Below, in pieces: positions 1 through 64,000 of a DNA stretch of 64,000 nt. This DNA comes from an uncultured Acidobacteriaceae bacterium (GTDB taxonomy: Bacteria > Acidobacteriota > Terriglobia > Bryobacterales > Bryobacteraceae). Below the pieces are notes generated by a model. The model was not told the DNA's origin. It saw only the letters and a list, made by a program, of their open reading frames with translations, and did no database searches. The first letter of the stretch is position 1; every line of letters begins with the position of its first letter. The stretch spans positions 176,711 through 240,710 of the forward strand of contig CAVTRH010000008.1 of the NCBI GenBank assembly GCA_963736985.1. The letters run 5' to 3'. The translations under genes were made by a program, and so were the position numbers.

Positions 1-1217
1 AACGGATCATCGCTCGGATAGTAATTGTATCGGTCCTGGCGCGCGTAGGCCCCGAATGTAAATACCGAGTTCGGACTCAGCAATCTTGTCCAGCTCGGCG
101 CAATATCGAAGGTTCTGATCTTCGACCTCTGGTCCTGCGAACCGACTGGCAGCCCGTCGGGACCAAGGCCTCCGTTATTTGCTGCCAGCCCGGACCATGC
201 ATCCGCAGTCTGGGCATCGTAGGAATTCGGCGTCTGGAACCACGAACGCGTAAATTGAGCGTTCAGACTGACGGTATCGGACTGTGACGGCTTCAAGTCC
301 ACGTGATCGAAGACATTCTCCTCATTTCCATGGTCGTGAAACACCTGAAACTCCGGCGGGTCCAGAAAGCGGCCGGTGTCCAACCCATTCAAGGAGATAA
401 AATTCCCCCAAGAATCTCCGCCGTAAGCGAGATTCGCCGCGCCGCTTGAACTGCCGAACGTGCCATAGGACGCCGTGATATCTCCGTGCGGCTGCTTCAC
501 CCCAAGCCCGGTTCGCGTATTGACTACGACAACCAGGCTGGTCTTATCGCCATATTCTGCCGGAGGCGCGCCTTCGATTACTTCCATCGATTGCACGGCG
601 TCAGTCGGAAGCTGATTCGAGAAAACCTTGCTCTGCTGGTCCGTAATCGGCTGCCCATCCACCGAAAAAGAATTCTCCGCATGGTCCCCGAGCCCATGAA
701 ACATACCGTTCGAATCGGCCGCAACACCAGGCGAAGCGAGCGTCACGAGCGAACTGAGCGATGACGACTGGCTCTCGAGCGGCAACTTGTCCATCATCTC
801 TCGATCGACGTCGGTGTGCGTCGTTGGCTCCGTCTCGACCAAGTCCCCGCCCGTAGCGGTAACATTCACGGTTGTTGTCGCAGCCCCTAACTGCAAACTG
901 ATCTTCACATCCAAGGGCACTGGCGATCTTACGTCCACATCCTGCACGCCAGCCTGAAAACCATTGGCAGTAGTCGTGACGTGATAGTTGTTATAGGGAA
1001 TATTGGTGAATTGAAACTTGCCTTGAGCATCGCTCTGGCTGCTTCGCGTGTAATGAGATACGGGATTGTCGATCTCGACCGTGGCGCCAGGGATGGCTGC
1101 TCCGGAAGGATCTAGCACAGTTCCATTAATGGTTCCGCTGTTAGTGGATTGATTGGCCTGCAACGAAACGCAGATACATCCGGCTAATAGAGTAATAGTG
1201 GCAGCTCTCAACTTCAT
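1..1217 (-). CDS. TonB-dependent receptor with N-terminal carboxypeptidase-regulatory-like domain (5' part only; runs off the window start)
   Basis: Absent from the ORF track because it has no in-window stop. My translation of the minus strand from the ATG at 1217 (AGGAG 6 nt upstream) stays open to base 1: MKLRAATITLLAGCICVSLQANQSTNSGTINGTVLDPSGAAIPGATVEIDNPVSHYTRSSQSDAQGKFQFTNIPYNNYHVTTTANGF..., followed by a plug-like DKLPLES...MEVIEGAPPAEYGDKT. A signal peptide, CarboxypepD_reg domain and plug is the usual acidobacterial TonB-dependent receptor layout. Confidence 0.85.
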   Translation of the reverse strand, partial: MKLRAATITLLAGCICVSLQANQSTNSGTINGTVLDPSGAAIPGATVEIDNPVSHYTRSSQSDAQGKFQFTNIPYNNYHVTTTANGFQAGVQDVDVRSPVPLDVKISLQLGAATTTVNVTATGGDLVETEPTTHTDVDREMMDKLPLESQSSSLSSLVTLASPGVAADSNGMFHGLGDHAENSFSVDGQPITDQQSKVFSNQLPTDAVQSMEVIEGAPPAEYGDKTSLVVVVNTRTGLGVKQPHGDITASYGTFGSSSGAANLAYGGDSWGNFISLNGLDTGRFLDPPEFQVFHDHGNEENVFDHVDLKPSQSDTVSLNAQFTRSWFQTPNSYDAQTADAWSGLAANNGGLGPDGLPVGSQDQRSKIRTFDIAPSWTRLLSPNSVFTFGAYARQDRYNYYPSDDP

Positions 1218-1320
1218 GGTTTTCTCCTATGTGTATGCAACAAAACAGCCCGTGCGTGGCGGCTTACAAGAGCGCCGCGCACGTGCGAACGCGATCACGA
1301 TTTACAAAGCTGAGGAGAAA

Positions 1321-1629
1321 TTAAGCGGGCGGTGCTCGCGAGAGCTGCGAGGCCGGAAGATAGCACAGAACGATGGGGAATTCTTCACGCGATACGCTCC
1401 ATCCGGTTATATGCGGCGGAGCAACATCAATTTCAGCCACTGCCGGAACTACGGGCGTGTGACCGACGTGGCAGACGGCGCAAGAATGGGCGTGCTCAGC
1501 GTCTTCGTTGTGCGGGTGCATCGCGGACGCTAGCTGAACCCCGAGAAAAGCGAAGACAATGCAAATTACCAGCACCGCTCGAAGCGGCCGACGCTCTTGC
1601 GCGGGACAAAAATTTCCGCTGGCCGACAT
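1321..1629 (-). CDS. small exported His/Cys-rich protein with a CxxCH motif (hypothetical)
   Basis: 102-aa ORF with an N-terminal hydrophobic segment (LRAVLVICIVFAFLGVQLASA), then MHPHNEDAEHAHSCAVCHVGH. It lies on the same strand as the TonB-dependent receptor and about 100 bp upstream of it. No clear Shine-Dalgarno sequence. Confidence 0.45.
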   Translation of the reverse strand: MSASGNFCPAQERRPLRAVLVICIVFAFLGVQLASAMHPHNEDAEHAHSCAVCHVGHTPVVPAVAEIDVAPPHITGWSVSREEFPIVLCYLPASQLSRAPPA

Positions 1630-1728
1630 CTTGGGTTACTTATCGCTATTGTACGCGGATCTGAACGAGCTACTCCAGATCGGGAAACGCTCTCGACGAA
1701 CACACGCCTCCCGATCTCCGATATTTAC

Positions 1729-3150
1729 TTAAATATCGTAATAAAGCGCGAACTCGTACGGGTGAGGACGCAGCCGCACCGCTTCGGCTTCCGACTTGCG
1801 CTTGTATGAGATGAAGGTCTCGATCAGCTCTTCGGAGAACACATCGCCTTTGGTCAAGAACGCGTGATCCTCTTCGAGACAAGTCAGCGCTTCATCGAGT
1901 GTTCCAGGCATGGATGGCACTTTCTTCATCTCTTCCGGCGAAAGATCGTAGATGTCCTTATCCAACGCCTCACCTGGGTCAATCTTGTTCTGCACTCCAT
2001 CGAGTCCGGCCATCATCATCGCCGAGAATGCAAGATACGGATTCGAGGACGCATCCGGCGGACGGAACTCGAGCCGCTTCGATTTCGGGCTGTTGGAATA
2101 CATCGGAATGCGCACTGCAGCAGAACGGTTCCGCCGCGAATACGCGAGATTCACCGGCGCTTCATAACCCGGCACCAGCCGCTTATAGCTGTTCGTAGTC
2201 GGCGCAATGATCGCCGAGAGAGCCCGCGCGTGCCGCAGCAAGCCGCCCGCGTACCAAAGCGCGGTCTGGCTCAAGCCCGCATAGTTGTCGCCGGCAAACA
2301 GAGGCTTGCCTCCGCTCCAGAGACTCTGGTGCGTGTGCATGCCGCTGCCATTATCGCCGAATAGCGGCTTCGGCATGAACGTAACTGTCTTGCCATATTG
2401 ATAGGCCACGTTGCGCACGATGTACTTGTAGAGCATCATGTTGTCGGCCGACTTCACCAGCGTGTCGAACTTTTGATCGATCTCGCATTGGCCGCCGGTT
2501 GCGACTTCATGGTGGTGGCACTCGATCGTAAGGCCGCATTCAATCATGGTCGCCACCATCTCGCTGCGCAGATCCTGATAGTGATCGGTCGGCGGAACCG
2601 GGAAATAGCCTTCCTTGTACCGCGGCCGGTAGCCGAGATTGTTGCTTTCGCGGCCCGAATTCCAGCGCCCCTCTTCCGCGTCGATAAAGTAAAACGCGCT
2701 GTGCTGATTTTGGTCGAAACGAATGTTATCGAAGATGAAGAACTCGGCTTCGGCTCCGAAATACGCCGTGTCCGCAACGCCGCTGTTTTTCAAATGCAGT
2801 TCGGCCTTCTTGGCGATCCAGCGCGGGTCGCGGTCATAATGCTGCCGCGTGATCGGATCGATGATGTCGCCGAGCATCACCAGCGTGCGCGTCTCGGCGA
2901 ACGGGTCCATGAAAGCAGTCGCGCCCTCCGGAATGAGGAGCATGTCGCTCTCGTTGATAGCGGCCCATCCGCGAATGCTCGATCCATCGATGCCGAACCC
3001 ATCTTCAAAAGAATCCTCTTGCAGCATCGAAATCGGATACGAGATGTGCTGGCTCAGCCCTGGCAGGTCCGTAAAGCGCACGTCCACTTGGCGCGCGTCA
3101 TTCTTCTTCGCAAAATCGAGTACTTCTTGTGGGGTCAATTGATCCTCCAA
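1729..3150 (-). CDS. glnA: glutamine synthetase, type I
   Basis: The 473-aa translation is a full-length GlnA (…[10 protein letters not shown]…, …[11 protein letters not shown]…, …[13 protein letters not shown]…). The track start at 3150 is TTG. A second TTG at 3138 has GGAGG 5 nt upstream and may be the real start. Confidence 0.95.
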
Positions 3151-3304
3151 TCACAATATTTAGATGTAGGGGTTGGGCGACGACAGGGGCGCGAGTTTTC
3201 CCGGCAACCGTTAGAATAGCGCACCGGTTTGGAGCGCACCAGCCAGCGGATGATGGAAACTGGAACTAACGGAGGTGCCACGTACGGGCAGCGAAGTAAC
3301 CCAA

Positions 3305-4660
3305 ATGAAACTGACGCTGGAGCCGCAGCGCCGTGTTTTTCGCGTCCGCGATCTGAATGCCGCTGTTCAGCAGATCTTCGAGGCTGAGTTCCGCTCCATC
3401 TGGGTAGCGGGCGAAATTTCAGGCTGCCGTCTCGCGCCCAGCGGGCATCATTATTTCTCGCTCAAAGATGAAGAAAGCCAGATCCGGTGCGTGCTGTTCA
3501 AAGGATCGGCGCGCTTCGCCCGATTCAAACCGCAGGACGGGCTCGCCGTCATCGCGCGCGGCAATCTCGAGGTCTACGAAGCACGTGGCGAATACCAGCT
3601 CATTGTGGATTTGCTCGAGCCGCAAGGAGCGGGCGCATTGCAACTCGCTTTCGAGCTGCTCAAAAAGAAACTCGCGGCCGAAGGTCTCTTCGACAAGTCG
3701 CGCAAGCGCCCGTTGCCCGCCATGCCGCGAAAAATCGGCATAGTGACTTCGCCCGCCGGCGCGGTCATTTCCGACATGTTGCACGTGTTGGAGCGGCGTT
3801 TTCAGGGACTGCACGTGCGGCTCTTTCCAGCTCAAGTGCAAGGCGAAGGTTCTGTCGAACAGGTGACCCGCGGCATCCGGTTTTTCAGTGAGAGCGGCTG
3901 GGCTGATGTCGTCATCGTTGCTCGCGGCGGCGGATCGATCGAGGATCTATGGACCTTTAACGAAGAGGCCGTCGCAAGGGCCATTGCGGCGTGCAAGGTC
4001 CCGGTGATTTCGGCGGTCGGGCATGAGACCGATTTCACTATCTCGGATTTCGTCGCGGATCACCGCGCTCCCACTCCCTCAGCAGCCGCCGAGATCGTCA
4101 TCTGCACGCGTGAAAGCCTGCTCGACCAGATTGCGGCCTGCAGAACCAAAGCCGTACAGGCGATTCGGTATCGCCTGCTTTCCTGCTCGCGGGATTTGCA
4201 TCAGCGCGGGACCGAGCGTGCCGCGACCATCCTGCATCGCGCGCTCTCGCGCCGTGCCCAACGCGTCGACGATCTCGACTACCAGTTGCGCAACGTGCAT
4301 CGGCGGAATTTCGATCAAAAGCGCAAACGGTTGGCCGACCTGACCCGGCGGCTCGAGGCCACCGATCTGCGCCTTCGTTTTGCGCAGAACCGGCATCGCG
4401 AGGAATTGCTGCGCCGCCGTCTGCTTAAGGGCATCGAAGGAGCGCTTTGGAAATCGCGCAAACGTGAAGAATCACTCGCCGGCCATTTGGGCCAGCTAAG
4501 TCCCTTGGCTGTGCTCGCGCGCGGTTATGCCATTGTTGAAAACGCAGATAAACGTATCTTGCGTGCCTCGAACGAGACGGCCGAGGGAGAACAACTGACC
4601 ATCCGGCTGCACCGGGGCGAATTGGACGCCGTCGTTCGCGCCACAAGAGAAGCGAAATGA
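3305..4660 (+). CDS. xseA: exodeoxyribonuclease VII large subunit
   Basis: OB-fold N-terminus ([16 protein letters not shown]…IWVAGEISG…[10 protein letters not shown]), catalytic core ([13 protein letters not shown]…[15 protein letters not shown]) and a long C-terminal coiled coil. The track ORF begins at GTG 3275. ATG 3305 (MKLTLEPQ) is the more likely start. Confidence 0.9.
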
Positions 4661-5382
4661 GAAAACGCGCGGTTTGCCTGCTGAGCGGCGGATTGGATTC
4701 GGCGACCTGCCTCGCCATTGCACGCGAGCAAGGTTACGAATGCTACTGCTTGTCGTTCGATTACGGCCAGCGCCATCGTATTGAGCTTGAGAGCGCACGT
4801 CGTCTCGCAACCAGCCTCTGTGCGAGCGAACATCGCGTCGCGAAAATCGATCTGCGAGTCTTCGGCGGTTCGGCCCTGACCAGTAACATCGATGTCCCGA
4901 AAGAACGGGCCGAAGAGGAGATGTCGCGCAGCATTCCCGTCACATACGTTCCCGCGCGCAATACGATTTTCTTGTCATTCGCCCTAGCCTATGCCGAGGT
5001 GGTGGGCGCATCCGACATCTTCATTGGCGTGAATGCCATCGACTATTCCGGCTACCCGGATTGCCGCCCGGAATTTATTCACGCCTTCGAAACAATGGCC
5101 AACCTCGCCACGCGCGCGGGCGTCGAGGGCGCAACGAAGATTGCCATACGCACACCCCTGATCGCAATGACCAAACCCGATATTGTGCGGAAAGCCGTTC
5201 AGCTTGGAGTCGATCTACGCTCGACGCACAGTTGCTACGATCCCGGCGCGAAAGGTGAGCCGTGCGGCCAATGCGACTCATGCATCCTGCGGCGCAAAGG
5301 CTTCGACGAGGCCGGCGTCGAAGACCCCGCGGCCGACAAGCGCAAAGGGCGTTTGTTGCCCGTTGTGCGCGCTTCTAAATGA
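4657..5382 (+). CDS. queC: 7-cyano-7-deazaguanine synthase
   Basis: Contains the SGGLDS PP-loop ([13 protein letters not shown]), FDYGQRH, and the C-terminal Zn cysteine cluster [10 protein letters not shown]. The start overlaps the xseA stop (ATGA). Confidence 0.95.
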
Positions 5383-6062
5383 AAATCGCCGAGATCTTTT
5401 ATTCCATCCAAGGCGAAGGTGCGTTGGTCGGCGTGCCATCGGTTTTTGTACGCACCTCCGGTTGCAACTTGCGCTGCACCTGGTGCGATACGCCGTACAC
5501 CTCCTGGCAGCCAGAAGGCCAAGACATGACGTTAGACGGCATGGTGTCGGCTGTTGCCGAATACCGCGTATCGCATGTGGTTGTCACGGGCGGCGAGCCG
5601 ATGATCGCACCGCAAATCGCGGAATTAACAGCGGCGCTGCGTAGCGCGGGTATGCATATCACGATCGAAACTGCCGGAACCGTTTATGCGCCGGTCACCT
5701 GTGATCTGATGAGCATCAGTCCGAAGCTCGAAAACTCGGTTCCATACGAGCGCGATGGAGGCCGCTGGGCCACACAACACAACCGGCTACGCTTTCAACC
5801 TGAAATCCTCAAGCAGCTCATGCGCGACTATGAATATCAGCTCAAATTTGTCGTAACCGCGCCGCATGACCTGAACGAGATCGCAAAAATTCGAGAAACG
5901 CTCGACGCACCGCGCTCTCGCATCATTCTCATGCCGGAAGGCACGGATAGCAATGCATTGCGCGAGCGCGGCGAGTGGCTTGCCGAAATCTGCAAAGCCG
6001 AAGGATATCGATTCAGCCCGCGTCTGCACGTAGATCTCTGGGGTAATCGTCGCGGCATCTAG
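5379..6062 (+). CDS. queE: 7-carboxy-7-deazaguanine synthase (radical SAM)
   Basis: IFYSIQGEG…[20 protein letters not shown] is the QueE CxxxCxxC-type cluster region. The start overlaps the queC stop (ATGA). Confidence 0.92.
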
Positions 6063-6081
6063 CGCTCGCTAAACTAGAGCT

Positions 6082-6876
6082 TTGAGCGAACCACAGAAAT
6101 TCCGCATCGGCGCGGTTAGCTATCTAAATACACTGCCGCTGGTTTGGGGGATGCTGCACGGCCCCGAACGCGAGCAGGTCGATTTGACGTCTTCAATTCC
6201 ATCGATCTGCGCGGAGCAGGTAGAGCAGGGAAGCGTCGACATCGGCTTAGTCCCGGTTGCGGAGATTGCGCGTCAGGGTCTTGAAATCGTTTCCGGAGTT
6301 GGCATCGCCTGCCTCGGCCCCGTGCGGAGCATTCTGCTGTTGTCGCGCGTGCCGATGAGCAAAGTTCGTACGCTCTCCGCCGACCTCAGCTCGCGAACCT
6401 CGGTCCAATTAGCGAGAGTAATTCTACGCGAGCGCTACGGCGCCGATCCGGAGATAACGCCCTGCGAGCCGGTTCTCGAGAAGATGCTCGCCGATGCCGA
6501 TGCGGCACTGATCATTGGCGACCCGGCCTTGCGACTCACGCCCGAAGAGTTGCCGTTCGAGTGCCTCGATTTAGGTGCGGAATGGCTCGCTTTAACTGAT
6601 CTGCCGATGCTCTTTGCCGCCTGGGCAGGGAAGCCGGGCTTGCCTGCCGAAGCGCTCGCGCACCTGACGCGCGCCTCTTACGAGTTCGGCCGCGCAAGAA
6701 TCGATCGGATCATCCAAAGCGAAGCAGCTCAACGCGGCATCTCTGCCCCTCTCGCCGAGCGATATCTTCGGCATCACATCCGCTATGAAATCGGCGCTCG
6801 CGAGCAGGAGGGCTTGCGCTTGTTCCTGCGCCTTGCGAACCTGAAGACAGTGGCAGCGGAGCGCGCAGGGCGTTAG
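6082..6876 (+). CDS. mqnA: chorismate dehydratase (futalosine pathway)
   Basis: FRIGAVSYLNTLPLVWGM… is the typical MqnA N-terminus and the fold is periplasmic-binding-protein-like. TTG start. The gene sits directly upstream of mqnC. Confidence 0.85.
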   Translation: MSEPQKFRIGAVSYLNTLPLVWGMLHGPEREQVDLTSSIPSICAEQVEQGSVDIGLVPVAEIARQGLEIVSGVGIACLGPVRSILLLSRVPMSKVRTLSADLSSRTSVQLARVILRERYGADPEITPCEPVLEKMLADADAALIIGDPALRLTPEELPFECLDLGAEWLALTDLPMLFAAWAGKPGLPAEALAHLTRASYEFGRARIDRIIQSEAAQRGISAPLAERYLRHHIRYEIGAREQEGLRLFLRLANLKTVAAERAGR

Positions 6877-6903
6877 GTGTCGCGATGGAGGAAGGCAGGA
6901 CGC

Positions 6904-7935
6904 ATGATTACCCGCAAGCAAGCCATCGACATGTTCCAAAGCGACGATCTCGTCGGTATTGGGATGGAAGCAGACGCGGTTCGTAGACGCCTTCACCCGG
7001 ACGGTATTGTCAGCTATATCATCGATCGCAACATTAATTACACGAATTTCTGCACCGAATATTGCAGCTTTTGCGCCTTTTACCGCCCAATGGGCCACAA
7101 AGAGGGTTACATTCTGCCAAAAGAAGTAATCCTTGCGAAAATTCAGGAGACCGTCGATCTCGGCGGCACAGGCATTCTGATGCAAGGCGGCCTGCATCCG
7201 GACCTAAAAATCGAATGGTACGAAGACCTGCTGCGCACGATTAAGTCCCGCTTCGATATCTGGTGCCATTGCTTCTCAGCGCCGGAGCTGGTGAACATCG
7301 CCGAAGTAAGTGGCTTGTCCCTGCGCGATACCATCGCCCGCCTGAGAGACTCGGGTCTCGATTCGATTCCTGGCGGCGGCGCGGAAATCCTCGACGAGGA
7401 TGTGCGACATCGCATCAGCAGGCTGAAGTGCTCCACGCAAGATTGGATTAATGTGCACCGAACCGCGCATTCCCTCGGCATGCGAACCACGGCAACCATG
7501 ATGTTCGGTACGGGCGAGACCATCGACCAACGCATGAACCATTTCGATATCGTCCGCCACATCCAGGAAGACACCGGCGGGTTCACCGCATTTATTCCCT
7601 GGTTCTTCCAGCGTGAGTACACCTCGCTAGGCCGATTCGTGAAGCAGGAAGCGACCGCCGTCGAGTACCTGAAAATGCTCGCGCTCTCGCGTATCTACCT
7701 GGATAATATCCTCAACGTCCAGGCCTCCTGGGTCACGCCCGGGCTGAAAGTCTGCCAGCTCGGCTTGCGCTTTGGAGGGAATGACGTCGGCAGCATTATG
7801 ATCGAGGAAAATGTCGTATCCGCCGCAGGCACGCATCACCGCGCCACGGAAGAGCAGCTCCGGCGCTTGATCCGTGACGCCGGCTTCATTCCCAAGCAGC
7901 GCGATACGCTCTACCGGACCTATTTCCTGAACTAG
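6904..7935 (+). CDS. mqnC: cyclic dehypoxanthinyl futalosine synthase (radical SAM)
   Basis: NINYTNFCTEYCSFCAFYR cluster, plus GILMQGGLHP and FIPWFFQ. QGG and FIPW favour MqnC over MqnE. ATG 6904 has GGAGGAAGG upstream; the track ORF starts at GTG 6877. Confidence 0.8.
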   Translation: MITRKQAIDMFQSDDLVGIGMEADAVRRRLHPDGIVSYIIDRNINYTNFCTEYCSFCAFYRPMGHKEGYILPKEVILAKIQETVDLGGTGILMQGGLHPDLKIEWYEDLLRTIKSRFDIWCHCFSAPELVNIAEVSGLSLRDTIARLRDSGLDSIPGGGAEILDEDVRHRISRLKCSTQDWINVHRTAHSLGMRTTATMMFGTGETIDQRMNHFDIVRHIQEDTGGFTAFIPWFFQREYTSLGRFVKQEATAVEYLKMLALSRIYLDNILNVQASWVTPGLKVCQLGLRFGGNDVGSIMIEENVVSAAGTHHRATEEQLRRLIRDAGFIPKQRDTLYRTYFLN

Positions 7936-7974
7936 GGCGTCTTCACGTGTTAAAACATTCCGCCGCCGTCCCCA

Positions 7975-10900
7975 TCAATTCACCTTCATCACGACAAATG
8001 TAATATCGTCATGCTGCGGAGCGTCGCCAACCCACTTGCGAATCTCTTGTGCGATGTGCTCTGTCATCTCCTGAACCGGCAAGTGAGCCACGTCCCGCAC
8101 AAGACTCTTCAATCGCTCTTCTCCGAATTCTTCCTCGTTTGTGTTGAGCGCTTCTGTGACACCGTCCGTGAAGGCCAGCAGCACGTCGCCAGAGCACAGA
8201 TCTACGGTCGCTTCCTCATAGCTCGCGGACGGAAACATGCCGATGATGGTGCCGCCCGTCTTCAGCTCGTCGATGGCCGCACCCGATTGGCTTCCATAAG
8301 CATTTTCGAGAGACCGCACCAGATATGGCGGATTGTGCCCCGCATTCACATACCGAAGCTGGCGCTTTTGCTCGTCGATTTGCGCATAGAAAAAAGTCGC
8401 GTAGCTGCTTGAGCCGGTCGAACCGTGCAGAAAGCGATTCATTTTGGCCGCAAGCTCCGGCAGCGAAATATTGCCTTCGCTTGCCAGGATGCGGAGCGAA
8501 GCGTGCACCACTGCCGTGATCAGCGCCGCGGCGACTCCTTTCCCTGCTACATCGGCCAGCGCGATGCCGATGCGATGATCGCCCACGTTCAGGAAATCGT
8601 AGTAATCGCCTCCGACACTGCGCGCCGGAAGCGTGAATGCTCCGAGCGAGCTCGCCGCGGTTTCGGGCGATTCGCGCGGCAAAAGCCGCTTTTGCACTTC
8701 GGCCGCAAGCTCCACGTCACGGCGCAGCTTTTCCTGTTCCACCACACGCTCCGTCAGCCGCGCATTCTCGATCATCAACGCGAATTGATCGGCGCACGCC
8801 GCCAGAAGTTGCTTCTCGCTGGGAGTGAACGCCCGCCGCTCGATTGGCGGACCAAACAACAACAGGCCAAGAATCTCGTTTTTTGTCCGCAATGCTACGG
8901 CGAGACGTATATCGACGTTCCTTAACATCTCGATTTCGGCCACATGCCGCGGCTTTTGTTCCATAGCCCAGCGCAGAGCGGAATCGAGATCGCCAGCCGT
9001 GAAGGCAAGAGGAGCGGGATAGAATTTCAGCCGGTTTATCAGAAAGCCGTTGGCGGGAATAGAGCAAACAACCTGCTGTTTTTCGGGTATTCTTGCGGCG
9101 CAACGATACTCCCCTTCCGAGATATTTTCAAGCAGCATCGCCGATTGAGCACGAATCCTCGCGCGCAAAGTCGCCACCGCGCTGCGAAGTGCTTCGGAAA
9201 AAGAATCCGAGTGACGGCTGGCGTCGATGAATTCCTTCAACAGCGCCGGTTCCAAGCCGGCCGCGCCGTCGTCTTCTGCAGCTGCGTAAACCACCGCTCC
9301 GTATCGCCTGCCGTCATTGCGAATCGCGACCATGGGCGAAACCAGAGTCGTGCGCCAGGCTGGGAAAAGTGACCCGAACATCGCCAGCGCGGCCAGAATC
9401 GCAACGGAATAGAGATAGGGGACTGCGCCGATATCGTGCAGGTGGAAGAACCGGGCAACCAGCCACGTAGCGAAGATCACGACAAGGGCGCCAAATCCAA
9501 TGCCATAGCCCGCCATTCTCAATCCGCTGCCCAGAACCAGCGTTAGCAGGTCGCGTCCAGTCGCGCCGAGAGCCATCCGCGTACCCATTTCCACGGTCCG
9601 CTGCCGCACCGAATACGAAGTCACGCCATACACACCCACCGCCGCCATCAGCAAAGCGGCGCATGCAAAAAACCCGACCACGGTCGAACTGATGCGCTGA
9701 AATGTAAGCGATTCGCTTTCGGCTTCCTTCATCGTGTGCACGTTATAGATAGGCTGCGTAGGGTCCGCATTCCGAACCGCGCGGCGAACTGCCGGAATCA
9801 GGGTAGTTGAAGGCAAGCTGGAGCGCACCACGAACTGTATCGGGTCCATCAGAGTAAGGGCGTTCAGTACATAAAGCTCCGGACGCGTTGCGGCGTCAAG
9901 TCCGTCGTCGCGAACATTGCCGGCGACCCCAATTACCTGCACCCGATCGCCATTGGGCGAGCTCAGGTGGGCAAAAGCTCCGATCGGATCGCGATCCGGC
10001 CAGAGGCGTTTCGCAGTCGCCTCATCGATAACGATCGAAACCGGGTTTTCATGCGCATCATGCTCGGTGAGAAAGCGGCCTTTCTCGAGCGGAATGCGCA
10101 TCGTCCGAAAATATTCGGAGCTGGCGACCACGAAAGCAATTGAATGATCGACGTCTAAACTCGGCGCCCGGCCCTCCGGGAACAGCGTGGTCTGAAGACA
10201 GCAACCCTCCAGCGGCAGCTGATTCGCAACCGCCGCGCTGCTCACCCCCGGAATGCCTTCCAACGCTTGCAAGAAACGGTTTTCATAGGCGAAGGTTTCT
10301 TTCACATTCACATTGCGGCGGACGCTGAGCTGGAACGCGATTAAGTGGTTCGGATCGAAACCGGGCCATACGCGATTCAATTGTTCGAGCTGCAAAAGCA
10401 AGAGCGCGCTAACCGACAATAATGTGAAAGCCAGCGCAATTTCGGCCACGACCAGCGAGTGCGAAAGCCTGCGAGTCCTGGCGCTGGCCGAAGATCGCAC
10501 GCCTTCATTCAGCACGTCGTTTGGTTGCGTCCGAACGGCCTGCCAGAGCGGCGCCAGCGACGAAAGCAATGCCGCAAGACATCCCACTGCCACAGCAAAC
10601 AGGACGACAGGCCAGTTGGTGGAGATCTGATCGGCGCGGGGAATGAAGTCGGCCGCGAGAGTAAGGATGAGTCTCACGAGGGCAACGCTTGCTCCGATTC
10701 CGAGCACTGCCGCGCCAATCGCGACGAAAAGGCTTTCGAAAAAAAACTGCAGCGCAAGCTGGCCCTGCCCGCCGCCGAGCGCGACGCGAATCGCAATTTC
10801 GCGCGATCGTCCAACTGATCTCCCCACCAGCAGCCCTGCCACATTGGCGCAAGTGATCAAAAGCAGTAGACCGGCCGCGCTGAACAGCAGCAGCAGAACA

Positions 10901-11718
10901 GGACGAATGTATCTGATGACGAATTCGCGAAGGCTGAAGACGATAGCGGTATATGACTTCTCGTGGTTCCGCGGATCTTCTTTTGCAATTTCCGAGGCAA
11001 CGCGTTTGCAATCGGCCCGAGCGTCAGCAACTGTGACGTGGGGCTTCAGCCTTCCGTATCCGGCGTATGGGGAATATCTGCGCCGTGCCTGTTCATCGCG
11101 CGGCATTCTCAGCGGAATCCAGACATCCGTATGAACGTTTTCGCTCGATACCCCGCTCACCGGGAGCGCAAACCAGGGCGGCATCACACCCAGCACCGTA
11201 TACAGTTCGCCATCGAGCGTAATAGAGCGCCCTATAATGCCAGAGCCGAAGCGGTTCCAAACACGGCTCGATATCACCGCAACGTTCGGGCCGTCCGAAT
11301 CGCGAAACAGCCGCCCGCGCATTGGATTGACACCTAGGTTGTCGATCAGCGACGGTGTAACCGGAACCCCCTGAATATGCTGCGGTTCGCCTGGCGATGT
11401 CAGATTGAAATCGCTGAAGATCATGTACCAGCCGAATGCGTCGAAGCTGTGCGTCCGGTCGCGGTAATCCTCGAGATCGGAATAAGAGAGCGCGGAAATG
11501 CCGCCCTGCTCGGCCCCGCTAATCCGTGTACTCCCGCCGAATAAAACTACCCAGCGATTGCCTTCCGTATAGGGAAGCGGCGCGAGCAGGACTGCGTTCA
11601 CGACCGTAAAAACGGCCGTCGCGCAGCCGATTCCGACCGCAAGCGCGATTACCGCCAAGGCCGCGAGTCCCTTTGCGTTTCTCCAAGACCGCCAGCTTTG
11701 CGAGAGAACCGTGAACAT
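7975..11718 (-). CDS. ADOP-type (MacB/FtsX-like, duplicated) permease fused in frame to GAF and PP2C/SpoIIE phosphatase domains
   Basis: The N-terminal ~800 aa start with MFTVLSQSWRSWRNAKGLAALAVIALAVGIGCATAVFTVVNAVLLAPLPY. They contain two FtsX-type 4-TM blocks, each after a large extracytoplasmic domain. The normal permease C-terminal motif (FPAWRTTLVSPMVAIRND) is not followed by a stop. The protein continues for 445 aa with a GAF-like region and then a PP2C region (SVGGDYYDF, ALADVAGKGVAAAL, YVNAGHNPPY, FTDGVTEA, HDDITFVVMKV). ATG 11718 is chosen over the track start at 11808. Confidence 0.85.
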   Translation of the reverse strand: MFTVLSQSWRSWRNAKGLAALAVIALAVGIGCATAVFTVVNAVLLAPLPYTEGNRWVVLFGGSTRISGAEQGGISALSYSDLEDYRDRTHSFDAFGWYMIFSDFNLTSPGEPQHIQGVPVTPSLIDNLGVNPMRGRLFRDSDGPNVAVISSRVWNRFGSGIIGRSITLDGELYTVLGVMPPWFALPVSGVSSENVHTDVWIPLRMPRDEQARRRYSPYAGYGRLKPHVTVADARADCKRVASEIAKEDPRNHEKSYTAIVFSLREFVIRYIRPVLLLLFSAAGLLLLITCANVAGLLVGRSVGRSREIAIRVALGGGQGQLALQFFFESLFVAIGAAVLGIGASVALVRLILTLAADFIPRADQISTNWPVVLFAVAVGCLAALLSSLAPLWQAVRTQPNDVLNEGVRSSASARTRRLSHSLVVAEIALAFTLLSVSALLLLQLEQLNRVWPGFDPNHLIAFQLSVRRNVNVKETFAYENRFLQALEGIPGVSSAAVANQLPLEGCCLQTTLFPEGRAPSLDVDHSIAFVVASSEYFRTMRIPLEKGRFLTEHDAHENPVSIVIDEATAKRLWPDRDPIGAFAHLSSPNGDRVQVIGVAGNVRDDGLDAATRPELYVLNALTLMDPIQFVVRSSLPSTTLIPAVRRAVRNADPTQPIYNVHTMKEAESESLTFQRISSTVVGFFACAALLMAAVGVYGVTSYSVRQRTVEMGTRMALGATGRDLLTLVLGSGLRMAGYGIGFGALVVIFATWLVARFFHLHDIGAVPYLYSVAILAALAMFGSLFPAWRTTLVSPMVAIRNDGRRYGAVVYAAAEDDGAAGLEPALLKEFIDASRHSDSFSEALRSAVATLRARIRAQSAMLLENISEGEYRCAARIPEKQQVVCSIPANGFLINRLKFYPAPLAFTAGDLDSALRWAMEQKPRHVAEIEMLRNVDIRLAVALRTKNEILGLLLFGPPIERRAFTPSEKQLLAACADQFALMIENARLTERVVEQEKLRRDVELAAEVQKRLLPRESPETAASSLGAFTLPARSVGGDYYDFLNVGDHRIGIALADVAGKGVAAALITAVVHASLRILASEGNISLPELAAKMNRFLHGSTGSSSYATFFYAQIDEQKRQLRYVNAGHNPPYLVRSLENAYGSQSGAAIDELKTGGTIIGMFPSASYEEATVDLCSGDVLLAFTDGVTEALNTNEEEFGEERLKSLVRDVAHLPVQEMTEHIAQEIRKWVGDAPQHDDITFVVMKVN

Positions 11719-11843
11719 CCGAGAAGAATGATAGCCTGTCACGCTTATGCGCGGACCTCCGGTTGTCCAGAAAAGGAAAAGGTGTGTAGAGTTCGTTTTG
11801 AACTCCACACACCTTAAACTTCCGGCCGCGCTGAAAACGGCTT

Positions 11844-12671
11844 CTAAGTGGCTTGCGTCTTCTTCGGCGCGCGAGTAGCCTTAATGCGCTTCGTGTCCAT
11901 CGCCTTATTGAACCAGTCTTCAGCCTGCGCAACATCAGCTTTCGCCTCTTCCGGGCTGTCATCCAGGTACGCTTTCATCCGATACAGCAGGTTAATGTAA
12001 GACATAGCGTCTTCGTTTTCCTTATCGCGCGCCAGGCACTCCTTAAGATCCTGAATGCCGTCTTGGACCAGCTTGTAATATTTGTCCTTCAACTCCGCGC
12101 GTTCCTTCTTATCCTTGAGCGGCGGAGGATCGGTGGCGCTCATCCGCTCCTGCACACGCGCGCTGACGATCGGCTGAAAGGCCTCATCGTAGTTGATCAC
12201 GCCCAGATAGTAATAAGGCTCCGCATCCTTCGAGTCCACTTCCATTCGGCGCTGATTCCACTTCCTCGCTTGTTCGAGCGCGGCGGTCTTCTGTTCCTGG
12301 TTGCCGGCCGTGGCCGAGTTGTAGGCCATGGACGCCATGGAAGCGAGTGCCAGGCCGTTCTTGGGGTCGGTCTTCAAAACCTTCTCGAATTCGCGCTGCG
12401 CCGCGTTATAGTTTTTCTGGTTATCCGGCGAATCCGCGCCCGGCACCCACTGGATCATGTAAGACGTCGCCAGATAGAGTTGGGCGTTTTGATTCGACGG
12501 ATCCAGTTTTACGGCTTCCTGGAAATGTTTTACAGCGTCGGCGTATTTATTGTTCCGATACGCCTGTACGCCCTTATTCATCTCATCCCGGGATTGCAGC
12601 TTGGCGCAACCCGTCGTCGCTAATATCAGTCCGGCGCATAGCGCCAACGTAAACCACTTAGACCTTCGCAT
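11844..12671 (-). CDS. TPR-repeat lipoprotein, last gene of the TonB-ExbBD cluster
   Basis: Lipobox signal (MRRSKWFTLALCAGLILATTGC) and TPR-like repeats (AVKHFQEAVKLDPSNQNAQLYLATSY…, REFEKVLKTDPKNGLAL…). Confidence 0.8.
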   Translation of the reverse strand: MRRSKWFTLALCAGLILATTGCAKLQSRDEMNKGVQAYRNNKYADAVKHFQEAVKLDPSNQNAQLYLATSYMIQWVPGADSPDNQKNYNAAQREFEKVLKTDPKNGLALASMASMAYNSATAGNQEQKTAALEQARKWNQRRMEVDSKDAEPYYYLGVINYDEAFQPIVSARVQERMSATDPPPLKDKKERAELKDKYYKLVQDGIQDLKECLARDKENEDAMSYINLLYRMKAYLDDSPEEAKADVAQAEDWFNKAMDTKRIKATRAPKKTQAT

Positions 12672-12691
12672 GTGCGCAGCCTCGTGTCCTG

Positions 12692-13120
12692 TTATTGTCC
12701 TGCCTCTACCTTCGGCGTCATGATGCCAACCTTATCGAGACCGGCCCCTTTGGCATCGTCAATCGCCTGCGCGACATATCGATAATCGATGTCCGGATCG
12801 CCCTTGACGAACACAACCTTTGTTGCACGAGTCTTGAAAATGTCCTCGAGCTGTGTCGTCAGGTCTCTCTCCTTCACCGGCTGCCCATTGATCTCCATGC
12901 TCGCGTCCTTCTTCACCTCGATGACGACCGTCGGGTCCTGATTCGGCGGCGGTGGCGGCTGGTTCGGCGGCGGTGGTTGAGGCACCAGCGCGTCCAATCC
13001 GTGCGGCGTCAAAGGCGTGATCACCATAAAGATGATCAGCAGCACCAGCAATACATCAATCATCGGAGTTACATTGACGTCGCACATTGCGCCGCCCTTT
13101 TTTCCAACTGCCATTGACAT
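12692..13120 (-). CDS. exbD: biopolymer transport protein ExbD/TolR
   Basis: INVTPMIDVLLVLLIIFMV single TM segment plus a periplasmic domain. AGGAG lies 10 nt upstream of the ATG. Confidence 0.9.
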   Translation of the reverse strand: MSMAVGKKGGAMCDVNVTPMIDVLLVLLIIFMVITPLTPHGLDALVPQPPPPNQPPPPPNQDPTVVIEVKKDASMEINGQPVKERDLTTQLEDIFKTRATKVVFVKGDPDIDYRYVAQAIDDAKGAGLDKVGIMTPKVEAGQ

Positions 13121-13147
13121 AGGATGTGAACTCCTTCGAGTCGAAAA

Positions 13148-13591
13148 TTACAATCCCAAACTTTTTCTATTCTTGTCCTGCACGGCTTCCGTGATCAGTC
13201 CAATCGTATCTACGCCGTCGGTTCGCAGCGCGTCAATCACGTCGGTCACGCTCGCAAAGCGCGCTCTCGCGTCGGCCCGGATATAGACCGTCTTATCCGA
13301 ACGGTTCTGCTGTAGATCCTTGACCTTACCCGGCAACTGGTCTACTTGTATCATCTGGTTGCCCGGGCTGAGGTAATCCTTGCCATCTCGCGTGATCGAA
13401 ATCAAGATTGCGTCCTCTTTATCGGCTTCCTGCATCTTGATGTCGTTGTGCGTCTTTACCATGTTCACGGTGACGCCTTTAGACAACATAGGCGTAATGA
13501 CCATGAAGATGATGAGCAGCACTAACATCACATCCACCATGGGCGTAACGTTGATGTCCGAAACCACGGGCGGCGCCTTCATTAATTTCAT
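13148..13591 (-). CDS. exbD: biopolymer transport protein ExbD/TolR (second copy)
   Basis: INVTPMVDVMLVLLIIFMVITP motif. The start is ATG 13591 (MKLMKAPP) with GGAG upstream; the track ORF extends to 13624. Confidence 0.9.
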   Translation of the reverse strand: MKLMKAPPVVSDINVTPMVDVMLVLLIIFMVITPMLSKGVTVNMVKTHNDIKMQEADKEDAILISITRDGKDYLSPGNQMIQVDQLPGKVKDLQQNRSDKTVYIRADARARFASVTDVIDALRTDGVDTIGLITEAVQDKNRKSLGL

Positions 13592-13705
13592 GTTTCGCTC
13601 CTTTCGATCGCAATGCGCGCTCAAGCCAACTGCCTTAGCCGGGAGCAGCCTCGGAGAGCCGCTCCCAGCCTCGATTCAACTCGAGCGTAAGCCTAAGTGA
13701 CGGAT

Positions 13706-14476
13706 TTAGACGCCGCGCGTAGCGGCAGCGGTGGTCGCGCCGACGCCGGCGCGTTGCGTGCGCTTCAAAAAGTAGTCGATCAGCTCGGAGCTGGAGTTGC
13801 CCATCTCCACGTCGAACGCCTCGATGCGGTTCGTGAAATAGTTAAACATCCACACCGCGGGGATGGCGACGAACAGACCGACCGCAGTAGTGATCAGCGC
13901 TTCGGAAATACCGCCGGCAACCGCGCCCAAACCAGTCGATTTCGAAGTCGAAATGGATTTGAACGCGTTCATGATGCCGACCACCGTTCCGAATAAGCCG
14001 ACAAAGGGCGCCGTAGAGCCAATCGTCGCTAAGCTGCTCACGCCGCGCTTCAGTTCGGCATGCACGATAGCTTCCGCGCGTTCCAGAGCCCGGCGCGAAG
14101 CCTCGATCTCTTCACCCGGAATCTCCGTGCTGGCCTGATGAGCCTTGAATTCCTGCAGACCCGCGACCACGACCTTCGCTAGGTGGCTCTTGTTAAACCG
14201 ATCGGCGATCTTGATGGCCTCGTCCAGCTTGCCTTCCCGCAGCGCTCCGGCAACCGCCGGGGCAAACGCCCGCGATTGTTTCCGCGCCGCGTTATACGCG
14301 ATCAGACGGTCAATCATAACTCCGATCGACCAAGCGGACATAATGAACAGGACGATCACGACGCATTTCGCCGCGACGCCCATGTTGCCCCACACCGTAC
14401 GAGGATCGAAACTAAGCGTCCCTCCCTCGGCTTCCTGCAGGAGCCAAAATGCCCATACGTGAAGTTGAAGTAACAT
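13706..14476 (-). CDS. exbB: MotA/TolQ/ExbB proton-channel protein
   Basis: Three TM segments and the conserved C-terminal region LATIGSTAPFVGLFGTVVGIMNAF…ISEALITTAVGLFVAIPA. Confidence 0.9.
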   Translation of the reverse strand: MLLQLHVWAFWLLQEAEGGTLSFDPRTVWGNMGVAAKCVVIVLFIMSAWSIGVMIDRLIAYNAARKQSRAFAPAVAGALREGKLDEAIKIADRFNKSHLAKVVVAGLQEFKAHQASTEIPGEEIEASRRALERAEAIVHAELKRGVSSLATIGSTAPFVGLFGTVVGIMNAFKSISTSKSTGLGAVAGGISEALITTAVGLFVAIPAVWMFNYFTNRIEAFDVEMGNSSSELIDYFLKRTQRAGVGATTAAATRGV

Positions 14477-14533
14477 GCTTATCTCCTAAGTTGAATCGAA
14501 TTAGTTGAATCGAACAAAAGTAACAAACCGCAC

Positions 14534-15268
14534 TTACTGGCTCAACGTGAAATTCACGATGATATCCGTAATCACATCCACTGGCTGGCCGTTCAGCAGC
14601 GTTGGCCTGTATTTCCATTGCAGCACTGCTTCTCTCGCTGCGTTCACCAACAGTGGATGCCCGCGCACGAGAGTTAAATTCACTATGCTGCCTTCCTTGT
14701 TGATTGTGGCAGTGAACTCAACCGTGCCTTGCACGCGTGCCGATTTCGCCAGGGGAGGATAAACCGGCTGAACCTTGCGGATCAGGTTCGCCTCGGCCAC
14801 GCGCCCGCCGATCTGAACGGGTCCTTGCGGTTTCTTCGGCGGAGGAGGTGGAGGAGGTGCCGCGCCCACACCGCCCAGCACGCCACCTAATACGCCACCG
14901 GCCGCGCCGCCCGCTTCACCGGTTCCGCCGACCACGCCCATTCCGGTATCAGGCGGCGGAGCAGCCTCTTCGATGTGGTTTATCTGTTTTGGAATTACTC
15001 TCGGCGCCATCAACTGATTCGCGATGAACTGCCGGACCACCGGCTTCGGCTGCACCTTCACCTGCGGTGGTGGGGGCGGCGGTGGCGGTGGTGGGGGCGG
15101 CGGTGCCACCAGCATGCTCTTCAATTGAGCGCTGGGCAACGCCTCAGTGTAGATCAACGGAATCAGAATGAAAACACCAATGACGCAAATCTCCAATATT
15201 AACGACAGGGCGATAGTATACGGCTTCTTCGTTTTCTGTGCGCCGTCAACGAATGTTTGATCAAACAT
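14534..15268 (-). CDS. tonB: energy transducer TonB
   Basis: N-terminal TM anchor, two poly-proline tracts (14 Pro and 7 Pro), and a C-terminal TonB domain (…VQPVYPPLAKSARVQGTVEFTATINKEGSIVNLTLVRGHPLL…A.EAVLQWKYRPTLLNGQPV). Confidence 0.85.
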   Translation of the reverse strand: MFDQTFVDGAQKTKKPYTIALSLILEICVIGVFILIPLIYTEALPSAQLKSMLVAPPPPPPPPPPPPPQVKVQPKPVVRQFIANQLMAPRVIPKQINHIEEAAPPPDTGMGVVGGTGEAGGAAGGVLGGVLGGVGAAPPPPPPPKKPQGPVQIGGRVAEANLIRKVQPVYPPLAKSARVQGTVEFTATINKEGSIVNLTLVRGHPLLVNAAREAVLQWKYRPTLLNGQPVDVITDIIVNFTLSQ

Positions 15269-15344
15269 TGTAAATCCCCTCGCTTCTGCCCGGCCAGCGC
15301 GGGCTCCCTATTTACTTGTTATTTCTCTCCCGCTAAAAACTCAC

Positions 15345-16562
15345 TTACTTTGCTGTCTTCACCGTCTTTGGAACGGTGCGCAACCGGCTATCTACGGCCG
15401 GCGCTCTTACTCTTCTCTTCCGGCCTTCCGCCACGTCCTGCCAGAAGACCAGAATCGGACTAGCGATAAAAATCGACGAATACGTGCCAATAATGATACC
15501 CACTACCAGCCCAAAAGAGAAACCGTTGAGTACCGGTCCCCCAAACAGGAACAATGAGAGCGCCGTCAAAAATGTCAAACCGGACGTCAACACCGTTCTG
15601 CTAAGTGTTTGATTAATGCTGGTGTTAACTATTTCACTGAAAGATCCGCGGCGTTGTAATCGCAAATTCTCGCGAATCCGATCGAAGGTTACGATCGTAT
15701 CATTCATCGAGTAACCGACCAAGGTCAGCAGCGCCGCAATCACCGTCAGGTCTATCTGCTTGTTGAAGATCGAAAACAAGCCAACCGTAATGATCGTGTC
15801 GTGAAAGACCGCGATGACCGCCGCCACTCCATAAATCCATTCAAATCGGAATGCGATGTAAATCAGCATCGCCCCCAGCGCGACCAGCACCACGTTGATC
15901 GCCTGATGGCGTAAGTCGGCACCGATCTTCGGCCCGACGATTTCCACACGTCTGACCGCGAAGCTCCCGATCGCCGCCTGCTGTTTCAGAACGTTGACTA
16001 CTTGCGGCGTTACTCCCGGAACACTCGACAGGTCGTCCACGTTCGTAATCAGCCCGGAGTGCGATTCGCGGTAATTGACGATGCCTCGTACGAGCGCTTG
16101 GAGTTGATCGTCGGAAAGCGTCACGCCCGCCTGCTGCAGCGGATCCCGCAGCCGGTCGGCAATGGTTGTCTCGCTGGCCGAATTAAGGTCCAGTTTCCCG
16201 TCGATATGCGGGTTGAACGCGGTATTCAACGTGCTCTCGATATCGCCGCGCACTGCCTGCACCGTTTCGTCGCGCACGCCCGTCGAAATCAGCACTTCTT
16301 GAGAATGGCCGGCTTCCCGCACTTCCTGCACTTCAATATCGCCGGATATCTTTTTGTGGAGCGCGGAGCGAATCGCTTCCGCCGGAGGCCGCTTTATGAA
16401 ATTGACGTCCATCAGCGCTCCACCTGTAAAATCGATGCCGTATCTAGGCCCGCCCTTTACCCACAGGCTGAACAACCCGGCTGCCGTAAGCACCAAAGAC
16501 AGGATGATGAACGGCCACTTCTTACCGAGAAAGTCAAAATTCGTCTGCTTGAAAATTTCCAT
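15345..16562 (-). CDS. secF: protein translocase subunit SecF, with an extra ~80-aa periplasmic module
   Basis: FDFLGKKW…YGIDFTGG… start, VEIVGPKIGADLRHQA, and the C-terminal TM bundle (DRIRENLR…). At 405 aa it is longer than typical SecF because of an insertion in the first periplasmic loop (see findings). Confidence 0.93.
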   Translation of the reverse strand: MEIFKQTNFDFLGKKWPFIILSLVLTAAGLFSLWVKGGPRYGIDFTGGALMDVNFIKRPPAEAIRSALHKKISGDIEVQEVREAGHSQEVLISTGVRDETVQAVRGDIESTLNTAFNPHIDGKLDLNSASETTIADRLRDPLQQAGVTLSDDQLQALVRGIVNYRESHSGLITNVDDLSSVPGVTPQVVNVLKQQAAIGSFAVRRVEIVGPKIGADLRHQAINVVLVALGAMLIYIAFRFEWIYGVAAVIAVFHDTIITVGLFSIFNKQIDLTVIAALLTLVGYSMNDTIVTFDRIRENLRLQRRGSFSEIVNTSINQTLSRTVLTSGLTFLTALSLFLFGGPVLNGFSFGLVVGIIIGTYSSIFIASPILVFWQDVAEGRKRRVRAPAVDSRLRTVPKTVKTAK

Positions 16563-16709
16563 CTAGCCCTAGAGGCCGGCATTCATAAGAGATAGACACC
16601 GGCTATTAACAAATGTTCCCAATAACACGCTTCCAAAACAGCACCTCAGCTGTTCGAAGCGCGGTGATTCCAAGCGCACGGGCGTTTGGCGCCGTCGTGC
16701 GCGTTCATA

Positions 16710-18332
16710 TCAGATGCTGAGCGCTCGCACCGGCTTAGGCCGTGAGAGCTCCCAGTCGAAAATAAACCTTGAAACAAAAACTGCGGTAAACACATTGGCC
16801 ACCAGGCCGATCACCAGGGTAACCGCAAACCCCTTGACGGGTCCAGAGCCGAACATAAAGAGGATGGCGCAGGAGACCACCGTGGTCACGTGGGTGTCGA
16901 TAATCGTGAGCAGCGCCTTGTTGAACCCCGTGTCAACCGCGGGAATGATCGCCTTGCCCGCCCGCAGCTCTTCCCGGATGCGCTCGAAAATCAGCACGTT
17001 GCTATCCACCGCCATACCAATCGTCAGGATGATTCCCGCAATGCCCGGCAACGTCAGAACCGCATCGAAATAGCTCAAGCACGCGATGAGAATGACCGCG
17101 TTCAAAACGAGCGCCAGGGTCGCATTGATGCCGCTCTTTTTGTAATAGACCAGCATCGCAATAATCACCGCCAGCACTCCCGCAATACCCGCGGCAAATC
17201 CGTCCCGGATGGAATCGGCGCCCAAGCTTGGGCCGACCGTGTCTTCCTGCTCGTAGACCACCTTCGCAGGCAACGCGCCGGCTTTTAAATTCAGCGCCAG
17301 GTCCGCGGCCGCCTGCTCCGTCGGTTGCCCTTCGATCACTCCGTTGTCGCTGATCTGCCCTTTGATGACCGGCGCCTGGAGCACTTTCCCATCCAACACG
17401 ATCGCCAGCCGCTGCCCGATATGCGAACCGGTATAGGCCGAAAACCGCTTGGCCGCGTCGTTGCTGAGCGCAAACCACGTGTCCCAGCTATTGGGCAGTT
17501 GTCCCTGTTGAGCTCGCGCGTCGCGCAGGTCCGGTCCTCGCACCACCGGCGTACGCGAAACCAGGTAAACACCGCCCTCATTCGTGCTGGAGTCGGCACC
17601 GGCAGCACCAATCAGCTTGGTCCCCACGGGCAGTACGCCGCCATTTTGCGCCAGGGCTTCGTCCCGGCTCTGAAACGGCCCGCCGCGCACATCATAGAGC
17701 TCTAGAACCGCCGCAGTCTGCAAAATCTGCTTCACTCGCGCCGGATCGTCCACGCCGGGCAGTTGCACCAGCAGTTCGGAATCCGCATCTTCGCGGCGTT
17801 GCTGTACGGTCGCTTCGCTCAGCCCCAGGGCATTAATCTTTTTATCGATCGTGTTCTTCGATTGCGCCAGCACGCTTTGCCACAGTTTCAGCGCGTCCGT
17901 CGGCCGCATGGTCAGCCGGTAATCGGTGGCGCTGGTCGGAGTCATCAGCCAGCTTGTGAATTGTTCGTTGACGATGCCCCGCAGCGTGCCGGCCTGAGTC
18001 GATGGAACGCCCTTGATATCGATCGCCACTTTCGTCGCGGTCTGCAGACTGTTGGCTTCTTCGATCGTGACATCTGAGAACTGCACCCCGGCTTTGCGCA
18101 CCGCTTCTTTCAGCCGATCCGCATCCGAGCTCGCCTGCGTATTGAACGCGTCTTGCTGCTGCACCTGCACTACTAAATAGGTCCCGCCCCTCAGATCGAG
18201 CCCGAGCCGGATGTTCTTGTGCCAATTCTCGGCTAGCTCGGCCTTGCTCTTCGGCAACCCGATGATCCCGTATATGCAAATCAGGATCACGGCGAGAATG
18301 AAAAAAAACTTAAAGCGTAAATGGCGTTTCAT
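16710..18332 (-). CDS. secD: protein translocase subunit SecD
   Basis: …IRLGLDLRGGTYLVVQV…, a large P1 domain, then …VGPSLGADSIRDG… and a six-TM C-terminus ending …IFERIREE…. Confidence 0.95.
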   Translation of the reverse strand: MKRHLRFKFFFILAVILICIYGIIGLPKSKAELAENWHKNIRLGLDLRGGTYLVVQVQQQDAFNTQASSDADRLKEAVRKAGVQFSDVTIEEANSLQTATKVAIDIKGVPSTQAGTLRGIVNEQFTSWLMTPTSATDYRLTMRPTDALKLWQSVLAQSKNTIDKKINALGLSEATVQQRREDADSELLVQLPGVDDPARVKQILQTAAVLELYDVRGGPFQSRDEALAQNGGVLPVGTKLIGAAGADSSTNEGGVYLVSRTPVVRGPDLRDARAQQGQLPNSWDTWFALSNDAAKRFSAYTGSHIGQRLAIVLDGKVLQAPVIKGQISDNGVIEGQPTEQAAADLALNLKAGALPAKVVYEQEDTVGPSLGADSIRDGFAAGIAGVLAVIIAMLVYYKKSGINATLALVLNAVILIACLSYFDAVLTLPGIAGIILTIGMAVDSNVLIFERIREELRAGKAIIPAVDTGFNKALLTIIDTHVTTVVSCAILFMFGSGPVKGFAVTLVIGLVANVFTAVFVSRFIFDWELSRPKPVRALSI

Positions 18333-18361
18333 TTGTTAGCACTACATGCGAAGCCCTGCCG

Positions 18362-18706
18362 CTATTTCTTGCCTTGATCGTCGCTTCCAACCACGCTCGT
18401 CACGGCACTGCGCGCCACCTGAATCTTCAGGTTGTCAGGTTTTATTCGCAGTATCAGCGTATCATCATTTACCGAAACAATTGTTCCAATGATGCCGCCG
18501 CTGGTCAGAACCGTTTGGCCGTTCTGCAGCGCTTTGATCATCGCTTTCTGCTTGCCCTGTTGCCGCCGCATGGGCATGAAAACCAGAAAATAGAAGATCG
18601 CGATCATCAATACGATCGGGATCAGGCCCGTTGTGAACGCTCCTGTCGGGGAAGTGGTCGCGCCCGCAGCCTGCAACAGAAGAAAAGAAACTGGCATCAA
18701 GCTCAT
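18362..18706 (-). CDS. yajC: preprotein translocase subunit YajC
   Basis: Single TM segment, then FYFLVFMPMRRQQGKQ…L..GQTVLTSGGIIGTIVSV.DDTLILRI. Confidence 0.9.
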   Translation of the reverse strand: MSLMPVSFLLLQAAGATTSPTGAFTTGLIPIVLMIAIFYFLVFMPMRRQQGKQKAMIKALQNGQTVLTSGGIIGTIVSVNDDTLILRIKPDNLKIQVARSAVTSVVGSDDQGKK

Positions 18707-18775
18707 TATTTTAGAGTAGTGGACGTGCGGGTAGAGCCCTGCCGCTCTACCGCCGGGTGGTTGGATGGTCTTACC

Positions 18776-20335
18776 TCAGAACCAGGAGAAGACCGCACCC
18801 GTAGTCGCGTTGAAGGCCCACACCGCGGCGGCATTTCCCACAAACACGTCCGTCACGCCGCTCCCGACAAAACTGAAGCTCTGCGCGCTCGCGTTCCATT
18901 GATACAGATCTCCGGCGGCATTCACGCCCCAAACCGACCCATCGAACGCTACTTTCACCTGCATCAGGGTCCCTGGCACACTTACCCAGCGGTTCCCAGC
19001 GAGGTCATAGCGGTAAATCTGCTGCTCCGCGTTGACACCCCAAACGTTGTTCGCGTCGCCGACCGAGATTTGCACCAATGCTCCCGGAACGTTCACCCAC
19101 GATCCCACGCCATCAAAGCGATAGATCTGCTGCTGCGCGTTGAGGCCCCAGACCGTGCCGTCCGCGCCCACCGAGAGCGTCTGCAGTGCGCCTGGTATGT
19201 TGGCCCACGTGTTGTTCGAGAAATTGTAAGTAAATACTAGGCCGGCTGAATTGATGCCCCAGACCGAGTTATCGGCTCCCACTTGAATGAAATTCAACTG
19301 GCCCGGAATATTATTCCAGCTATTCGAGGAAGCATCCCATTCATAGATACTGCCGGACGTATCGAGAGCCCAGACATCGCCGCCAGCGCCCACCGAAATC
19401 TGCGCCAAGGCTGGCGGAACCGAACCGGCGAGGAAAGTTTGCGTCCCGGGGTTGAAGTATTCTCCTGTGTTTCCGCTCACTCCCCACACGCTTCCATCCG
19501 CCCCCACCGAAATCTGGCTCAATGAGCCGGGCACCGACGTGAGCGTCTGGTATGGACGCATGGGCGCATTTTGTAACTGGAAAATCTCTTGTGAGCTGTT
19601 GAGACCCCAAACCGCGCCATTGCCGCCTACAGCAATGCTGCTCAGAGTGCCTGGAATCTGAACTAGCGCCTGACTCTGGGCGTTGTAATAATAGACGTTT
19701 CCGGAGGCGTCCAATCCGTAAATGCTCCCGCCGCTTCCGACCGCGACCTGTGCAATAGGAACCTCGCTTGGCCCCGCATACCAAGCGCCTCGTTTGTAGC
19801 CATAGCCGACACCATTACTCAGTCCGATTGCGAATCCGTCCGCTCCCACCGCAATTTCGGTGAACGCGGGGTTCGCCAGGTACTGGAAATATCCGGTCCC
19901 TGGGTTATACCAGAAAGCTGCGCCCGAGCTGTTGATTCCGTACACCGCCCCCGCGGACCCGACCGCCAGATGCGCGAGTTGCCCCGGGACTTCGACAAAG
20001 GACCCTATTTGTGCGTTGTAATGATAAATGTTCGATTGGGCATCGAGTCCCCAGACATCACCGTCCGCGCCCACCGCGATCTGCGCTAGAGCTCCTGGAA
20101 CATCGATCCATTGCGAATGCACCGAGTCCCAGTGATAAATCTGCCCGTCCTCATTCAGGCCCCAGACTGCGTCGCTGGAGCCGACGGCAATCTGTAACAG
20201 CGCGCCCGGAATATTCGTCCAGCCGCTGCTGCCGTAGGTAAAGATCTGTTGAGAGCTGTTGAGGCCCCAGATGCTGCCGTCCGCGCCAACAGAAATTTGT
20301 GTAAGTGCCCCGGAAACACTCGAAAACGAAGGTGA
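18776..20335. repeat. copy A of a ~1.56 kb duplicated segment (tectonin-like module coding DNA)
   Basis: Aligns colinearly by eye with 21169..22728. Long identical runs occur, for example around 19080-19270 versus 21475-21665. Confidence 0.85.
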
Positions 20336-21160
20336 AGTCGATACCGAAGGGCACGTCCCGAGCAGACACGAGACCTCTAGGTTATAGCCGATGGTCGCAG
20401 CCTCGCTCGATTCGTAGGCCACTACTACGTAGGTCCCGTTTTGGACCGGAGTAATATCCGTCTGCACGGTTGAACCGCCATTAAAGGTGTTCGTGCACTG
20501 CCCTCGTAGAACGTTCGTTCCATCGGGTTGAAACACGTCAAAGCAGAAGTTCGACGGATATCCCCCGGTGGTCAGGCTGCCACCTATCTCATAGGTACCG
20601 GTGGTAGCTCCATAAAACGTGAAAGCATCCTGGGCTGTGGGTGTATCGATTGCGCTCGCGACGTTTTGCGAAAGAACGAGTGTGATGCCATCAGGTGGCG
20701 CGGGGTACAGCCGCTCAAGGGACAGACCGTAATTCGTCGTCGCGTCCAAGGTCTCGCTGACCGCGATGGTATAAGATCCCGCTAGCGGGAGCTTCTGATC
20801 AGTTGCAACCGAACTGCTGCCATTAAAGGTATTGCTGCAGCCTGAGAATATAGGCGCGCTCGAAAGACCCGGCGCATAGAGAGCGATACAAACGTTATTG
20901 GGGTAACCGATCCCCGGCGCGGATGCCACCAGCCTGTATATGTCCCCGGCCGAGCCGCTGAATTGGAAACCATCCACGTCGCCCGTGGTCATCAGAACAC
21001 AATTCGAGCCGTAATAAGTTTGTCCCGATGCGATTGGCACATTCTGCGCCGGCTCCGTCGGGCAGTTTGTGGTCTGAGCCGCCCATCCTCGACTAGGCAC
21101 AAGAAGTATCGTAAAAAGACAGACCACCAATAGCAAACCAAAATTCATTGAGGTTCGCAT
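18776..21160 (-). CDS. secreted protein: two PPC-like (pre-peptidase C-terminal type) domains plus 14 tectonin-like beta-propeller repeats
   Basis: Signal peptide MRTSMNFGLLLVVCLFTILLVPSRGWAAQ. Two similar ~110-aa units (GDVDGFQFSGSAGDIYRL…YTIAVSE…YGLSLE and AQDAFTFYGATTGTYEI…YVVVAYE…YNLEV). Then 14 repeats of ~37 aa with the pattern I.VG..G.VWG.N....IY.Y. ATG 21160 has GAGG upstream, overlapping the stop of the upstream gene. The track ORF start at 21325 would overlap that gene. Confidence 0.8.
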   Translation of the reverse strand: MRTSMNFGLLLVVCLFTILLVPSRGWAAQTTNCPTEPAQNVPIASGQTYYGSNCVLMTTGDVDGFQFSGSAGDIYRLVASAPGIGYPNNVCIALYAPGLSSAPIFSGCSNTFNGSSSVATDQKLPLAGSYTIAVSETLDATTNYGLSLERLYPAPPDGITLVLSQNVASAIDTPTAQDAFTFYGATTGTYEIGGSLTTGGYPSNFCFDVFQPDGTNVLRGQCTNTFNGGSTVQTDITPVQNGTYVVVAYESSEAATIGYNLEVSCLLGTCPSVSTSPSFSSVSGALTQISVGADGSIWGLNSSQQIFTYGSSGWTNIPGALLQIAVGSSDAVWGLNEDGQIYHWDSVHSQWIDVPGALAQIAVGADGDVWGLDAQSNIYHYNAQIGSFVEVPGQLAHLAVGSAGAVYGINSSGAAFWYNPGTGYFQYLANPAFTEIAVGADGFAIGLSNGVGYGYKRGAWYAGPSEVPIAQVAVGSGGSIYGLDASGNVYYYNAQSQALVQIPGTLSSIAVGGNGAVWGLNSSQEIFQLQNAPMRPYQTLTSVPGSLSQISVGADGSVWGVSGNTGEYFNPGTQTFLAGSVPPALAQISVGAGGDVWALDTSGSIYEWDASSNSWNNIPGQLNFIQVGADNSVWGINSAGLVFTYNFSNNTWANIPGALQTLSVGADGTVWGLNAQQQIYRFDGVGSWVNVPGALVQISVGDANNVWGVNAEQQIYRYDLAGNRWVSVPGTLMQVKVAFDGSVWGVNAAGDLYQWNASAQSFSFVGSGVTDVFVGNAAAVWAFNATTGAVFSWF

Positions 21161-21168
21161 CCCAGGCC

Positions 21169-22728
21169 TCAGAACCACGAAAACACCGCACCCGTAGTCG
21201 CGTTGAAGGCCCACACCGCGGCGGCATTTCCCACAAACACGTCCGTCACGCCGCTCCCGACAAAACTGAAGCTCTGCGCGCCAGCGTTCCATTGATACAG
21301 ATCTCCCGCGGCATTCACGCCCCAAACCGACCCATCGAACGCCACCTTTACCTGCATCAACGTGCCGGGCACACTCACCCAGCGGTTCGCAGCGAGGTCA
21401 TAGCGGTAAATCTGGTGCTCGGCGTTCACGCCCCAAACGTTATTCGCGTTGCCGACCGAGATCTGCACCAATGCTCCCGGAACGTTCACCCACGATCCCA
21501 CGCCATCAAAGCGATAGATCTGCTGCTGCGCGTTGAGGCCCCACACCGTGCCGTCCGCGCCCACCGACAGCGTCTGCAGTGCGCCTGGTATGTTGGCCCA
21601 CGTGTTATTCGAGAAATTGTAAGTAAATACTAGGCCGGCTGAATTGATGCCCCAGACCGAGTGATCGGCTCCCAGTTGAATGAAATTCAACTGGCCCGGA
21701 ATATTATTCCAGCTTCTCGAGGAAGGATCCCATTGATAGATACTGCCGGACGTATCGAGAGCCCAGACATTGCCGCCCGCGCCCACCGAGATCTGCGCCA
21801 AAGCTGGGGGAACCGAGACGGCGAGGAAAGTTTGCGTCGCGGGGTTGAAGTATTCTCCTGCGTTTCCGCTCACTCCCCACACACTTCCATCCGCCCCCAC
21901 CGAAATCTGGCTGAATGAGCCGGGCACCGAGGTGAGCGCCTGGAATCCGCGCGTCGGCGCGTTTTGGAGAGTGAAGATTTCTTGCGCGCTATTGAGACCC
22001 CAGACGGCGCCGCTGCCGCCGACAGAAATGCTGCTCAAAGTACCTGGAATCTGAACCAGAGCCCGGCTCTGCCCGTTATAGAAGTAAATATTCCCGGATG
22101 CATCCAGCGCATAGATGCTCCCGCCGGACCCGACCGCGACTTGTGCGATGGAAACGTCGGTCGGCCCGGCGATCCAACTGCCTGCCTCGTAGCCGTAGCC
22201 GATACCGTTATTCAGTCCCACCACATAGCCGTCGCTACCCACCGCAATTTGCGTGAACGCGGGGTTCGCCAGGTACTGGAAATATCCGGTCCCTGGGTTA
22301 TACCAGAAAGCTGCGCCCGAGCTGTTGATCCCGTACACCGCGCCAGCCGACCCGACCGCCAGATGCGCGAGTTGCCCCGGGACTTGGACAAAGGACCCGA
22401 TTTGCGCGTTGTAATGATAAATGTTCGATTGGGCATTGAGACCCCAGACATCACCGTCCGCGGCCACCACGATCTGCGCTAGAGTTCCTGGAACATTGAT
22501 CCAATCCGAATGCGCAGAATCCCAGTGGTAAATCTGTCCCTGCTCGTTCAAACCCCACACTGCGGTGCTCGACGCAACGGCAATCTGCGACAGCGTGCCC
22601 GGAATATTCGTCCACCCGCTGCTGCTGTAAGTAAAGATCTGTTGAGAGCTGTTGAGGCCCCACACGCTGCCATCCGCACCGACTGAGATTTCCTGCAGGG
22701 CTCCAGGGACGATTGTGAAGGACGGCGA
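21169..22728. repeat. copy B of the ~1.56 kb duplicated segment
   Basis: See copy A. At the protein level I count 6 differences in the last 172 aa and about 27 in the first 172 aa of the shared module. Confidence 0.85.
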
Positions 22729-24033
22729 GGAAGATTGCGACGAGCCATTTCGTACAAATACCCACGCCGCGCCGATGCCGCCGTCGAAAGGACCGCCTGC
22801 CATCGCCGTGTTTCCATCGCCAGAGAGCGCGACGGCGCGACCTTCCTCTGCATCGCCGGTCCCGCCGCTACCCACCAGCGGGGTCCCCAGCTGGCTCCAG
22901 TTCCCGTTGTTATCGCGGCCAAATACCCAAACTGCGCCGACCCCACTAGTGTCCGCAGGGCCGCCCACCAGAGCCGTCTTGCCGTCCCCGGAAAGCGCGA
23001 CCGACCAGCCAAGATTGGCGCCCGGTGTACCGTCGCCCACCAGCTTGCCTCCTTGCTGGCTCCAGTTGCCGCCGCCGTCTCTGGTGAAAACCCATGCTCC
23101 GCCACTTCCAGGGTCGCTCCCGCCGCCAGGTCCATTGCCGCCAGGTCCGCCCATGAGGGCTGTGTTCCCGTCCGCAGAAATCGCGACCGAACTACCTTCG
23201 ATGTAATCGTAAGTGGTCGGGTTAGCACTCACCAGCTTGCTTCCCTGCTGGGCCCAATTGCCGTTCGTGTCCCGGGTGAACACCCACATTGCACCGATGC
23301 CAGCGTCGTCTTGGGGGCCGCCCAGTACGGCGGTGTTCCCATCAGTAGAAATTGCTACTGACATGCCCTGAGCCGCAGCGCCGTAAGCCCCGCCGCCCAC
23401 CAGCTTGCTTCCTTGCTGGGTCCAGTTTCCGCTGCGATCTCGCGTGAATACCCACACCGCTCCGGCGCCGTTGTCATCGTCTGGCCCGCCCACGAGAGCC
23501 GTGTTGCCGTCGGCCGAGAGTGCCACGGACGTGCCTTGGCTCGCAGCATTATCAGCGCCGCTGCCCACCAGCTTACTGCCCTCCTGGGTCCAATTGCCGT
23601 TGACATCACGGGTGAAAACCCACACGGCGCCCGTAAAGGTATTGAAGCCGTTGTTATCGGTAGCGCCACCGACCAGAGCCGTATTGCCGTCCGCCGATAG
23701 CGCGACGGACCCGCCTTGACTTGCAGGCCCGGTCGCGCCGGTGCCGATCAATTTACTACCCTGTTGGGTCCAGTTGCCGCTGGTACCGCGGGCGAAAACC
23801 CAAACTCCACCGACACCAGCGTTGCTGTTGCCGTTGTCGTTAGGCCCACCTACCAGAGCCGTGTTCCCGTTCGATGAGAGCGCAACGGAAATACCCTCGA
23901 GCGGCATGCCGATGAACCCGCTCCCCACCAGCTTCCCGCCTTGCTGCGTGAATAGTTGCGCTCGCGCTTGCGTGCATACCAACAAGGTCGTGCAAAGAAC
24001 AACCCCGGCAAATCGAAATTGGGAAGAGGACAT
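21169..24033 (-). CDS. secreted protein: seven FG-GAP-like repeats plus 14 tectonin-like beta-propeller repeats
   Basis: Signal peptide MSSSQFRFAGVVLCTTLLVCTQARAQ. Seven ~55-aa repeats (QQGSKLVG.G…G.SVALSADGNTALVGGP.DD.G.GAVWVFTRD..GNWT) suggest a 7-bladed integrin-alpha-like propeller. The same 519-aa tectonin-like module as the downstream gene follows. ATG 24033 has GGAG 6 nt upstream. Confidence 0.8.
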   Translation of the reverse strand: MSSSQFRFAGVVLCTTLLVCTQARAQLFTQQGGKLVGSGFIGMPLEGISVALSSNGNTALVGGPNDNGNSNAGVGGVWVFARGTSGNWTQQGSKLIGTGATGPASQGGSVALSADGNTALVGGATDNNGFNTFTGAVWVFTRDVNGNWTQEGSKLVGSGADNAASQGTSVALSADGNTALVGGPDDDNGAGAVWVFTRDRSGNWTQQGSKLVGGGAYGAAAQGMSVAISTDGNTAVLGGPQDDAGIGAMWVFTRDTNGNWAQQGSKLVSANPTTYDYIEGSSVAISADGNTALMGGPGGNGPGGGSDPGSGGAWVFTRDGGGNWSQQGGKLVGDGTPGANLGWSVALSGDGKTALVGGPADTSGVGAVWVFGRDNNGNWSQLGTPLVGSGGTGDAEEGRAVALSGDGNTAMAGGPFDGGIGAAWVFVRNGSSQSSSPSFTIVPGALQEISVGADGSVWGLNSSQQIFTYSSSGWTNIPGTLSQIAVASSTAVWGLNEQGQIYHWDSAHSDWINVPGTLAQIVVAADGDVWGLNAQSNIYHYNAQIGSFVQVPGQLAHLAVGSAGAVYGINSSGAAFWYNPGTGYFQYLANPAFTQIAVGSDGYVVGLNNGIGYGYEAGSWIAGPTDVSIAQVAVGSGGSIYALDASGNIYFYNGQSRALVQIPGTLSSISVGGSGAVWGLNSAQEIFTLQNAPTRGFQALTSVPGSFSQISVGADGSVWGVSGNAGEYFNPATQTFLAVSVPPALAQISVGAGGNVWALDTSGSIYQWDPSSRSWNNIPGQLNFIQLGADHSVWGINSAGLVFTYNFSNNTWANIPGALQTLSVGADGTVWGLNAQQQIYRFDGVGSWVNVPGALVQISVGNANNVWGVNAEHQIYRYDLAANRWVSVPGTLMQVKVAFDGSVWGVNAAGDLYQWNAGAQSFSFVGSGVTDVFVGNAAAVWAFNATTGAVFSWF

Positions 24034-24071
24034 ATTCCGCTCCACGAACCAGATCAGGCCGCCGCTTCAGT

Positions 24072-24971
24072 TCAATCGGCGTCGACTCCGAAATCGAATA
24101 CCACGACCGATGTCGCTGCCGCCGCACCGCCCATGCCGGTAGCTGCCAGGAAAGCATATTCGCCGCTTCTTAAACCGATTTCGGGACTCACCCGGTACGC
24201 ATACGGGCGAATCTTCGCAGCTTGGAAATGAACCGTCTTCTTGTTGTCGTCCCCGGCGCTCGCGCTGCCGAACCCCACCTTGACCACTGTCGTTTCCCGG
24301 TGATCCTTTTTTGGTTCCAGGCGCAGCAACGAAAACTGAGCGGGACTCGTGATGGTATCCGCAGCCCCGAGATTGCCCGTGGGCGGGAAGTACATGTAAA
24401 ACTCCGGCCTCGCATCCACCGACCGAACTGAGGCGCGTGCCCCCGGAATCTCAGCCTTGATCTTTGCCTTTGCAATTCCATACGAAAATGCATGCCCCCA
24501 GACGTTCGCCGTTTTCTCGCGCCCCGAGCCGGCCCGGTCAATCAGCACCATCGTCTTCGTGCCTTGGCGGGAGGTGACCATGAGATAAATGCCAGGATCG
24601 TGCAGCGCCATAGGATCGTTCGGGTCCGTGGAAGCCTTGGTGACCGCCGAACTCGCAGTTGCCGGCGGATCGGCTTTCGGCTGCGCAGCAATCATCGCCC
24701 GAATGACCGCGTCGCTCACGCCCGCGGACTTGAGCATCACCAGATCATCCGTGCTCAGCGCTGACGGCATTAGATTGCCCTGGATCTTCGTGACAATCAC
24801 GTCGTCCGGCAATCCGGCCTTGGTCATCTGAATAACTGCGTCTTTTGTGACGGGTGCCTGTTGCCCTTGGCCGAGCAGCGGCAGAGCCGCTGCCAATATG
24901 AGCACCGGATAAATTGCTCTCAGCCGCCCATGAGCTCTGACGATACACGGAAGTTGATCGGAACGAGTCAT
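24072..24971 (-). CDS. exported hypothetical protein (299 aa)
   Basis: Signal-like AIYPVLILAAALPLLGQG. Two short related helical repeats (DAVIQMTKAGLPDDVIVTKI and DDLVMLKSAGVSDAVIRAMI), then a beta-rich region. ATG 24971 has AAGGGGG upstream. The stop is 38 bp before the start of the next gene. Confidence 0.7.
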   Translation of the reverse strand: MTRSDQLPCIVRAHGRLRAIYPVLILAAALPLLGQGQQAPVTKDAVIQMTKAGLPDDVIVTKIQGNLMPSALSTDDLVMLKSAGVSDAVIRAMIAAQPKADPPATASSAVTKASTDPNDPMALHDPGIYLMVTSRQGTKTMVLIDRAGSGREKTANVWGHAFSYGIAKAKIKAEIPGARASVRSVDARPEFYMYFPPTGNLGAADTITSPAQFSLLRLEPKKDHRETTVVKVGFGSASAGDDNKKTVHFQAAKIRPYAYRVSPEIGLRSGEYAFLAATGMGGAAAATSVVVFDFGVDAD

Positions 24972-25232
24972 ATAGCCCCCTTGCGTCACTCCGTTTTAGG
25001 GCTTTTAGGACGCGTAATCAACGTTGTTGGACGTTAGCTCCAGGCAGTTAACGTGTTAGCTTCCGCGGATTGGCCGGTTGAAAGTGATGCAGGCGATCGA
25101 TCCTCAGCTGTCCAAGACGGCTGCACCAGGCCGCTCGGCGACGTAGCTTCTCTGACTTTCTTTTCCGTCTTTGGAGGATTCGACGGGCCGAATCCGGGAC
25201 CACAAAGGCGTTAAGGAGCGCCGATGAACCTG

Positions 25233-27380
25233 TTAACGCGCCAGACCGGTCTTCCAGATGTTGGCCAGCTCGTCGCTTAATGTCATTGCCATCCGTCCTG
25301 AGCCGACCGCCAGTGTGCCGCCTGACCACGGATAATGCTGCGACCCGTGCCTGTGCAGGATAGCTACAGGCGCGCCCTGCGGAATCTTGGTCTTTGGATG
25401 AAGGCGCTGCATATACAAACACCGAAAACCGTCTCTCAGGCTCCAAAAATAGATCGCGTTACCGTCGGGTGCCCAATCCAGCGACAACGTATACACTTCC
25501 TGATCGATCTGTATCGTTCTGTTGGATCCGTCGAGCGGCGCCAGATATCCTGCAATGCTTTCCCCTTGTCCCGTCGTGCTCACAAAGGAAAGCCAGCGGG
25601 CATCGGGTGAAAATCTCGCTCGCTCAGGTTCACGCGTTAGATGGAGCAAGGGCGTCTTCCCAGGTTGGCCGATCCGCAATTGAAACAGGTCGCTGCCGTC
25701 CGCGCAAAGTAACAATTCGCCATCACTCGACCAATCCTGGAGAACGGGACACTCCGTCGTAACGAGACGATCCGTTTTTTCCGCAACGTTCCGCAGAATA
25801 ACTGATACCGTCGAGCCCTGTTTGCGCACGAATACGACCTTGCGGCCGCTGCGATCGAGAAACAGCGGGCTTTCGGAAAACGGCGATGCGGCGAGCAATT
25901 GTTGTGTTCCAGTCCGTAAGTCTTTCAAGCAGATATCGGGAGATCCAGTTCGATAGGTGATGAAACCCAAGACGCTTCCATCGCCCGACAGCGCCGGCCA
26001 AGTGCCGTTCCAGCCTGGCCACAATGAGCTGTCGTGAGTCACTTGTTCCAGCGGGACCGAGCCATTCAAGTTGCTTTCCCAGATATTGGTTTCGCGGCGC
26101 TCCGTAGAAAACAACAACGATAGCGCTCCGTTGCGCCCGCGAATTATCTTCGCGGCTGTCGCGCCGATCGCAGAAGGTACCGGCCGGATCTGGCCTATGG
26201 CTCCCGATGACTCCAATGAGACCTGAAACAGGAATCCGGTGTCACGTTCATGCGCGACAAAAAAAAGCCGATGGGCAATCCACTCCTGGGGCCAATACGA
26301 AGCCGTTGGAAGATCGTGCGCGCGCAACTGCGCATGGATACCAAGCGGCTGTGCGAGCTCTTTGCGACGTCGGCCAACTTTAGCTGTCCACAGATCGTAG
26401 TTGGCTCCTTTGGCATTTTTGGCCGCGAACACGAGCTCGCTTCCATCGGGAGACCATACCGGCCATTCTGTTTCTGTGGTCCCGTAATCCATCTGCTCCG
26501 GTACGCCCCCCTCGGCAGGAATGATATAAAGATGTCCAGCGCTGTCTGTCGCCATCCCGGAAAACGTGATCCACTTGCCATCGGGAGAAAATCTAGGATT
26601 GTAACCTCCTCTCGCCAACAGCTTGAGATTTTGGCCGTCGGCGGAGATGGACCAGACGCCTTCCGGTTTCCGCCACGAGCGAAATACAACATGCTTTCCG
26701 TCTGGCGAGATATCAGGAGTAATCGCGTGCGCGGGATCATTGGTCAACTGCCGCGGTGGTTTTCCAGCCTGTTGTATCCAAATGTCTGTATTCCCACGCG
26801 GTCCGCGGTCCGACGCATAGACCAGCAGGGAGCCATCACGCGAAACAGCGGGTTGCGCGGTCCAACCAGTGTCGAACGTGATCTGAACCGGAACACCTGT
26901 CGGCGTAGGCGGAGGTCGCCGCGTCACCAGTAAAACAACAACAGCAGAAAGCACGATGATAGAGGAGGCCGCTACCCCGTACCAACCTTTTCGCCAACGA
27001 CGCGCTGGACGCTTCGCAGGCAAAGACGAAAAGGTCGCGAGGTAGTGACCGCGCGGAATGTCGATATGAATACAATCCTCGCGCCCGCCCTGGGCGTAGT
27101 ATTCCGTAAGCTTGCGGCGAACACCATTTATCTCAACGCGGACCAGCGTGTGCCGCCGCGGGTCATAATCGTCGCGGCCGAAGACATCTCTGGCCAGAAC
27201 GATCTCCTTAAGCATTTCGCCCCGACCGGCCAGCGACTCGGTAACAATGGTCCGGAGCAGAAGCTGCTGGCGAGGCGATGAACGGAAGAACTTACTTGCA
27301 AGCACCCGATCGAGCTGCCGCCGGACTGCATCCGCCAAAAGGTTACCGTCGCGGCCCGGGGCAACTGCACTGGTCTTCAT
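25233..27380 (-). CDS. ToxR/CadC-like membrane protein: cytoplasmic winged-helix (OmpR-C-like) domain, one TM segment, periplasmic TolB-type (PD40) beta-propeller
   Basis: The N-terminal ~115 aa fit the OmpR/CadC winged-helix pattern (QQLLLRTIVTESLAGRGEMLKEIVLARDVFGRDDYDPRRHTLVRVEINGVRRKLTEYY…IHIDIPRGHYLATF). A TM segment follows (WYGVAASSIIVLSAVVVLLV). Repeated PD40 signatures come after it (SRDGSLLVYAS, SPDGKHVVFRS, SPDGKWITFSG, SPDGSELVFAA, SPDARWLSFVS, APDGNAIYFWS). Confidence 0.75.
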   Translation of the reverse strand: MKTSAVAPGRDGNLLADAVRRQLDRVLASKFFRSSPRQQLLLRTIVTESLAGRGEMLKEIVLARDVFGRDDYDPRRHTLVRVEINGVRRKLTEYYAQGGREDCIHIDIPRGHYLATFSSLPAKRPARRWRKGWYGVAASSIIVLSAVVVLLVTRRPPPTPTGVPVQITFDTGWTAQPAVSRDGSLLVYASDRGPRGNTDIWIQQAGKPPRQLTNDPAHAITPDISPDGKHVVFRSWRKPEGVWSISADGQNLKLLARGGYNPRFSPDGKWITFSGMATDSAGHLYIIPAEGGVPEQMDYGTTETEWPVWSPDGSELVFAAKNAKGANYDLWTAKVGRRRKELAQPLGIHAQLRAHDLPTASYWPQEWIAHRLFFVAHERDTGFLFQVSLESSGAIGQIRPVPSAIGATAAKIIRGRNGALSLLFSTERRETNIWESNLNGSVPLEQVTHDSSLWPGWNGTWPALSGDGSVLGFITYRTGSPDICLKDLRTGTQQLLAASPFSESPLFLDRSGRKVVFVRKQGSTVSVILRNVAEKTDRLVTTECPVLQDWSSDGELLLCADGSDLFQLRIGQPGKTPLLHLTREPERARFSPDARWLSFVSTTGQGESIAGYLAPLDGSNRTIQIDQEVYTLSLDWAPDGNAIYFWSLRDGFRCLYMQRLHPKTKIPQGAPVAILHRHGSQHYPWSGGTLAVGSGRMAMTLSDELANIWKTGLAR

Positions 27381-27457
27381 TCGATCGGGGCGCTCCTGTC
27401 CCTTTCGTCACAGAAGTGTAACAGAAGCCGCTCGACCGAAATCTCGCGTCCCCGGCA

Positions 27458-28615
27458 TTACTGCGCAGCGAGTAAGCGCGATTCGAATGCCTTCATTACC
27501 TGGGGAAACTCGCCCGCTAAAATCGCCTGTCTCAGGCCGCGCATGACATCCAAGAAATACCGCACATTGTGCAGCGTAGCGAGCACTGAAAACAAAATCT
27601 CGCCCGCCTGGAAAAGATGACGAAGATACGCCCGCGAGAACGTCCGGCAGGTGTAGCAATCGCAGCCCGGATCCACCGGTCCCTCGTCGTCCGCGTACTG
27701 CCCGTGCTTGATCACCAGCTTGCCTTGTGACGTGAAGAGATACCCGTTGCGCGCATTTCGCGTTGGCAGCACGCAATCCATCATGTCGATGCCCTGCGCC
27801 ACATACCGCGGCAGCTCTTCCGGCATCCCCACGCCCATGGCGTAACGCGGCCGGTCTGCCGGCAGCAGCGGCGCCGTCACGCTCGCAATCTCATGACTCA
27901 GCTCCCGCGGCTCTCCCACCGAAAGCCCGCCGATGGCGTAACCCGGCGCATCCAGTTCCAATAGCTCCTCCGCGCACGCCCGCCGCAGGTCCGGAAACAT
28001 GGACCCTTGCACGATCGGAAACAGCGCCGAATCTAAACCTTTTTCGCGCTTCAGATAATGCGCGAATCCGTTACGTGCCCACCGCACCGTCCGTTTCATA
28101 GATTCCAGCGCCAGCCCTCGTTCGGCAGGGTAGGGAAGACACTCGTCGAGCGGCATCATGATGTCGCTCCCAAGCGACAACTGCACGTCAATAGTGGTTT
28201 CCGGCGTGAACAAATGCTGGTCGCCGTCCAGATGCGACCGGAACAGCACGCCCTCTTCCGTGACTTTGCGCAGCGTATCCAGGCTAAAGACCTGAAACCC
28301 GCCAGAATCAGTCAGGATCGCGCGTGGCCACGCCATGAACCGGTGCAGACCCCCAAGCCGCTCAATGCGCTCGTGGCCGGGACGCAGAAATAGATGATAC
28401 GTATTCGCGAGAATGATCTGCGCATCCAAATCGTTCGCGAGATCGCGCGAGGTAAGCGCTTTTACCGTTCCTTGCGTGCCTACCGGCATGAACACCGGCG
28501 TTTCGATCACGCCGTGCGCGGTGTGCAACAACCCTGCGCGAGCTCCCGTCTCCGGGCACTGCGCCTGAATCTCAAAGCGCACAGGGCGTGGGTTGCCCGT
28601 TGTGCGCGGTATCAT
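27458..28615 (-). CDS. tgt: tRNA-guanine transglycosylase (queuine tRNA-ribosyltransferase)
   Basis: TPVFMPVGTQGTVK, ILANTYHL, DSGGFQV, GYAIGGLSVGE, and the Zn site CDCYTC…H. Confidence 0.95.
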   Translation of the reverse strand: MIPRTTGNPRPVRFEIQAQCPETGARAGLLHTAHGVIETPVFMPVGTQGTVKALTSRDLANDLDAQIILANTYHLFLRPGHERIERLGGLHRFMAWPRAILTDSGGFQVFSLDTLRKVTEEGVLFRSHLDGDQHLFTPETTIDVQLSLGSDIMMPLDECLPYPAERGLALESMKRTVRWARNGFAHYLKREKGLDSALFPIVQGSMFPDLRRACAEELLELDAPGYAIGGLSVGEPRELSHEIASVTAPLLPADRPRYAMGVGMPEELPRYVAQGIDMMDCVLPTRNARNGYLFTSQGKLVIKHGQYADDEGPVDPGCDCYTCRTFSRAYLRHLFQAGEILFSVLATLHNVRYFLDVMRGLRQAILAGEFPQVMKAFESRLLAAQ

Positions 28616-28676
28616 TCGAACCTCACCAGCCCATTTTCACTCGCTTGCTACGATTGAATTTTCCGACCCCGCCGGA

Positions 28677-30104
28677 ATGTCCCTTCGTTTCTATAACACT
28701 CTTACCCAGGAGTTGGAAGAGTTTCACCCGCTCGACGGCAAGACCGTCCGCATGTATACGTGCGGTCCTACCGTTTATAACTTCGCCCATATCGGCAACT
28801 TTCGCGCGTTTACCTTTGAGGACGTGCTGCGGCGATGGCTTCGCTACCGCGGCTACGGCCTGAATCAGGTGATGAACGTAACCGATGTCGACGACAAAAT
28901 CATCGCCAACGCCGCGAAAGAGAGTAAATCCATCGAAGAGTACACGGCCGTCTACACCAAGGCTTTCTTCGAAGATGCGGCAGCCTTACGCCTGGAGCAG
29001 CCGGAGCACGTGGCAAAAGCCACTCAGCACATACACGTGATGGTAAAGGCCATCGAAGAGCTCTCAGCCAAAGGTTGCACTTATAAGAGCGACGGTTCCA
29101 CTTACTTTCAAATCTCCGCCTTTCCCGATTACGGCAAGCTTTCGCACAACGATTTCCGTGGTATTCGCAGCGGCGCGCGAGTCGATGTCGACGAATACGA
29201 CAAAGCGGACGCCCGCGATTTCGTCTTATGGAAGGCCCAGAAGGATTCCGAGCCGGCCTGGCAAACCTCCATCGGAAGTGGCCGTCCCGGCTGGCACATC
29301 GAATGTTCGGCCATGGCAATGAGTTATCTCGGAGCGACGCTTGATATTCACGCCGGCGGAGTCGATCTTATTTTTCCGCATCATGAAAACGAGATTGCGC
29401 AATCGGAATCCATCACCGGAAAACCGTTTTCCCGCTTCTGGCTGCATTCCGAGCATCTGCACATCGAATCGCAAAAGATGTCTAAGTCGCTCGGTAACTT
29501 CTACACTCTTCGCGACCTTCTCGAGATGGGATATCAGCCCGAGGCGATCCGCTATTTATTAGCTTCTGTTCCTTATCGCAAGAAACTGAATTTCACATTT
29601 GAAGGACTAAAGGCCGCGGCTAAAAGCATCGAACGTCTGCGCGATTTCGAGCTGCGCGTTACCTCTTCCAAGCTTCCCGCGGGCCGCAATGAAGATATGA
29701 GTGAGCGGTCGCGCGAAGCCATCCGCCAGTTCGAAACGGGTATGGATGACGATCTCAATACGGCCGAGGCGCTCGCCGCTATCTTCGAATACGTCCGCGC
29801 CATGAATACGGCGCTCGACGAAGGCCGTTTCCAGGAGGAGAATCGGTGGGATTCCGCGCGCGTGCTCGAGGTATTCGACTGCGTTTTCGATGTTCTGAAG
29901 CCTTCCGATCCTGCAGCGCTGCCGGGTGGCGCGCCTGAGACCGCTTCGCTGAGCGACGCCCAAATAGACGCTTACATCGCCGAGCGCGCCCAAGCGAAGA
30001 AGACCCGTAACTTCGCGCGCGCAGATGAAATCCGCGCCCTGCTTCTTGAAAGCAATATCGTGCTCGAAGACACAAAAGAAGGTGTTCGCTGGAAACGCAA
30101 ATGA
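28677..30104 (+). CDS. cysS: cysteine--tRNA ligase
   Basis: MSLRFYNTLTQELEEF…MYTCGPTVYNFAHIGN (HIGH-type motif), KMSKSLGN (KMSKS), and CysRS Zn-binding residues. The track ORF starts earlier at 28593, which would overlap the tgt start. Confidence 0.95.
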   Translation: MSLRFYNTLTQELEEFHPLDGKTVRMYTCGPTVYNFAHIGNFRAFTFEDVLRRWLRYRGYGLNQVMNVTDVDDKIIANAAKESKSIEEYTAVYTKAFFEDAAALRLEQPEHVAKATQHIHVMVKAIEELSAKGCTYKSDGSTYFQISAFPDYGKLSHNDFRGIRSGARVDVDEYDKADARDFVLWKAQKDSEPAWQTSIGSGRPGWHIECSAMAMSYLGATLDIHAGGVDLIFPHHENEIAQSESITGKPFSRFWLHSEHLHIESQKMSKSLGNFYTLRDLLEMGYQPEAIRYLLASVPYRKKLNFTFEGLKAAAKSIERLRDFELRVTSSKLPAGRNEDMSERSREAIRQFETGMDDDLNTAEALAAIFEYVRAMNTALDEGRFQEENRWDSARVLEVFDCVFDVLKPSDPAALPGGAPETASLSDAQIDAYIAERAQAKKTRNFARADEIRALLLESNIVLEDTKEGVRWKRK

Positions 30105-31288
30105 AATTCGAATCTCAAGTCGTGCATGCCGGCGACCGCAAGCGCGCCAACGGCTCCGCAGTCCCATCCACCACGCCCATTCATCTCGCCACCACTTATT
30201 TGTACGAATCGACCGCGCGGCTCGATCGCGTCTTTGGGGGTGAAGAAGAAGGCCCCAGTTACTCGCGATATGACAATCCGACCAACGATGCGCTCGAAGA
30301 GCTGACGACAACCCTCGAAAACGGCCACGGATCGCTCGCCACCGCCTCCGGCATGGCTGCCATCCAGGTCGCCTTGCAAGCCGCCCTGATGGATCGCCCA
30401 CATCGTGTGCTTTCCGCCAACGCCGTTTATGGCGCAACCATCAAAATGGCCGAGCAATTCTTTTCCCCATTTGGAGTCGATTTCACCTACATCGATATCT
30501 GCGATCTCAGCGCAGTCGAGCGCGCCATCGTTGAAAAAAAGCCCGGTTGCGTATTCATGGAGAGTGTCTCGAATCCACTCTTGCGTGTCGGCCGCATGGA
30601 CAAAATCGCGGAGCTTGCTCGCGAGGCCGGCGCGGCCCTGGTCGTAGACAACACCTTCGCCACGCCCATGCTGCTTCGCCCTCTGGAACTCGGCGCAAAC
30701 ATCGTCGTGCACAGCGCGACTAAATATCTCGCCGGCCATGGCGACGTTCTCGGCGGCATCCTCGTCAGTGACGAGCAGCATTATCAGCCCGTGCGAACGC
30801 TCGCGCGCATTGCGGGTCCGGTTCTAGGGCCATTCGAAAGTTACCTCACCATGCGCGGCATCAAAACACTTGCTTTGCGCTTCGAGCGCCAGTGCGGTAA
30901 CGCGAAAATTCTCGCCGAATGGCTTGCCAATCATCCCCGTATTGAGCGCGTCTACTACTGCGCCGATCCCAATCATCCCGACGCCTGCGCCATCAACCAG
31001 CTATTCGCACGCGATCTATTCGGCGCCATTTTGAGTTTTGAAATCAAGGGCGCGGACAAAGCCGGCGTGATGTCCTTCATGGATCGCCTGCGCATGATTG
31101 TGCCCGGAACTTCGCTCGGCGATGTCCACACGCTTTTGCTCTATCCCCTGATTGCTTCCCATCGCGATATCTCGCCAAAAATGCGCGAACGCATGGGAAT
31201 TCGCGAAAATCTGGTCCGCCTCGCAGTTGGAATCGAAGCCGTCGAAGATATCATTTCCGACCTCGATGACGCGCTGCGCGGTACTTAG
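30101..31288 (+). CDS. PLP-dependent Cys/Met-metabolism (trans-sulfuration) family enzyme
   Basis: …YSRYDNPT…, …VVHSATKYLAGHGDVLGG… (PLP lysine motif SxTKY) and …SLGDVHTLL.YP…. The start overlaps the cysS stop (ATGA). The exact activity (gamma-synthase, gamma-lyase or sulfhydrylase) cannot be resolved by eye. Confidence 0.85.
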   Translation: MKFESQVVHAGDRKRANGSAVPSTTPIHLATTYLYESTARLDRVFGGEEEGPSYSRYDNPTNDALEELTTTLENGHGSLATASGMAAIQVALQAALMDRPHRVLSANAVYGATIKMAEQFFSPFGVDFTYIDICDLSAVERAIVEKKPGCVFMESVSNPLLRVGRMDKIAELAREAGAALVVDNTFATPMLLRPLELGANIVVHSATKYLAGHGDVLGGILVSDEQHYQPVRTLARIAGPVLGPFESYLTMRGIKTLALRFERQCGNAKILAEWLANHPRIERVYYCADPNHPDACAINQLFARDLFGAILSFEIKGADKAGVMSFMDRLRMIVPGTSLGDVHTLLLYPLIASHRDISPKMRERMGIRENLVRLAVGIEAVEDIISDLDDALRGT

Positions 31289-31338
31289 TGCCAAGATCGT
31301 ATAGGATCCTCTGGAGCCTGCTAATCTAGGTTCGGTCT

Positions 31339-32712
31339 GTGTTCGCCCATCATCGCAAAAGAATTCAATTGCTGTTCGCGATCGCGGACGCCGTCCTCAC
31401 AATCCTCGCGTTTGAGTTGGCATATTTCACGCGCATACATCTTGCGCTCGATCGCCTGTTTTTTCTGAGGCTGCATAATCACGTTCTTCTAATCTGCTTT
31501 TGCGTGCTAGTCTGGGTTGCGCTCGGTCCGCTTCAGCGCGTCTACGAATACCTGGATTCGGCAAAACCCCTGCGGCTGCTGGGAAACACGGTTCGCCAGT
31601 GCGTTTTCGCAACCGTGCTGGTCATTATCTTCCAGTACCTTCTCCGTCTCGATCCGCCGCTGAGCCGCAGCTTTCTCTTCCTCTTGTTTGGCTACGCTTT
31701 TGTCCTGCTCGCGATGTTCCGCTGGATGTCTCCGCGCCTGATCGGCGCTTTCCAGCGGGGATTCGGCAGCCCCTATCACATCGTGGTAGTCGGTAGTGGT
31801 GAGAAAGCCTCCTCGCTTTCCCGCCATCTGGTTGAAGGCTCGCCGTTTCGCATTGAGGTCATCGCTATTCTTCGAGAGCAGGACTGCAAGCAAGAGCTAC
31901 CCGTATTGCTGACCCGCCATGTCGTCGACGAGGTGATCTTCGATGTCGAAAGCAGCAGACTAGCCGACCTCGAAGACGTCTTTCTGCACTGCGATGAAGA
32001 AGGTATCCGGACGCGCGTCGCGGTTGACTTCTTCCCTCACGTAAATAGCGAGGTAACTCTCGATCGCGTGGGCGAAGCCCCGCTGCTCACGTTTTCCGCA
32101 GCGCCCCTCGACGATCTTCGCCTGCTTCTCAAACGCTTCTTCGATATCGTTGCCTCCGCCGCAGCCTTGATCGTTCTTTCGCCATTCTTCGGATTTATCG
32201 CCCTGGTGATCAAAGCCACCTCGCCGGGGCCTGTCATTTTCCGCCAGTCGCGCTGTGGTCTGAATGGCAGGCGATTCGTGATGTACAAATTCCGCTCCAT
32301 GGTCCAAAACGCCGACGAGTTGAAACAGAAACTCGAACATTTGAGCGAACGACAAGTGGCGTTCAAGTTGGCTCACGATCCGCGCGTGACGCCGATCGGC
32401 CGTTGGATTCGCAAATTCTCCATAGATGAGTTTCCGCAGCTCTTTAACGTGTTGCGGGGTGACATGTCGATCGTCGGACCGCGCCCGCCTCTACCCGCGG
32501 AAGTCGATCGCTATGAGCGTTGGCAGCGCCGCCGTTTGCGCATGCGCCCCGGCCTCACGTGTCTGTGGGCCGTTTGCGGCCGGGACCGCATCGATTTCAA
32601 CACCTGGATGCGGCTCGATATCTCCTACATCGAAAATTGGTCGTTGAAACTGGACTGCTCTATTATTTTGCGCTCCATCCCGCACGTGTTGGCTGGACGC
32701 GGGGCGCATTGA
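31339..32712 (+). CDS. exopolysaccharide polyprenyl glycosylphosphotransferase (bacterial sugar transferase family)
   Basis: Four or five N-terminal TM segments, then the conserved C-terminal catalytic domain (KRFFDIV.S…PGPVIFRQ.R.G.NG…F.MYKFRSM…DPR.TP.GRW.RK.S.DE.PQL.NVL.GDMS.VGPRP). GTG start. Confidence 0.85.
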   Translation: MFAHHRKRIQLLFAIADAVLTILAFELAYFTRIHLALDRLFFLRLHNHVLLICFCVLVWVALGPLQRVYEYLDSAKPLRLLGNTVRQCVFATVLVIIFQYLLRLDPPLSRSFLFLLFGYAFVLLAMFRWMSPRLIGAFQRGFGSPYHIVVVGSGEKASSLSRHLVEGSPFRIEVIAILREQDCKQELPVLLTRHVVDEVIFDVESSRLADLEDVFLHCDEEGIRTRVAVDFFPHVNSEVTLDRVGEAPLLTFSAAPLDDLRLLLKRFFDIVASAAALIVLSPFFGFIALVIKATSPGPVIFRQSRCGLNGRRFVMYKFRSMVQNADELKQKLEHLSERQVAFKLAHDPRVTPIGRWIRKFSIDEFPQLFNVLRGDMSIVGPRPPLPAEVDRYERWQRRRLRMRPGLTCLWAVCGRDRIDFNTWMRLDISYIENWSLKLDCSIILRSIPHVLAGRGAH

Positions 32713-32730
32713 TAGACCACGGAAAACTCC

Positions 32731-33345
32731 ATGCATCTCATACCTACAAACGAAGAAGTCATTGGCATGCTGCGCGAGACTGGCGCGCTGCGCGACGGAC
32801 ACTTCGAATATTCGAACGGCATGCATTCCGATGAATACCTGCAAGTCGCCCTCGCGTTTCGTTATTTTCAGTACGCGAAAATTTTGGGCGTCGGCCTGAG
32901 CCGCCGTTTGCGCGCCGATACCGAGATCCGCGCCATGGTGAAGGAACTGTCGATCGTCTGCCCGAACACGGGGGGATTGCCGGTTGCCTACGGCGTATGC
33001 GAAGCCCTCCGCGCCGGCCAGGTTTATTGGGCGGAGCAGGACACCGACGCTTCTCCCATGCGCTTCCGGCAATTCGTTCAGCCCGCCAAAGGCGAAAAGG
33101 TTCTGTTGGTAGACGATATCCTGCGTTCGGGCCGGCGTCTCACGGAGCTGCGCAACCTGGTCGAATCCTACGGGGCCGAAATCGTCGGTCTTGCCGTCGC
33201 TGTCTATCAGCCCAACCCGAGCGTTGCGAGCTTCGGCAGCCTTCCTCTTTATTGGCTGGCGAAAATGGACGCTTCCTATTACAAAGATTCGAGTGCCTGC
33301 GATCTGTGCCGCCGCGGCGTGCCGCTTCAGAAGATCTGGGCCTGA
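32731..33345 (+). CDS. orotate phosphoribosyltransferase-like PRTase
   Basis: GHFEYSNGMHSDEYL… and the PRPP-binding loop KVLLVDDILRSGRRL. Confidence 0.7.
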   Translation: MHLIPTNEEVIGMLRETGALRDGHFEYSNGMHSDEYLQVALAFRYFQYAKILGVGLSRRLRADTEIRAMVKELSIVCPNTGGLPVAYGVCEALRAGQVYWAEQDTDASPMRFRQFVQPAKGEKVLLVDDILRSGRRLTELRNLVESYGAEIVGLAVAVYQPNPSVASFGSLPLYWLAKMDASYYKDSSACDLCRRGVPLQKIWA

Positions 33346-33416
33346 CCGGCTCCTTGGGCGGCGAGAAAATCGGCCGCTTGCTCGCACCTGATTTTTGAGA
33401 ACCGCTCTCCGAGTCA

Positions 33417-33878
33417 ATGATGCGCGCCCTGCTTTTAGCCGCTGTTCTGTGTCTCTGCGCGTTTACTGCAGCCGCGAGCCGGGACGGCAGCCGCGCCGAG
33501 TATGTAGGCGGCACGCGTCCGGATTTCCCGGCCAACAACTCAGGCGACATCCACGTTACCGACCACGTCTACTTCATCTTCATTTCCAAACACACCACCA
33601 TCAAAGTGCCGTATGAGCGCATTAACTTGCTCGAATACGGCCAAAAAGTAGATCGCCGCTATATTGCCGCCGCGGTAATTTCACCGCTTTTTCTGCTCGC
33701 CAAAAAACGCGAGCACTTTCTGACCGTCGGCTTCCAGGACGACGACGGCCAGCAACAGGCGATGGTCTTTCGGGTAGACAAGAGCGATATTCGCTTGACG
33801 CTTGTGGCACTCGAGGCCCGAACCGGACAACAGGTGCAATATCAGGACGAAGAAGCCAGAATCGCAGGGAAAGGATGA
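33417..33878 (+). CDS. exported hypothetical protein
   Basis: Signal peptide MMRALLLAAVLCLCAFTAAAS. Overlaps the next gene by 4 nt (ATGA). Confidence 0.6.
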   Translation: MMRALLLAAVLCLCAFTAAASRDGSRAEYVGGTRPDFPANNSGDIHVTDHVYFIFISKHTTIKVPYERINLLEYGQKVDRRYIAAAVISPLFLLAKKREHFLTVGFQDDDGQQQAMVFRVDKSDIRLTLVALEARTGQQVQYQDEEARIAGKG

Positions 33879-34486
33879 GGCTTCGCGCCGGCATCAGTCT
33901 TCTCTTGCTCGCGTCCGCGGTTTACGCGCAGAAATCGGGCGCGGATTCGGGTGTCGCGAGTCTGCTCGACGTCAAGCGCGTTTATGTCGAGACGCTGAAG
34001 GGCGGGCCGCAGGCCGACGCTCTTCGCGAGTTGCTGATCGCCAGCCTGGATTCGACCAAACTGTTCGTCATGACCGACAACCCCGATCGTGCAGACGCAG
34101 TTTTAAAAGGCGCCGCCGATGACCACGCCTTTACGGATACGTTCGATAGCGAGGACAGCGTCAATGATCGCCAGAGCGGCGGGAAATCTTCTGGCAGTTC
34201 GTACTCGAGCAGAAGCAGCCTGTCTCTTGGAATCGGTGTGGGCGAGAACGAGTCTCATCACATCAAAGAACGCAAACATGAAGCGTATGCCGCTGTCCGG
34301 CTTTGTAACCGCGATGGAGACGTGTTGTGGTCTACAACGCAAGAGAGCCAGGGAGCTAAATTCCGGGGCGCGAGCGCCGATGTCGCGGCCAAAGTGGCGC
34401 GCCAGTTGACGCTCGATATGGATCGATTGCGACGGCCGCCAGCCGACGCGAAGACGCTCTCGAATCCCACCGCGCCGAAGCCTTAG
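33875..34486 (+). CDS. exported hypothetical protein
   Basis: Signal peptide MRLRAGISLLLLASAVYAQ. Translationally coupled to the previous ORF. Confidence 0.6.
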   Translation: MRLRAGISLLLLASAVYAQKSGADSGVASLLDVKRVYVETLKGGPQADALRELLIASLDSTKLFVMTDNPDRADAVLKGAADDHAFTDTFDSEDSVNDRQSGGKSSGSSYSSRSSLSLGIGVGENESHHIKERKHEAYAAVRLCNRDGDVLWSTTQESQGAKFRGASADVAAKVARQLTLDMDRLRRPPADAKTLSNPTAPKP

Positions 34487-34723
34487 AGTGCGCTATAGGG
34501 TTCTGGACCGCTATCAACACTGCGGGCTGGAGGGCTCACGGATCGGGCGCGGAGTCCTCAGCGTTACGCCGTCAGCTTGACACCGCATCGTGGAGCTTGC
34601 TTCTGCACGTCGCTGATCGGATCGCCGAGGCTCGGCCATCGCCGAAAACCGGCAACGACGTCATGCAGAACAGAATCGGTTCCTTCGATCGCCAAGTAGA
34701 TGAGCTGGATAAAATGAAGCGTC

Positions 34724-35893
34724 ATGGCACGTTTTCCCGGTGTCGATTACATCCAATTTGACTCACTGTTAAGCGAGCAAGAGCTGCTGGTTCGGCAGAC
34801 GGCGCGCCAGTTTGTCGATGAGCGGGTATTGCCAATCGTGCGCGAGGCTTTCAACAGCGGCGTCTTTCCGAAGGAAGTGATTCCAGAGATGGCAGAGTTA
34901 GGTTTTTTCGGAGCCAATCTCCAAGGCTATGGTTGCGCAGGCATGAACAACGTCGAATATGGGTTGATCATGCAGGAGATTGAGCGCGGCGACTCAGGGT
35001 TGCGCAGTTTTGTCAGCGTGCAGGGCGCACTGGTGATGTACCCGATTCTTACCTATGGGTCTGAGCAACAGAAGCAGCGTTGGCTGCCGGAACTGCAGTC
35101 GGGAAAGGCGATTGGATGCTTTGGCTTGACCGAACCGGGATTCGGATCGAATCCTTCGGGCATGCGCACGACGGCTGAGCAACGAGGCGATCGATGGGTG
35201 CTGAACGGAGAAAAGACCTGGATCACGAACGGATCGGTTGCGGAGGTCGCGGTGGTTTGGGCGCGAACGCCGGACGGTATCCGGGGATTCCTCATCGAAA
35301 AAGGCACGCCCGGTTATTCGACAAGTGATATTCACGGGAAATTGTCGATGCGAGCTTCTGTTACCTCAAGCCTGCACTTTGCGGATTGCACCGTGCCGCG
35401 AGAGAATCAATTGCCCTGCGCCAAAGGCCTGAAAGCGGCACTGGCGTGTTTGTCGCAGGCGCGATTCGGCATTGGGTGGGGAGTTCTGGGAGCCGCGATG
35501 GATTGCTACGAGACGGCTCGCGCGTATTCTCTTACGCGCAAGCAGTTCGATGAGCGGCCGCTTGCGAGTCACCAGCTCGTGCAAGAAAAGCTGGCCTGGA
35601 TGATCACCGAAATTACAAAGGCTCAACTGCTGGCCCTGCAAGTGGCGAAGCTGAAGGACGCGGGCAAAGTGGAAGCCGCGCACATTTCGATGCTCAAGCG
35701 CAATAACGTCGCAATCGCGCTCGAATGCGCCCGGCTCAGCCGTGATTTGCTCGGCGCCAACGGCATTATGGACGAATACCCGATCATGCGGCATATGTGC
35801 AATCTCGAGACGGTGAAGACCTATGAGGGCACCGAGCATATCCACACGCTCATAATTGGCGAAAAGGTGACCGGTATTCCGGCGTACCGTTAG
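34724..35893 (+). CDS. gcdH: glutaryl-CoA dehydrogenase
   Basis: Matches the glutaryl-CoA dehydrogenase pattern along the whole length: GYGCAGM…YGL…E.ERGDSG.RS..SVQ..LVM.PI..YGSE.Q…GCFGLTEP..GS.PS.M.T…W.LNG.K.WITN…RGF..EKG..G…I.GK.S.RAS.T…NN.A…R..RD.LG.NGI.DEY…RH..NLE.V.TYEGT..IH.LI.G…TG. Confidence 0.9.
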   Translation: MARFPGVDYIQFDSLLSEQELLVRQTARQFVDERVLPIVREAFNSGVFPKEVIPEMAELGFFGANLQGYGCAGMNNVEYGLIMQEIERGDSGLRSFVSVQGALVMYPILTYGSEQQKQRWLPELQSGKAIGCFGLTEPGFGSNPSGMRTTAEQRGDRWVLNGEKTWITNGSVAEVAVVWARTPDGIRGFLIEKGTPGYSTSDIHGKLSMRASVTSSLHFADCTVPRENQLPCAKGLKAALACLSQARFGIGWGVLGAAMDCYETARAYSLTRKQFDERPLASHQLVQEKLAWMITEITKAQLLALQVAKLKDAGKVEAAHISMLKRNNVAIALECARLSRDLLGANGIMDEYPIMRHMCNLETVKTYEGTEHIHTLIIGEKVTGIPAYR

Positions 35894-36297
35894 TTCAATT
35901 GTGTCTCAATCTGCTTGTGGAGCACCGCAACACCCGGATCGCGGTGAACCACACCCGAATAGCGTTTCCAGAACCCGTTTTCATCGCGTGACGGCGAGAG
36001 CAGCGCGCGCATGTCTTCGATCAACCGCTCGAAGTCGCGCGAGGTTGCGGGCGGACGCTTGGCCGCAAGAGTTTCATCAATCTGCACCAGCAGGGAGGTT
36101 ACCGGGCGCAGCCATGCAAAAGAAGCATCATTAATAAGCAATTGTAGAAACGCGGCTGGCGACCCGACCGGTCCGTGCGTAATCTCATAGGCGGTGCGCT
36201 CGGAGTCAAGCAGCGCTTTGTGCAACGTCAACAACGTCTCCCGAAGCGCTGCCAACCGTTCTCGCGCGGGGTCAGAAGCCGCTTCAGATAACTCCAT
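35890..36297 (-). CDS. hypothetical protein (135 aa)
   Basis: Clean ORF convergent with gcdH, overlapping it by 4 nt. Predicted helical, with no recognisable motif. Confidence 0.5.
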   Translation of the reverse strand: MELSEAASDPARERLAALRETLLTLHKALLDSERTAYEITHGPVGSPAAFLQLLINDASFAWLRPVTSLLVQIDETLAAKRPPATSRDFERLIEDMRALLSPSRDENGFWKRYSGVVHRDPGVAVLHKQIETQLN

Positions 36298-36385
36298 TCA
36301 CCTTAAGGTTAACGCGGGCAAGCATGGCATTAACGCCTTGCCGATTTGAGGTCGCGAAGCCTCGAAGTACTAGTGACTCGTGCAA

Positions 36386-36414
36386 TTGAATTTCGCTGCT
36401 GAAGGGTGTATATT
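36386..36414 (+). promoter_or_regulatory. candidate sigma70-type promoter
   Basis: TTGAAT (36386-36391), a 17-nt spacer, then TATATT (36409-36414). It lies 64 nt upstream of ATG 36478. This is pattern matching only. Confidence 0.3.
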
Positions 36415-36477
36415 CTTTGGATCTCCTCTAGTTCATCTCTGGTAGGGATTTATAACGCTATTAGGACGGGATGTTCG

Positions 36478-37332
36478 ATGCGAAGAATGATGGTTTTCGC
36501 TTCCACTGCCGCTGTACTGGTCGGAATTTCGCTCACTGCCGCCGCGCAGGACCCGAGATCGTCGATCCATGATGCCTTGGTCGCGAAATATGCTCTCACA
36601 AAGCCTACTGCCGATAAGACCGACATTGTCACGGCAGGGGCGGTGCTAGTCCTTGAAAAAGACGATTTGATGATGGAGGATGTCACCAACCCGAATCCCT
36701 ATCAGAACACGTATAAGAACGGAAGAATCACCCAGAACGCGCTGGGTAGGTTCTCGAAGTGGTCGCATAGTCTTCCCGGTGCAGCGAAAGAAGATACATC
36801 AATACGACGATTCGTGGCTGGGGAAAAGATGTGGGTGACCAAGATCGACGTAAAAGAAAACGGCGTCCTTTTTGAGCTGTTCACGGATGCTTACAACGAT
36901 GTGCGCTATGGGGCGACCCTCCTTTTCCCGTTCCCCAAAGGCTCCGTACCCTCTAAAGATGAAGCCGAGAAACTGGTTGGGGAAGTGTTCAACGTGCAAC
37001 CCGCGGACGACGCTAAGGATGGACAGCAGCAGGCCCCGGCTGGCGGGCAGCAGGCAGCCTCGAACCCGGCCCCGGCAAATGGGCCGGCTCAGGGCGCGCC
37101 GGCTCAGCCCGCGCCTGCGCAGCAACAGACTGAAGCGCCGCCTCCTGCTATCGCTCCTCCGCCGCCCCCGCCGGCCGATCCCAAGACGGTTTCAATTGGT
37201 CAAACGCCCGATCAGGTGACAGCATCGCTCGGCCAGCCCGAAAAGATCGTCAAGCTGGGCACTAAACAGATTTATTACTACAAGGACATGAAAGTTATTT
37301 TCGTCAATGGCAAGGTCAGTGACGTGCAGTAA
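36478..37332 (+). CDS. secreted protein with Pro-rich linker and BamE(SmpA/OmlA)-like C-terminal domain
   Basis: Signal peptide MRRMMVFASTAAVLVGISLTAAAQ. Linker …QQQTEAPPPAIAPPPPPPADPKT. C-terminal sequence VSIGQTPDQVTASLGQPEKIVKLGTKQIYYYKDMKVIFVNGKVSDVQ. Confidence 0.75.
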   Translation: MRRMMVFASTAAVLVGISLTAAAQDPRSSIHDALVAKYALTKPTADKTDIVTAGAVLVLEKDDLMMEDVTNPNPYQNTYKNGRITQNALGRFSKWSHSLPGAAKEDTSIRRFVAGEKMWVTKIDVKENGVLFELFTDAYNDVRYGATLLFPFPKGSVPSKDEAEKLVGEVFNVQPADDAKDGQQQAPAGGQQAASNPAPANGPAQGAPAQPAPAQQQTEAPPPAIAPPPPPPADPKTVSIGQTPDQVTASLGQPEKIVKLGTKQIYYYKDMKVIFVNGKVSDVQ

Positions 37333-37383
37333 GGTGCCCTTAGTGGCTGCAACAGGTAGGATTCATCAGGGCTAGGAGAAATT

Positions 37384-39282
37384 ATGACTGCGCTTAAAGG
37401 TAACAGATCTCTTTTCCGGCTTTTAGCTGCTATAGCTGCTGCGGGTTGCTTGGCCGTGTTTCCGGCCAATGCCCAGAAGAAATCATCGCCGGCGCCCGCG
37501 CCTAAAGCGGCACCGGCCAAGAGCACGCCCGCAGCAAGACCGGGCGGCGGCAGCGCAGCGCACGGCGCGTCAACGAGCCATGGGCCGACCACCAGCGGCG
37601 CTCACGGACCGACGACTAGCGGCGGAAGCCATGGACCGACTACCTCGAATGCTCATGTTACAACTGCGAATGCCGGGCATACCACAACCGCCAATGCGGG
37701 CCGTACGACCACTGCAACTGGCGCACATCCAAATACCGCGACTGGCGCACGTCCAAGCACCGCAACAGGGGGACATATGGGCGGCGCCGCCACGGCTGGA
37801 ACGCATGGTGCGGCTGGAGGCCGTGGTCCGGCCGGATCACCCGTCAACCGTGGGGCTGCCGGTAACGGCCGCGCTTCGGCCAATGCAAGACCGATGGGTA
37901 ATCACGTACGGCCAGCGAACAGCCATATCGCGCGCGGGCCAGGAGGCAGTGAGGTGCGGACCCGCGCCAATGGCAGAGTTGCCGACGTTCACGATGCCAG
38001 GCGCGGAATGGATATCCATCACGGACTGAACGGAAGCCGGCGCGTCGAGGTCACGCGCGCCGATCACTCGCGCATTGTTGCCGAGCGCGGACACGGTTAC
38101 GTCGAACACCCATACCGATACGGCGGGCGCGAGTTCGGGCACCGGACGTACTATTATCACGGCCGGGTTTATGACCGTTATTACGGCCACTATTACTATC
38201 ACGGGGCTTATCTCGGTTACTACGCTCCGGCGTTCTACTACCGCCCAGCGTTTTACGGCTGGGCGTATAATCCGTGGGCCGCGCCAGTAAGTTTCGCCTG
38301 GGGTTGGGCGGGGAATCCTTGGTATGCGTACTATGGGGCGTATTTCACGCCGTACCCGGTTTATGCAAACGCGTCTTTGTGGCTGACAGACTACATGATT
38401 TCGACAACGTTAGCTGCCGCTTACCAGGCGCAGGTGGATGCAAACGCAGCGGCCCAAGCGCAAGTCGCTGCTGCAAATGCGGTCGCAATGACCGAAGCAA
38501 CGAAAAATCTCGTTGCCGCGGAAGTGCAGCGCCAGATCGCGCTTGAGAACGCCGAGTCGCAATCAGCCCAAACTGCGGCGCCCGATCCCGCATCGAGCAG
38601 CATCCAGCGGTTACTCACAGACGGCGTGCAGCATGTTTTCCTCGTCGGCGCGAGTCTCGACGTAGTGAATGGGCAAGGTGCGGAATGCGCCGTAAGTGAG
38701 GGCGACGCCTTGCAGCTGACAGGACCGCCGGCTCCGGATGCCACCGCGGCAGACCTGGTCATGTTATCCACCAAGGGCGGCCTCGAATGTCAGCAAGGCG
38801 CTACTGTGTCGGTCTCGTTCACGGATCTCCAGGACATGCAGAACCACATGCGCGAGAGCATCGATCAGGGTATGGGCGAGTTACAAGCGAAGCAGGGTAA
38901 GGGTGGTTTACCCGCCGAGCCCAGTGCCGCTGCTGGCGCGCCCGTCAAATCCGCGATGGCCTCCACAGCGCCACCTCCCGATCAGAACGTGGCTTCCGAA
39001 ATTAGCGATCAAACCAAAGCGGCCGACCAAGCCGAGACGGAAACTGTGGCTCAGGTGAACCAGGCAGGCGGTACGGCGCCCGAGTCGGGCGATCCTGCTC
39101 CGCAGCCAATCGCTGCGCCGGCTCCACCCCCGGCTCAAATCTCTATGGGCCAGAGCATCGACGACGTAACTGCTGCTCTCGGAAATCCCAAGAACATCGT
39201 CGATCTCGGGACCAAAAAGATCTATGTCTATAACGACATGAAGATCACCTTTAAAAACGGCAAGGTGGCCGACGTCCAGTAG
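37384..39282 (+). CDS. secreted low-complexity / Tyr-rich protein with the same BamE-like C-terminal domain
   Basis: Signal peptide (LFRLLAAIAAAGCLAVFPANAQ), HGPTTSG / TTANAGHTTT repeats, an aromatic block (YYYHGRVYDRYYGHYYYHGAYLGYYAPAFYYRPAFYGWAYNPW), an Ala/Gln-rich helix, a Pro-rich linker, and the C-terminal sequence ISMGQSIDDVTAALGNPKNIVDLGTKKIYVYNDMKITFKNGKVADVQ. Confidence 0.75.
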   Translation: MTALKGNRSLFRLLAAIAAAGCLAVFPANAQKKSSPAPAPKAAPAKSTPAARPGGGSAAHGASTSHGPTTSGAHGPTTSGGSHGPTTSNAHVTTANAGHTTTANAGRTTTATGAHPNTATGARPSTATGGHMGGAATAGTHGAAGGRGPAGSPVNRGAAGNGRASANARPMGNHVRPANSHIARGPGGSEVRTRANGRVADVHDARRGMDIHHGLNGSRRVEVTRADHSRIVAERGHGYVEHPYRYGGREFGHRTYYYHGRVYDRYYGHYYYHGAYLGYYAPAFYYRPAFYGWAYNPWAAPVSFAWGWAGNPWYAYYGAYFTPYPVYANASLWLTDYMISTTLAAAYQAQVDANAAAQAQVAAANAVAMTEATKNLVAAEVQRQIALENAESQSAQTAAPDPASSSIQRLLTDGVQHVFLVGASLDVVNGQGAECAVSEGDALQLTGPPAPDATAADLVMLSTKGGLECQQGATVSVSFTDLQDMQNHMRESIDQGMGELQAKQGKGGLPAEPSAAAGAPVKSAMASTAPPPDQNVASEISDQTKAADQAETETVAQVNQAGGTAPESGDPAPQPIAAPAPPPAQISMGQSIDDVTAALGNPKNIVDLGTKKIYVYNDMKITFKNGKVADVQ

Positions 39283-39290
39283 GCGTCGGC

Positions 39291-39854
39291 TTGGTTCGAT
39301 CCGCAAAGCCCGTCGTATCGCATACAATAGCTCTCGTGAAACACACATTGATCACACTTGCCGTGACGCTTGGGCTGTGCACGGCGGTCGAGGCCCAGTC
39401 GACTGGTGCCGGAGCAGAACTGAACGCTGCCTACAACAGCGTCAAGAATAATATTCTGCACTCTGCAGAGAACGTCCCCGATGAGAACTACAGCTTCAAG
39501 CCGACGCCGGACATACGCAGCTTTGCCGAAGTGCTCGACCACGTCGCGGCGGCACAGTTACACGCTTGCGGAGCTTTGATAGGCGAGCAGAAATCCGCGA
39601 ATACGGACGCATCCACCAAAGCGGATGTTCTTGCCGCGCTCCATACTTCATTTACGGAGTGCGATCGGGCTTTCGATGCGTTGAATGACGCCAACGCTAT
39701 GCAAACCATCAAAACGCCGCGCGGAGAGCGAACGCGTGTCGCGCTGCTGGCCGGAGTCATCGCGCACGACAACGAGCAGTACGGAATTTTAAGCGTGTAC
39801 ATGCGGCTGAAGGGCATCGTTCCGCCCTCGAGCGAGCATTCGAAAAGGAAGTGA
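39291..39854 (+). CDS. DinB-family protein
   Basis: Signal-like N-terminus followed by the DinB four-helix pattern (…NILHSAENVPDENYSFKPTPDIRSFAEVLDHVA…IAHDNEQYG). The start is uncertain: TTG 39291 or GTG near 39336. Confidence 0.7.
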   Translation: MVRSAKPVVSHTIALVKHTLITLAVTLGLCTAVEAQSTGAGAELNAAYNSVKNNILHSAENVPDENYSFKPTPDIRSFAEVLDHVAAAQLHACGALIGEQKSANTDASTKADVLAALHTSFTECDRAFDALNDANAMQTIKTPRGERTRVALLAGVIAHDNEQYGILSVYMRLKGIVPPSSEHSKRK

Positions 39855-39856
39855 CT

Positions 39857-40585
39857 TCAGGCGTGGAGAGTTGCGGGCGTCATCGTCGCTATTGCGCGCG
39901 AGACGTTGGGCACAGGGCCGTTCGCAGTCAAAAGGTTGAGAAGCTCGTTGGAAATCTGTTCCGGCGAACGCGCGGCGTCGATCGAATAGAAATGCTGAGT
40001 GCGGTAATAGCGGACTAGCTTCGCCGAATTGCGCTCATATTGGCGCAAACGCTCGCGAACTACTTGCGGGCGATCGTCCGCGCGTTGCACGAGCGGGGAA
40101 CCGTCGCGGTCGCAAACTGAATTCGCGCTATCCGTCTCTGCTTCCATGCCGAAGATTCTGCCGCATGCCGTGCATAGCCGCCGCCGGCTGATGCGCTCCA
40201 CGATTTCACTCGGCGAAATCTTGAAATCGAATATAACTGGCTCCCGCTTGCTTAACCTCGCAAGCAAGTTACTCAGAAATCGCGCTTGGGAGAGGGTGCG
40301 GGGGTAGCCATCAAGGATGCACCCCGAATCGCAGTCGCAATTTTTCAACCGGCTTGCGACCACCTCATTCACGAGCCGATCGCTGACCAGTTGGCCAGAG
40401 GCAAGGACGCTTTTAACTTTCTCGCCCAGCGCAGAACCCGACTGCGCTTCCCGGCGCAGCATTTCCCCGGTCGAAATCGCCGGAATTTCGAGTTCGCGCG
40501 AAAGCCGGGCCGCCTGCGTCCCTTTTCCGGAGCCGGGAGGGCCTAGGAAGATGATCACCTGTGATCGGGCTTGCGTACGCGGCAT
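39857..40585 (-). CDS. adk: adenylate kinase
   Basis: IIFLGPPGSGKGTQA P-loop, ISTGEMLR, ILDGYPRT, and a Zn-lid with four Cys/Asp positions (CTACGRIF…CDRDGSPL). The start is ATG 40585 (MPRTQ…); the track ORF extends to 40630. Confidence 0.92.
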   Translation of the reverse strand: MPRTQARSQVIIFLGPPGSGKGTQAARLSRELEIPAISTGEMLRREAQSGSALGEKVKSVLASGQLVSDRLVNEVVASRLKNCDCDSGCILDGYPRTLSQARFLSNLLARLSKREPVIFDFKISPSEIVERISRRRLCTACGRIFGMEAETDSANSVCDRDGSPLVQRADDRPQVVRERLRQYERNSAKLVRYYRTQHFYSIDAARSPEQISNELLNLLTANGPVPNVSRAIATMTPATLHA

Positions 40586-40678
40586 AAAGTCCCCGAACGA
40601 CAGTTTGTAACAACATGGCCAATTTTTCAAACGAACCAGTCCGCAGCGGACTACTCGACCGTTACGCCTCGACCTAAG

Positions 40679-42301
40679 ATGGTCAGAATGGATTGGTGCG
40701 AAACATTAAACGAGCTTCGGCGGTTGCTGCAGGAGCGAAGAATTGGTGAAGGCGCTCGCCTCCTCGATGAGCATCGCACCGAATTCGAGGCGATCGAGCC
40801 GCTACACCCGCGGGCTGGCCTTGCGGTAGGCTGTCTGGCGCAGTGGGTGGATGTGGGGTTCGAGGATCGCGGCTTACTCGGGCACTTAGTTAACCGGTTT
40901 TCGACCGACGTGCGGCAGCATGTTCCGCTGTGTGACTATGTCCATTTGCGCTTGGCCGAAGCGCTGCTTGCGATGCGTCGCGAGGATCTGAGCGAGGCGC
41001 TGCGGCACCTCGATACCGCATTGGGCTTTTGCGACGAGGTCTCGGATCCCAGAATTCCTGCTGTGGCGAACTTCTGGAAGTCTCGATGCCTGAGGAAGGC
41101 GGGCGAATACGAACATGCGATGGAGGTTACAAGACGCGGCATTGAGGTCGCGAATCGCATCGGATTGTCCAAAACCGCGGCCGCGATGCGGACCGTCGAG
41201 AGTTGGCTGCTGTTTCAGAAGGGTGAAACGAAGGAAGCGCTCGGCATTTTGCAAGAGGCCGAGATCGTCCTGCGCGACACCGACGATTTCATCACTTTGG
41301 GCAATATTCAATCCACGTATGGGCGCATCGCACTACGAGAAGGGCGTTACGATCACGCGATGCAGTATTTCAATTCTTCGATTGAATTTTTCAAGCAGCG
41401 GCCATCGCTCGAAGGCTATCTGGCACGCTCGTTGACCAACACGGCGCAGGCCAAGCGCCTGGCCGCTTTGCAATTGCGGCGAGCAATCGATGCGCGTCGC
41501 GAGGCTGCCGTGCGCGCGAAGCTCGATGCTTCTCCGCGGCCCGATAAGTCCGCGCAACTTGAGCGTTTGCACGAACTGCTGCGGGATGCTCAGGCGGATT
41601 TGATCGAGGCGGACAGGATCTATAAACGGTTGGGAAATCACCACGGGGCAGGGAACGTGGATGTAAATCTGGCGAATATTTATCTCGATTCGGGAGATCT
41701 GGACAAAGCAGAAGAACGCGCCGGGGAAGCCTTCGAATTAGGCGCCAGGAAAGCGGATTATCTGTTGATGTGCCGCGCGCGCGTGGTGCAGGCGATGGTC
41801 GGCAACGCGCGCTTTGAAGAGCAGATTGGAGAAGGCGACGATCCCAGTCGCTTTGCGCAGTTAGCACACGATTGCGCCAAAGAAGCAGTAGCATTTGGGG
41901 AGCGAACGGAGAGCCGGCGGCTCCAGGCACAGGCGCATATCTGCCTCGGCATGACGCTTGTCAACGGATTTTTCAACCATGTCGAGGCCGCGCGCGCTTG
42001 CTGCGATCGCGCGGAGGCGTCGTTGAATTTCGACCGGCATGACGCATTGTGGCAGGAAGTCGAGCTATTACGAGCCCAGATCCTGCATGGCGGCGCCGAA
42101 GATTCGAACCTGCGAGCGTGGTCTGAGGGAGCGGTCGGGGACAAGTCCCTCCAACAAGTAGTGGCGGATTTCGAGCAGGTGCTGATCAGAAAGGTTTGGG
42201 AGCACGAGGGCCGCAAAGTGTCGCGAGTTGCTCGTCGGCTGGCCGTTTCGCCGAAGAAGGTGCGGCGCCTCTTGCGGAACATCGGCGTTAAGTCGGAGTG
42301 A
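40679..42301 (+). CDS. TPR-like helical-repeat protein with C-terminal Fis-type HTH
   Basis: About 480 aa of TPR-like repeats (…YEHAMEVTRRGIEVANRIG…, …YDHAMQYFNSSIEFF…, …LDKAEERAGEAFELG…). The protein ends in DFEQVLIRKVWEHEGRKVSRVARRLAVSPKKVRRLLRNIG, which is the Fis/NtrC-type HTH pattern. No AAA+ or receiver domain is visible. The start is ATG 40679; the track ORF starting at 40571 would overlap adk. Confidence 0.7.
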   Translation: MVRMDWCETLNELRRLLQERRIGEGARLLDEHRTEFEAIEPLHPRAGLAVGCLAQWVDVGFEDRGLLGHLVNRFSTDVRQHVPLCDYVHLRLAEALLAMRREDLSEALRHLDTALGFCDEVSDPRIPAVANFWKSRCLRKAGEYEHAMEVTRRGIEVANRIGLSKTAAAMRTVESWLLFQKGETKEALGILQEAEIVLRDTDDFITLGNIQSTYGRIALREGRYDHAMQYFNSSIEFFKQRPSLEGYLARSLTNTAQAKRLAALQLRRAIDARREAAVRAKLDASPRPDKSAQLERLHELLRDAQADLIEADRIYKRLGNHHGAGNVDVNLANIYLDSGDLDKAEERAGEAFELGARKADYLLMCRARVVQAMVGNARFEEQIGEGDDPSRFAQLAHDCAKEAVAFGERTESRRLQAQAHICLGMTLVNGFFNHVEAARACCDRAEASLNFDRHDALWQEVELLRAQILHGGAEDSNLRAWSEGAVGDKSLQQVVADFEQVLIRKVWEHEGRKVSRVARRLAVSPKKVRRLLRNIGVKSE

Positions 42302-42384
42302 AGTCGTGGGATTGGCGTCTGAATGTTAGACTGAGAGCGAACTGCGCGGGAACAGGTGCGCCCGTCGCGGTCCGCATATCCCAA

Positions 42385-42474
42385 GGAGAGATGGCCGAGT
42401 GGTTGAAGGCGCACGCTTGGAAAGCGTGTTTAGGGGAAACTCTAACGTGGGTTCGAATCCCACTCTCTCCGCCA
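42385..42474 (+). tRNA. tRNA-Ser (anticodon GGA)
   Basis: Folded by hand. Acceptor GGAGAGA/TCTCTCC, D arm GCC…GGC, anticodon stem CACGC/GCGTG with loop TTGGAAA, a long variable arm (type II), T arm GTGGG-TTCGAAT-CCCAC, discriminator G, and an encoded CCA. Confidence 0.95.
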
Positions 42475-42583
42475 GTTTAGGTCCTGCAACTCGCGCGAGA
42501 TAGTCTCCCGATCTAGAAATTGCGTTGGCAATGCTGCGGAAAATGATATCACCGCGATACTATTCGGGGCTACGATTAAACCA

Positions 42584-42811
42584 ATGAAGCGTCCGAAGGC
42601 GGTAAAGGAAGAAGCGCGACAGAAGCAACAGCGAGCCCAGAAAATCGCCGCGGCGAACCCAAAGAAACCAGTGCCGAACCCGAAGGTCAATCAGCGGGAA
42701 AAGGTCATGACGGATGAAGACTTCGATTTCATCTTCGAACACCTCACCGGCGAAGAGCTGCAGAAGTTCATCGACCAGGCCGAGCAGGAACTCGCCGCCA
42801 AGAAAAAGTGA
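42584..42811 (+). CDS. hypothetical small charged protein (75 aa)
   Basis: ORF only: a Lys/Gln-rich N-terminus and an acidic helical C-terminus. No motif recognised. Confidence 0.35.
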   Translation: MKRPKAVKEEARQKQQRAQKIAAANPKKPVPNPKVNQREKVMTDEDFDFIFEHLTGEELQKFIDQAEQELAAKKK

Positions 42812-42863
42812 TGCATCGCTGCTCGCAAACTGACGTGATACACGCACGACTACCTCAGTGGGT

Positions 42864-42896
42864 GGTAGTGGGTCAGTTTCAAACTGACCCACTACC
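42864..42896. terminator. perfect 16-bp-stem palindrome (possible bidirectional terminator) abutting the IS insertion site
   Basis: GGTAGTGGGTCAGTTT-c-AAACTGACCCACTACC. The 3' arm ends at 42896 and the left target-site duplication of the IS starts at 42897. There is no U-tract, so terminator function is uncertain. Confidence 0.35.
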
Positions 42897-42904
42897 GTGT
42901 AGGT
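42897..42904. repeat. target-site duplication (left)
   Basis: GTGTAGGT immediately outside the inverted repeat. IS1595-family elements are described as making about 8-bp duplications. Confidence 0.8.
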
Positions 42905-42935
42905 GGTGCAAATATACTTGACACACCCACTGATT
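42905..42935. repeat. IS terminal inverted repeat (cargo-side end)
   Basis: GGTGCAAATATACTTGACACACCCACTGATT. It is the reverse complement of 46053-46083 except at 2 positions. Confidence 0.88.
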
Positions 42936-42998
42936 GAATGCGACACTATTGGAGCGACGATTCGGTCGCTCCTGCCAAACGGCGGATTTGTAGTGTCT

Positions 42999-43766
42999 AT
43001 GCAGGCTTCCTTTGATGACAGTGGGAATAGTGACAAATCGCTAACAGTTGTTGCTGGATACTTTTTTCGTGACGCTGTGTTGGAGCCATTTCGGGACCAA
43101 TGGCGCGGATTGCTTGGCGGCAGGCGTTTCCATATGGTGGATTTGGTTCACGGCAATGAAGATTTTGCCGACCTAAAGGAATTGGAGCGAGATACCCTTG
43201 CACGAGCCCTTATTTCAACGATCAAAGAGTACGTGACGTTGGGTGTAGTCATGTCTCTGGAACGGGCTGCGTATGACAGGTACATCCAAGACGTGAAGCC
43301 ATCAGGCAGTCTTGGAAGCCCGTACTCGCTCTGCTCTATGCTCTGCTTGGGAGCTTCAGCGAAATGGATGGAAAACAACGAAGTTGCACCCGAGGAGACA
43401 GTCTATTTCTTTGAGAGCGGGAACAGCAAACAAACGGAGGCAAACAAGTTTTTGAACACGATTACGAGTAATCCTGCGCTCGATCAACGCTATAGATACG
43501 TAAGCCATTCTTTTGTAAAGAAGAACAAGCTTGCTAGTCTTGACGCTGCTGATTTACTTGGATGGGAATGGACGCAGCAGTGCCGCCGGTTTTCTGGACA
43601 GGAGCAGCGACCACCAAGAGCGTCGCTACGGAGTCTTTGCGAAAAGCCACATATTGGGCAACACTTCCAGGGAGGCGAAGTGCGGCTGGCGTTTGTAAGG
43701 GCGCTATTGGAGCCGTTTATTGTGCCTTCGATGGGGGTCATATTTGAAAGGCCGGAAGAGGATTGA
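42999..43766 (+). CDS. IS passenger: DUF3800-like protein (255 aa)
   Basis: Starts MQASFDDSGNSDKSLTVVAGYFF (the D-[DE]-S-G start typical of DUF3800) and has a late …LASLDAADLLGWEW… that resembles the C-terminal (Q/A)xADLL motif. The assignment is from memory of the family pattern and has not been searched. Confidence 0.5.
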   Translation: MQASFDDSGNSDKSLTVVAGYFFRDAVLEPFRDQWRGLLGGRRFHMVDLVHGNEDFADLKELERDTLARALISTIKEYVTLGVVMSLERAAYDRYIQDVKPSGSLGSPYSLCSMLCLGASAKWMENNEVAPEETVYFFESGNSKQTEANKFLNTITSNPALDQRYRYVSHSFVKKNKLASLDAADLLGWEWTQQCRRFSGQEQRPPRASLRSLCEKPHIGQHFQGGEVRLAFVRALLEPFIVPSMGVIFERPEED

Positions 43767-43886
43767 AGCTCATACACCTAGTTGTACTTGGTTCGATGTT
43801 TGCCGTCGTGCTCATATATTCGCTCATTTCAATCATCAGAATTGTTCGGGATTTGGCTCAGCGCGGGTCGGATACTATAGTCGAGC

Positions 43887-44102
43887 GTGAGTCTTATAGC
43901 GAGAATCGATCTGATTAGTTGGATTGTGCTCATCTTGATTCCTGTGACGATAGTCCTGGAGCGGCGCTACAAACGAACAGGGAAGCCGAGACCGCTAGGG
44001 TGGGTTCTACTGATCTGCCTTAGTGCTATCGCCGTGCTTTGCGGTGCAGGGTTTCTGCTTTTTCGAGACTGTATGGTAACGGGGAAAGCGTGCTTCCAGT
44101 AA
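43887..44102 (+). CDS. IS passenger: small 2-TM membrane protein (71 aa)
   Basis: GTG start and two hydrophobic helices (ISWIVLILIPVTIVL, LGWVLLICLSAIAVLCGAGFLLF). A further 51-codon TM-type ORF (43763-43918, TTG start overlapping the previous stop) is also possible. Confidence 0.35.
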   Translation: MSLIARIDLISWIVLILIPVTIVLERRYKRTGKPRPLGWVLLICLSAIAVLCGAGFLLFRDCMVTGKACFQ

Positions 44103-44106
44103 CCCG

Positions 44107-44688
44107 CTAACTGGTCCGAACGACAGTGACTGCCTCCGACTTGATACCGTCGGGAAGGGTAGAACGAAAACCGAACTCAATCTCCTCTTTCGTATCGGTA
44201 ACAGCCACGATCTGGTATTGACCCCCAGATTTCCCCTCGTCTCCGAACTGCCACTTGACCCTCCAGGTATTCCCGCGAACGTCAGCGCGTCGGAAAAACC
44301 ATTTTTTATTTCCGCCAAAGACGCCTACGTAGACACGCGCGTTAGACGATTCAACAATTCCAGATACCACTTCATGCAACCCCACCGTGTCCCCGGAAGA
44401 ATGGCTGCCGATTGAAATCCGAGGTTGCGCGTTGCAGGATATACCCCCAGCAGGCAGAGGCACTATCCTAGGCGCTAGGGCCCAAAAGAACTTTCGAAAG
44501 GCCTGCCATTCTCTAATGGGCGCCAGAAAACAGATCATAACTACACAGCCGAGTGTAGGGACGACCCAGCCGTCAGTAACAATCCAGTGGTATGAAATTG
44601 CAGGATTCATCTGGGCTTTAGCGATGACCACAGAAATAAACACCCCAGCTGTTAGACATCCGATATTTATTAATGCGGATTTCGACAT
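44107..44688 (-). CDS. IS passenger: membrane-anchored protein with beta-rich C-terminal domain (193 aa)
   Basis: Two N-terminal TM helices, then about 110 aa rich in beta-strand-like sequence (…VYVGVFGGNKKWFFRRADVRGNTWRVKWQFGDEGKSGGQYQIVAVT…). No family recognised. Confidence 0.5.
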   Translation of the reverse strand: MSKSALINIGCLTAGVFISVVIAKAQMNPAISYHWIVTDGWVVPTLGCVVMICFLAPIREWQAFRKFFWALAPRIVPLPAGGISCNAQPRISIGSHSSGDTVGLHEVVSGIVESSNARVYVGVFGGNKKWFFRRADVRGNTWRVKWQFGDEGKSGGQYQIVAVTDTKEEIEFGFRSTLPDGIKSEAVTVVRTS

Positions 44689-44800
44689 TGACAGCAGCGA
44701 TCCAGCAACTGTTCGGGCGATGCATCTGTTGCAAAGCTCCTTTCCGCCGTTGCGTTCGAAAACTGATACACTACGGCTAAAGGATGGCTAGAGCGCTACA

Positions 44801-45055
44801 ATGCCGCCAAGCTCTCATAGCGTTCGCGCCGCCGACAATCTGTTGTTATCGCATCCCAGTCTAACAGTGAAATCCGACTCCGACACGTCGCCTGAATACG
44901 ATGCTTTCAAAGACCTGCTGAACCGGATCGTCTCCGTTCCGCATTCAGAGATTCAGCTCCGGGAAGCCGAGTACAAACGCTGCGCCGACCTCAACCCGAG
45001 CAAGCCGGGTCCGAAGCCGAAGCGGAAACGCGCTTCCCGCGCCCCTGCCGTTTAG
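44801..45055 (+). CDS. IS passenger: hypothetical small basic-tailed protein (84 aa)
   Basis: ORF only. The C-terminus is PSKPGPKPKRKRASRAPAV. Confidence 0.35.
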   Translation: MPPSSHSVRAADNLLLSHPSLTVKSDSDTSPEYDAFKDLLNRIVSVPHSEIQLREAEYKRCADLNPSKPGPKPKRKRASRAPAV

Positions 45056-45063
45056 CTTCCTGC

Positions 45064-46035
45064 TTAGAAAGCTTCCTCGGGACTCGTTTCCACCTCCTTC
45101 CCAGTCAGTTCCCTGTAGGTAAGTCGCCGACCAACAACATGGGATAACACGGCCTTGAAGCGCTCGTAATCGCCCAGCGGAACGCCGGTTTCGTCTCTCC
45201 GGTGGTTGTATCGGAACGCTTGCTCATCCACATAGCGGAACAGGTGAAACGGTTCGACGCTCACGTAGGTTCCAGCTAAACCGCGCTTCAGGAGCGCCCA
45301 GAAGTTCTCTAGGCCATTCGTGTGAATCTGGCCATTGACGTACATTTCGGCGTGGTTGATAACATCGTGCTCATAGTCGGAACCAAGCCCGAAATATGCT
45401 CGGAGTTCGTCGGTAAAGACGTGGGAGCCTCTCTCGACGTTCTCCTCGACATTCGGAACTACGCTCTGAATGGTGCTGTCTTCGATTACGGCGGTGCGAA
45501 TCCTTCCGCCGCGCTCTAACATCCCCTGGACGCCCACCTTACCGACCGCGCCGCCAGTCTTGCCGCAAAGCTTTTTCGCCTTCGCCAACATGTGCATGTT
45601 CCGCGCTTTGCCGCCGATGAAGGTCTCGTCAATCTCGACTTCGCCCTTTAGCTTGCCACCTTTTTTGTCGTCCTGCATAGCGAGCCGGATGCGGTGAAGC
45701 ATGAACCACGCGGTCTTCTGGGTAACGCCGAGGTCGCGCATAATCTCATAGCTGGAAATGCCGTTCTTGCAATTGGCTACCAGCCAAACAGCGGTCAGCC
45801 ACTTGTCCAGCGGGATCGCAGAATCTTCGAACACGGTTCCCGCTTTGACCGAAAACTGTTTCCGGCATTTCTTGCACTTCCAAATCTTCCGGGTCTTCAG
45901 GAACATCGGGGAATCAGCGCCGCAGTGTTGGCAAACGACCTTTTCCGGCCAGCGGCTATCCGCCACTTCAGATAGCGCGTTCTCGGCATCCTTATACTGC
46001 CGAATCGCTTCCATCAATGTCCTTGGCCGTCCCAT
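45064..46035 (-). CDS. IS1595-family (ISXO2-like) transposase
   Basis: N-terminal Zn-ribbon (CQHCGADSPMFLKTRKIWKCKKCRKQFS), an HTH-like region (…ISSYEIMRDLGVTQKTAWFMLHRIR), and a DDE core starting EVEIDETFIGGK. Confidence 0.9.
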   Translation of the reverse strand: MGRPRTLMEAIRQYKDAENALSEVADSRWPEKVVCQHCGADSPMFLKTRKIWKCKKCRKQFSVKAGTVFEDSAIPLDKWLTAVWLVANCKNGISSYEIMRDLGVTQKTAWFMLHRIRLAMQDDKKGGKLKGEVEIDETFIGGKARNMHMLAKAKKLCGKTGGAVGKVGVQGMLERGGRIRTAVIEDSTIQSVVPNVEENVERGSHVFTDELRAYFGLGSDYEHDVINHAEMYVNGQIHTNGLENFWALLKRGLAGTYVSVEPFHLFRYVDEQAFRYNHRRDETGVPLGDYERFKAVLSHVVGRRLTYRELTGKEVETSPEEAF

Positions 46036-46052
46036 GTCTCAAGTATCCACTA

Positions 46053-46083
46053 AATCAGTGGGTGTGTCAAGTATATTTATACC
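46053..46083. repeat. IS terminal inverted repeat (transposase-side end)
   Basis: AATCAGTGGGTGTGTCAAGTATATTTATACC. Confidence 0.88.
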
Positions 46084-46091
46084 GTGTAGGT
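46084..46091. repeat. target-site duplication (right)
   Basis: GTGTAGGT immediately outside the inverted repeat. Confidence 0.8.
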
Positions 46092-46253
46092 TTACATAAT
46101 ATCTGTTATCGGCCCTAAGTTCGTTCGGGTTGCTCCGATTTCCAAGGAAACTACCTTTTGCGAACTTAACGACGAATTGATCAGATGTACCTCGAACATC
46201 AACATCATTCGCTCGACCCGGCATGAGCGCCGGTTCTAAATAGAAGCTCTGGG

Positions 46254-47528
46254 CTACCTGCCCGATGCGTTCTGGCCCGCAAATGAAGGAAACACATGCT
46301 CGATCAGTTCCTGACGCAATGTGAGGCGCAGATCGCTGCCGGGCTCCGGCTCGGTGTTGGACTGAGGATGCAGCGCAGCCGAGGTCGCGGGCGTTCCCGT
46401 ATCCGTCGTGTTCACCGCGAGAATGCCAGCCGCGTGGCGCGCAGGGTCGATGAAGATCTCGGACGAAAATCCGCCCTGGTCGCCGTCGTGGTACACGTAG
46501 CGGTGCCCGTTGAGATTAAGCAGAAAGAAGCCTAGGCCCATTTTCGGCGCATCCGTCGTATAGGCGGTCTTCTCTTGCTGCGCAACGGGCAGCACACCGG
46601 TCCAAGCTTCCTCAAGAGAGCTACGCTTCAAAACGAAGTCGTAGACGGGGTTGGCAGGATCGCCCAGGAGGAAACGCACATACTTCACCATATCGGTTAT
46701 GGGAGCCTTGAGGCCGCTGTTTGAGGTCGTGATTCCCGAATCGAAATCAAATGGCTGCTCGGTCAGCTTGTCTCGGGCGCGCAGATAACTAGCCGAGACA
46801 TGCGACTCCAGAAAATACGGAGAGCGATCGAAGTAGCTCCTCGTCATGCTGAGAGGCATCAGAATATTTTTATCGATGTAGACCTCGTAATCGTCGCCTG
46901 TGAGCCGCTCGATGATCTGGCCGAGAAAGACATACCCGAGGTTGGAATAGCTCCACTGTGTGCCCGGACTGAACGCTACATGCGTATAGGGCAGCATCGC
47001 GGCGATCTGCGCCCACTGCGTCGGCTCAAACGGTTGCCAGCCGCAGTTTGTTGCATCATCGCAATCCCACGGCCACGTAGGATTACGAAAGCCCGCACTG
47101 TGCGTAAGCAGGTCGCGAATCGTGATCGCATCGATCGGCCCGAAATCGTCGTGAACCTGCCGTAACTCCGGCACATAGCGGACCGCGGGATCGTCAAGCG
47201 AGAGCTTGCCGCGATCGCGCAGCTGCATGACCGCGATCGCCGTCATGGTCTTAGTGATCGATGCCCAGTTATACGAGGTTTCGCTGTCGACGCGCCGATA
47301 CGTGCCGCTACGCATCACGCCGAAGAAAAACTCTGTTGCCGGCTGCTGCCCGTGTACGATGGCGATTCCGCCGCCCACAATACCGTGCTGCGCCAGCACG
47401 GTACTGAAGCGCTGATGCAAACTCTCGCGCTGTGCAAGTACGGCAGTGCCTGAGAGCAGAATCCCGAACAGCAGGGTTGCGAGGATTTTGAGTGTCTGCT
47501 GCGACATGCCGATTATCATGATACGCAT
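46254..47528 (-). CDS. beta-lactamase-family serine hydrolase (class C / PBP-like)
   Basis: Signal peptide, the SxxK motif in …YNWASITKTMTAIAVMQL…, and YSN in …WSYSNLGY…. The start is ambiguous among ATG 47528, 47519 and 47507; the track ORF extends to 47588. Confidence 0.85.
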   Translation of the reverse strand: MRIMIIGMSQQTLKILATLLFGILLSGTAVLAQRESLHQRFSTVLAQHGIVGGGIAIVHGQQPATEFFFGVMRSGTYRRVDSETSYNWASITKTMTAIAVMQLRDRGKLSLDDPAVRYVPELRQVHDDFGPIDAITIRDLLTHSAGFRNPTWPWDCDDATNCGWQPFEPTQWAQIAAMLPYTHVAFSPGTQWSYSNLGYVFLGQIIERLTGDDYEVYIDKNILMPLSMTRSYFDRSPYFLESHVSASYLRARDKLTEQPFDFDSGITTSNSGLKAPITDMVKYVRFLLGDPANPVYDFVLKRSSLEEAWTGVLPVAQQEKTAYTTDAPKMGLGFFLLNLNGHRYVYHDGDQGGFSSEIFIDPARHAAGILAVNTTDTGTPATSAALHPQSNTEPEPGSDLRLTLRQELIEHVFPSFAGQNASGR

Positions 47529-47630
47529 CTGTCTCTCGCTCAGGTGTCGAATTGTGGAGACGCACTCGTACACGGCGCGCAAGCCCACCGCTCACTATCC
47601 GCAGGCCCTTCGCTCCGCTAGAATAACGTC

Positions 47631-48560
47631 ATGGTGAACGCGACGGAAAAGATCTGGCATAACGGCCGTTTCATCGCGTGGGACGACGCGAAGATCCATG
47701 TGCTTTCGCACGTGGTGAGCTATGGCAGTTCGGTGTTTGAAGGCGTGCGATGCTACGAGACCGAACACGGGCCGGCGATTTTTCGCGCCCGCGACCATGC
47801 CCGGCGAATGTTGGATTCGGCCAAGATCTACCGCATGGACATCCCTTACTCAGCCGACGAGTTGACGCAGGCGATGGTGGACTTGGTCCGCGAAAACAAG
47901 GTCACTCCTTGTTATATACGGCCGATTGCACTGCGCGGTTATGGCGGAGTCGGCGTGTTGCCCAACAACAATCCGATTGAGACGTATATGGCCTGCTATC
48001 CATGGGGCCAGTATCTGGGCCATGAAGCGGTCGAGGACGGAGTGGATGTGTGCGTCTCTTCCTGGACGCGCATCGCGCCCAATACCCTGCCTGCGCTCTC
48101 CAAGGCCGGCGCCAATTACATGAACTCGCAACTGATTCGCATGGAGGCTGCGGTGAACGGATACGCGGAAGGAATTGCGCTGGATGATGCGGGATACGTC
48201 AGCGAAGGATCGGGCGAGAACCTGTTTGTGATTCGCGACGGGAAGCTGGTGACGCCGCCGCTTGGGGCATCCGTGCTTCCGGGTATCACACGGGATACGA
48301 TCGTCAAGATTGCCGGACAGCTTGGAATTCCGATCGTTGAAACGATTATTCCGCGCGAGTTGCTGTATATCGCCGACGAGCTATTTTTCACGGGCACCGC
48401 GGCCGAGGTGACGCCGATCCGCAGCGTGGACCGCATTCCTGTCGGCGCCGGGCATCGCGGATCCGATCACCGAAAGAATTCAGCGGCGATTCTTCGAAGT
48501 CGTCAAGGGCCGGACCAAAGACGAGTTCGGCTGGCTCACGCCTGTGAGCGGCGTCCGTGA
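47631..48560 (+). CDS. ilvE: branched-chain-amino-acid aminotransferase (3' end apparently frameshifted)
   Basis: IWHNGRFIAWDDAKIHVLSHVVSYGSSVFEGVRCY…, …LPGITRD…, …FFTGTAAEVTPIRSVD…. After …VGAGHRG the as-sequenced frame gives unrelated residues. The conserved IlvE tail is in the +1 frame and ends at 48582 (see findings). Confidence 0.9.
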   Translation: MVNATEKIWHNGRFIAWDDAKIHVLSHVVSYGSSVFEGVRCYETEHGPAIFRARDHARRMLDSAKIYRMDIPYSADELTQAMVDLVRENKVTPCYIRPIALRGYGGVGVLPNNNPIETYMACYPWGQYLGHEAVEDGVDVCVSSWTRIAPNTLPALSKAGANYMNSQLIRMEAAVNGYAEGIALDDAGYVSEGSGENLFVIRDGKLVTPPLGASVLPGITRDTIVKIAGQLGIPIVETIIPRELLYIADELFFTGTAAEVTPIRSVDRIPVGAGHRGSDHRKNSAAILRSRQGPDQRRVRLAHACERRP

Positions 48561-48621
48561 AGCCGAAGAAGTGCCGGCCTAGGCCGAAACGCTGCGTCGA
48601 AGACGTGCTGAAAAACGTTCA

Positions 48622-48682
48622 GGGCAGGAACCGATCAGCTCCAGCCGTACAGCCGGATGACCTGATTCCTGCCCCGTGTTTT
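48622..48682 (+). terminator. candidate intrinsic terminator after ilvE
   Basis: GGGCAGGAA (48622-48630) pairs with TTCCTGCCC (48666-48674), and GTGTTTT follows. The loop is long but has internal ATCAG/CTGAT pairing. Confidence 0.35.
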
Positions 48683-48938
48683 GGGCTAGCTTCCGCCCGC
48701 CCAATCTCGTTAATCCTTGACGCGAGAGCCGAATCCGCAGTCACCTCCCCCGAGATTACCTGCCGATCTGGCACCCGCGCCGGATCTATTGGAATTTATA
48801 CCTCCGGACGCGTGAGTAACGCCAGAAATTTCGCACTTTGCCGTTCGGGTTTTCCACATTTCTTATCTCACAGCGGGAGTTTGAGATGCGAGCGCACACG
48901 ACCGTAGGAGCTGTGCAAAAACTGAGGACAATTTTCGG

Positions 48939-50132
48939 ATGAGGGACACAAGCGCTACGATGCGTCGCGCGAAATCTTGCATCGGCGTCGTTCCGGGCAC
49001 GTCTTCGATCTTGCAGATCGAATATGGCGACTTGATCGAAGCGGCAGATGAGCTGATCACGCCGCCCCAGACGCAGGAGATGATCGCGCCGGGTTTCATC
49101 GACGTACAAGTGAACGGGTTTGCGGGCGTCGATTACAACGATCCGGCTGCCGCGCATGAAGAGATTGCGCGCTCGATTCGAACCATGTTCACGACAGGGG
49201 TCACGCGGTTCTTCGCCACGGTGATTACCGGTTCCGAAGAGCGGATCACGGGCGCTTTGGGCAATCTTCGCTCGGCGAAGGACGAATTGCGCCGCAATGG
49301 CATGGCGGAATCGCACGCTATGGAAGCATTCCACGTCGAAGGACCGCATATTTCGCCGGAAAGCGGGCCGCGCGGCGCGCATCCGCTCGAGCACATCCGT
49401 CCGCCCGATATCGAAGAGTTCAAACGCTGGCAAGAAGCGGCTGATGGCAATGTCCGTCTTGTCACAGTGTCGCCCGAATGGGAGCAGACGCCAACCTATA
49501 TAAAGGAGCTAGTACGGTCGGGCGTGGTAGCGAGCATCGGTCACACCAAGGCGAACGCGGAGCAGATTCGAGCGGCTGTGGATGCAGGTGCAACTATGTC
49601 TACTCATTTGGGTAATGCCGCGCATCCTACATTGCCGAAGACGCAGAACTATATTTGGGACCAGCTTGCAGAGGATCGGTTGACGGCAAGCTTTATCTTG
49701 GATGGCATACACATCCCGGGCGCTTTTTTCCACGCTGCGGTGCGTGCGAAAGGAATCGAGCGGGCGGTTTTGGTGACCGATGCGGTCATGCCCGCAATGT
49801 GCACGCCGGGACCGTACAAGCTGGGCCAAGTGGACGTCGAGCTGCGGTCTGACGGAAGCGTGAGGATGCGCGGCAGTGATCGTCTGGCGGGTTCGGCATT
49901 GCAAATGGATCACGCTATTGCGAATAGCGTTCGTTTGGGCGGAATTTCACTACCGCACGCTCTTGCGATGGCTACATCGCATCCCGCGCGAGTGGCGCGA
50001 ATCGCTGGGCGGCAGCGCGGGTTGACGCCGGGCGAGAAGGCCGATCTGGTTCGATTTGAATGGGACGAGATCAAAAGCTCGCTCAGAGTCATCGAAACAG
50101 TAGTTGCTGGGACAACTGTCTACAAAATTTAA
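48939..50132 (+). CDS. nagA: N-acetylglucosamine-6-phosphate deacetylase family amidohydrolase
   Basis: [19 protein letters not shown] (compare E. coli SPGFIDVQLNGCGGVQFND), …HVEGP…, …SIGHT.A…, …THLGNA…, …LVTDA…. Confidence 0.8.
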
Positions 50133-50145
50133 CTGGAGAACACAA

Positions 50146-50748
50146 ATGGCATTTACACTTCCACCACTTCCCTACTCTGCCGATGCTTTAGAGCCGTACA
50201 TCGATAAGACAACGATGGAGATTCATCACGACAAGCATCATGGCGCGTACGTTACGAACTTGAACAAAGCGCTTGAATCCGCGCCCGAATTGCAGAACAA
50301 GTCGGTCGAAGATCTGCTCAAGAACAATTTGGCCGCCGTTCCGGAGGCGATTAAGACGGCGGTTCGCAACAATGGCGGCGGCCACGCGAATCACTCGTTT
50401 TTTTGGCCTTTGTTGAAGAAGAACGACGGCAAGGGCCCGAGCGGCGAGATTGCGAGCGTGATCGAATCGAACTTTGGCGGCTTTGAGAGCTTCAAAGAGA
50501 AATTCAACGCGGCGGCAGCGGGCCGGTTCGGATCGGGTTGGGCCTGGCTGGTGAAGAGCGGCGGAAAATTTGAGATTACGTCTACGGCGAATCAGGACAG
50601 CCCGCTCATGGAAGGCAAGCAGCCGATCTTGGGGCTGGACGTCTGGGAGCACGCGTATTACCTGAAATATCAGAACCGGCGGCCCGAATACGTTGCGGCT
50701 TGGTGGAACGTGGTGAACTGGGACGAAGCCAACAAGCACCTGAAGTAA
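50146..50748 (+). CDS. sodA: superoxide dismutase, Mn-type
   Basis: [43 protein letters not shown] (Mn-type signature), and [22 protein letters not shown] lies upstream of ATG 50146. Confidence 0.9.
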
Positions 50749-50752
50749 CACT

Positions 50753-51373
50753 TTAATCCAAAGCCAATCCGAGTTCCTGGAAACGCTGCCGCGTTGCCTC
50801 AAGCGATACATGATGGATGGCGGTGAATCCTAACTCTGCAGCAAGGGTTGCGAACATCTCGCGATCGTCTATATAGATCGATTCGTCAGGTGTTACTTGA
50901 GCTAAATTCAAGGCCAGACGCCAGATCTCGGGATCGGGTTTTCGGAGGCGCACGCAGTGTGAGATGACCATAAAATCGGCAAGCTCGCGCAACCGGAACT
51001 TGCCGACCCTATGTTCGGTAATGCCGCGGCCTTCGTTACTGATGAGGGCGAGTTTCAAGCCGTTGGCCTGCCTCAAACGCTTGAAGAACTCGATGTTCTC
51101 GGGCCACGCGACGGACTGATCGTACGTGAAGTCGCGAATTTCTTCCAGGGTGCACGAACGAGGCGAGGCGAAGAACACATAGCGCAAATACTCTTCGAAA
51201 GAGAAATGGCCGCGCTCATAACTATCGAAGATCAGATGATGCCGCGGTTCAATCTCATCGAGGTCGATACCGAATCGCGCGGCGACTTTGCGGCGCAGCG
51301 GCGCATCCCAACCGTTTGTGCCGAGAACGCCACCGATATCGCTGAACAGCACGTGAAATCGCGGGTGACGCAT
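50753..51373 (-). CDS. HAD-superfamily hydrolase
   Basis: Motif I FSDIGGVL, a cap region, and motif IV-like YIDDRE. The start is ATG 51373. Confidence 0.75.
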   Translation of the reverse strand: MRHPRFHVLFSDIGGVLGTNGWDAPLRRKVAARFGIDLDEIEPRHHLIFDSYERGHFSFEEYLRYVFFASPRSCTLEEIRDFTYDQSVAWPENIEFFKRLRQANGLKLALISNEGRGITEHRVGKFRLRELADFMVISHCVRLRKPDPEIWRLALNLAQVTPDESIYIDDREMFATLAAELGFTAIHHVSLEATRQRFQELGLALD

Positions 51374-51444
51374 GGAGCTAGGGTCGCATAGCACGGGTTT
51401 GGGGCCTGAGCGGCTGGTTTAGAATTGAAGTTGCTCCGCTCGTC

Positions 51445-51521
51445 GGGCGCTTAGCTCAGCTGGTTAGAGCGCGTGCTTCACACGCACGAGGTCATAGGTT
51501 CGAGTCCTATAGCGCCCACCA
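51445..51521 (+). tRNA. tRNA-Val (anticodon CAC)
   Basis: Folded by hand. Acceptor GGGCGCT/AGCGCCC, D arm GCTC…GAGC, anticodon stem CGTGC/GCACG with loop TTCACAC, T arm ATAGG-TTCGAGT-CCTAT, discriminator A, and an encoded CCA. Confidence 0.95.
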
Positions 51522-51613
51522 AATAAGGCGGCTCTCCGCACTTAATGGAGCACCGCCACGCCGCCGAATCTTCAATCCCTTCGAGCGATATACTCGCTGC
51601 TTGCGATCACGCC

Positions 51614-53017
51614 ATGACGCGACGTTTCCTCGCATTGGATCTTGGGGCCGAGAGCGGCCGAGCCATTCTGGCGCAGCTCGATGCAGGCCGCCTCGCGCTG
51701 AACGAGCTGCATCGGTTTCCAAACATTCCCGTCGCATTGCCGACCGGCTTGTATTGGGACACGCTGCGGCTATTTCATGAGATCTGCGAAGGCATTCGCA
51801 TCGCAGCCAAACAGTCAGACAAACTCGACGGAATCGCCGTCGATACCTGGGGCGTCGATTTCGCTCTTATCGGCGAGCATGGCGCGTTGCTCGATAATCC
51901 TCGGCACTATCGCGATCCTCGAACTGCCGGTGTCCCCGAGCAAGTCTTCAAAACGGTGCCGCGCGACGAGATCTTCCGCCAAACCGGCGTTCAGTTCATG
52001 AACATCAACTCGCTGTACCAGCTTTGGACGGTACGGCGCGATTCTCCTCAGATGCTGGATTCGGCATCGAAGCTTTTGTTCATGCCTGACCTGTTTAACT
52101 ACTTTCTGACCGGCACCTGCGCATCGGAGCGTACCATTGCCAGCACGTCGCAGTTTTACGATCCCGTGAAAAGATGCTTCGCGACCGATATGCTTCGCAA
52201 AATCGGCATTGGCGCGAGTTTCTTGTGCAAATTGATCGAACCCGGCGTGGAGCTTGGTGCACTCCAGCCTTACGTTTCCGAACACAGCACGCCGGTGTTT
52301 GCGACCGCTTCGCACGACACCGCTTCGGCCGTCACCGCAGTGCCTGCCGAGGATGGAAACAACTGGTGCTACATCAGCTCCGGCACTTGGTCGCTGATGG
52401 GAGTCGAGTTGAATGAGCCGGTGATCAACGAAGCCGCTCTCGAGGCAAATTTCACGAACGAAGTGGGTGTCGAGCACACTATCCGCTTTTTGAAAAATAT
52501 TCCCGGGCTTTGGGTCCTGCAGGAGTGCCGGCGCGCATGGGCGCGTGAAGGGCAGGATCTGACATATGCGGAGCTGATGGAACAAGCGGCGGCTGCCAAA
52601 AACTCGGAAACAATCATCGACCTCGACGAATTCACATCTCCGGGCAATTATCCGCGCTTGATTTGCGAATACTGCCGCCAAACCCAGCAGCAGATTCCAC
52701 AACGTCCCGGCGAGATCGTTCGCGTTGTTCTGCAAAGCCTCGCTGCTCGATACAAACAAGTGCTCGAATCCCTCGAGAAGCTGACCGGCCGGTCAATCGA
52801 AGTCATTCACGTCGTTGGCGGCGGATCGCGCAACAAGCTGCTGAATCAATTCACGGCGAATGTTACGGGCCGGCGCGTCGTCGCGGGACCCGCGGAGGCG
52901 ACCGCCGCAGGCAATGCGCTCGGCCAGGCGCTCGGAACCGCCGATCTTCGATCCCTCGAAGAGATCAGGGGTGTGGTTCGCCGCTCGTTCGAGTGCGAAC
53001 AGTTCCTCCCTGAATAG
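51614..53017 (+). CDS. rhaB: rhamnulokinase-like FGGY carbohydrate kinase
   Basis: FLALDLGAESGRAILAQL…LHRFPN…YWD., …GIAVDTWGVDF.L…, …GGGS.N.LLNQ.TA…. The start is ATG 51614. Confidence 0.75.
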   Translation: MTRRFLALDLGAESGRAILAQLDAGRLALNELHRFPNIPVALPTGLYWDTLRLFHEICEGIRIAAKQSDKLDGIAVDTWGVDFALIGEHGALLDNPRHYRDPRTAGVPEQVFKTVPRDEIFRQTGVQFMNINSLYQLWTVRRDSPQMLDSASKLLFMPDLFNYFLTGTCASERTIASTSQFYDPVKRCFATDMLRKIGIGASFLCKLIEPGVELGALQPYVSEHSTPVFATASHDTASAVTAVPAEDGNNWCYISSGTWSLMGVELNEPVINEAALEANFTNEVGVEHTIRFLKNIPGLWVLQECRRAWAREGQDLTYAELMEQAAAAKNSETIIDLDEFTSPGNYPRLICEYCRQTQQQIPQRPGEIVRVVLQSLAARYKQVLESLEKLTGRSIEVIHVVGGGSRNKLLNQFTANVTGRRVVAGPAEATAAGNALGQALGTADLRSLEEIRGVVRRSFECEQFLPE

Positions 53018-54338
53018 AGAACTGCTGCGCAGTTCTAGCCCGCATAAAAAATCGCTGCTTGTCAATCGACGGATCGACCGCTACATCGAAGAAACCGACC
53101 ATCATCTCGGCCCACGTTTGCTCGCCCCACGTCACCGCTGAATCGGGGTCGGGATTATGCGGGTTGTTCTTCGAGTTATCGAAGGTCGCGACCGCTTGCA
53201 ACACAGTGCCGGCTTTCAGCGCAATCGGATCGGCCAGTCGATAACTCAGCTGCCAGTAGAAATCATAATGAGGAATGCGCAGTAACGTCCGAACGCGCCC
53301 ACCAGGCTCGAGAATGTTGTATTCGAAGCTCTTTCCGCGAAGATGCATGTGCGGAAAAAAGCTCAGCAGCAGCGCGTCGTTGGGTAAACTGCCGCGCACC
53401 TCCACGCGATGATCCGGATCGCCCGGTGGGATGAGAAACCGGTCATTCGTCAATTGCAGAGTAAGAACGCGCTTGCGCGGCGGCGCTTTCGAGAACACAA
53501 GTCCGATACTCGTCTGATCTTCCGTCGCGTGCCCGTGTGTCCTGTAGTGCATCTGTAGAACGATGTCAGACCCGGCTGGCACAAGCTTCGCGAAATCACT
53601 AGGCCACTGATCCGGCAGGCTTCCGGGCGCATAGACTAGCAGAATGTCGCTCGTGGTCCACATCGCCTGACGCCGCAGCGTTTCCGTAGGCAAATCGTCC
53701 GCGCTGAAAGGAACGCCAATCGGCGCGCCGCGCAGCCAAGAGGATACCGGATCGCGAATATAGGCCACCGCGTGATGCACCACCATCCGATTACTCGGTC
53801 GAATCTCGGACATCCGCACCCAACGGTCTTCTTTGAAGTGCGTCGGAATAATGATGTATTGATACGGCACATCGCCGGACGCGGGAATCGCCTTCGGCTT
53901 CGGCATCCGAAGCACCACGTCGGGTTCGTCGATGTTCCAACCCGCGGTCCAATGCACCGGAGGCGGAGCATCGTGCGGATTGCCGGCTGCTGCGTGCTCA
54001 TCCGCCCAGTCACACAAAATTTGAATTTGCTGTTCCGTTAGTGAAGGATCGTTCGAAAAACGCCCGCAACAGGGGTCGGCAAACCACGGTGGCATCGTTC
54101 TCTTCTGCGCGACTTCTCGAATCGCGTTTGCGAATGGCCGGACCTGCGCGTACGTTTCGAGCGCCATCGGGGCCATTTCCCCGGCTCGATGGCAGGATTG
54201 GCAGCGCTGCTGAAGAATCGGCAGCACGTCCTTATAAAACGTTGCAGTCCCGGCGTCCGCGCGAATCCCGCCGGTAAGGATAAACAGCAACAGCAGCTTC
54301 ACGAACGGTGGTAAAAGTCCTGCGGCATGCTGGGCCAA
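52965..54338 (-). CDS. exported protein: N-terminal CxxCH (cytochrome-c-like) region plus copper type-II monooxygenase (PHM/DBH)-like His motifs
   Basis: Signal-like N-terminus, then FYKDVLPILQQRCQSCHRAGEMAPM…MPPW, then HH (VVHHAVAY), H.H (RTHGHA) and HMH (FFPHMHLRG) spaced as in the two-copper monooxygenase family. The 3' end overlaps the rhaB 3' end by 53 bp in convergent orientation. Confidence 0.65.
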   Translation of the reverse strand: MAQHAAGLLPPFVKLLLLFILTGGIRADAGTATFYKDVLPILQQRCQSCHRAGEMAPMALETYAQVRPFANAIREVAQKRTMPPWFADPCCGRFSNDPSLTEQQIQILCDWADEHAAAGNPHDAPPPVHWTAGWNIDEPDVVLRMPKPKAIPASGDVPYQYIIIPTHFKEDRWVRMSEIRPSNRMVVHHAVAYIRDPVSSWLRGAPIGVPFSADDLPTETLRRQAMWTTSDILLVYAPGSLPDQWPSDFAKLVPAGSDIVLQMHYRTHGHATEDQTSIGLVFSKAPPRKRVLTLQLTNDRFLIPPGDPDHRVEVRGSLPNDALLLSFFPHMHLRGKSFEYNILEPGGRVRTLLRIPHYDFYWQLSYRLADPIALKAGTVLQAVATFDNSKNNPHNPDPDSAVTWGEQTWAEMMVGFFDVAVDPSIDKQRFFMRARTAQQFSIQGGTVRTRTSGEPHP

Positions 54339-55084
54339 CGCGGCTCGCGTTTTTCTTTGAATGCCGCGGTTCCTTCCTGGAAATCGCCGCTTTCCATCAG
54401 CTCGCTTCGCAACGTCGCGGCCAGTTTTCCTGCTTCCTCCGCCGACTTGCCCCGCGATCCTTGGAAATAACGCATTCCCGCTGCCATGGCTCTTGGGCTT
54501 GCCTTTGCGATGTCTCGCGCCAAAGCATGCGCACGATCACACACTTCCGCTGCAGGGCAGAGTTGATGCACAAGTCCCCACTGCTCCGCTTCCGGAGCTT
54601 GAAACATGCGCCCCACCAGACTGAGTTCGAGCGCCCGGCGCGCGCCAAGAGCGGCTTCCACAGCTCGATACACGAGAAACGGCCACAGGCCGATTCGAAT
54701 TTCCGGCAACCCGAAAACAGCAGTCTCGGCCGCCATCACCACGTGCCCCTGCGCGACCAGGCCTAGGCCGCCGCCCAAAGCCGGACCGTTCACGCATATC
54801 ACGATCGGCTTCATCGAAGTGATCCCCATGGTAAACAGCTTTTCGTGCGCCTCAGTCAAATCGGGACGATCCGGATGCCTCGCTTCATCCAGATCCATGC
54901 CTGCGCAGAACACCTGCCCGGCCGCATGAATCAAAACGGCGCCCACGTCCTCGCGCTGCTGCACCGATTCGACCGCTTGCGAGATCTCCGAGCACATCGC
55001 AAACGTCAACGCGTTACGTTTCTCGGGACGGTTTAGCGTGATGCACAGAACACGGTGCTTCAGATGGACCGATATTTCTTTCAG
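54299..55084 (-). CDS. enoyl-CoA hydratase/isomerase (crotonase) family, probable methylglutaconyl-CoA hydratase
   Basis: …VLCITLNRPEKRNAL…, …AAGQVFCAGMDL…, …NGPALGGG…GLPEIRIGLWP. No ATG, GTG or TTG lies near the expected N-terminus. CTG at 55084 overlaps the upstream stop (CTGA) and has GGAGG upstream. The track start at 55270 would overlap the upstream gene by 190 bp. Confidence 0.8.
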   Translation of the reverse strand: MKEISVHLKHRVLCITLNRPEKRNALTFAMCSEISQAVESVQQREDVGAVLIHAAGQVFCAGMDLDEARHPDRPDLTEAHEKLFTMGITSMKPIVICVNGPALGGGLGLVAQGHVVMAAETAVFGLPEIRIGLWPFLVYRAVEAALGARRALELSLVGRMFQAPEAEQWGLVHQLCPAAEVCDRAHALARDIAKASPRAMAAGMRYFQGSRGKSAEEAGKLAATLRSELMESGDFQEGTAAFKEKREPRWPSMPQDFYHRS

Positions 55085-56745
55085 ACGACCTCCGCGGGAC
55101 TGCTCTCTTGTCTGTTGCTCGACGGAGCCAGAATTTCGAGCGGCAGATGCGCCGGCTTCTCGTTCGCGCACGCAACAGAGAACGCGAAATCCAGAACCTC
55201 CCGTGTATCGGCCGGATCGATAATCGCATCGCAATGCCCGCGCGCCGCAGCATATTTCGCATCCAGCCAACGCTCGTAATCCGCCCGAGTCTGCGCAATC
55301 TTCGCTTCCAGCTCTTTCGGAATCGTTTGCTTGGACGATTTCAGCTTCTCCAGCTCAGGGCCGTAGATGGCTTGAACAGCGGAATCGCCTTCCATCACCC
55401 CGATTCGCGCACTGGGCCAACTGAACGTGAAGTTTGGATCGAATCCCTGCCCAGCCATGGCATAGTAACCAGCCCCGCTCGCATGATTCACCGTAAGAAC
55501 GATCTTGGGCACCGTGGCGCAAGCCATGCTCTCCACCATTTCAGCGCCCGCGCGTATGATTCCCTCCGTCTCGGCTTCCACGCCCACCATGAACCCCGAG
55601 ACATCCTGCACATACAGCAGCGGCAATCGATGCCGCTCTGCGTTTTCGACGAAGTAGGAGACCTTGCGCGCGCTTTCCGTATAGACGATGCCGCCAATCC
55701 GCGAGCCGGTCTGCGTTTTGAGAAACCCGCGCCGGTTTGCGATTACCCCGATGTTCCGCCCGTTCAGACGCGCCGTCGCGCATAAAAATTCGGGAGCATA
55801 GTCGGGCTGAAATTCAAGAAATCCGTCGCTGTCCAAAATGCAGTCGAGCAGATCTTCCATGCGATACGGCAATCGATGATCGGCCGGCAGCACATCGTAA
55901 AGCCCTTCCGCATTCAGCCGCGGTGGCGACCCTTGCGCTCGTTGCGCGGCCACGGGCAATTGCCGGAACTGCTGCCGGATCATCTCGAGGCAGCCCGCAT
56001 CGTCAGGCGCCCGGTAGTGCGCCACTCCGCTCAGCGTGGTGTGCATCTGTGCTCCGCCAAGTGTCTCGGCATCGGTCACCTGTCCCACCGCGCCCTTTAC
56101 CAGGTTGGGTCCGCCGAGCCCCATAAAACTGACTTTCTCGACCATGATGATCACGTCGCTCAACGCCGGCAGGTACGCCCCGCCCGCGATACAAGGCCCC
56201 ATCACCGCCGCAATCTGCGGAATCCGCAGCCGCCGCCTCATGAGCGAGTTGTAATAGAAAATCCGCGCCGCGCCATATTGGCCGGGGAAAATGCCGTCCT
56301 GCAGCGGCAGATTCACCCCTGCCGAATCCACCAGGTACACAATCGGCGTACGATTCCGCATCGCGATTTCCTGGGCGCGCAGAATTTTGGTGATGGTTTC
56401 CGGCCACCACGCGCCGGCTTTGACGGTTGCATCGTTGGCCACAATCACCGCCGGCCGCTCTTCAATCTGCGCGAGCCCCGTAACAACGCCCGCCGACGGC
56501 GCTTGGCCGTCATATTGGTCGTATGCGATCAGCAACCCAATTTCGAGAAAGCGCGTCCCGCCGTCAATCAGGTGATCGATGCGCTCGCGCGCGGTCCACT
56601 TACCGTCCCGATGCTGCTTCTCAATCTTTTTCGCTCCGCCGCCCGAGCGGAGCCCCTGCTCAAGCTCGTGCAGTTCCGCGGCAAGCAGCCGCATGTTCCG
56701 CGCAGAACCCTTCATTCGATGCTCAATTCGATGCCCACCCGACAA
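55081..56745 (-). CDS. acyl-CoA carboxylase carboxyltransferase (beta) subunit, methylcrotonyl-CoA carboxylase-like
   Basis: …KQHRDGKWTARERIDHLID.GT.FLE…GVVTG…I..RP..IVANDATVK.G…DSAG…, then the second half-domain …RLNGR.IGVIAN…. The product is the substrate-pathway partner of the downstream crotonase. Confidence 0.88.
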   Translation of the reverse strand: MSGGHRIEHRMKGSARNMRLLAAELHELEQGLRSGGGAKKIEKQHRDGKWTARERIDHLIDGGTRFLEIGLLIAYDQYDGQAPSAGVVTGLAQIEERPAVIVANDATVKAGAWWPETITKILRAQEIAMRNRTPIVYLVDSAGVNLPLQDGIFPGQYGAARIFYYNSLMRRRLRIPQIAAVMGPCIAGGAYLPALSDVIIMVEKVSFMGLGGPNLVKGAVGQVTDAETLGGAQMHTTLSGVAHYRAPDDAGCLEMIRQQFRQLPVAAQRAQGSPPRLNAEGLYDVLPADHRLPYRMEDLLDCILDSDGFLEFQPDYAPEFLCATARLNGRNIGVIANRRGFLKTQTGSRIGGIVYTESARKVSYFVENAERHRLPLLYVQDVSGFMVGVEAETEGIIRAGAEMVESMACATVPKIVLTVNHASGAGYYAMAGQGFDPNFTFSWPSARIGVMEGDSAVQAIYGPELEKLKSSKQTIPKELEAKIAQTRADYERWLDAKYAAARGHCDAIIDPADTREVLDFAFSVACANEKPAHLPLEILAPSSNRQESSPAEVV

Positions 56746-56784
56746 CGTTTCGAGAGACTGTAAGCACCTGTTAGTCTAACAGTC

Positions 56785-57837
56785 ATGTTGGGGATCGACG
56801 ATCGCGCCCTGCGCATCGTTTGGACCATCTTTTTATTTGGCCTGCTGCTCGCTTTGATCTATTTCATCCGCGAAACGCTGGTGCTCTTCGCGCTCGCCAT
56901 CTTCTTCGCCTACATGCTTTCGCCCATCGTCGTTCTGGTAGAACGCTTCATCGCTAAGCGCCGAACGCTGGCGCTGACCGTCGTCTATGTTCTGCTCATC
57001 GGCGCTCTCGTCGGAATCGGCTTCGCAGTGATACCGACAATTGCACAAGAGGCCACCAATCTGTTAACGAGTTTGCCCAAATTAGTAACCGGCGGAGCGA
57101 TCTCAAACATTCCGATTCCGCACTTCTTGGATCCCATGCGGGATCAGATCATCGCAGCCGCCAAGCGCGAAGCGAATACGCTTGAAGCGAGCCTGGTGCC
57201 GCTGCTTCAGCAGGCCGGCACGCGCATCTTGTCCGGACTGGGATATGTGTTGCCCGCGATTCTCGTCCCGATTCTCGCTTTCTTCTTCATCAAGGATGCG
57301 CGCGACATTCGCTCGAGCCTGATTGGTTCGGTCGAGAGTCGCAGCGATCGAAGAACCCTTAAACTGATCCTCGACGACGTGCATGCCGCGTTGCGCAGTT
57401 ACATCCGCGCCCTCGTGATCTTGGCCATTGCCTCATTCAGCGCCTGGGCAATTTTCCTGAGTCTCATGCGCTATCCCTATGAGCTTCTGCTCGCCGGCAT
57501 CGCTGGTGTGCTCGAGTTTATTCCGGTGTTCGGCCCCGTCGCCGCGCTGGTGATGATTCTCATCGTGGCGGCTGTGACGGGTTCAGGCGGGCTGCTCTGG
57601 ATCGCTCTCTTCTTCGCCTGTTATCGCGTCTTTCAGGACTACATACTCAATCCATACCTGATGAGCGCGGGTGTCGAGATTCACCCGCTCCTGGTTCTGT
57701 TTGGCGTGCTTGCGGGCGAGCGTTTAGCGGGCGTGCCGGGAATGTTTTTCTCCATCCCGGTAATCGCAATCTGCAAGGTCATCTACGGACATTTAAGAAA
57801 TTCGTACGCGCCAAAGCCGCTGATGCCCGTTCGCTAG
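56785..57837 (+). CDS. AI-2E family transporter (PerM/UPF0118)
   Basis: Seven or eight TM helices, with the conserved C-terminal …LEFIP.FGP…L.G.PG.F.SIP…. Confidence 0.85.
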   Translation: MLGIDDRALRIVWTIFLFGLLLALIYFIRETLVLFALAIFFAYMLSPIVVLVERFIAKRRTLALTVVYVLLIGALVGIGFAVIPTIAQEATNLLTSLPKLVTGGAISNIPIPHFLDPMRDQIIAAAKREANTLEASLVPLLQQAGTRILSGLGYVLPAILVPILAFFFIKDARDIRSSLIGSVESRSDRRTLKLILDDVHAALRSYIRALVILAIASFSAWAIFLSLMRYPYELLLAGIAGVLEFIPVFGPVAALVMILIVAAVTGSGGLLWIALFFACYRVFQDYILNPYLMSAGVEIHPLLVLFGVLAGERLAGVPGMFFSIPVIAICKVIYGHLRNSYAPKPLMPVR

Positions 57838-57862
57838 CCGCATCGCGTCAACGGATCGCCGC

Positions 57863-60013
57863 TTACGAGTGCCCTTCGTGCGGAGAAGTAGGTGCCACGT
57901 TGGTCGTGTCGCTGCCGTATTCTTTGTCCGCTTCTTCGTTCCTGCCCATCAACCGCAGCGCAGCCGAGGTCACATGCTCCGAAGTCATCCCGAAATGCTT
58001 CATGATCTCGTCACCCGGCGCCGATGCCCCGTAATGATCGATCCCGATCATGATGCCTTCGTCGCCTGCCCATTTCTCCCAGCCGTAAGTGCACGCCGCT
58101 TCCACCGTAACCCGCTTTTTCAGGCTCTTCGGAAGTACGCTCTCGCGATAGGCGTCGTCCTGCTTTTCGAAAAGATACCAGCTCGGTATGCTCACCACGC
58201 GCGCTTTGATGTTGTATCCCTTCAGCTTTTCCTGCGCTTTCATGCACAGCGAAACTTCTGAGCCGCTTCCGATAAGAATTACGTCCGGCGCTCCGCCTTC
58301 CGCCTCGGAAATGATATAAGCGCCCTTCGAAACATCCCCATTTTTGGCCTTGCTGCGGTCGAGAACCGGCACGTGCTGTCTCGTGAGCGCAAACAAAGTC
58401 GGACCGTTATGTTGGATCGCAACCGCCCATGATTCCGCCGTTTCGTTCGCATCGGCAGGTCGCATCACGTTCAGCCCCGGAATGGCGCGCAACCCGGCCA
58501 GGTGCTCGATCGGTTCGTGCGTCGGTCCGTCTTCGCCCACTGCCACGCTATCGTGCGTGAATACGTAAAAGGCCTTGAGGCGGCTCAGCGCGCCCAGCCT
58601 TATCGAAGGCTTCATGTAATCGGAGAACACCAGAAAAGTCGCGCTGAATGGAAGCAATCCGCCATGCGCAGCCATGCCGTTGACCGCTGCGCCCATCGCG
58701 TGTTCGCGCACGCCAAACGCGACGTTCCGGCCCGCATATCCCCAGATTCCGCCCACTGCGCCTTGCGCCGCCGGTCCGCCCGATTCCGGCGGTTGGAAAT
58801 CGCCTTCCCCTTTGAGCGCCGTGTTCGTCGAAGGATTCAAATCCGCCGATCCGCCCATGAGATTCGGTAGGTGCTTGGCGAGCGCATTCATCGCTTGCCC
58901 TCCCGCCGCGCGCGTCGCAAGCGGCTTGTCCTCGGGTTTCCACTTCGGCAGATCCGCGCCCCAGTTTTCCGGCAATTTCCCGCTCAGCATTTGCTCCAGC
59001 TCTGCCGCTTCCTTCGGAAATGCTTTCTTGTATGCGTCAAATCGCCGCTGCCAATCCTGCTCTCTTTGGCCACCTTTCCCGCCCGCCTCGCGGAAAAACT
59101 TGACCGCATCCTCAGGCAGGTAAAATTTGTCCATCGTCGGCCAGCCGAGCGCCTTCTTCGCCGCCTGCAGTTCGTCTTCGCCCAGCGGATTCCCGTGCGC
59201 CTCAAACGTGTCCTGCTTCTTCGGGCTGCCGTACCCAATATGCGTACGCACAAGAATCAATGACGGCCGCCGATGCTCCGCCCGCGCTTCCTCAATCGCT
59301 TTCGCGATCTCTTCCGTATCGTTGCCCGCGTGAACGTGGCGCGTATGCCAGCCGTATGCCTCGAATCGCTTGCCGACATCCTCGGTAAACGTCAGGCTGG
59401 TCTGCCCGGCGAGCGAAATATGGTTGTGATCGTAAAGAAAGATCAGCTTGCCCAGTTGCAAATGCCCCGCGAGCGATGCCGCCTCCTGGCTCACGCCTTC
59501 CATCAAATCGCCGTCGCCGCAAATGCCGTACGTGTAGTGGTCGACAATCGTGTGACCCGGCTTATTGAACCGCGCCGCAAACCACGCTTCCGCAATCGCC
59601 AATCCCACCGCATTGCCGAATCCTTGCCCCAGCGGTCCCGTCGCTACTTCCACCCCGACTGTGTGCCCACGCTCCGGATGCCCCGGAGTCTTGCTGCCCC
59701 ATTTTCGAAAATGCTTCAGCTCGTCGAGCGAAAGATCGTAGCCAGTCAGATACAGCAAGCTGTACAGCAACATCGAGCCGTGCCCAGCGGAGAGCACAAA
59801 GCGGTCCCGGTCGAACCAATTCGGATCCTTCGGATTGAATTTCAGAAATTTCGTCCACAGCGTGTACGCCATAGCGGCTGCCCCCATCGGCATCCCGGGA
59901 TGTCCGGAGTTGGCGTTCTGCACGGCGTCGGCCGATAAAAAGCGGATCGTATTAATGCAGACTTCTTCTAAGGTTTGCTGTTCTGTAATGGTCTGAGCGG
60001 CGGTTGTTGACAC
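57863..60013 (-). CDS. tkt: transketolase
   Basis: …[13 protein letters not shown]…, …[24 protein letters not shown]…, …GDG.LMEG…, …THDS…GEDGPTH.PIEHL…. GTG start. There is a ~40-aa C-terminal tail beyond the usual end. Confidence 0.95.
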
Positions 60014-60095
60014 GGCGTTGGTCCCTCTCGTTGGACAATCTTCCGGGAATCCGGTAACGCTGCCAGTTTATCTCTCTCCTCTACAATGAACTTGT

Positions 60096-60992
60096 ATGAA
60101 GTCCCTGCTCCTGCGCTCGGCAGGATTGTGTCTGCTCGCCGCGTGCGCGTTGCTTGCGCAGGATTGGAAGACCGCCGATTCCCTTCCCGGCGTCGATTTC
60201 GGCAGCCTCAACTCGGCTCAAAAAGCGACCGTGCTGAAGATTCTGCGCGAGCAGGGCTGCTCCTGCGGATGCAACATGAAACTCGCCGAATGCCGCATGG
60301 TGGACCCGAACTGCTCCTACAGTCGAGGTCTCGGGGAAGTAATTATCGCTGCCGTTCGTCAGGGCGAGAGCGAAGCCGACGCGATAAAGGCCGCCCAAGC
60401 CTCCAACTGGGCGCACGTCCAGCCCACCAAGTTGCTGGATGATCCTGTTTCGATTCCCACCGCTGGCGCGCCCGCGCTAGGTCCCTCAAATGCGTCCATT
60501 ACGCTGGTCGAATTCTCCGATTTCCAATGCCCGTATTGCATTGCCGCTTTCCCGGAAATCGGCGCCATTCTCCGCGCCTATCCCACGCAGGTGAGGCTGA
60601 TCTTCAAAGAATATCCGCTTGAGATGCACGCTCAGGCCGAGCTCGCCGCCGACGCCGCCGTCGCCGCTCACAAACAAGGCAAGTTCTGGCCCATGTACAA
60701 TGCCATGTTCGGCAGCCGTGACCTCTCGCGCCCCACGCTCATCGCGCTGGCCCAAAAAAGCGGGCTCGATATGAAGCGCTTTGAGGCGGATCTGGGTTCC
60801 ACCGAAACCCGCGAAACCGTGATTCGCGACATTCAGGATGGCGACCGCGCCGGCGTCCAAGGCACCCCGACCATTTTTATCAATGGCAAGCGCTACAACG
60901 GCCCGCTGCTCGAAACTTCGCTGAAGCCAATCTTAGACGCCGAGCTGCACCCGTCCGCCCCCGCAAATCAGCGCGCCTCCGCGAAACACTAG
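60096..60992 (+). CDS. DsbA-like thioredoxin-fold protein with Cys-rich N-terminal domain
   Basis: Signal peptide, the N-terminal segment ILREQGCSCGCNMKLAECRMVDPNCSYS, and the catalytic site VEFSDFQCPYC. Confidence 0.85.
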   Translation: MKSLLLRSAGLCLLAACALLAQDWKTADSLPGVDFGSLNSAQKATVLKILREQGCSCGCNMKLAECRMVDPNCSYSRGLGEVIIAAVRQGESEADAIKAAQASNWAHVQPTKLLDDPVSIPTAGAPALGPSNASITLVEFSDFQCPYCIAAFPEIGAILRAYPTQVRLIFKEYPLEMHAQAELAADAAVAAHKQGKFWPMYNAMFGSRDLSRPTLIALAQKSGLDMKRFEADLGSTETRETVIRDIQDGDRAGVQGTPTIFINGKRYNGPLLETSLKPILDAELHPSAPANQRASAKH

Positions 60993-60997
60993 CCCGG

Positions 60998-61930
60998 TCA
61001 CTGCTCCAGTTGCTTCACTAACTCCACGACCACGTCCCCGACTACCTGGAAGCTGTGCGCGTTGAGCTTGTCCATCGTGTCCTGCGCGGTGTGCCAATAC
61101 GAATTGTTCGGCCCGTAATCGAGATCGATGATATCGATCGCGTTTACGCCCGCATCGATGAACGGCTTGTGGTCATCTTCAATCCCGCCGGGGTTGTGCA
61201 GGAAATACTTCCCGTCGCCAAGCTGGTCCGCGATCTTCCACACCATCTCGCGTAGCGACTCCGAAGAATATTCATCGTCGTTGATTTCGAGATCCTTATC
61301 GCCGATCATGTCGATATTGATCAAAGCCTTGATTCGCCCGAGCGTTCCATCCCCCGCCCACTTCCCAGCCAAATGCCGGCTCCCGTAAACACTATCCGTC
61401 GCCGTCCAATTCACCACCGCCTCCTCGCCATCGAAGAAAACGATATAGATGTCGTCGGGATGTTTGATTCGCGCCACAACTCGCGCCAGTTCCATCAGGA
61501 ACCCCGTCGATGACCCGGCATCGTTAGCGCCCACAAAGTGCACCATCGGGATGCGTTTCGTATCGTAATGCCCCGTAACCACCACCACCGCCTTACCCGA
61601 AGTTCCAGGGAATTTCACGATAATATTTGCCATCGGAACCGGGCCGGTGGGTGTTTCCGCCTGAAAGGAATCCAGCTTGATTTCACCGCCAAGCGGTCTC
61701 AATCCCGAAACGATCCACTCGCGCAAATGTACGATGGCATCCGAACCTGATGCCCGTTCACCAAAGGCGGTCGCCCGGCGTGTGAAATCGAGCGCGGCCG
61801 CGCCAGAAAATGGCCCGTTTGCCGCCAAAGCTTGCAAACAAAGGGAGCAAACAGCACACGCAAGCGCCACTACTAAAAGGGAAGGGCGAACTAAAGAATG
61901 CGGGGAACAAAGCCGATTAGTTAGACACAT
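60998..61930 (-). CDS. M28-family metallopeptidase (aminopeptidase / glutaminyl-cyclase-like)
   Basis: …VVVTGHYDT…GANDAGSSTG.LMELAR…IVFFDGEE…NIDMIG… are the Zn-ligand motifs. The start is probably ATG 61930 (MCLTNRL…, signal peptide). The track ORF extends to 62032. Confidence 0.8.
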   Translation of the reverse strand: MCLTNRLCSPHSLVRPSLLVVALACAVCSLCLQALAANGPFSGAAALDFTRRATAFGERASGSDAIVHLREWIVSGLRPLGGEIKLDSFQAETPTGPVPMANIIVKFPGTSGKAVVVVTGHYDTKRIPMVHFVGANDAGSSTGFLMELARVVARIKHPDDIYIVFFDGEEAVVNWTATDSVYGSRHLAGKWAGDGTLGRIKALINIDMIGDKDLEINDDEYSSESLREMVWKIADQLGDGKYFLHNPGGIEDDHKPFIDAGVNAIDIIDLDYGPNNSYWHTAQDTMDKLNAHSFQVVGDVVVELVKQLEQ

Positions 61931-62055
61931 CAAGGGTTTTTCCGATGTGAATTGGCCTCCGGCTAGGGAATACAATACTCCCTTCCCAAAGCGAAGGCGC
62001 ATAGGAAAGTCCTTGATATTATAGCTTTGCACTAAACAGTTCGCCCCAGGATTTT

Positions 62056-62907
62056 ATGGAGTCCGTCGGACAGAAACTCCGCGCCGCCCGCATGCAACTC
62101 GGGATTGCGCTAGAGGAGATCAGCGCCAGGACGCGCATCAGCGTCCGTAATCTCCAAGCTCTTGAAAACGACGATCTCAAGCCCTTTAACTCGGCTTTCT
62201 TTTACAAGAGTTTCGTGCGGCAGTTCGCACAGCACGTCAAAATCGACTATCGCGAGTTAGCATCCGGCGTCGAGAGCGTCACTAGCGGGATACCTCAGCC
62301 GCTGATGCCCGGCCAAGCCGAACTCACCTCGCCCAACCCTAAAGTTCCCGCCTTGCACCCCAAACGCCCCAAGAAGCTGCGCTGGCTGTATTCGCTCACT
62401 TCACTCATGGTCATGCTGGTTGCATGCTCAAGTTTCAATGACCTCTGGGAAAATTTCCGGCCCCAGTGGCAGTCGAAAATTTCCGGAGTGTTGCAACTGG
62501 CCACGCAACATGCTGCCCAGCCGAGCTCGCCGAGGATAACAGACCCTTCGCAAATTTCCGAAGCTCCCATTCGGCCGCCTGCCAATGCATCCGTCGCAGT
62601 CCATCTGCAACTCTCCGCCATCGAACGCAGTTGGCTCTCTATCATGGCCGACGGCGTGCAAACCTTCAATGGATTCTTAGAGCCCGATCAAACCAAGATC
62701 CTCGAAGGCCGCCAGGTGGCCCGCATTCGCGCCGGCGATGCAGGCGCCCTGAACGTGGTCTTCAACGGGAAAGAGATCGGCAGTCTCGGGCCGCGCGGTC
62801 AGGTCCGCACGGTGATCTTCACCAAGAACGGTTATGAGACGCTCGAGACCGCGCCTTCCCCGGTCGCGCACCTGTTTCTGACGCCGTTTATCCAGAACGG
62901 CGAATAG
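62056..62907 (+). CDS. rodZ: RodZ-like cytoskeleton protein (HTH + TM + C-terminal beta domain)
   Basis: N-terminal Xre-type HTH (VGQKLRAARMQLGIALEEISARTRISVRNLQALENDD), one TM segment (LYSLTSLMVMLVA), and a C-terminal DUF4115-like domain (…SWLSIMADG…F.G.L…G…). Confidence 0.8.
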   Translation: MESVGQKLRAARMQLGIALEEISARTRISVRNLQALENDDLKPFNSAFFYKSFVRQFAQHVKIDYRELASGVESVTSGIPQPLMPGQAELTSPNPKVPALHPKRPKKLRWLYSLTSLMVMLVACSSFNDLWENFRPQWQSKISGVLQLATQHAAQPSSPRITDPSQISEAPIRPPANASVAVHLQLSAIERSWLSIMADGVQTFNGFLEPDQTKILEGRQVARIRAGDAGALNVVFNGKEIGSLGPRGQVRTVIFTKNGYETLETAPSPVAHLFLTPFIQNGE

Positions 62908-63580
62908 AAGCGGTCTCTCCGGCCTGCGATTGCCTATCCCGCACACGCGCCGCCTTCTGCTGCCGCCGCTTGTATCTCTCCATCTCGATTAACTCGCGCC
63001 GCCGCCGAAGCTTGATGCTGGTGTCCACTTTGCGCCAAAACATCCGGAAGTAGTCGACCGCCGACGCCAACGCGAACAGCACCACGGCCCACATCGCAGC
63101 CAGCGCGTAAGGCCGCAGCGCAGACCACCGAATCGACAGCATCACCAGCATCACGCCGAAGACTTGAAACAGCATCTTGGTCTTCCCAAGCTCGCCCGCC
63201 TTGATCGTGAATCCCTCGGCTGCGGCGATGCTGCGCAGCCCCGAGACCGCAAACTCCCGGCTGATGATCACGATCACCAGCCACGCCGGCAACAGCCGGA
63301 TTTCGACCAGCGAAATCAGCGCCGCGGAGATCAGAAGCTTGTCTGCGATCGGATCGAGCAACGTCCCGACCGTGGTCACCTGTCTCCATCTCCGCGCCAG
63401 ATACCCGTCCAGAAGATCGGTCGCCGCAGCAGCGAGAAAGACGATGACCGCAAACAGGTCGTTCGAGACCAGGACCGTATCGCCCCAATGCAGCCGGAAA
63501 TTGTGCTCCACCAACGCCGCCACCAGCAGCGGAACCAGAAAGATCCGCACCAGCGTCAGCAAATTGGGAAGGTTCGTCAA
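62888..63580 (-). CDS. pgsA: CDP-diacylglycerol--glycerol-3-phosphate 3-phosphatidyltransferase
   Basis: LPNLLTLVRIFLVP…, and the CDP-alcohol phosphotransferase motif DLLDGYLARRW…G..LDPIADKL. A basic C-terminal tail follows. Confidence 0.9.
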   Translation of the reverse strand: MTNLPNLLTLVRIFLVPLLVAALVEHNFRLHWGDTVLVSNDLFAVIVFLAAAATDLLDGYLARRWRQVTTVGTLLDPIADKLLISAALISLVEIRLLPAWLVIVIISREFAVSGLRSIAAAEGFTIKAGELGKTKMLFQVFGVMLVMLSIRWSALRPYALAAMWAVVLFALASAVDYFRMFWRKVDTSIKLRRRRELIEMERYKRRQQKAARVRDRQSQAGETASIRRSG

Positions 63581-63789
63581 TCGTACTCAATATAGAACAC
63601 CGCCGCGCTACAGATTTAGCGCGACCAAGAACCGGCCGACCGTAAGCTGACGATCCTGAACGCCGCCGCAACACTTGATGATTTCCGCGTCCCGCCGCTC
63701 GCGCTCGGCGAACCGGCCGCTCGTAATCAAATCCAAACATTTGCAAGCTCAGCCACACACAATTCGCGCACCATCCGGCTATCGCCCAC

Positions 63790-64000
63790 TCATTCGTACC
63801 GAATAGCAGCCATCGCGCGGCGCGCCGGAACATAAGCTGCTAAAACCGCTACTCCGCTAACAATCGCGCAAACCGAAACAAACGTGATCGGGCCAGCGCT
63901 ACCGACTCCGTAAAGCAGGCTGGAGAAGCTGGATAACAATCTCGCGGCGATCAATGCGACGACGCCTCCGATGAATACGCTGATCGCCGCCAGCCGAAAG
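63790..64000 (-). CDS. ADOP/FtsX-type permease, C-terminal end only (runs off the window end)
   Basis: My minus-strand translation gives …FRLAAISVFIGGVVALIAARLLSSFSSLLYGVGSAGPITFVSVCAIVSGVAVLAAYVPARRAMAAIRYE*, which is the canonical last TM segment and tail of this permease family. The stop codon is at 63790-63792. Confidence 0.75.
   Translation of the reverse strand, partial: FRLAAISVFIGGVVALIAARLLSSFSSLLYGVGSAGPITFVSVCAIVSGVAVLAAYVPARRAMAAIRYE

What the first reader, a model, noticed from the sequence alone, without database searches (positions are those of the whole stretch)
7975..11718. In-frame fusion of an orphan MacB/FtsX-type (ADOP) permease to cytoplasmic GAF and PP2C/SpoIIE phosphatase domains
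ADOP permeases normally end just after the last TM segment. The second family member in this window (63790..64000) does so, ending …YVPARRAMAAIRYE*. In this gene the equivalent tail (…FPAWRTTLVSPMVAIRND) runs on without a stop for 445 aa. Those residues carry a GAF-like domain and a complete PP2C signature set (GGDYYD, DVAGKG, NAGHNPP, TDGVTEA, DDITFVVMKV). No partner ABC ATPase gene is adjacent. MacB-type permeases are thought to transmit conformational change across the membrane, and the related BceB permeases act as sensors. A permease hard-wired to a serine phosphatase suggests that this 'orphan transporter' signals inward from the periplasm, for example into an RsbU-like partner-switching or Ser/Thr-phosphorylation circuit. 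I do not know of a described example.
Basis: partly seen in the sequence, partly recalled or inferred. Interest (0 to 1): 0.65.

Follow-up and report, generated by a model that had tools for sequence, protein, structure and literature searches.

The report
Permease fused to a protein phosphatase
One real, uninterrupted gene joins a MacB/FtsX-type "orphan" membrane permease to a cytoplasmic GAF domain and an RsbU/SpoIIE-type serine phosphatase; the fusion is conserved across soil Acidobacteriota, also occurs as two adjacent genes, and most likely lets the permease act as a membrane sensor for the phosphatase, a role no paper I could find describes.

Summary
Window 7975..11718 (-) is one 1247-aa ORF: a complete ADOP duplicated permease (TIGR03434, 708 bits against a 622 cut-off, residues 7-802; 8 TM segments, two MacB periplasmic domains), a 34-residue linker, a GAF domain, a fixed-length helical linker and a SpoIIE/PP2C domain (Pfam 3.5e-49) with all metal-binding Asp invariant.

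It is not an assembly artefact. More than 120 clusters of full-length homologues (53-90% identity) from independent assemblies share the architecture. All domains show dN/dS of about 0.1-0.2.

New evidence: in Blastocatellia/Pyrinomonadaceae the same two parts are separate, tightly adjacent genes. There the phosphatase carries its own 2-TM hairpin with a short loop, as in intramembrane-sensing BceS kinases, which depend on the MacB-type BceB permease.

No ATPase, STAS, kinase or regulator gene is conserved nearby, so the substrate and the energy source remain unknown. The TM8-to-GAF linker is variable in length and predicted disordered, so coupling is through a tether or docking, not a rigid helix.

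Best reading: a transporter-coupled sensor phosphatase, a new variant of a known principle. It is common in databases under generic names and undescribed in the literature I searched.

The parts
7975..11718 (-). Complete CDS of the ADOP-GAF-PP2C fusion protein (1247 aa plus stop at 7975-7977)
11779..11815 (-). Terminator-like hairpin (16-bp stem plus T-run) between the upstream TPR gene and the ATG. It argues for an independent transcript and against the GTG-11808 start.
11611..11667 (-). TM1 (residues 18-36), preceded by a basic cytoplasmic N-terminus
   Evidence: hydropathy
10903..11610 (-). Periplasmic domain 1 (MacB_PCD, about residues 37-272)
   Evidence: dN/dS 0.11-0.20
10519..10902 (-). 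FtsX module 1: TM2-TM4 with the major coupling-helix motif R300..R304-E307..R311-A313-L314-G315 (invariant)
10399..10455 (-). TM5 (residues 422-440), start of the second permease repeat
9688..10398 (-). Periplasmic domain 2 (MacB_PCD, about residues 441-677)
10198..10203 (-). Vicinal Cys506-Cys507 ('PL.GCC') in periplasmic domain 2. Found in 12 of 15 fused genes and in none of 15 split or unlinked ADOPs. Candidate input site.
9313..9687 (-). FtsX module 2: TM6-TM8, second coupling-helix motif (R705, E710, G712, R714, A716, G718) and the C-terminal short helix ...PAWRTTLVSPMVAIRND where ordinary ADOPs stop
9199..9312 (-). Junction and flexible linker (residues 803-840): least conserved segment, length varies 34-47 aa in the family, and about residues 786-824 have AF2 pLDDT below 50
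8749..9198 (-). GAF domain (about residues 841-990), no canonical cNMP-binding NKFDE motif visible by eye
   Evidence: (pLDDT 80-94)
8629..8748 (-). Helical linker GAF to PP2C (residues 991-1030); length invariant in 32 of 32 homologues; 25% of its residues invariant
7978..8628 (-). PP2C/SpoIIE-type phosphatase domain (residues 1031-1247) with invariant D1038, D1041, D1056, G1059, D1185, G1186, D1237, D1238
63790..64000 (-). 3' end of a second, ordinary (unfused) ADOP-type permease, used as the comparator (ends ...AIRYE*)

Best explanation
The gene encodes a transporter-coupled sensor phosphatase.

- Input: the ADOP half is an 8-TM pseudo-dimer of two MacB/FtsX repeats, each with a large periplasmic domain. 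It is the input module.
- Signal path: its conformational state is set by something bound or handled on the periplasmic or membrane side, possibly while cycling with an ATPase encoded elsewhere. That state is read by the tethered cytoplasmic GAF domain. It passes through a rigid, fixed-length helical linker to an RsbU/SpoIIE-type PP2C domain, switching its Mn/Mg-dependent phosphoserine/threonine phosphatase activity.
- Output: the output is dephosphorylation of an unidentified cytoplasmic phosphoprotein, most likely a STAS- or SiaC-like partner-switching protein.
- Coupling: because the TM8-GAF tether is flexible, coupling probably works by docking and undocking on the permease's cytoplasmic face, or by controlled dimerisation of two PP2C modules. 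It probably does not work by piston or rotation of a continuous helix.

Shown: architecture, topology, intact catalytic site, conservation of every part, and genomic linkage of the two parts when they are unfused.
Inferred: direction of signalling, the stimulus, the substrate, and any ATPase requirement.
For: 1. The architecture is complete and exceeds the curated thresholds. Eight TM segments place the tail in the cytoplasm.
2. More than 120 full-length 90%-identity clusters share it, at 53-90% identity. Fused genes occur in Bryobacterales, Acidobacteriaceae, other Terriglobia and Vicinamibacterales. At least 15 representatives of about 1250 aa exist at the 50% clustering level.
3. dN/dS is about 0.1-0.2 in both periplasmic domains, the TM modules, GAF and PP2C, so no half is decaying.
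4. Rosetta-stone evidence: six genome loci, mostly Pyrinomonadaceae/Blastocatellia, have a separate ADOP gene abutting a separate GAF-PP2C gene, with 3-24 nt gaps or a small overlap and variable order. In an ADOP-blind metagenome scan, 3 of 5 informative loci show the same pairing.
5. The split phosphatases have a 2-TM hairpin with a loop of about 12 residues. This is the layout of intramembrane-sensing BceS, which is wholly controlled by the MacB-type BceB permease (PMC5985334, PMC10314905).
6. The same GAF-PP2C module is attached to other membrane inputs in the same phylum, including 7-10 TM domains and PDZ-containing N-termini. It therefore behaves as an exchangeable output module.
7. The GAF-PP2C linker has an invariant length (28 and 23 residues, 32 of 32). 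This fits the coiled-coil linker regulation described for RsbU-type phosphatases (PMC12143880).
8. The nearest solved relatives are P. aeruginosa RssB, the Rv1364c RsbU domain, SiaA and SpoIIE.
9. A periplasmic Cys-Cys motif is specific to the fused clade.
Against: - No substrate or partner (STAS, RsbW-like kinase, sigma factor, Hanks kinase) lies in the 64-kb window or recurs next to homologues.
- No dedicated ATPase is known. Only 1 of 15 fused loci has a MacB-type ATPase nearby, and there it belongs to a neighbouring MacAB-like pump.
- The TM8-GAF linker is variable in length and predicted disordered, which weakens any simple mechanical coupling.
- Split-form linkage is not universal. Two of five informative metagenome loci lack an adjacent ADOP.
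- There is no experimental or expression data, and the AF2 model is a monomer with moderate confidence (pLDDT 74).
Confidence: 0.55

Rival explanations
1. Reverse logic: the cytoplasmic GAF-PP2C module regulates the permease. The GAF domain senses a cytoplasmic metabolite, and the phosphatase dephosphorylates the permease itself, its ATPase or an accessory protein, so that transport or mechanotransmission is tuned to the cell's state.
For: - GAF domains usually bind small cytoplasmic ligands.
- The coupling-helix motifs that contact an NBD are fully conserved, so the permease probably still works with an ATPase.
- In the Bce system the kinase also feeds back on transporter ATPase activity (PMC10314905).
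- The flexible tether fits an enzyme acting on nearby targets.
Against: - The same GAF-PP2C module is attached to several unrelated membrane N-termini, including a bare 2-TM hairpin. That is typical of an output domain that receives signals, not of a transporter-specific regulator.
- No conserved Ser/Thr-kinase gene that would phosphorylate the permease lies nearby.
- RsbU-type PP2Cs are known to be controlled by their N-terminal domains (PMC12143880).
Confidence: 0.17
2. Anchor or scaffold only: the permease half merely holds or localises the phosphatase at the membrane (as the 10-TM domain of SpoIIE localises it), or the two halves act independently and were fused for co-expression. The GAF domain would be the only real sensor.
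For: - The TM8-GAF tether is disordered and variable in length.
- Relatives use quite different membrane anchors.
- No partner or stimulus is known.
Against: - An anchor does not need two periplasmic domains of about 230 aa each. Both are under purifying selection as strong as the PP2C (dN/dS 0.10-0.22).
- A fused-clade-specific invariant periplasmic Cys-Cys exists.
- The ADOP-phosphatase pairing recurs as separate genes in another class, where the phosphatase already has its own membrane anchor. Anchoring therefore cannot be the reason for that association.
Confidence: 0.15
3. Artefact: a lost stop codon, frameshift or chimeric assembly joined an ordinary ADOP gene to a downstream GAF-PP2C gene.
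For: Reads from this exact genome could not be examined. The public runs found hold only related strains and leave 9278-9304 uncovered at 85% identity or more. A split arrangement does exist in another class.
Against: - More than 120 independent full-length clusters from NCBI, JGI, ENA and Logan assemblies have the same continuous ORF.
- A 90%-identical Logan contig and an 85%-identical NCBI MAG carry it intact.
- Fused tails form their own clade, lack the 2-TM hairpin of split forms and have a characteristic junction.
Confidence: 0.01

Closest known systems
Bce-type modules (BceAB transporter plus intramembrane-sensing histidine kinase BceS) of Firmicutes
   Same: A MacB/FtsX-architecture permease that is a fusion of two half-transporters serves as the actual sensor for a cytoplasmic signalling enzyme. 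That enzyme has no extracellular sensor of its own and contacts the permease in the membrane. The split Blastocatellia form (ADOP plus 2-TM GAF-PP2C) copies this layout.
   Different: The output is a PP2C serine phosphatase with a GAF domain, not a HAMP-DHp-CA histidine kinase. In Terriglobia it is covalently fused to the permease C-terminus. The permease has 8 TM segments and two periplasmic domains (BceB has 10 TM and one). No adjacent ATPase or response regulator is present. The phylum is Gram-negative Acidobacteriota. No homology of the output parts is claimed.
RsbU/RsbP/RsbZ/SiaA-type sensor PP2C phosphatases (partner-switching initiators)
   Same: SpoIIE-family PP2C with intact metal-binding Asp. 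An N-terminal regulatory domain (here GAF, as in C. difficile RsbZ) is joined by a fixed-length helical linker. The nearest solved structures are RssB (P. aeruginosa), Rv1364c, SiaA and SpoIIE.
   Different: The domain upstream of the GAF is a whole MacB-type permease. No STAS/RsbV, RsbW or SiaB/SiaC genes were found nearby. NCBIfam SiaA scores 63.8 bits against a 700 cut-off and RssB_Pseudo 51.9 against 700, so it is an equivalog of neither.
SpoIIE of Bacillus subtilis
   Same: A polytopic membrane N-terminus, a central regulatory region and a C-terminal PP2C in one chain. The Pfam SpoIIE domain matches at 167.8 bits.
   Different: SpoIIE's 10-TM domain is unrelated to FtsX/MacB and has no large extracytoplasmic domains. 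TIGR02865 (spore_II_E) scores 27.5 bits against a 490.8 cut-off. Acidobacteria are not sporulating Firmicutes.
ADOP family (TIGR03434) and MacB / LolCE / FtsX type VII ABC permeases
   Same: Full-length match to the ADOP model above its cut-off. Duplicated FtsX plus MacB_PCD, with conserved major coupling-helix motifs. MacB-family proteins work by mechanotransmission rather than transmembrane transport (PMC5985334).
   Different: Ordinary ADOPs stop at ...ALR.E, just after the last TM segment. This clade continues for 445 residues into a signalling module. The proposed direction of transmission (outside to inside) is the reverse of MacB/FtsEX.

Membership tests
ADOP family duplicated permease (NCBIfam TIGR03434) | Whole-protein score above the curated cut-off, with end-to-end coverage of the 803-position model | tested here: met
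   708.2 bits against a 622.3 cut-off; residues 7-802 match model positions 7-803
ADOP family duplicated permease (NCBIfam TIGR03434) | Duplicated FtsX permease with two MacB-like periplasmic domains; 2 x 4 TM segments | tested here: met
   Pfam FtsX x2 and MacB_PCD x2; eight hydropathy peaks
ADOP family duplicated permease (NCBIfam TIGR03434) | 'Orphan': no adjacent ABC ATPase gene | tested here: met
   None in the 64-kb window. One of 15 fused loci and none of 6 split loci have a MacB-type ATPase nearby.
MacB-type (type VII) ABC transporter | Works with a cytoplasmic nucleotide-binding domain through the major coupling helix | tested here: inconclusive
   Coupling-helix motifs are invariant, but no partner NBD was identified. 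The rest of the genome cannot be searched.
PPM/PP2C phosphatase, SpoIIE/RsbU subfamily (Pfam PF07228) | Domain score above the gathering threshold over the full model | tested here: met
   167.8 bits against 25; model positions 2-191 of 192
PPM/PP2C phosphatase, SpoIIE/RsbU subfamily (Pfam PF07228) | Metal-coordinating Asp residues in the GGDxxD, DVxGxG, TDG and DD(I/L)T motifs | tested here: met
   D1038, D1041, D1056, G1059, D1185, G1186, D1237 and D1238 are invariant in 32 sequences and in the split forms
PPM/PP2C phosphatase, SpoIIE/RsbU subfamily (Pfam PF07228) | PP2C fold closest to the partner-switching phosphatases | tested here: met
   Foldseek top hits are RssB (P. aeruginosa; TM-score normalised to target 0.78-0.80), Rv1364c, SiaA and SpoIIE. 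phmmer against the PDB gives the same set.
PPM/PP2C phosphatase, SpoIIE/RsbU subfamily (Pfam PF07228) | Phosphoserine/threonine phosphatase activity on a phospho-STAS-like substrate | not testable with these tools
No STAS or RsbW gene lies in the window or recurs near homologues.
GAF domain | Profile match above threshold and a GAF alpha/beta fold | tested here: met
   PF01590 25.5 bits against 22.4; PF13492 28.1 against 27. The AF2 segment has pLDDT 80-94 with a mixed helix/strand pattern. GAF structures appear among the fold hits (ranks 47 and 49). The margin over threshold is small.
Bce-type sensing module | BceS-like histidine kinase, BceR response regulator and BceA ATPase encoded with the permease | tested here: not met
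   No HK, RR or ATPase lies next to fused or split genes. It is an analogue by mechanism only.
SiaA (NF038263), RssB_Pseudo (NF045505), SpoIIE (TIGR02865) equivalogs | Score above the equivalog cut-off | tested here: not met
   63.8 against 700; 51.9 against 700; 27.5 against 490.8

The most novel reading that the evidence does not exclude
The fused clade may reveal what the whole enigmatic ADOP family does. On this reading, ADOPs are not ATP-driven transporters at all. They are ATPase-independent transmembrane receptors that run MacB-type mechanotransmission in reverse, from outside to inside. The clade-specific periplasmic Cys-Cys pair would act as a redox or metal switch. ADOP-PP2C would then define a new class of bacterial one-component transmembrane receptor phosphatases.
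Probability: 0.15. Interest if true: 0.85.

Novelty: new variant of a known kind. Interest (0 to 1): 0.58.

Why it matters
ADOP permeases are one of the signature expanded gene families of soil Acidobacteria, a dominant and poorly understood soil phylum. As far as I know (background knowledge, not tested here), none has an established function or a known ATPase partner.

A conserved clade in which the permease is tied to a signalling phosphatase gives the first testable handle on what these proteins do. The tie is covalent in Terriglobia and by gene adjacency in Blastocatellia.

It would also extend two principles:
- "Transporter as sensor", known from BceAB-BceS, would extend from histidine kinases in Firmicutes to PP2C phosphatases in a Gram-negative phylum.
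- A MacB-type permease would join the list of input domains that control RsbU-type phosphatases through the conserved helical linker.

If signalling runs inward, it would be mechanotransmission in the reverse direction.

Tried and rejected
1. Read support across the junction: four soil-metagenome runs hold only 5-10% of the sampled 31-mers, and only short contigs of related strains. Nothing covers 9278-9304, so the test is uninformative.
2. Exact-sequence lookup of the window's own protein: not on record.
3. Conserved gene neighbourhood of the fused gene: none. Clustering of flanking ORFs across 15 loci recovered only shadow ORFs and unrelated ABC ATPases.
4. Search for STAS, anti-sigma, Hanks kinase or ATPase genes in the window by Pfam survey of about 55 ORFs: none.
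5. Dedicated ATPase: the L010 hit turned out to be part of a neighbouring FtsX-HlyD-ATPase pump. L012's ATPase lies 7.5 kb away.
6. Literature: searches for ADOP/'duplicated orphan permease', FtsX+SpoIIE+GAF+PP2C, Acidobacteria+SpoIIE+FtsX, MacB_PCD+SpoIIE and RsbU+Acidobacteria+permease found no description. The library excludes most subscription journals.
7. Full-length AF2 model: not attempted. The protein has 1247 aa against a 1200-aa limit, and no coordinates or PAE are returned to judge docking.
8. Single versus multiple fusion events: the NJ trees have no bootstrap. The Vicinamibacterales ADOP half groups away from the Terriglobia fused clade, while its tail groups inside it. This hints at domain shuffling or a long-branch artefact and is left open.
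9. The loci from Ignavibacteria, Calditrichia and Bacteroidota with long tblastn spans are tandem arrays of PP2C paralogues, not ADOP fusions.

Full report

The minus strand carries one uninterrupted ORF from 11808 to 7975. Homologues begin at the residue that matches the ATG at 11718 (MFTVLSQSWRSW...). A strong terminator-like hairpin at 11815-11779 lies between the upstream TPR gene and that ATG.

- Pfam finds MacB_PCD x2, FtsX x2, GAF (842-985) and SpoIIE (1047-1246, E 3.5e-49).
- NCBIfam finds ADOP (TIGR03434) at 708 bits against a cut-off of 622. It covers residues 7-802 and the whole 803-position model.
- The permease is therefore complete, and the following 445 residues are an addition.
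- The comparator ADOP tail at the right edge of the window (...AIRYE*, stop at 63790) is also real.
- A Pfam survey of about 55 window ORFs found no ABC ATPase, STAS, anti-sigma factor or Ser/Thr kinase.

**2. Artefact or biology?**

The suggested read check was uninformative. No public run holds this genome, and the fragments of related strains leave the poorly conserved junction uncovered. Comparative evidence settles the question instead.

- A search of 5.8 billion proteins returned more than 120 clusters of full-length homologues (about 1240-1290 aa, 53-90% identity, about 100% coverage). They come from NCBI, JGI, ENA and Logan assemblies, and each carries FtsX, MacB_PCD and SpoIIE.
- A scan of one genome per GTDB species found intact fused ORFs in Bryobacterales, Acidobacteriaceae, other Terriglobia and one Vicinamibacterales MAG. 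One MAG carries two paralogues.
- A 90%-identical Logan contig and an 85%-identical MAG carry the same 1247-1249-codon ORF.
- Against these, dN/dS is 0.10-0.28 in every structured domain, including both periplasmic domains, and up to 0.44 only in the short linker in the closest comparison.

The fusion is a stable, selected gene.

**3. Anatomy**

- Topology: hydropathy gives eight TM segments (18-36, 273-291, 330-348, 371-389, 422-440, 678-696, about 740-758, 763-781). Periplasmic domains of about 230 aa follow TM1 and TM5. An even number of TM segments and a basic N-terminus place the tail in the cytoplasm.
- Coupling helices: the TM2-TM3 and TM6-TM7 loops carry the FtsX coupling-helix motif (RxxxRE[IT]A[IV]RxALGA). 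It is invariant in the fused clade and shared with all ADOPs. The surface that contacts an ATPase in MacB-type systems (PMC5985334) has not decayed.
- Junction linker: after the last short helix (...PAWRTTLVSPMVAIRND) comes a polar linker. It is the least conserved part, varies from 34 to 47 residues and is predicted disordered (pLDDT below 50).
- GAF and second linker: the GAF domain is confidently modelled (pLDDT 80-94). It is followed by a helical linker whose length is identical in all 32 aligned homologues.
- PP2C: this is the most conserved part (33% invariant positions). All metal-binding Asp are invariant. Its nearest solved relatives by sequence and by fold are the PP2C domains of P. 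aeruginosa RssB, M. tuberculosis Rv1364c (RsbU domain), SiaA and SpoIIE. These belong to the partner-switching branch, not to PstP/Stp1.

**4. New evidence bearing on function**

(a) Split forms.
- In six genome loci, mostly Pyrinomonadaceae/Blastocatellia, an ordinary ADOP gene ending ...ALRYE* abuts a separate GAF-SpoIIE gene on the same strand. The gaps are 3-24 nt or a small overlap, and the order is ADOP-PP2C, PP2C-ADOP or ADOP-PP2C-ADOP.
- Those loci were ranked with a query that included ADOP, so I repeated the search in metagenome contigs with the phosphatase alone. Of seven close relatives, three have an ADOP immediately adjacent, two have room for one and none present, and two contigs are too short to judge.
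- The association is frequent and independent of fusion, but it is not obligatory.

(b) The 2-TM hairpin.
- The split phosphatases carry an N-terminal hairpin of two TM helices with a loop of about 12 residues. The fused tails lack it.
- This is the layout of 'intramembrane-sensing' BceS kinases. They cannot sense on their own and are fully controlled by the MacB-type BceB permease through TM-TM contacts (PMC5985334, PMC10314905).

(c) A modular output.
- The same GAF-PP2C module also occurs behind 7-10-TM domains, behind PDZ-containing N-termini and on its own. It behaves as an exchangeable output module.
- This agrees with the published view that RsbU-type phosphatases are driven by diverse N-terminal sensors through a conserved helical linker (PMC12143880).

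(d) Trees.
- NJ trees place all fused tails in one clade and the split tails in another. The Terriglobia fused ADOP halves are monophyletic.
- The Vicinamibacterales ADOP half groups elsewhere. This could reflect domain shuffling or a long-branch artefact, and the trees have no support values.

(e) A clade-specific periplasmic motif.
- A vicinal Cys-Cys ('PL.GCC', C506-C507) in periplasmic domain 2 is present in 12 of 15 fused genes and in none of 15 split or unlinked ADOPs. It is a candidate clade-specific input site.

**5. Mechanism**

The best-supported reading (about 0.55) is a transporter-coupled sensor phosphatase. The ADOP half is the input. Its conformational state is read by the tethered GAF domain and passed through the rigid linker to the PP2C switch. 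The PP2C then dephosphorylates an unidentified cytoplasmic phosphoprotein, probably of the partner-switching type.

Because the TM8-GAF tether is flexible, I favour docking and undocking on the permease's cytoplasmic face, or regulated pairing of two PP2C modules, over helix-piston coupling.

- Shown: architecture, topology, catalytic competence at the sequence level, selection on every part, and genomic linkage of the parts.
- Inferred: direction of signalling, stimulus, substrate and ATPase dependence.

Rivals:
- The phosphatase regulates the permease (about 0.17).
- The permease is only an anchor, or the two halves act independently (about 0.15). This is weakened by the strongly selected periplasmic domains and by the split form, in which the phosphatase already has its own anchor.
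- Artefact (about 0.01).

**6. What is missing**

- No partner gene is conserved near the fused gene; the neighbourhoods are entirely different in each relative.
- Only one locus (L010) has a MacB-type ATPase nearby, and there it belongs to an adjacent FtsX-HlyD-ATPase pump.
- The rest of the source genome could not be searched.

**7. Comparison with known systems and novelty**

- It is a member of the ADOP family and of the SpoIIE/RsbU PP2C family. The thresholds and defining residues were tested and met.
- It is not an equivalog of SiaA, RssB or SpoIIE; the scores fall far below their cut-offs.
- It is not a Bce module, since no kinase, regulator or ATPase is present. The Bce module is nevertheless what it most resembles in how it works.
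- Seven full-text searches found no paper that describes an FtsX/MacB/ADOP-PP2C fusion. Databases name these proteins only 'ADOP family duplicated permease', 'SpoIIE family protein phosphatase' or 'predicted permease'.

I therefore rate it a new variant of a known kind. It is widespread, real and undescribed, and it gives a testable entry point to the function of an expanded but uncharacterised Acidobacterial family. There is no experimental support yet. Interest 0.58.

Noticed in passing
window 10198-10203 (-), residues C506-C507: Vicinal Cys-Cys in periplasmic domain 2 ('PL.GCC'). It is invariant in the core fused clade (12 of 15 fused genes) and absent from all 15 split or unlinked ADOPs, from the fused paralogue clade (L012, L013) and from the Vicinamibacterales fusion (L015). 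It could be a redox- or metal-sensitive site.
   Followed up: partly
window 11844-15268 (-): Immediately upstream on the same strand lies a TonB (14534-15268), ExbB (13706-14476), ExbD (13148-13624), ExbD (12692-13120) and TPR-lipoprotein (11844-12671) cluster. A terminator-like hairpin at 11815-11779 closes it. The neighbourhood is not conserved in relatives.
   Followed up: partly
window 4657-7935 (+): QueC and a radical-SAM (QueE-like) gene are followed by futalosine-pathway menaquinone genes: a VitK2_biosynth/MqnA-like gene (6082-6876) and a CofH/MqnC-like radical SAM gene (6877-7935). They converge on the 3' end of the fusion gene with a gap of only 39 nt.
   Followed up: no
window 42000-46100: The GC content dips to 0.53-0.54 (window mean about 0.58). 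The region holds an IS1595-family transposase (45064-46035, -) and two ORFs without Pfam hits (42903-43766 +, 44107-44688 -). It is probably a small mobile insertion.
   Followed up: no
window 21169-24045 (-): A large protein (958 aa) with four Tectonin-domain stretches (E 2.7e-106) plus an FG-GAP repeat, next to a PD40 beta-propeller protein (25233-27380). Tectonin domains are uncommon in bacteria.
   Followed up: no
L010 4621-7920: In one Acidobacteriaceae MAG the fused gene is directly preceded by a MacAB-like set: a 4-TM FtsX permease (397 aa), a HlyD-type adaptor (490 aa) and a COG1136-type ATPase. The ATPase is broken into three frames, probably by long-read indels. This is the only fused locus with such an ATPase nearby.
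   Followed up: partly
L017 7923-11683: The fused gene is split into six overlapping frames in this MAG. This is most likely indel errors in a long-read assembly rather than a pseudogene.
   Followed up: no
L009 and L013 (same MAG, CAVTXC01): One Bryobacterales MAG carries two fused paralogues (50% and 41% identical to the window protein). L012 and L013 form a separate fused subclade that lacks the Cys-Cys motif.
   Followed up: partly
L076, L077, L080, L084, L145, L150, L163: Ignavibacteria, Melioribacteraceae, Calditrichia and Bacteroidota contigs carry tandem arrays of 2-4 PP2C genes. Several have 7-10 predicted TM segments upstream of the phosphatase domain. They are not ADOP fusions.
   Followed up: no
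L034-L074, L094-L137 (many): The most abundant Acidobacterial relatives of the tail are 860-940-aa proteins with 7-10 TM-like segments and no Pfam match in the first 450-560 residues (some have a PDZ domain). This is an uncharacterised polytopic membrane input for the same GAF-PP2C module.
   Followed up: partly
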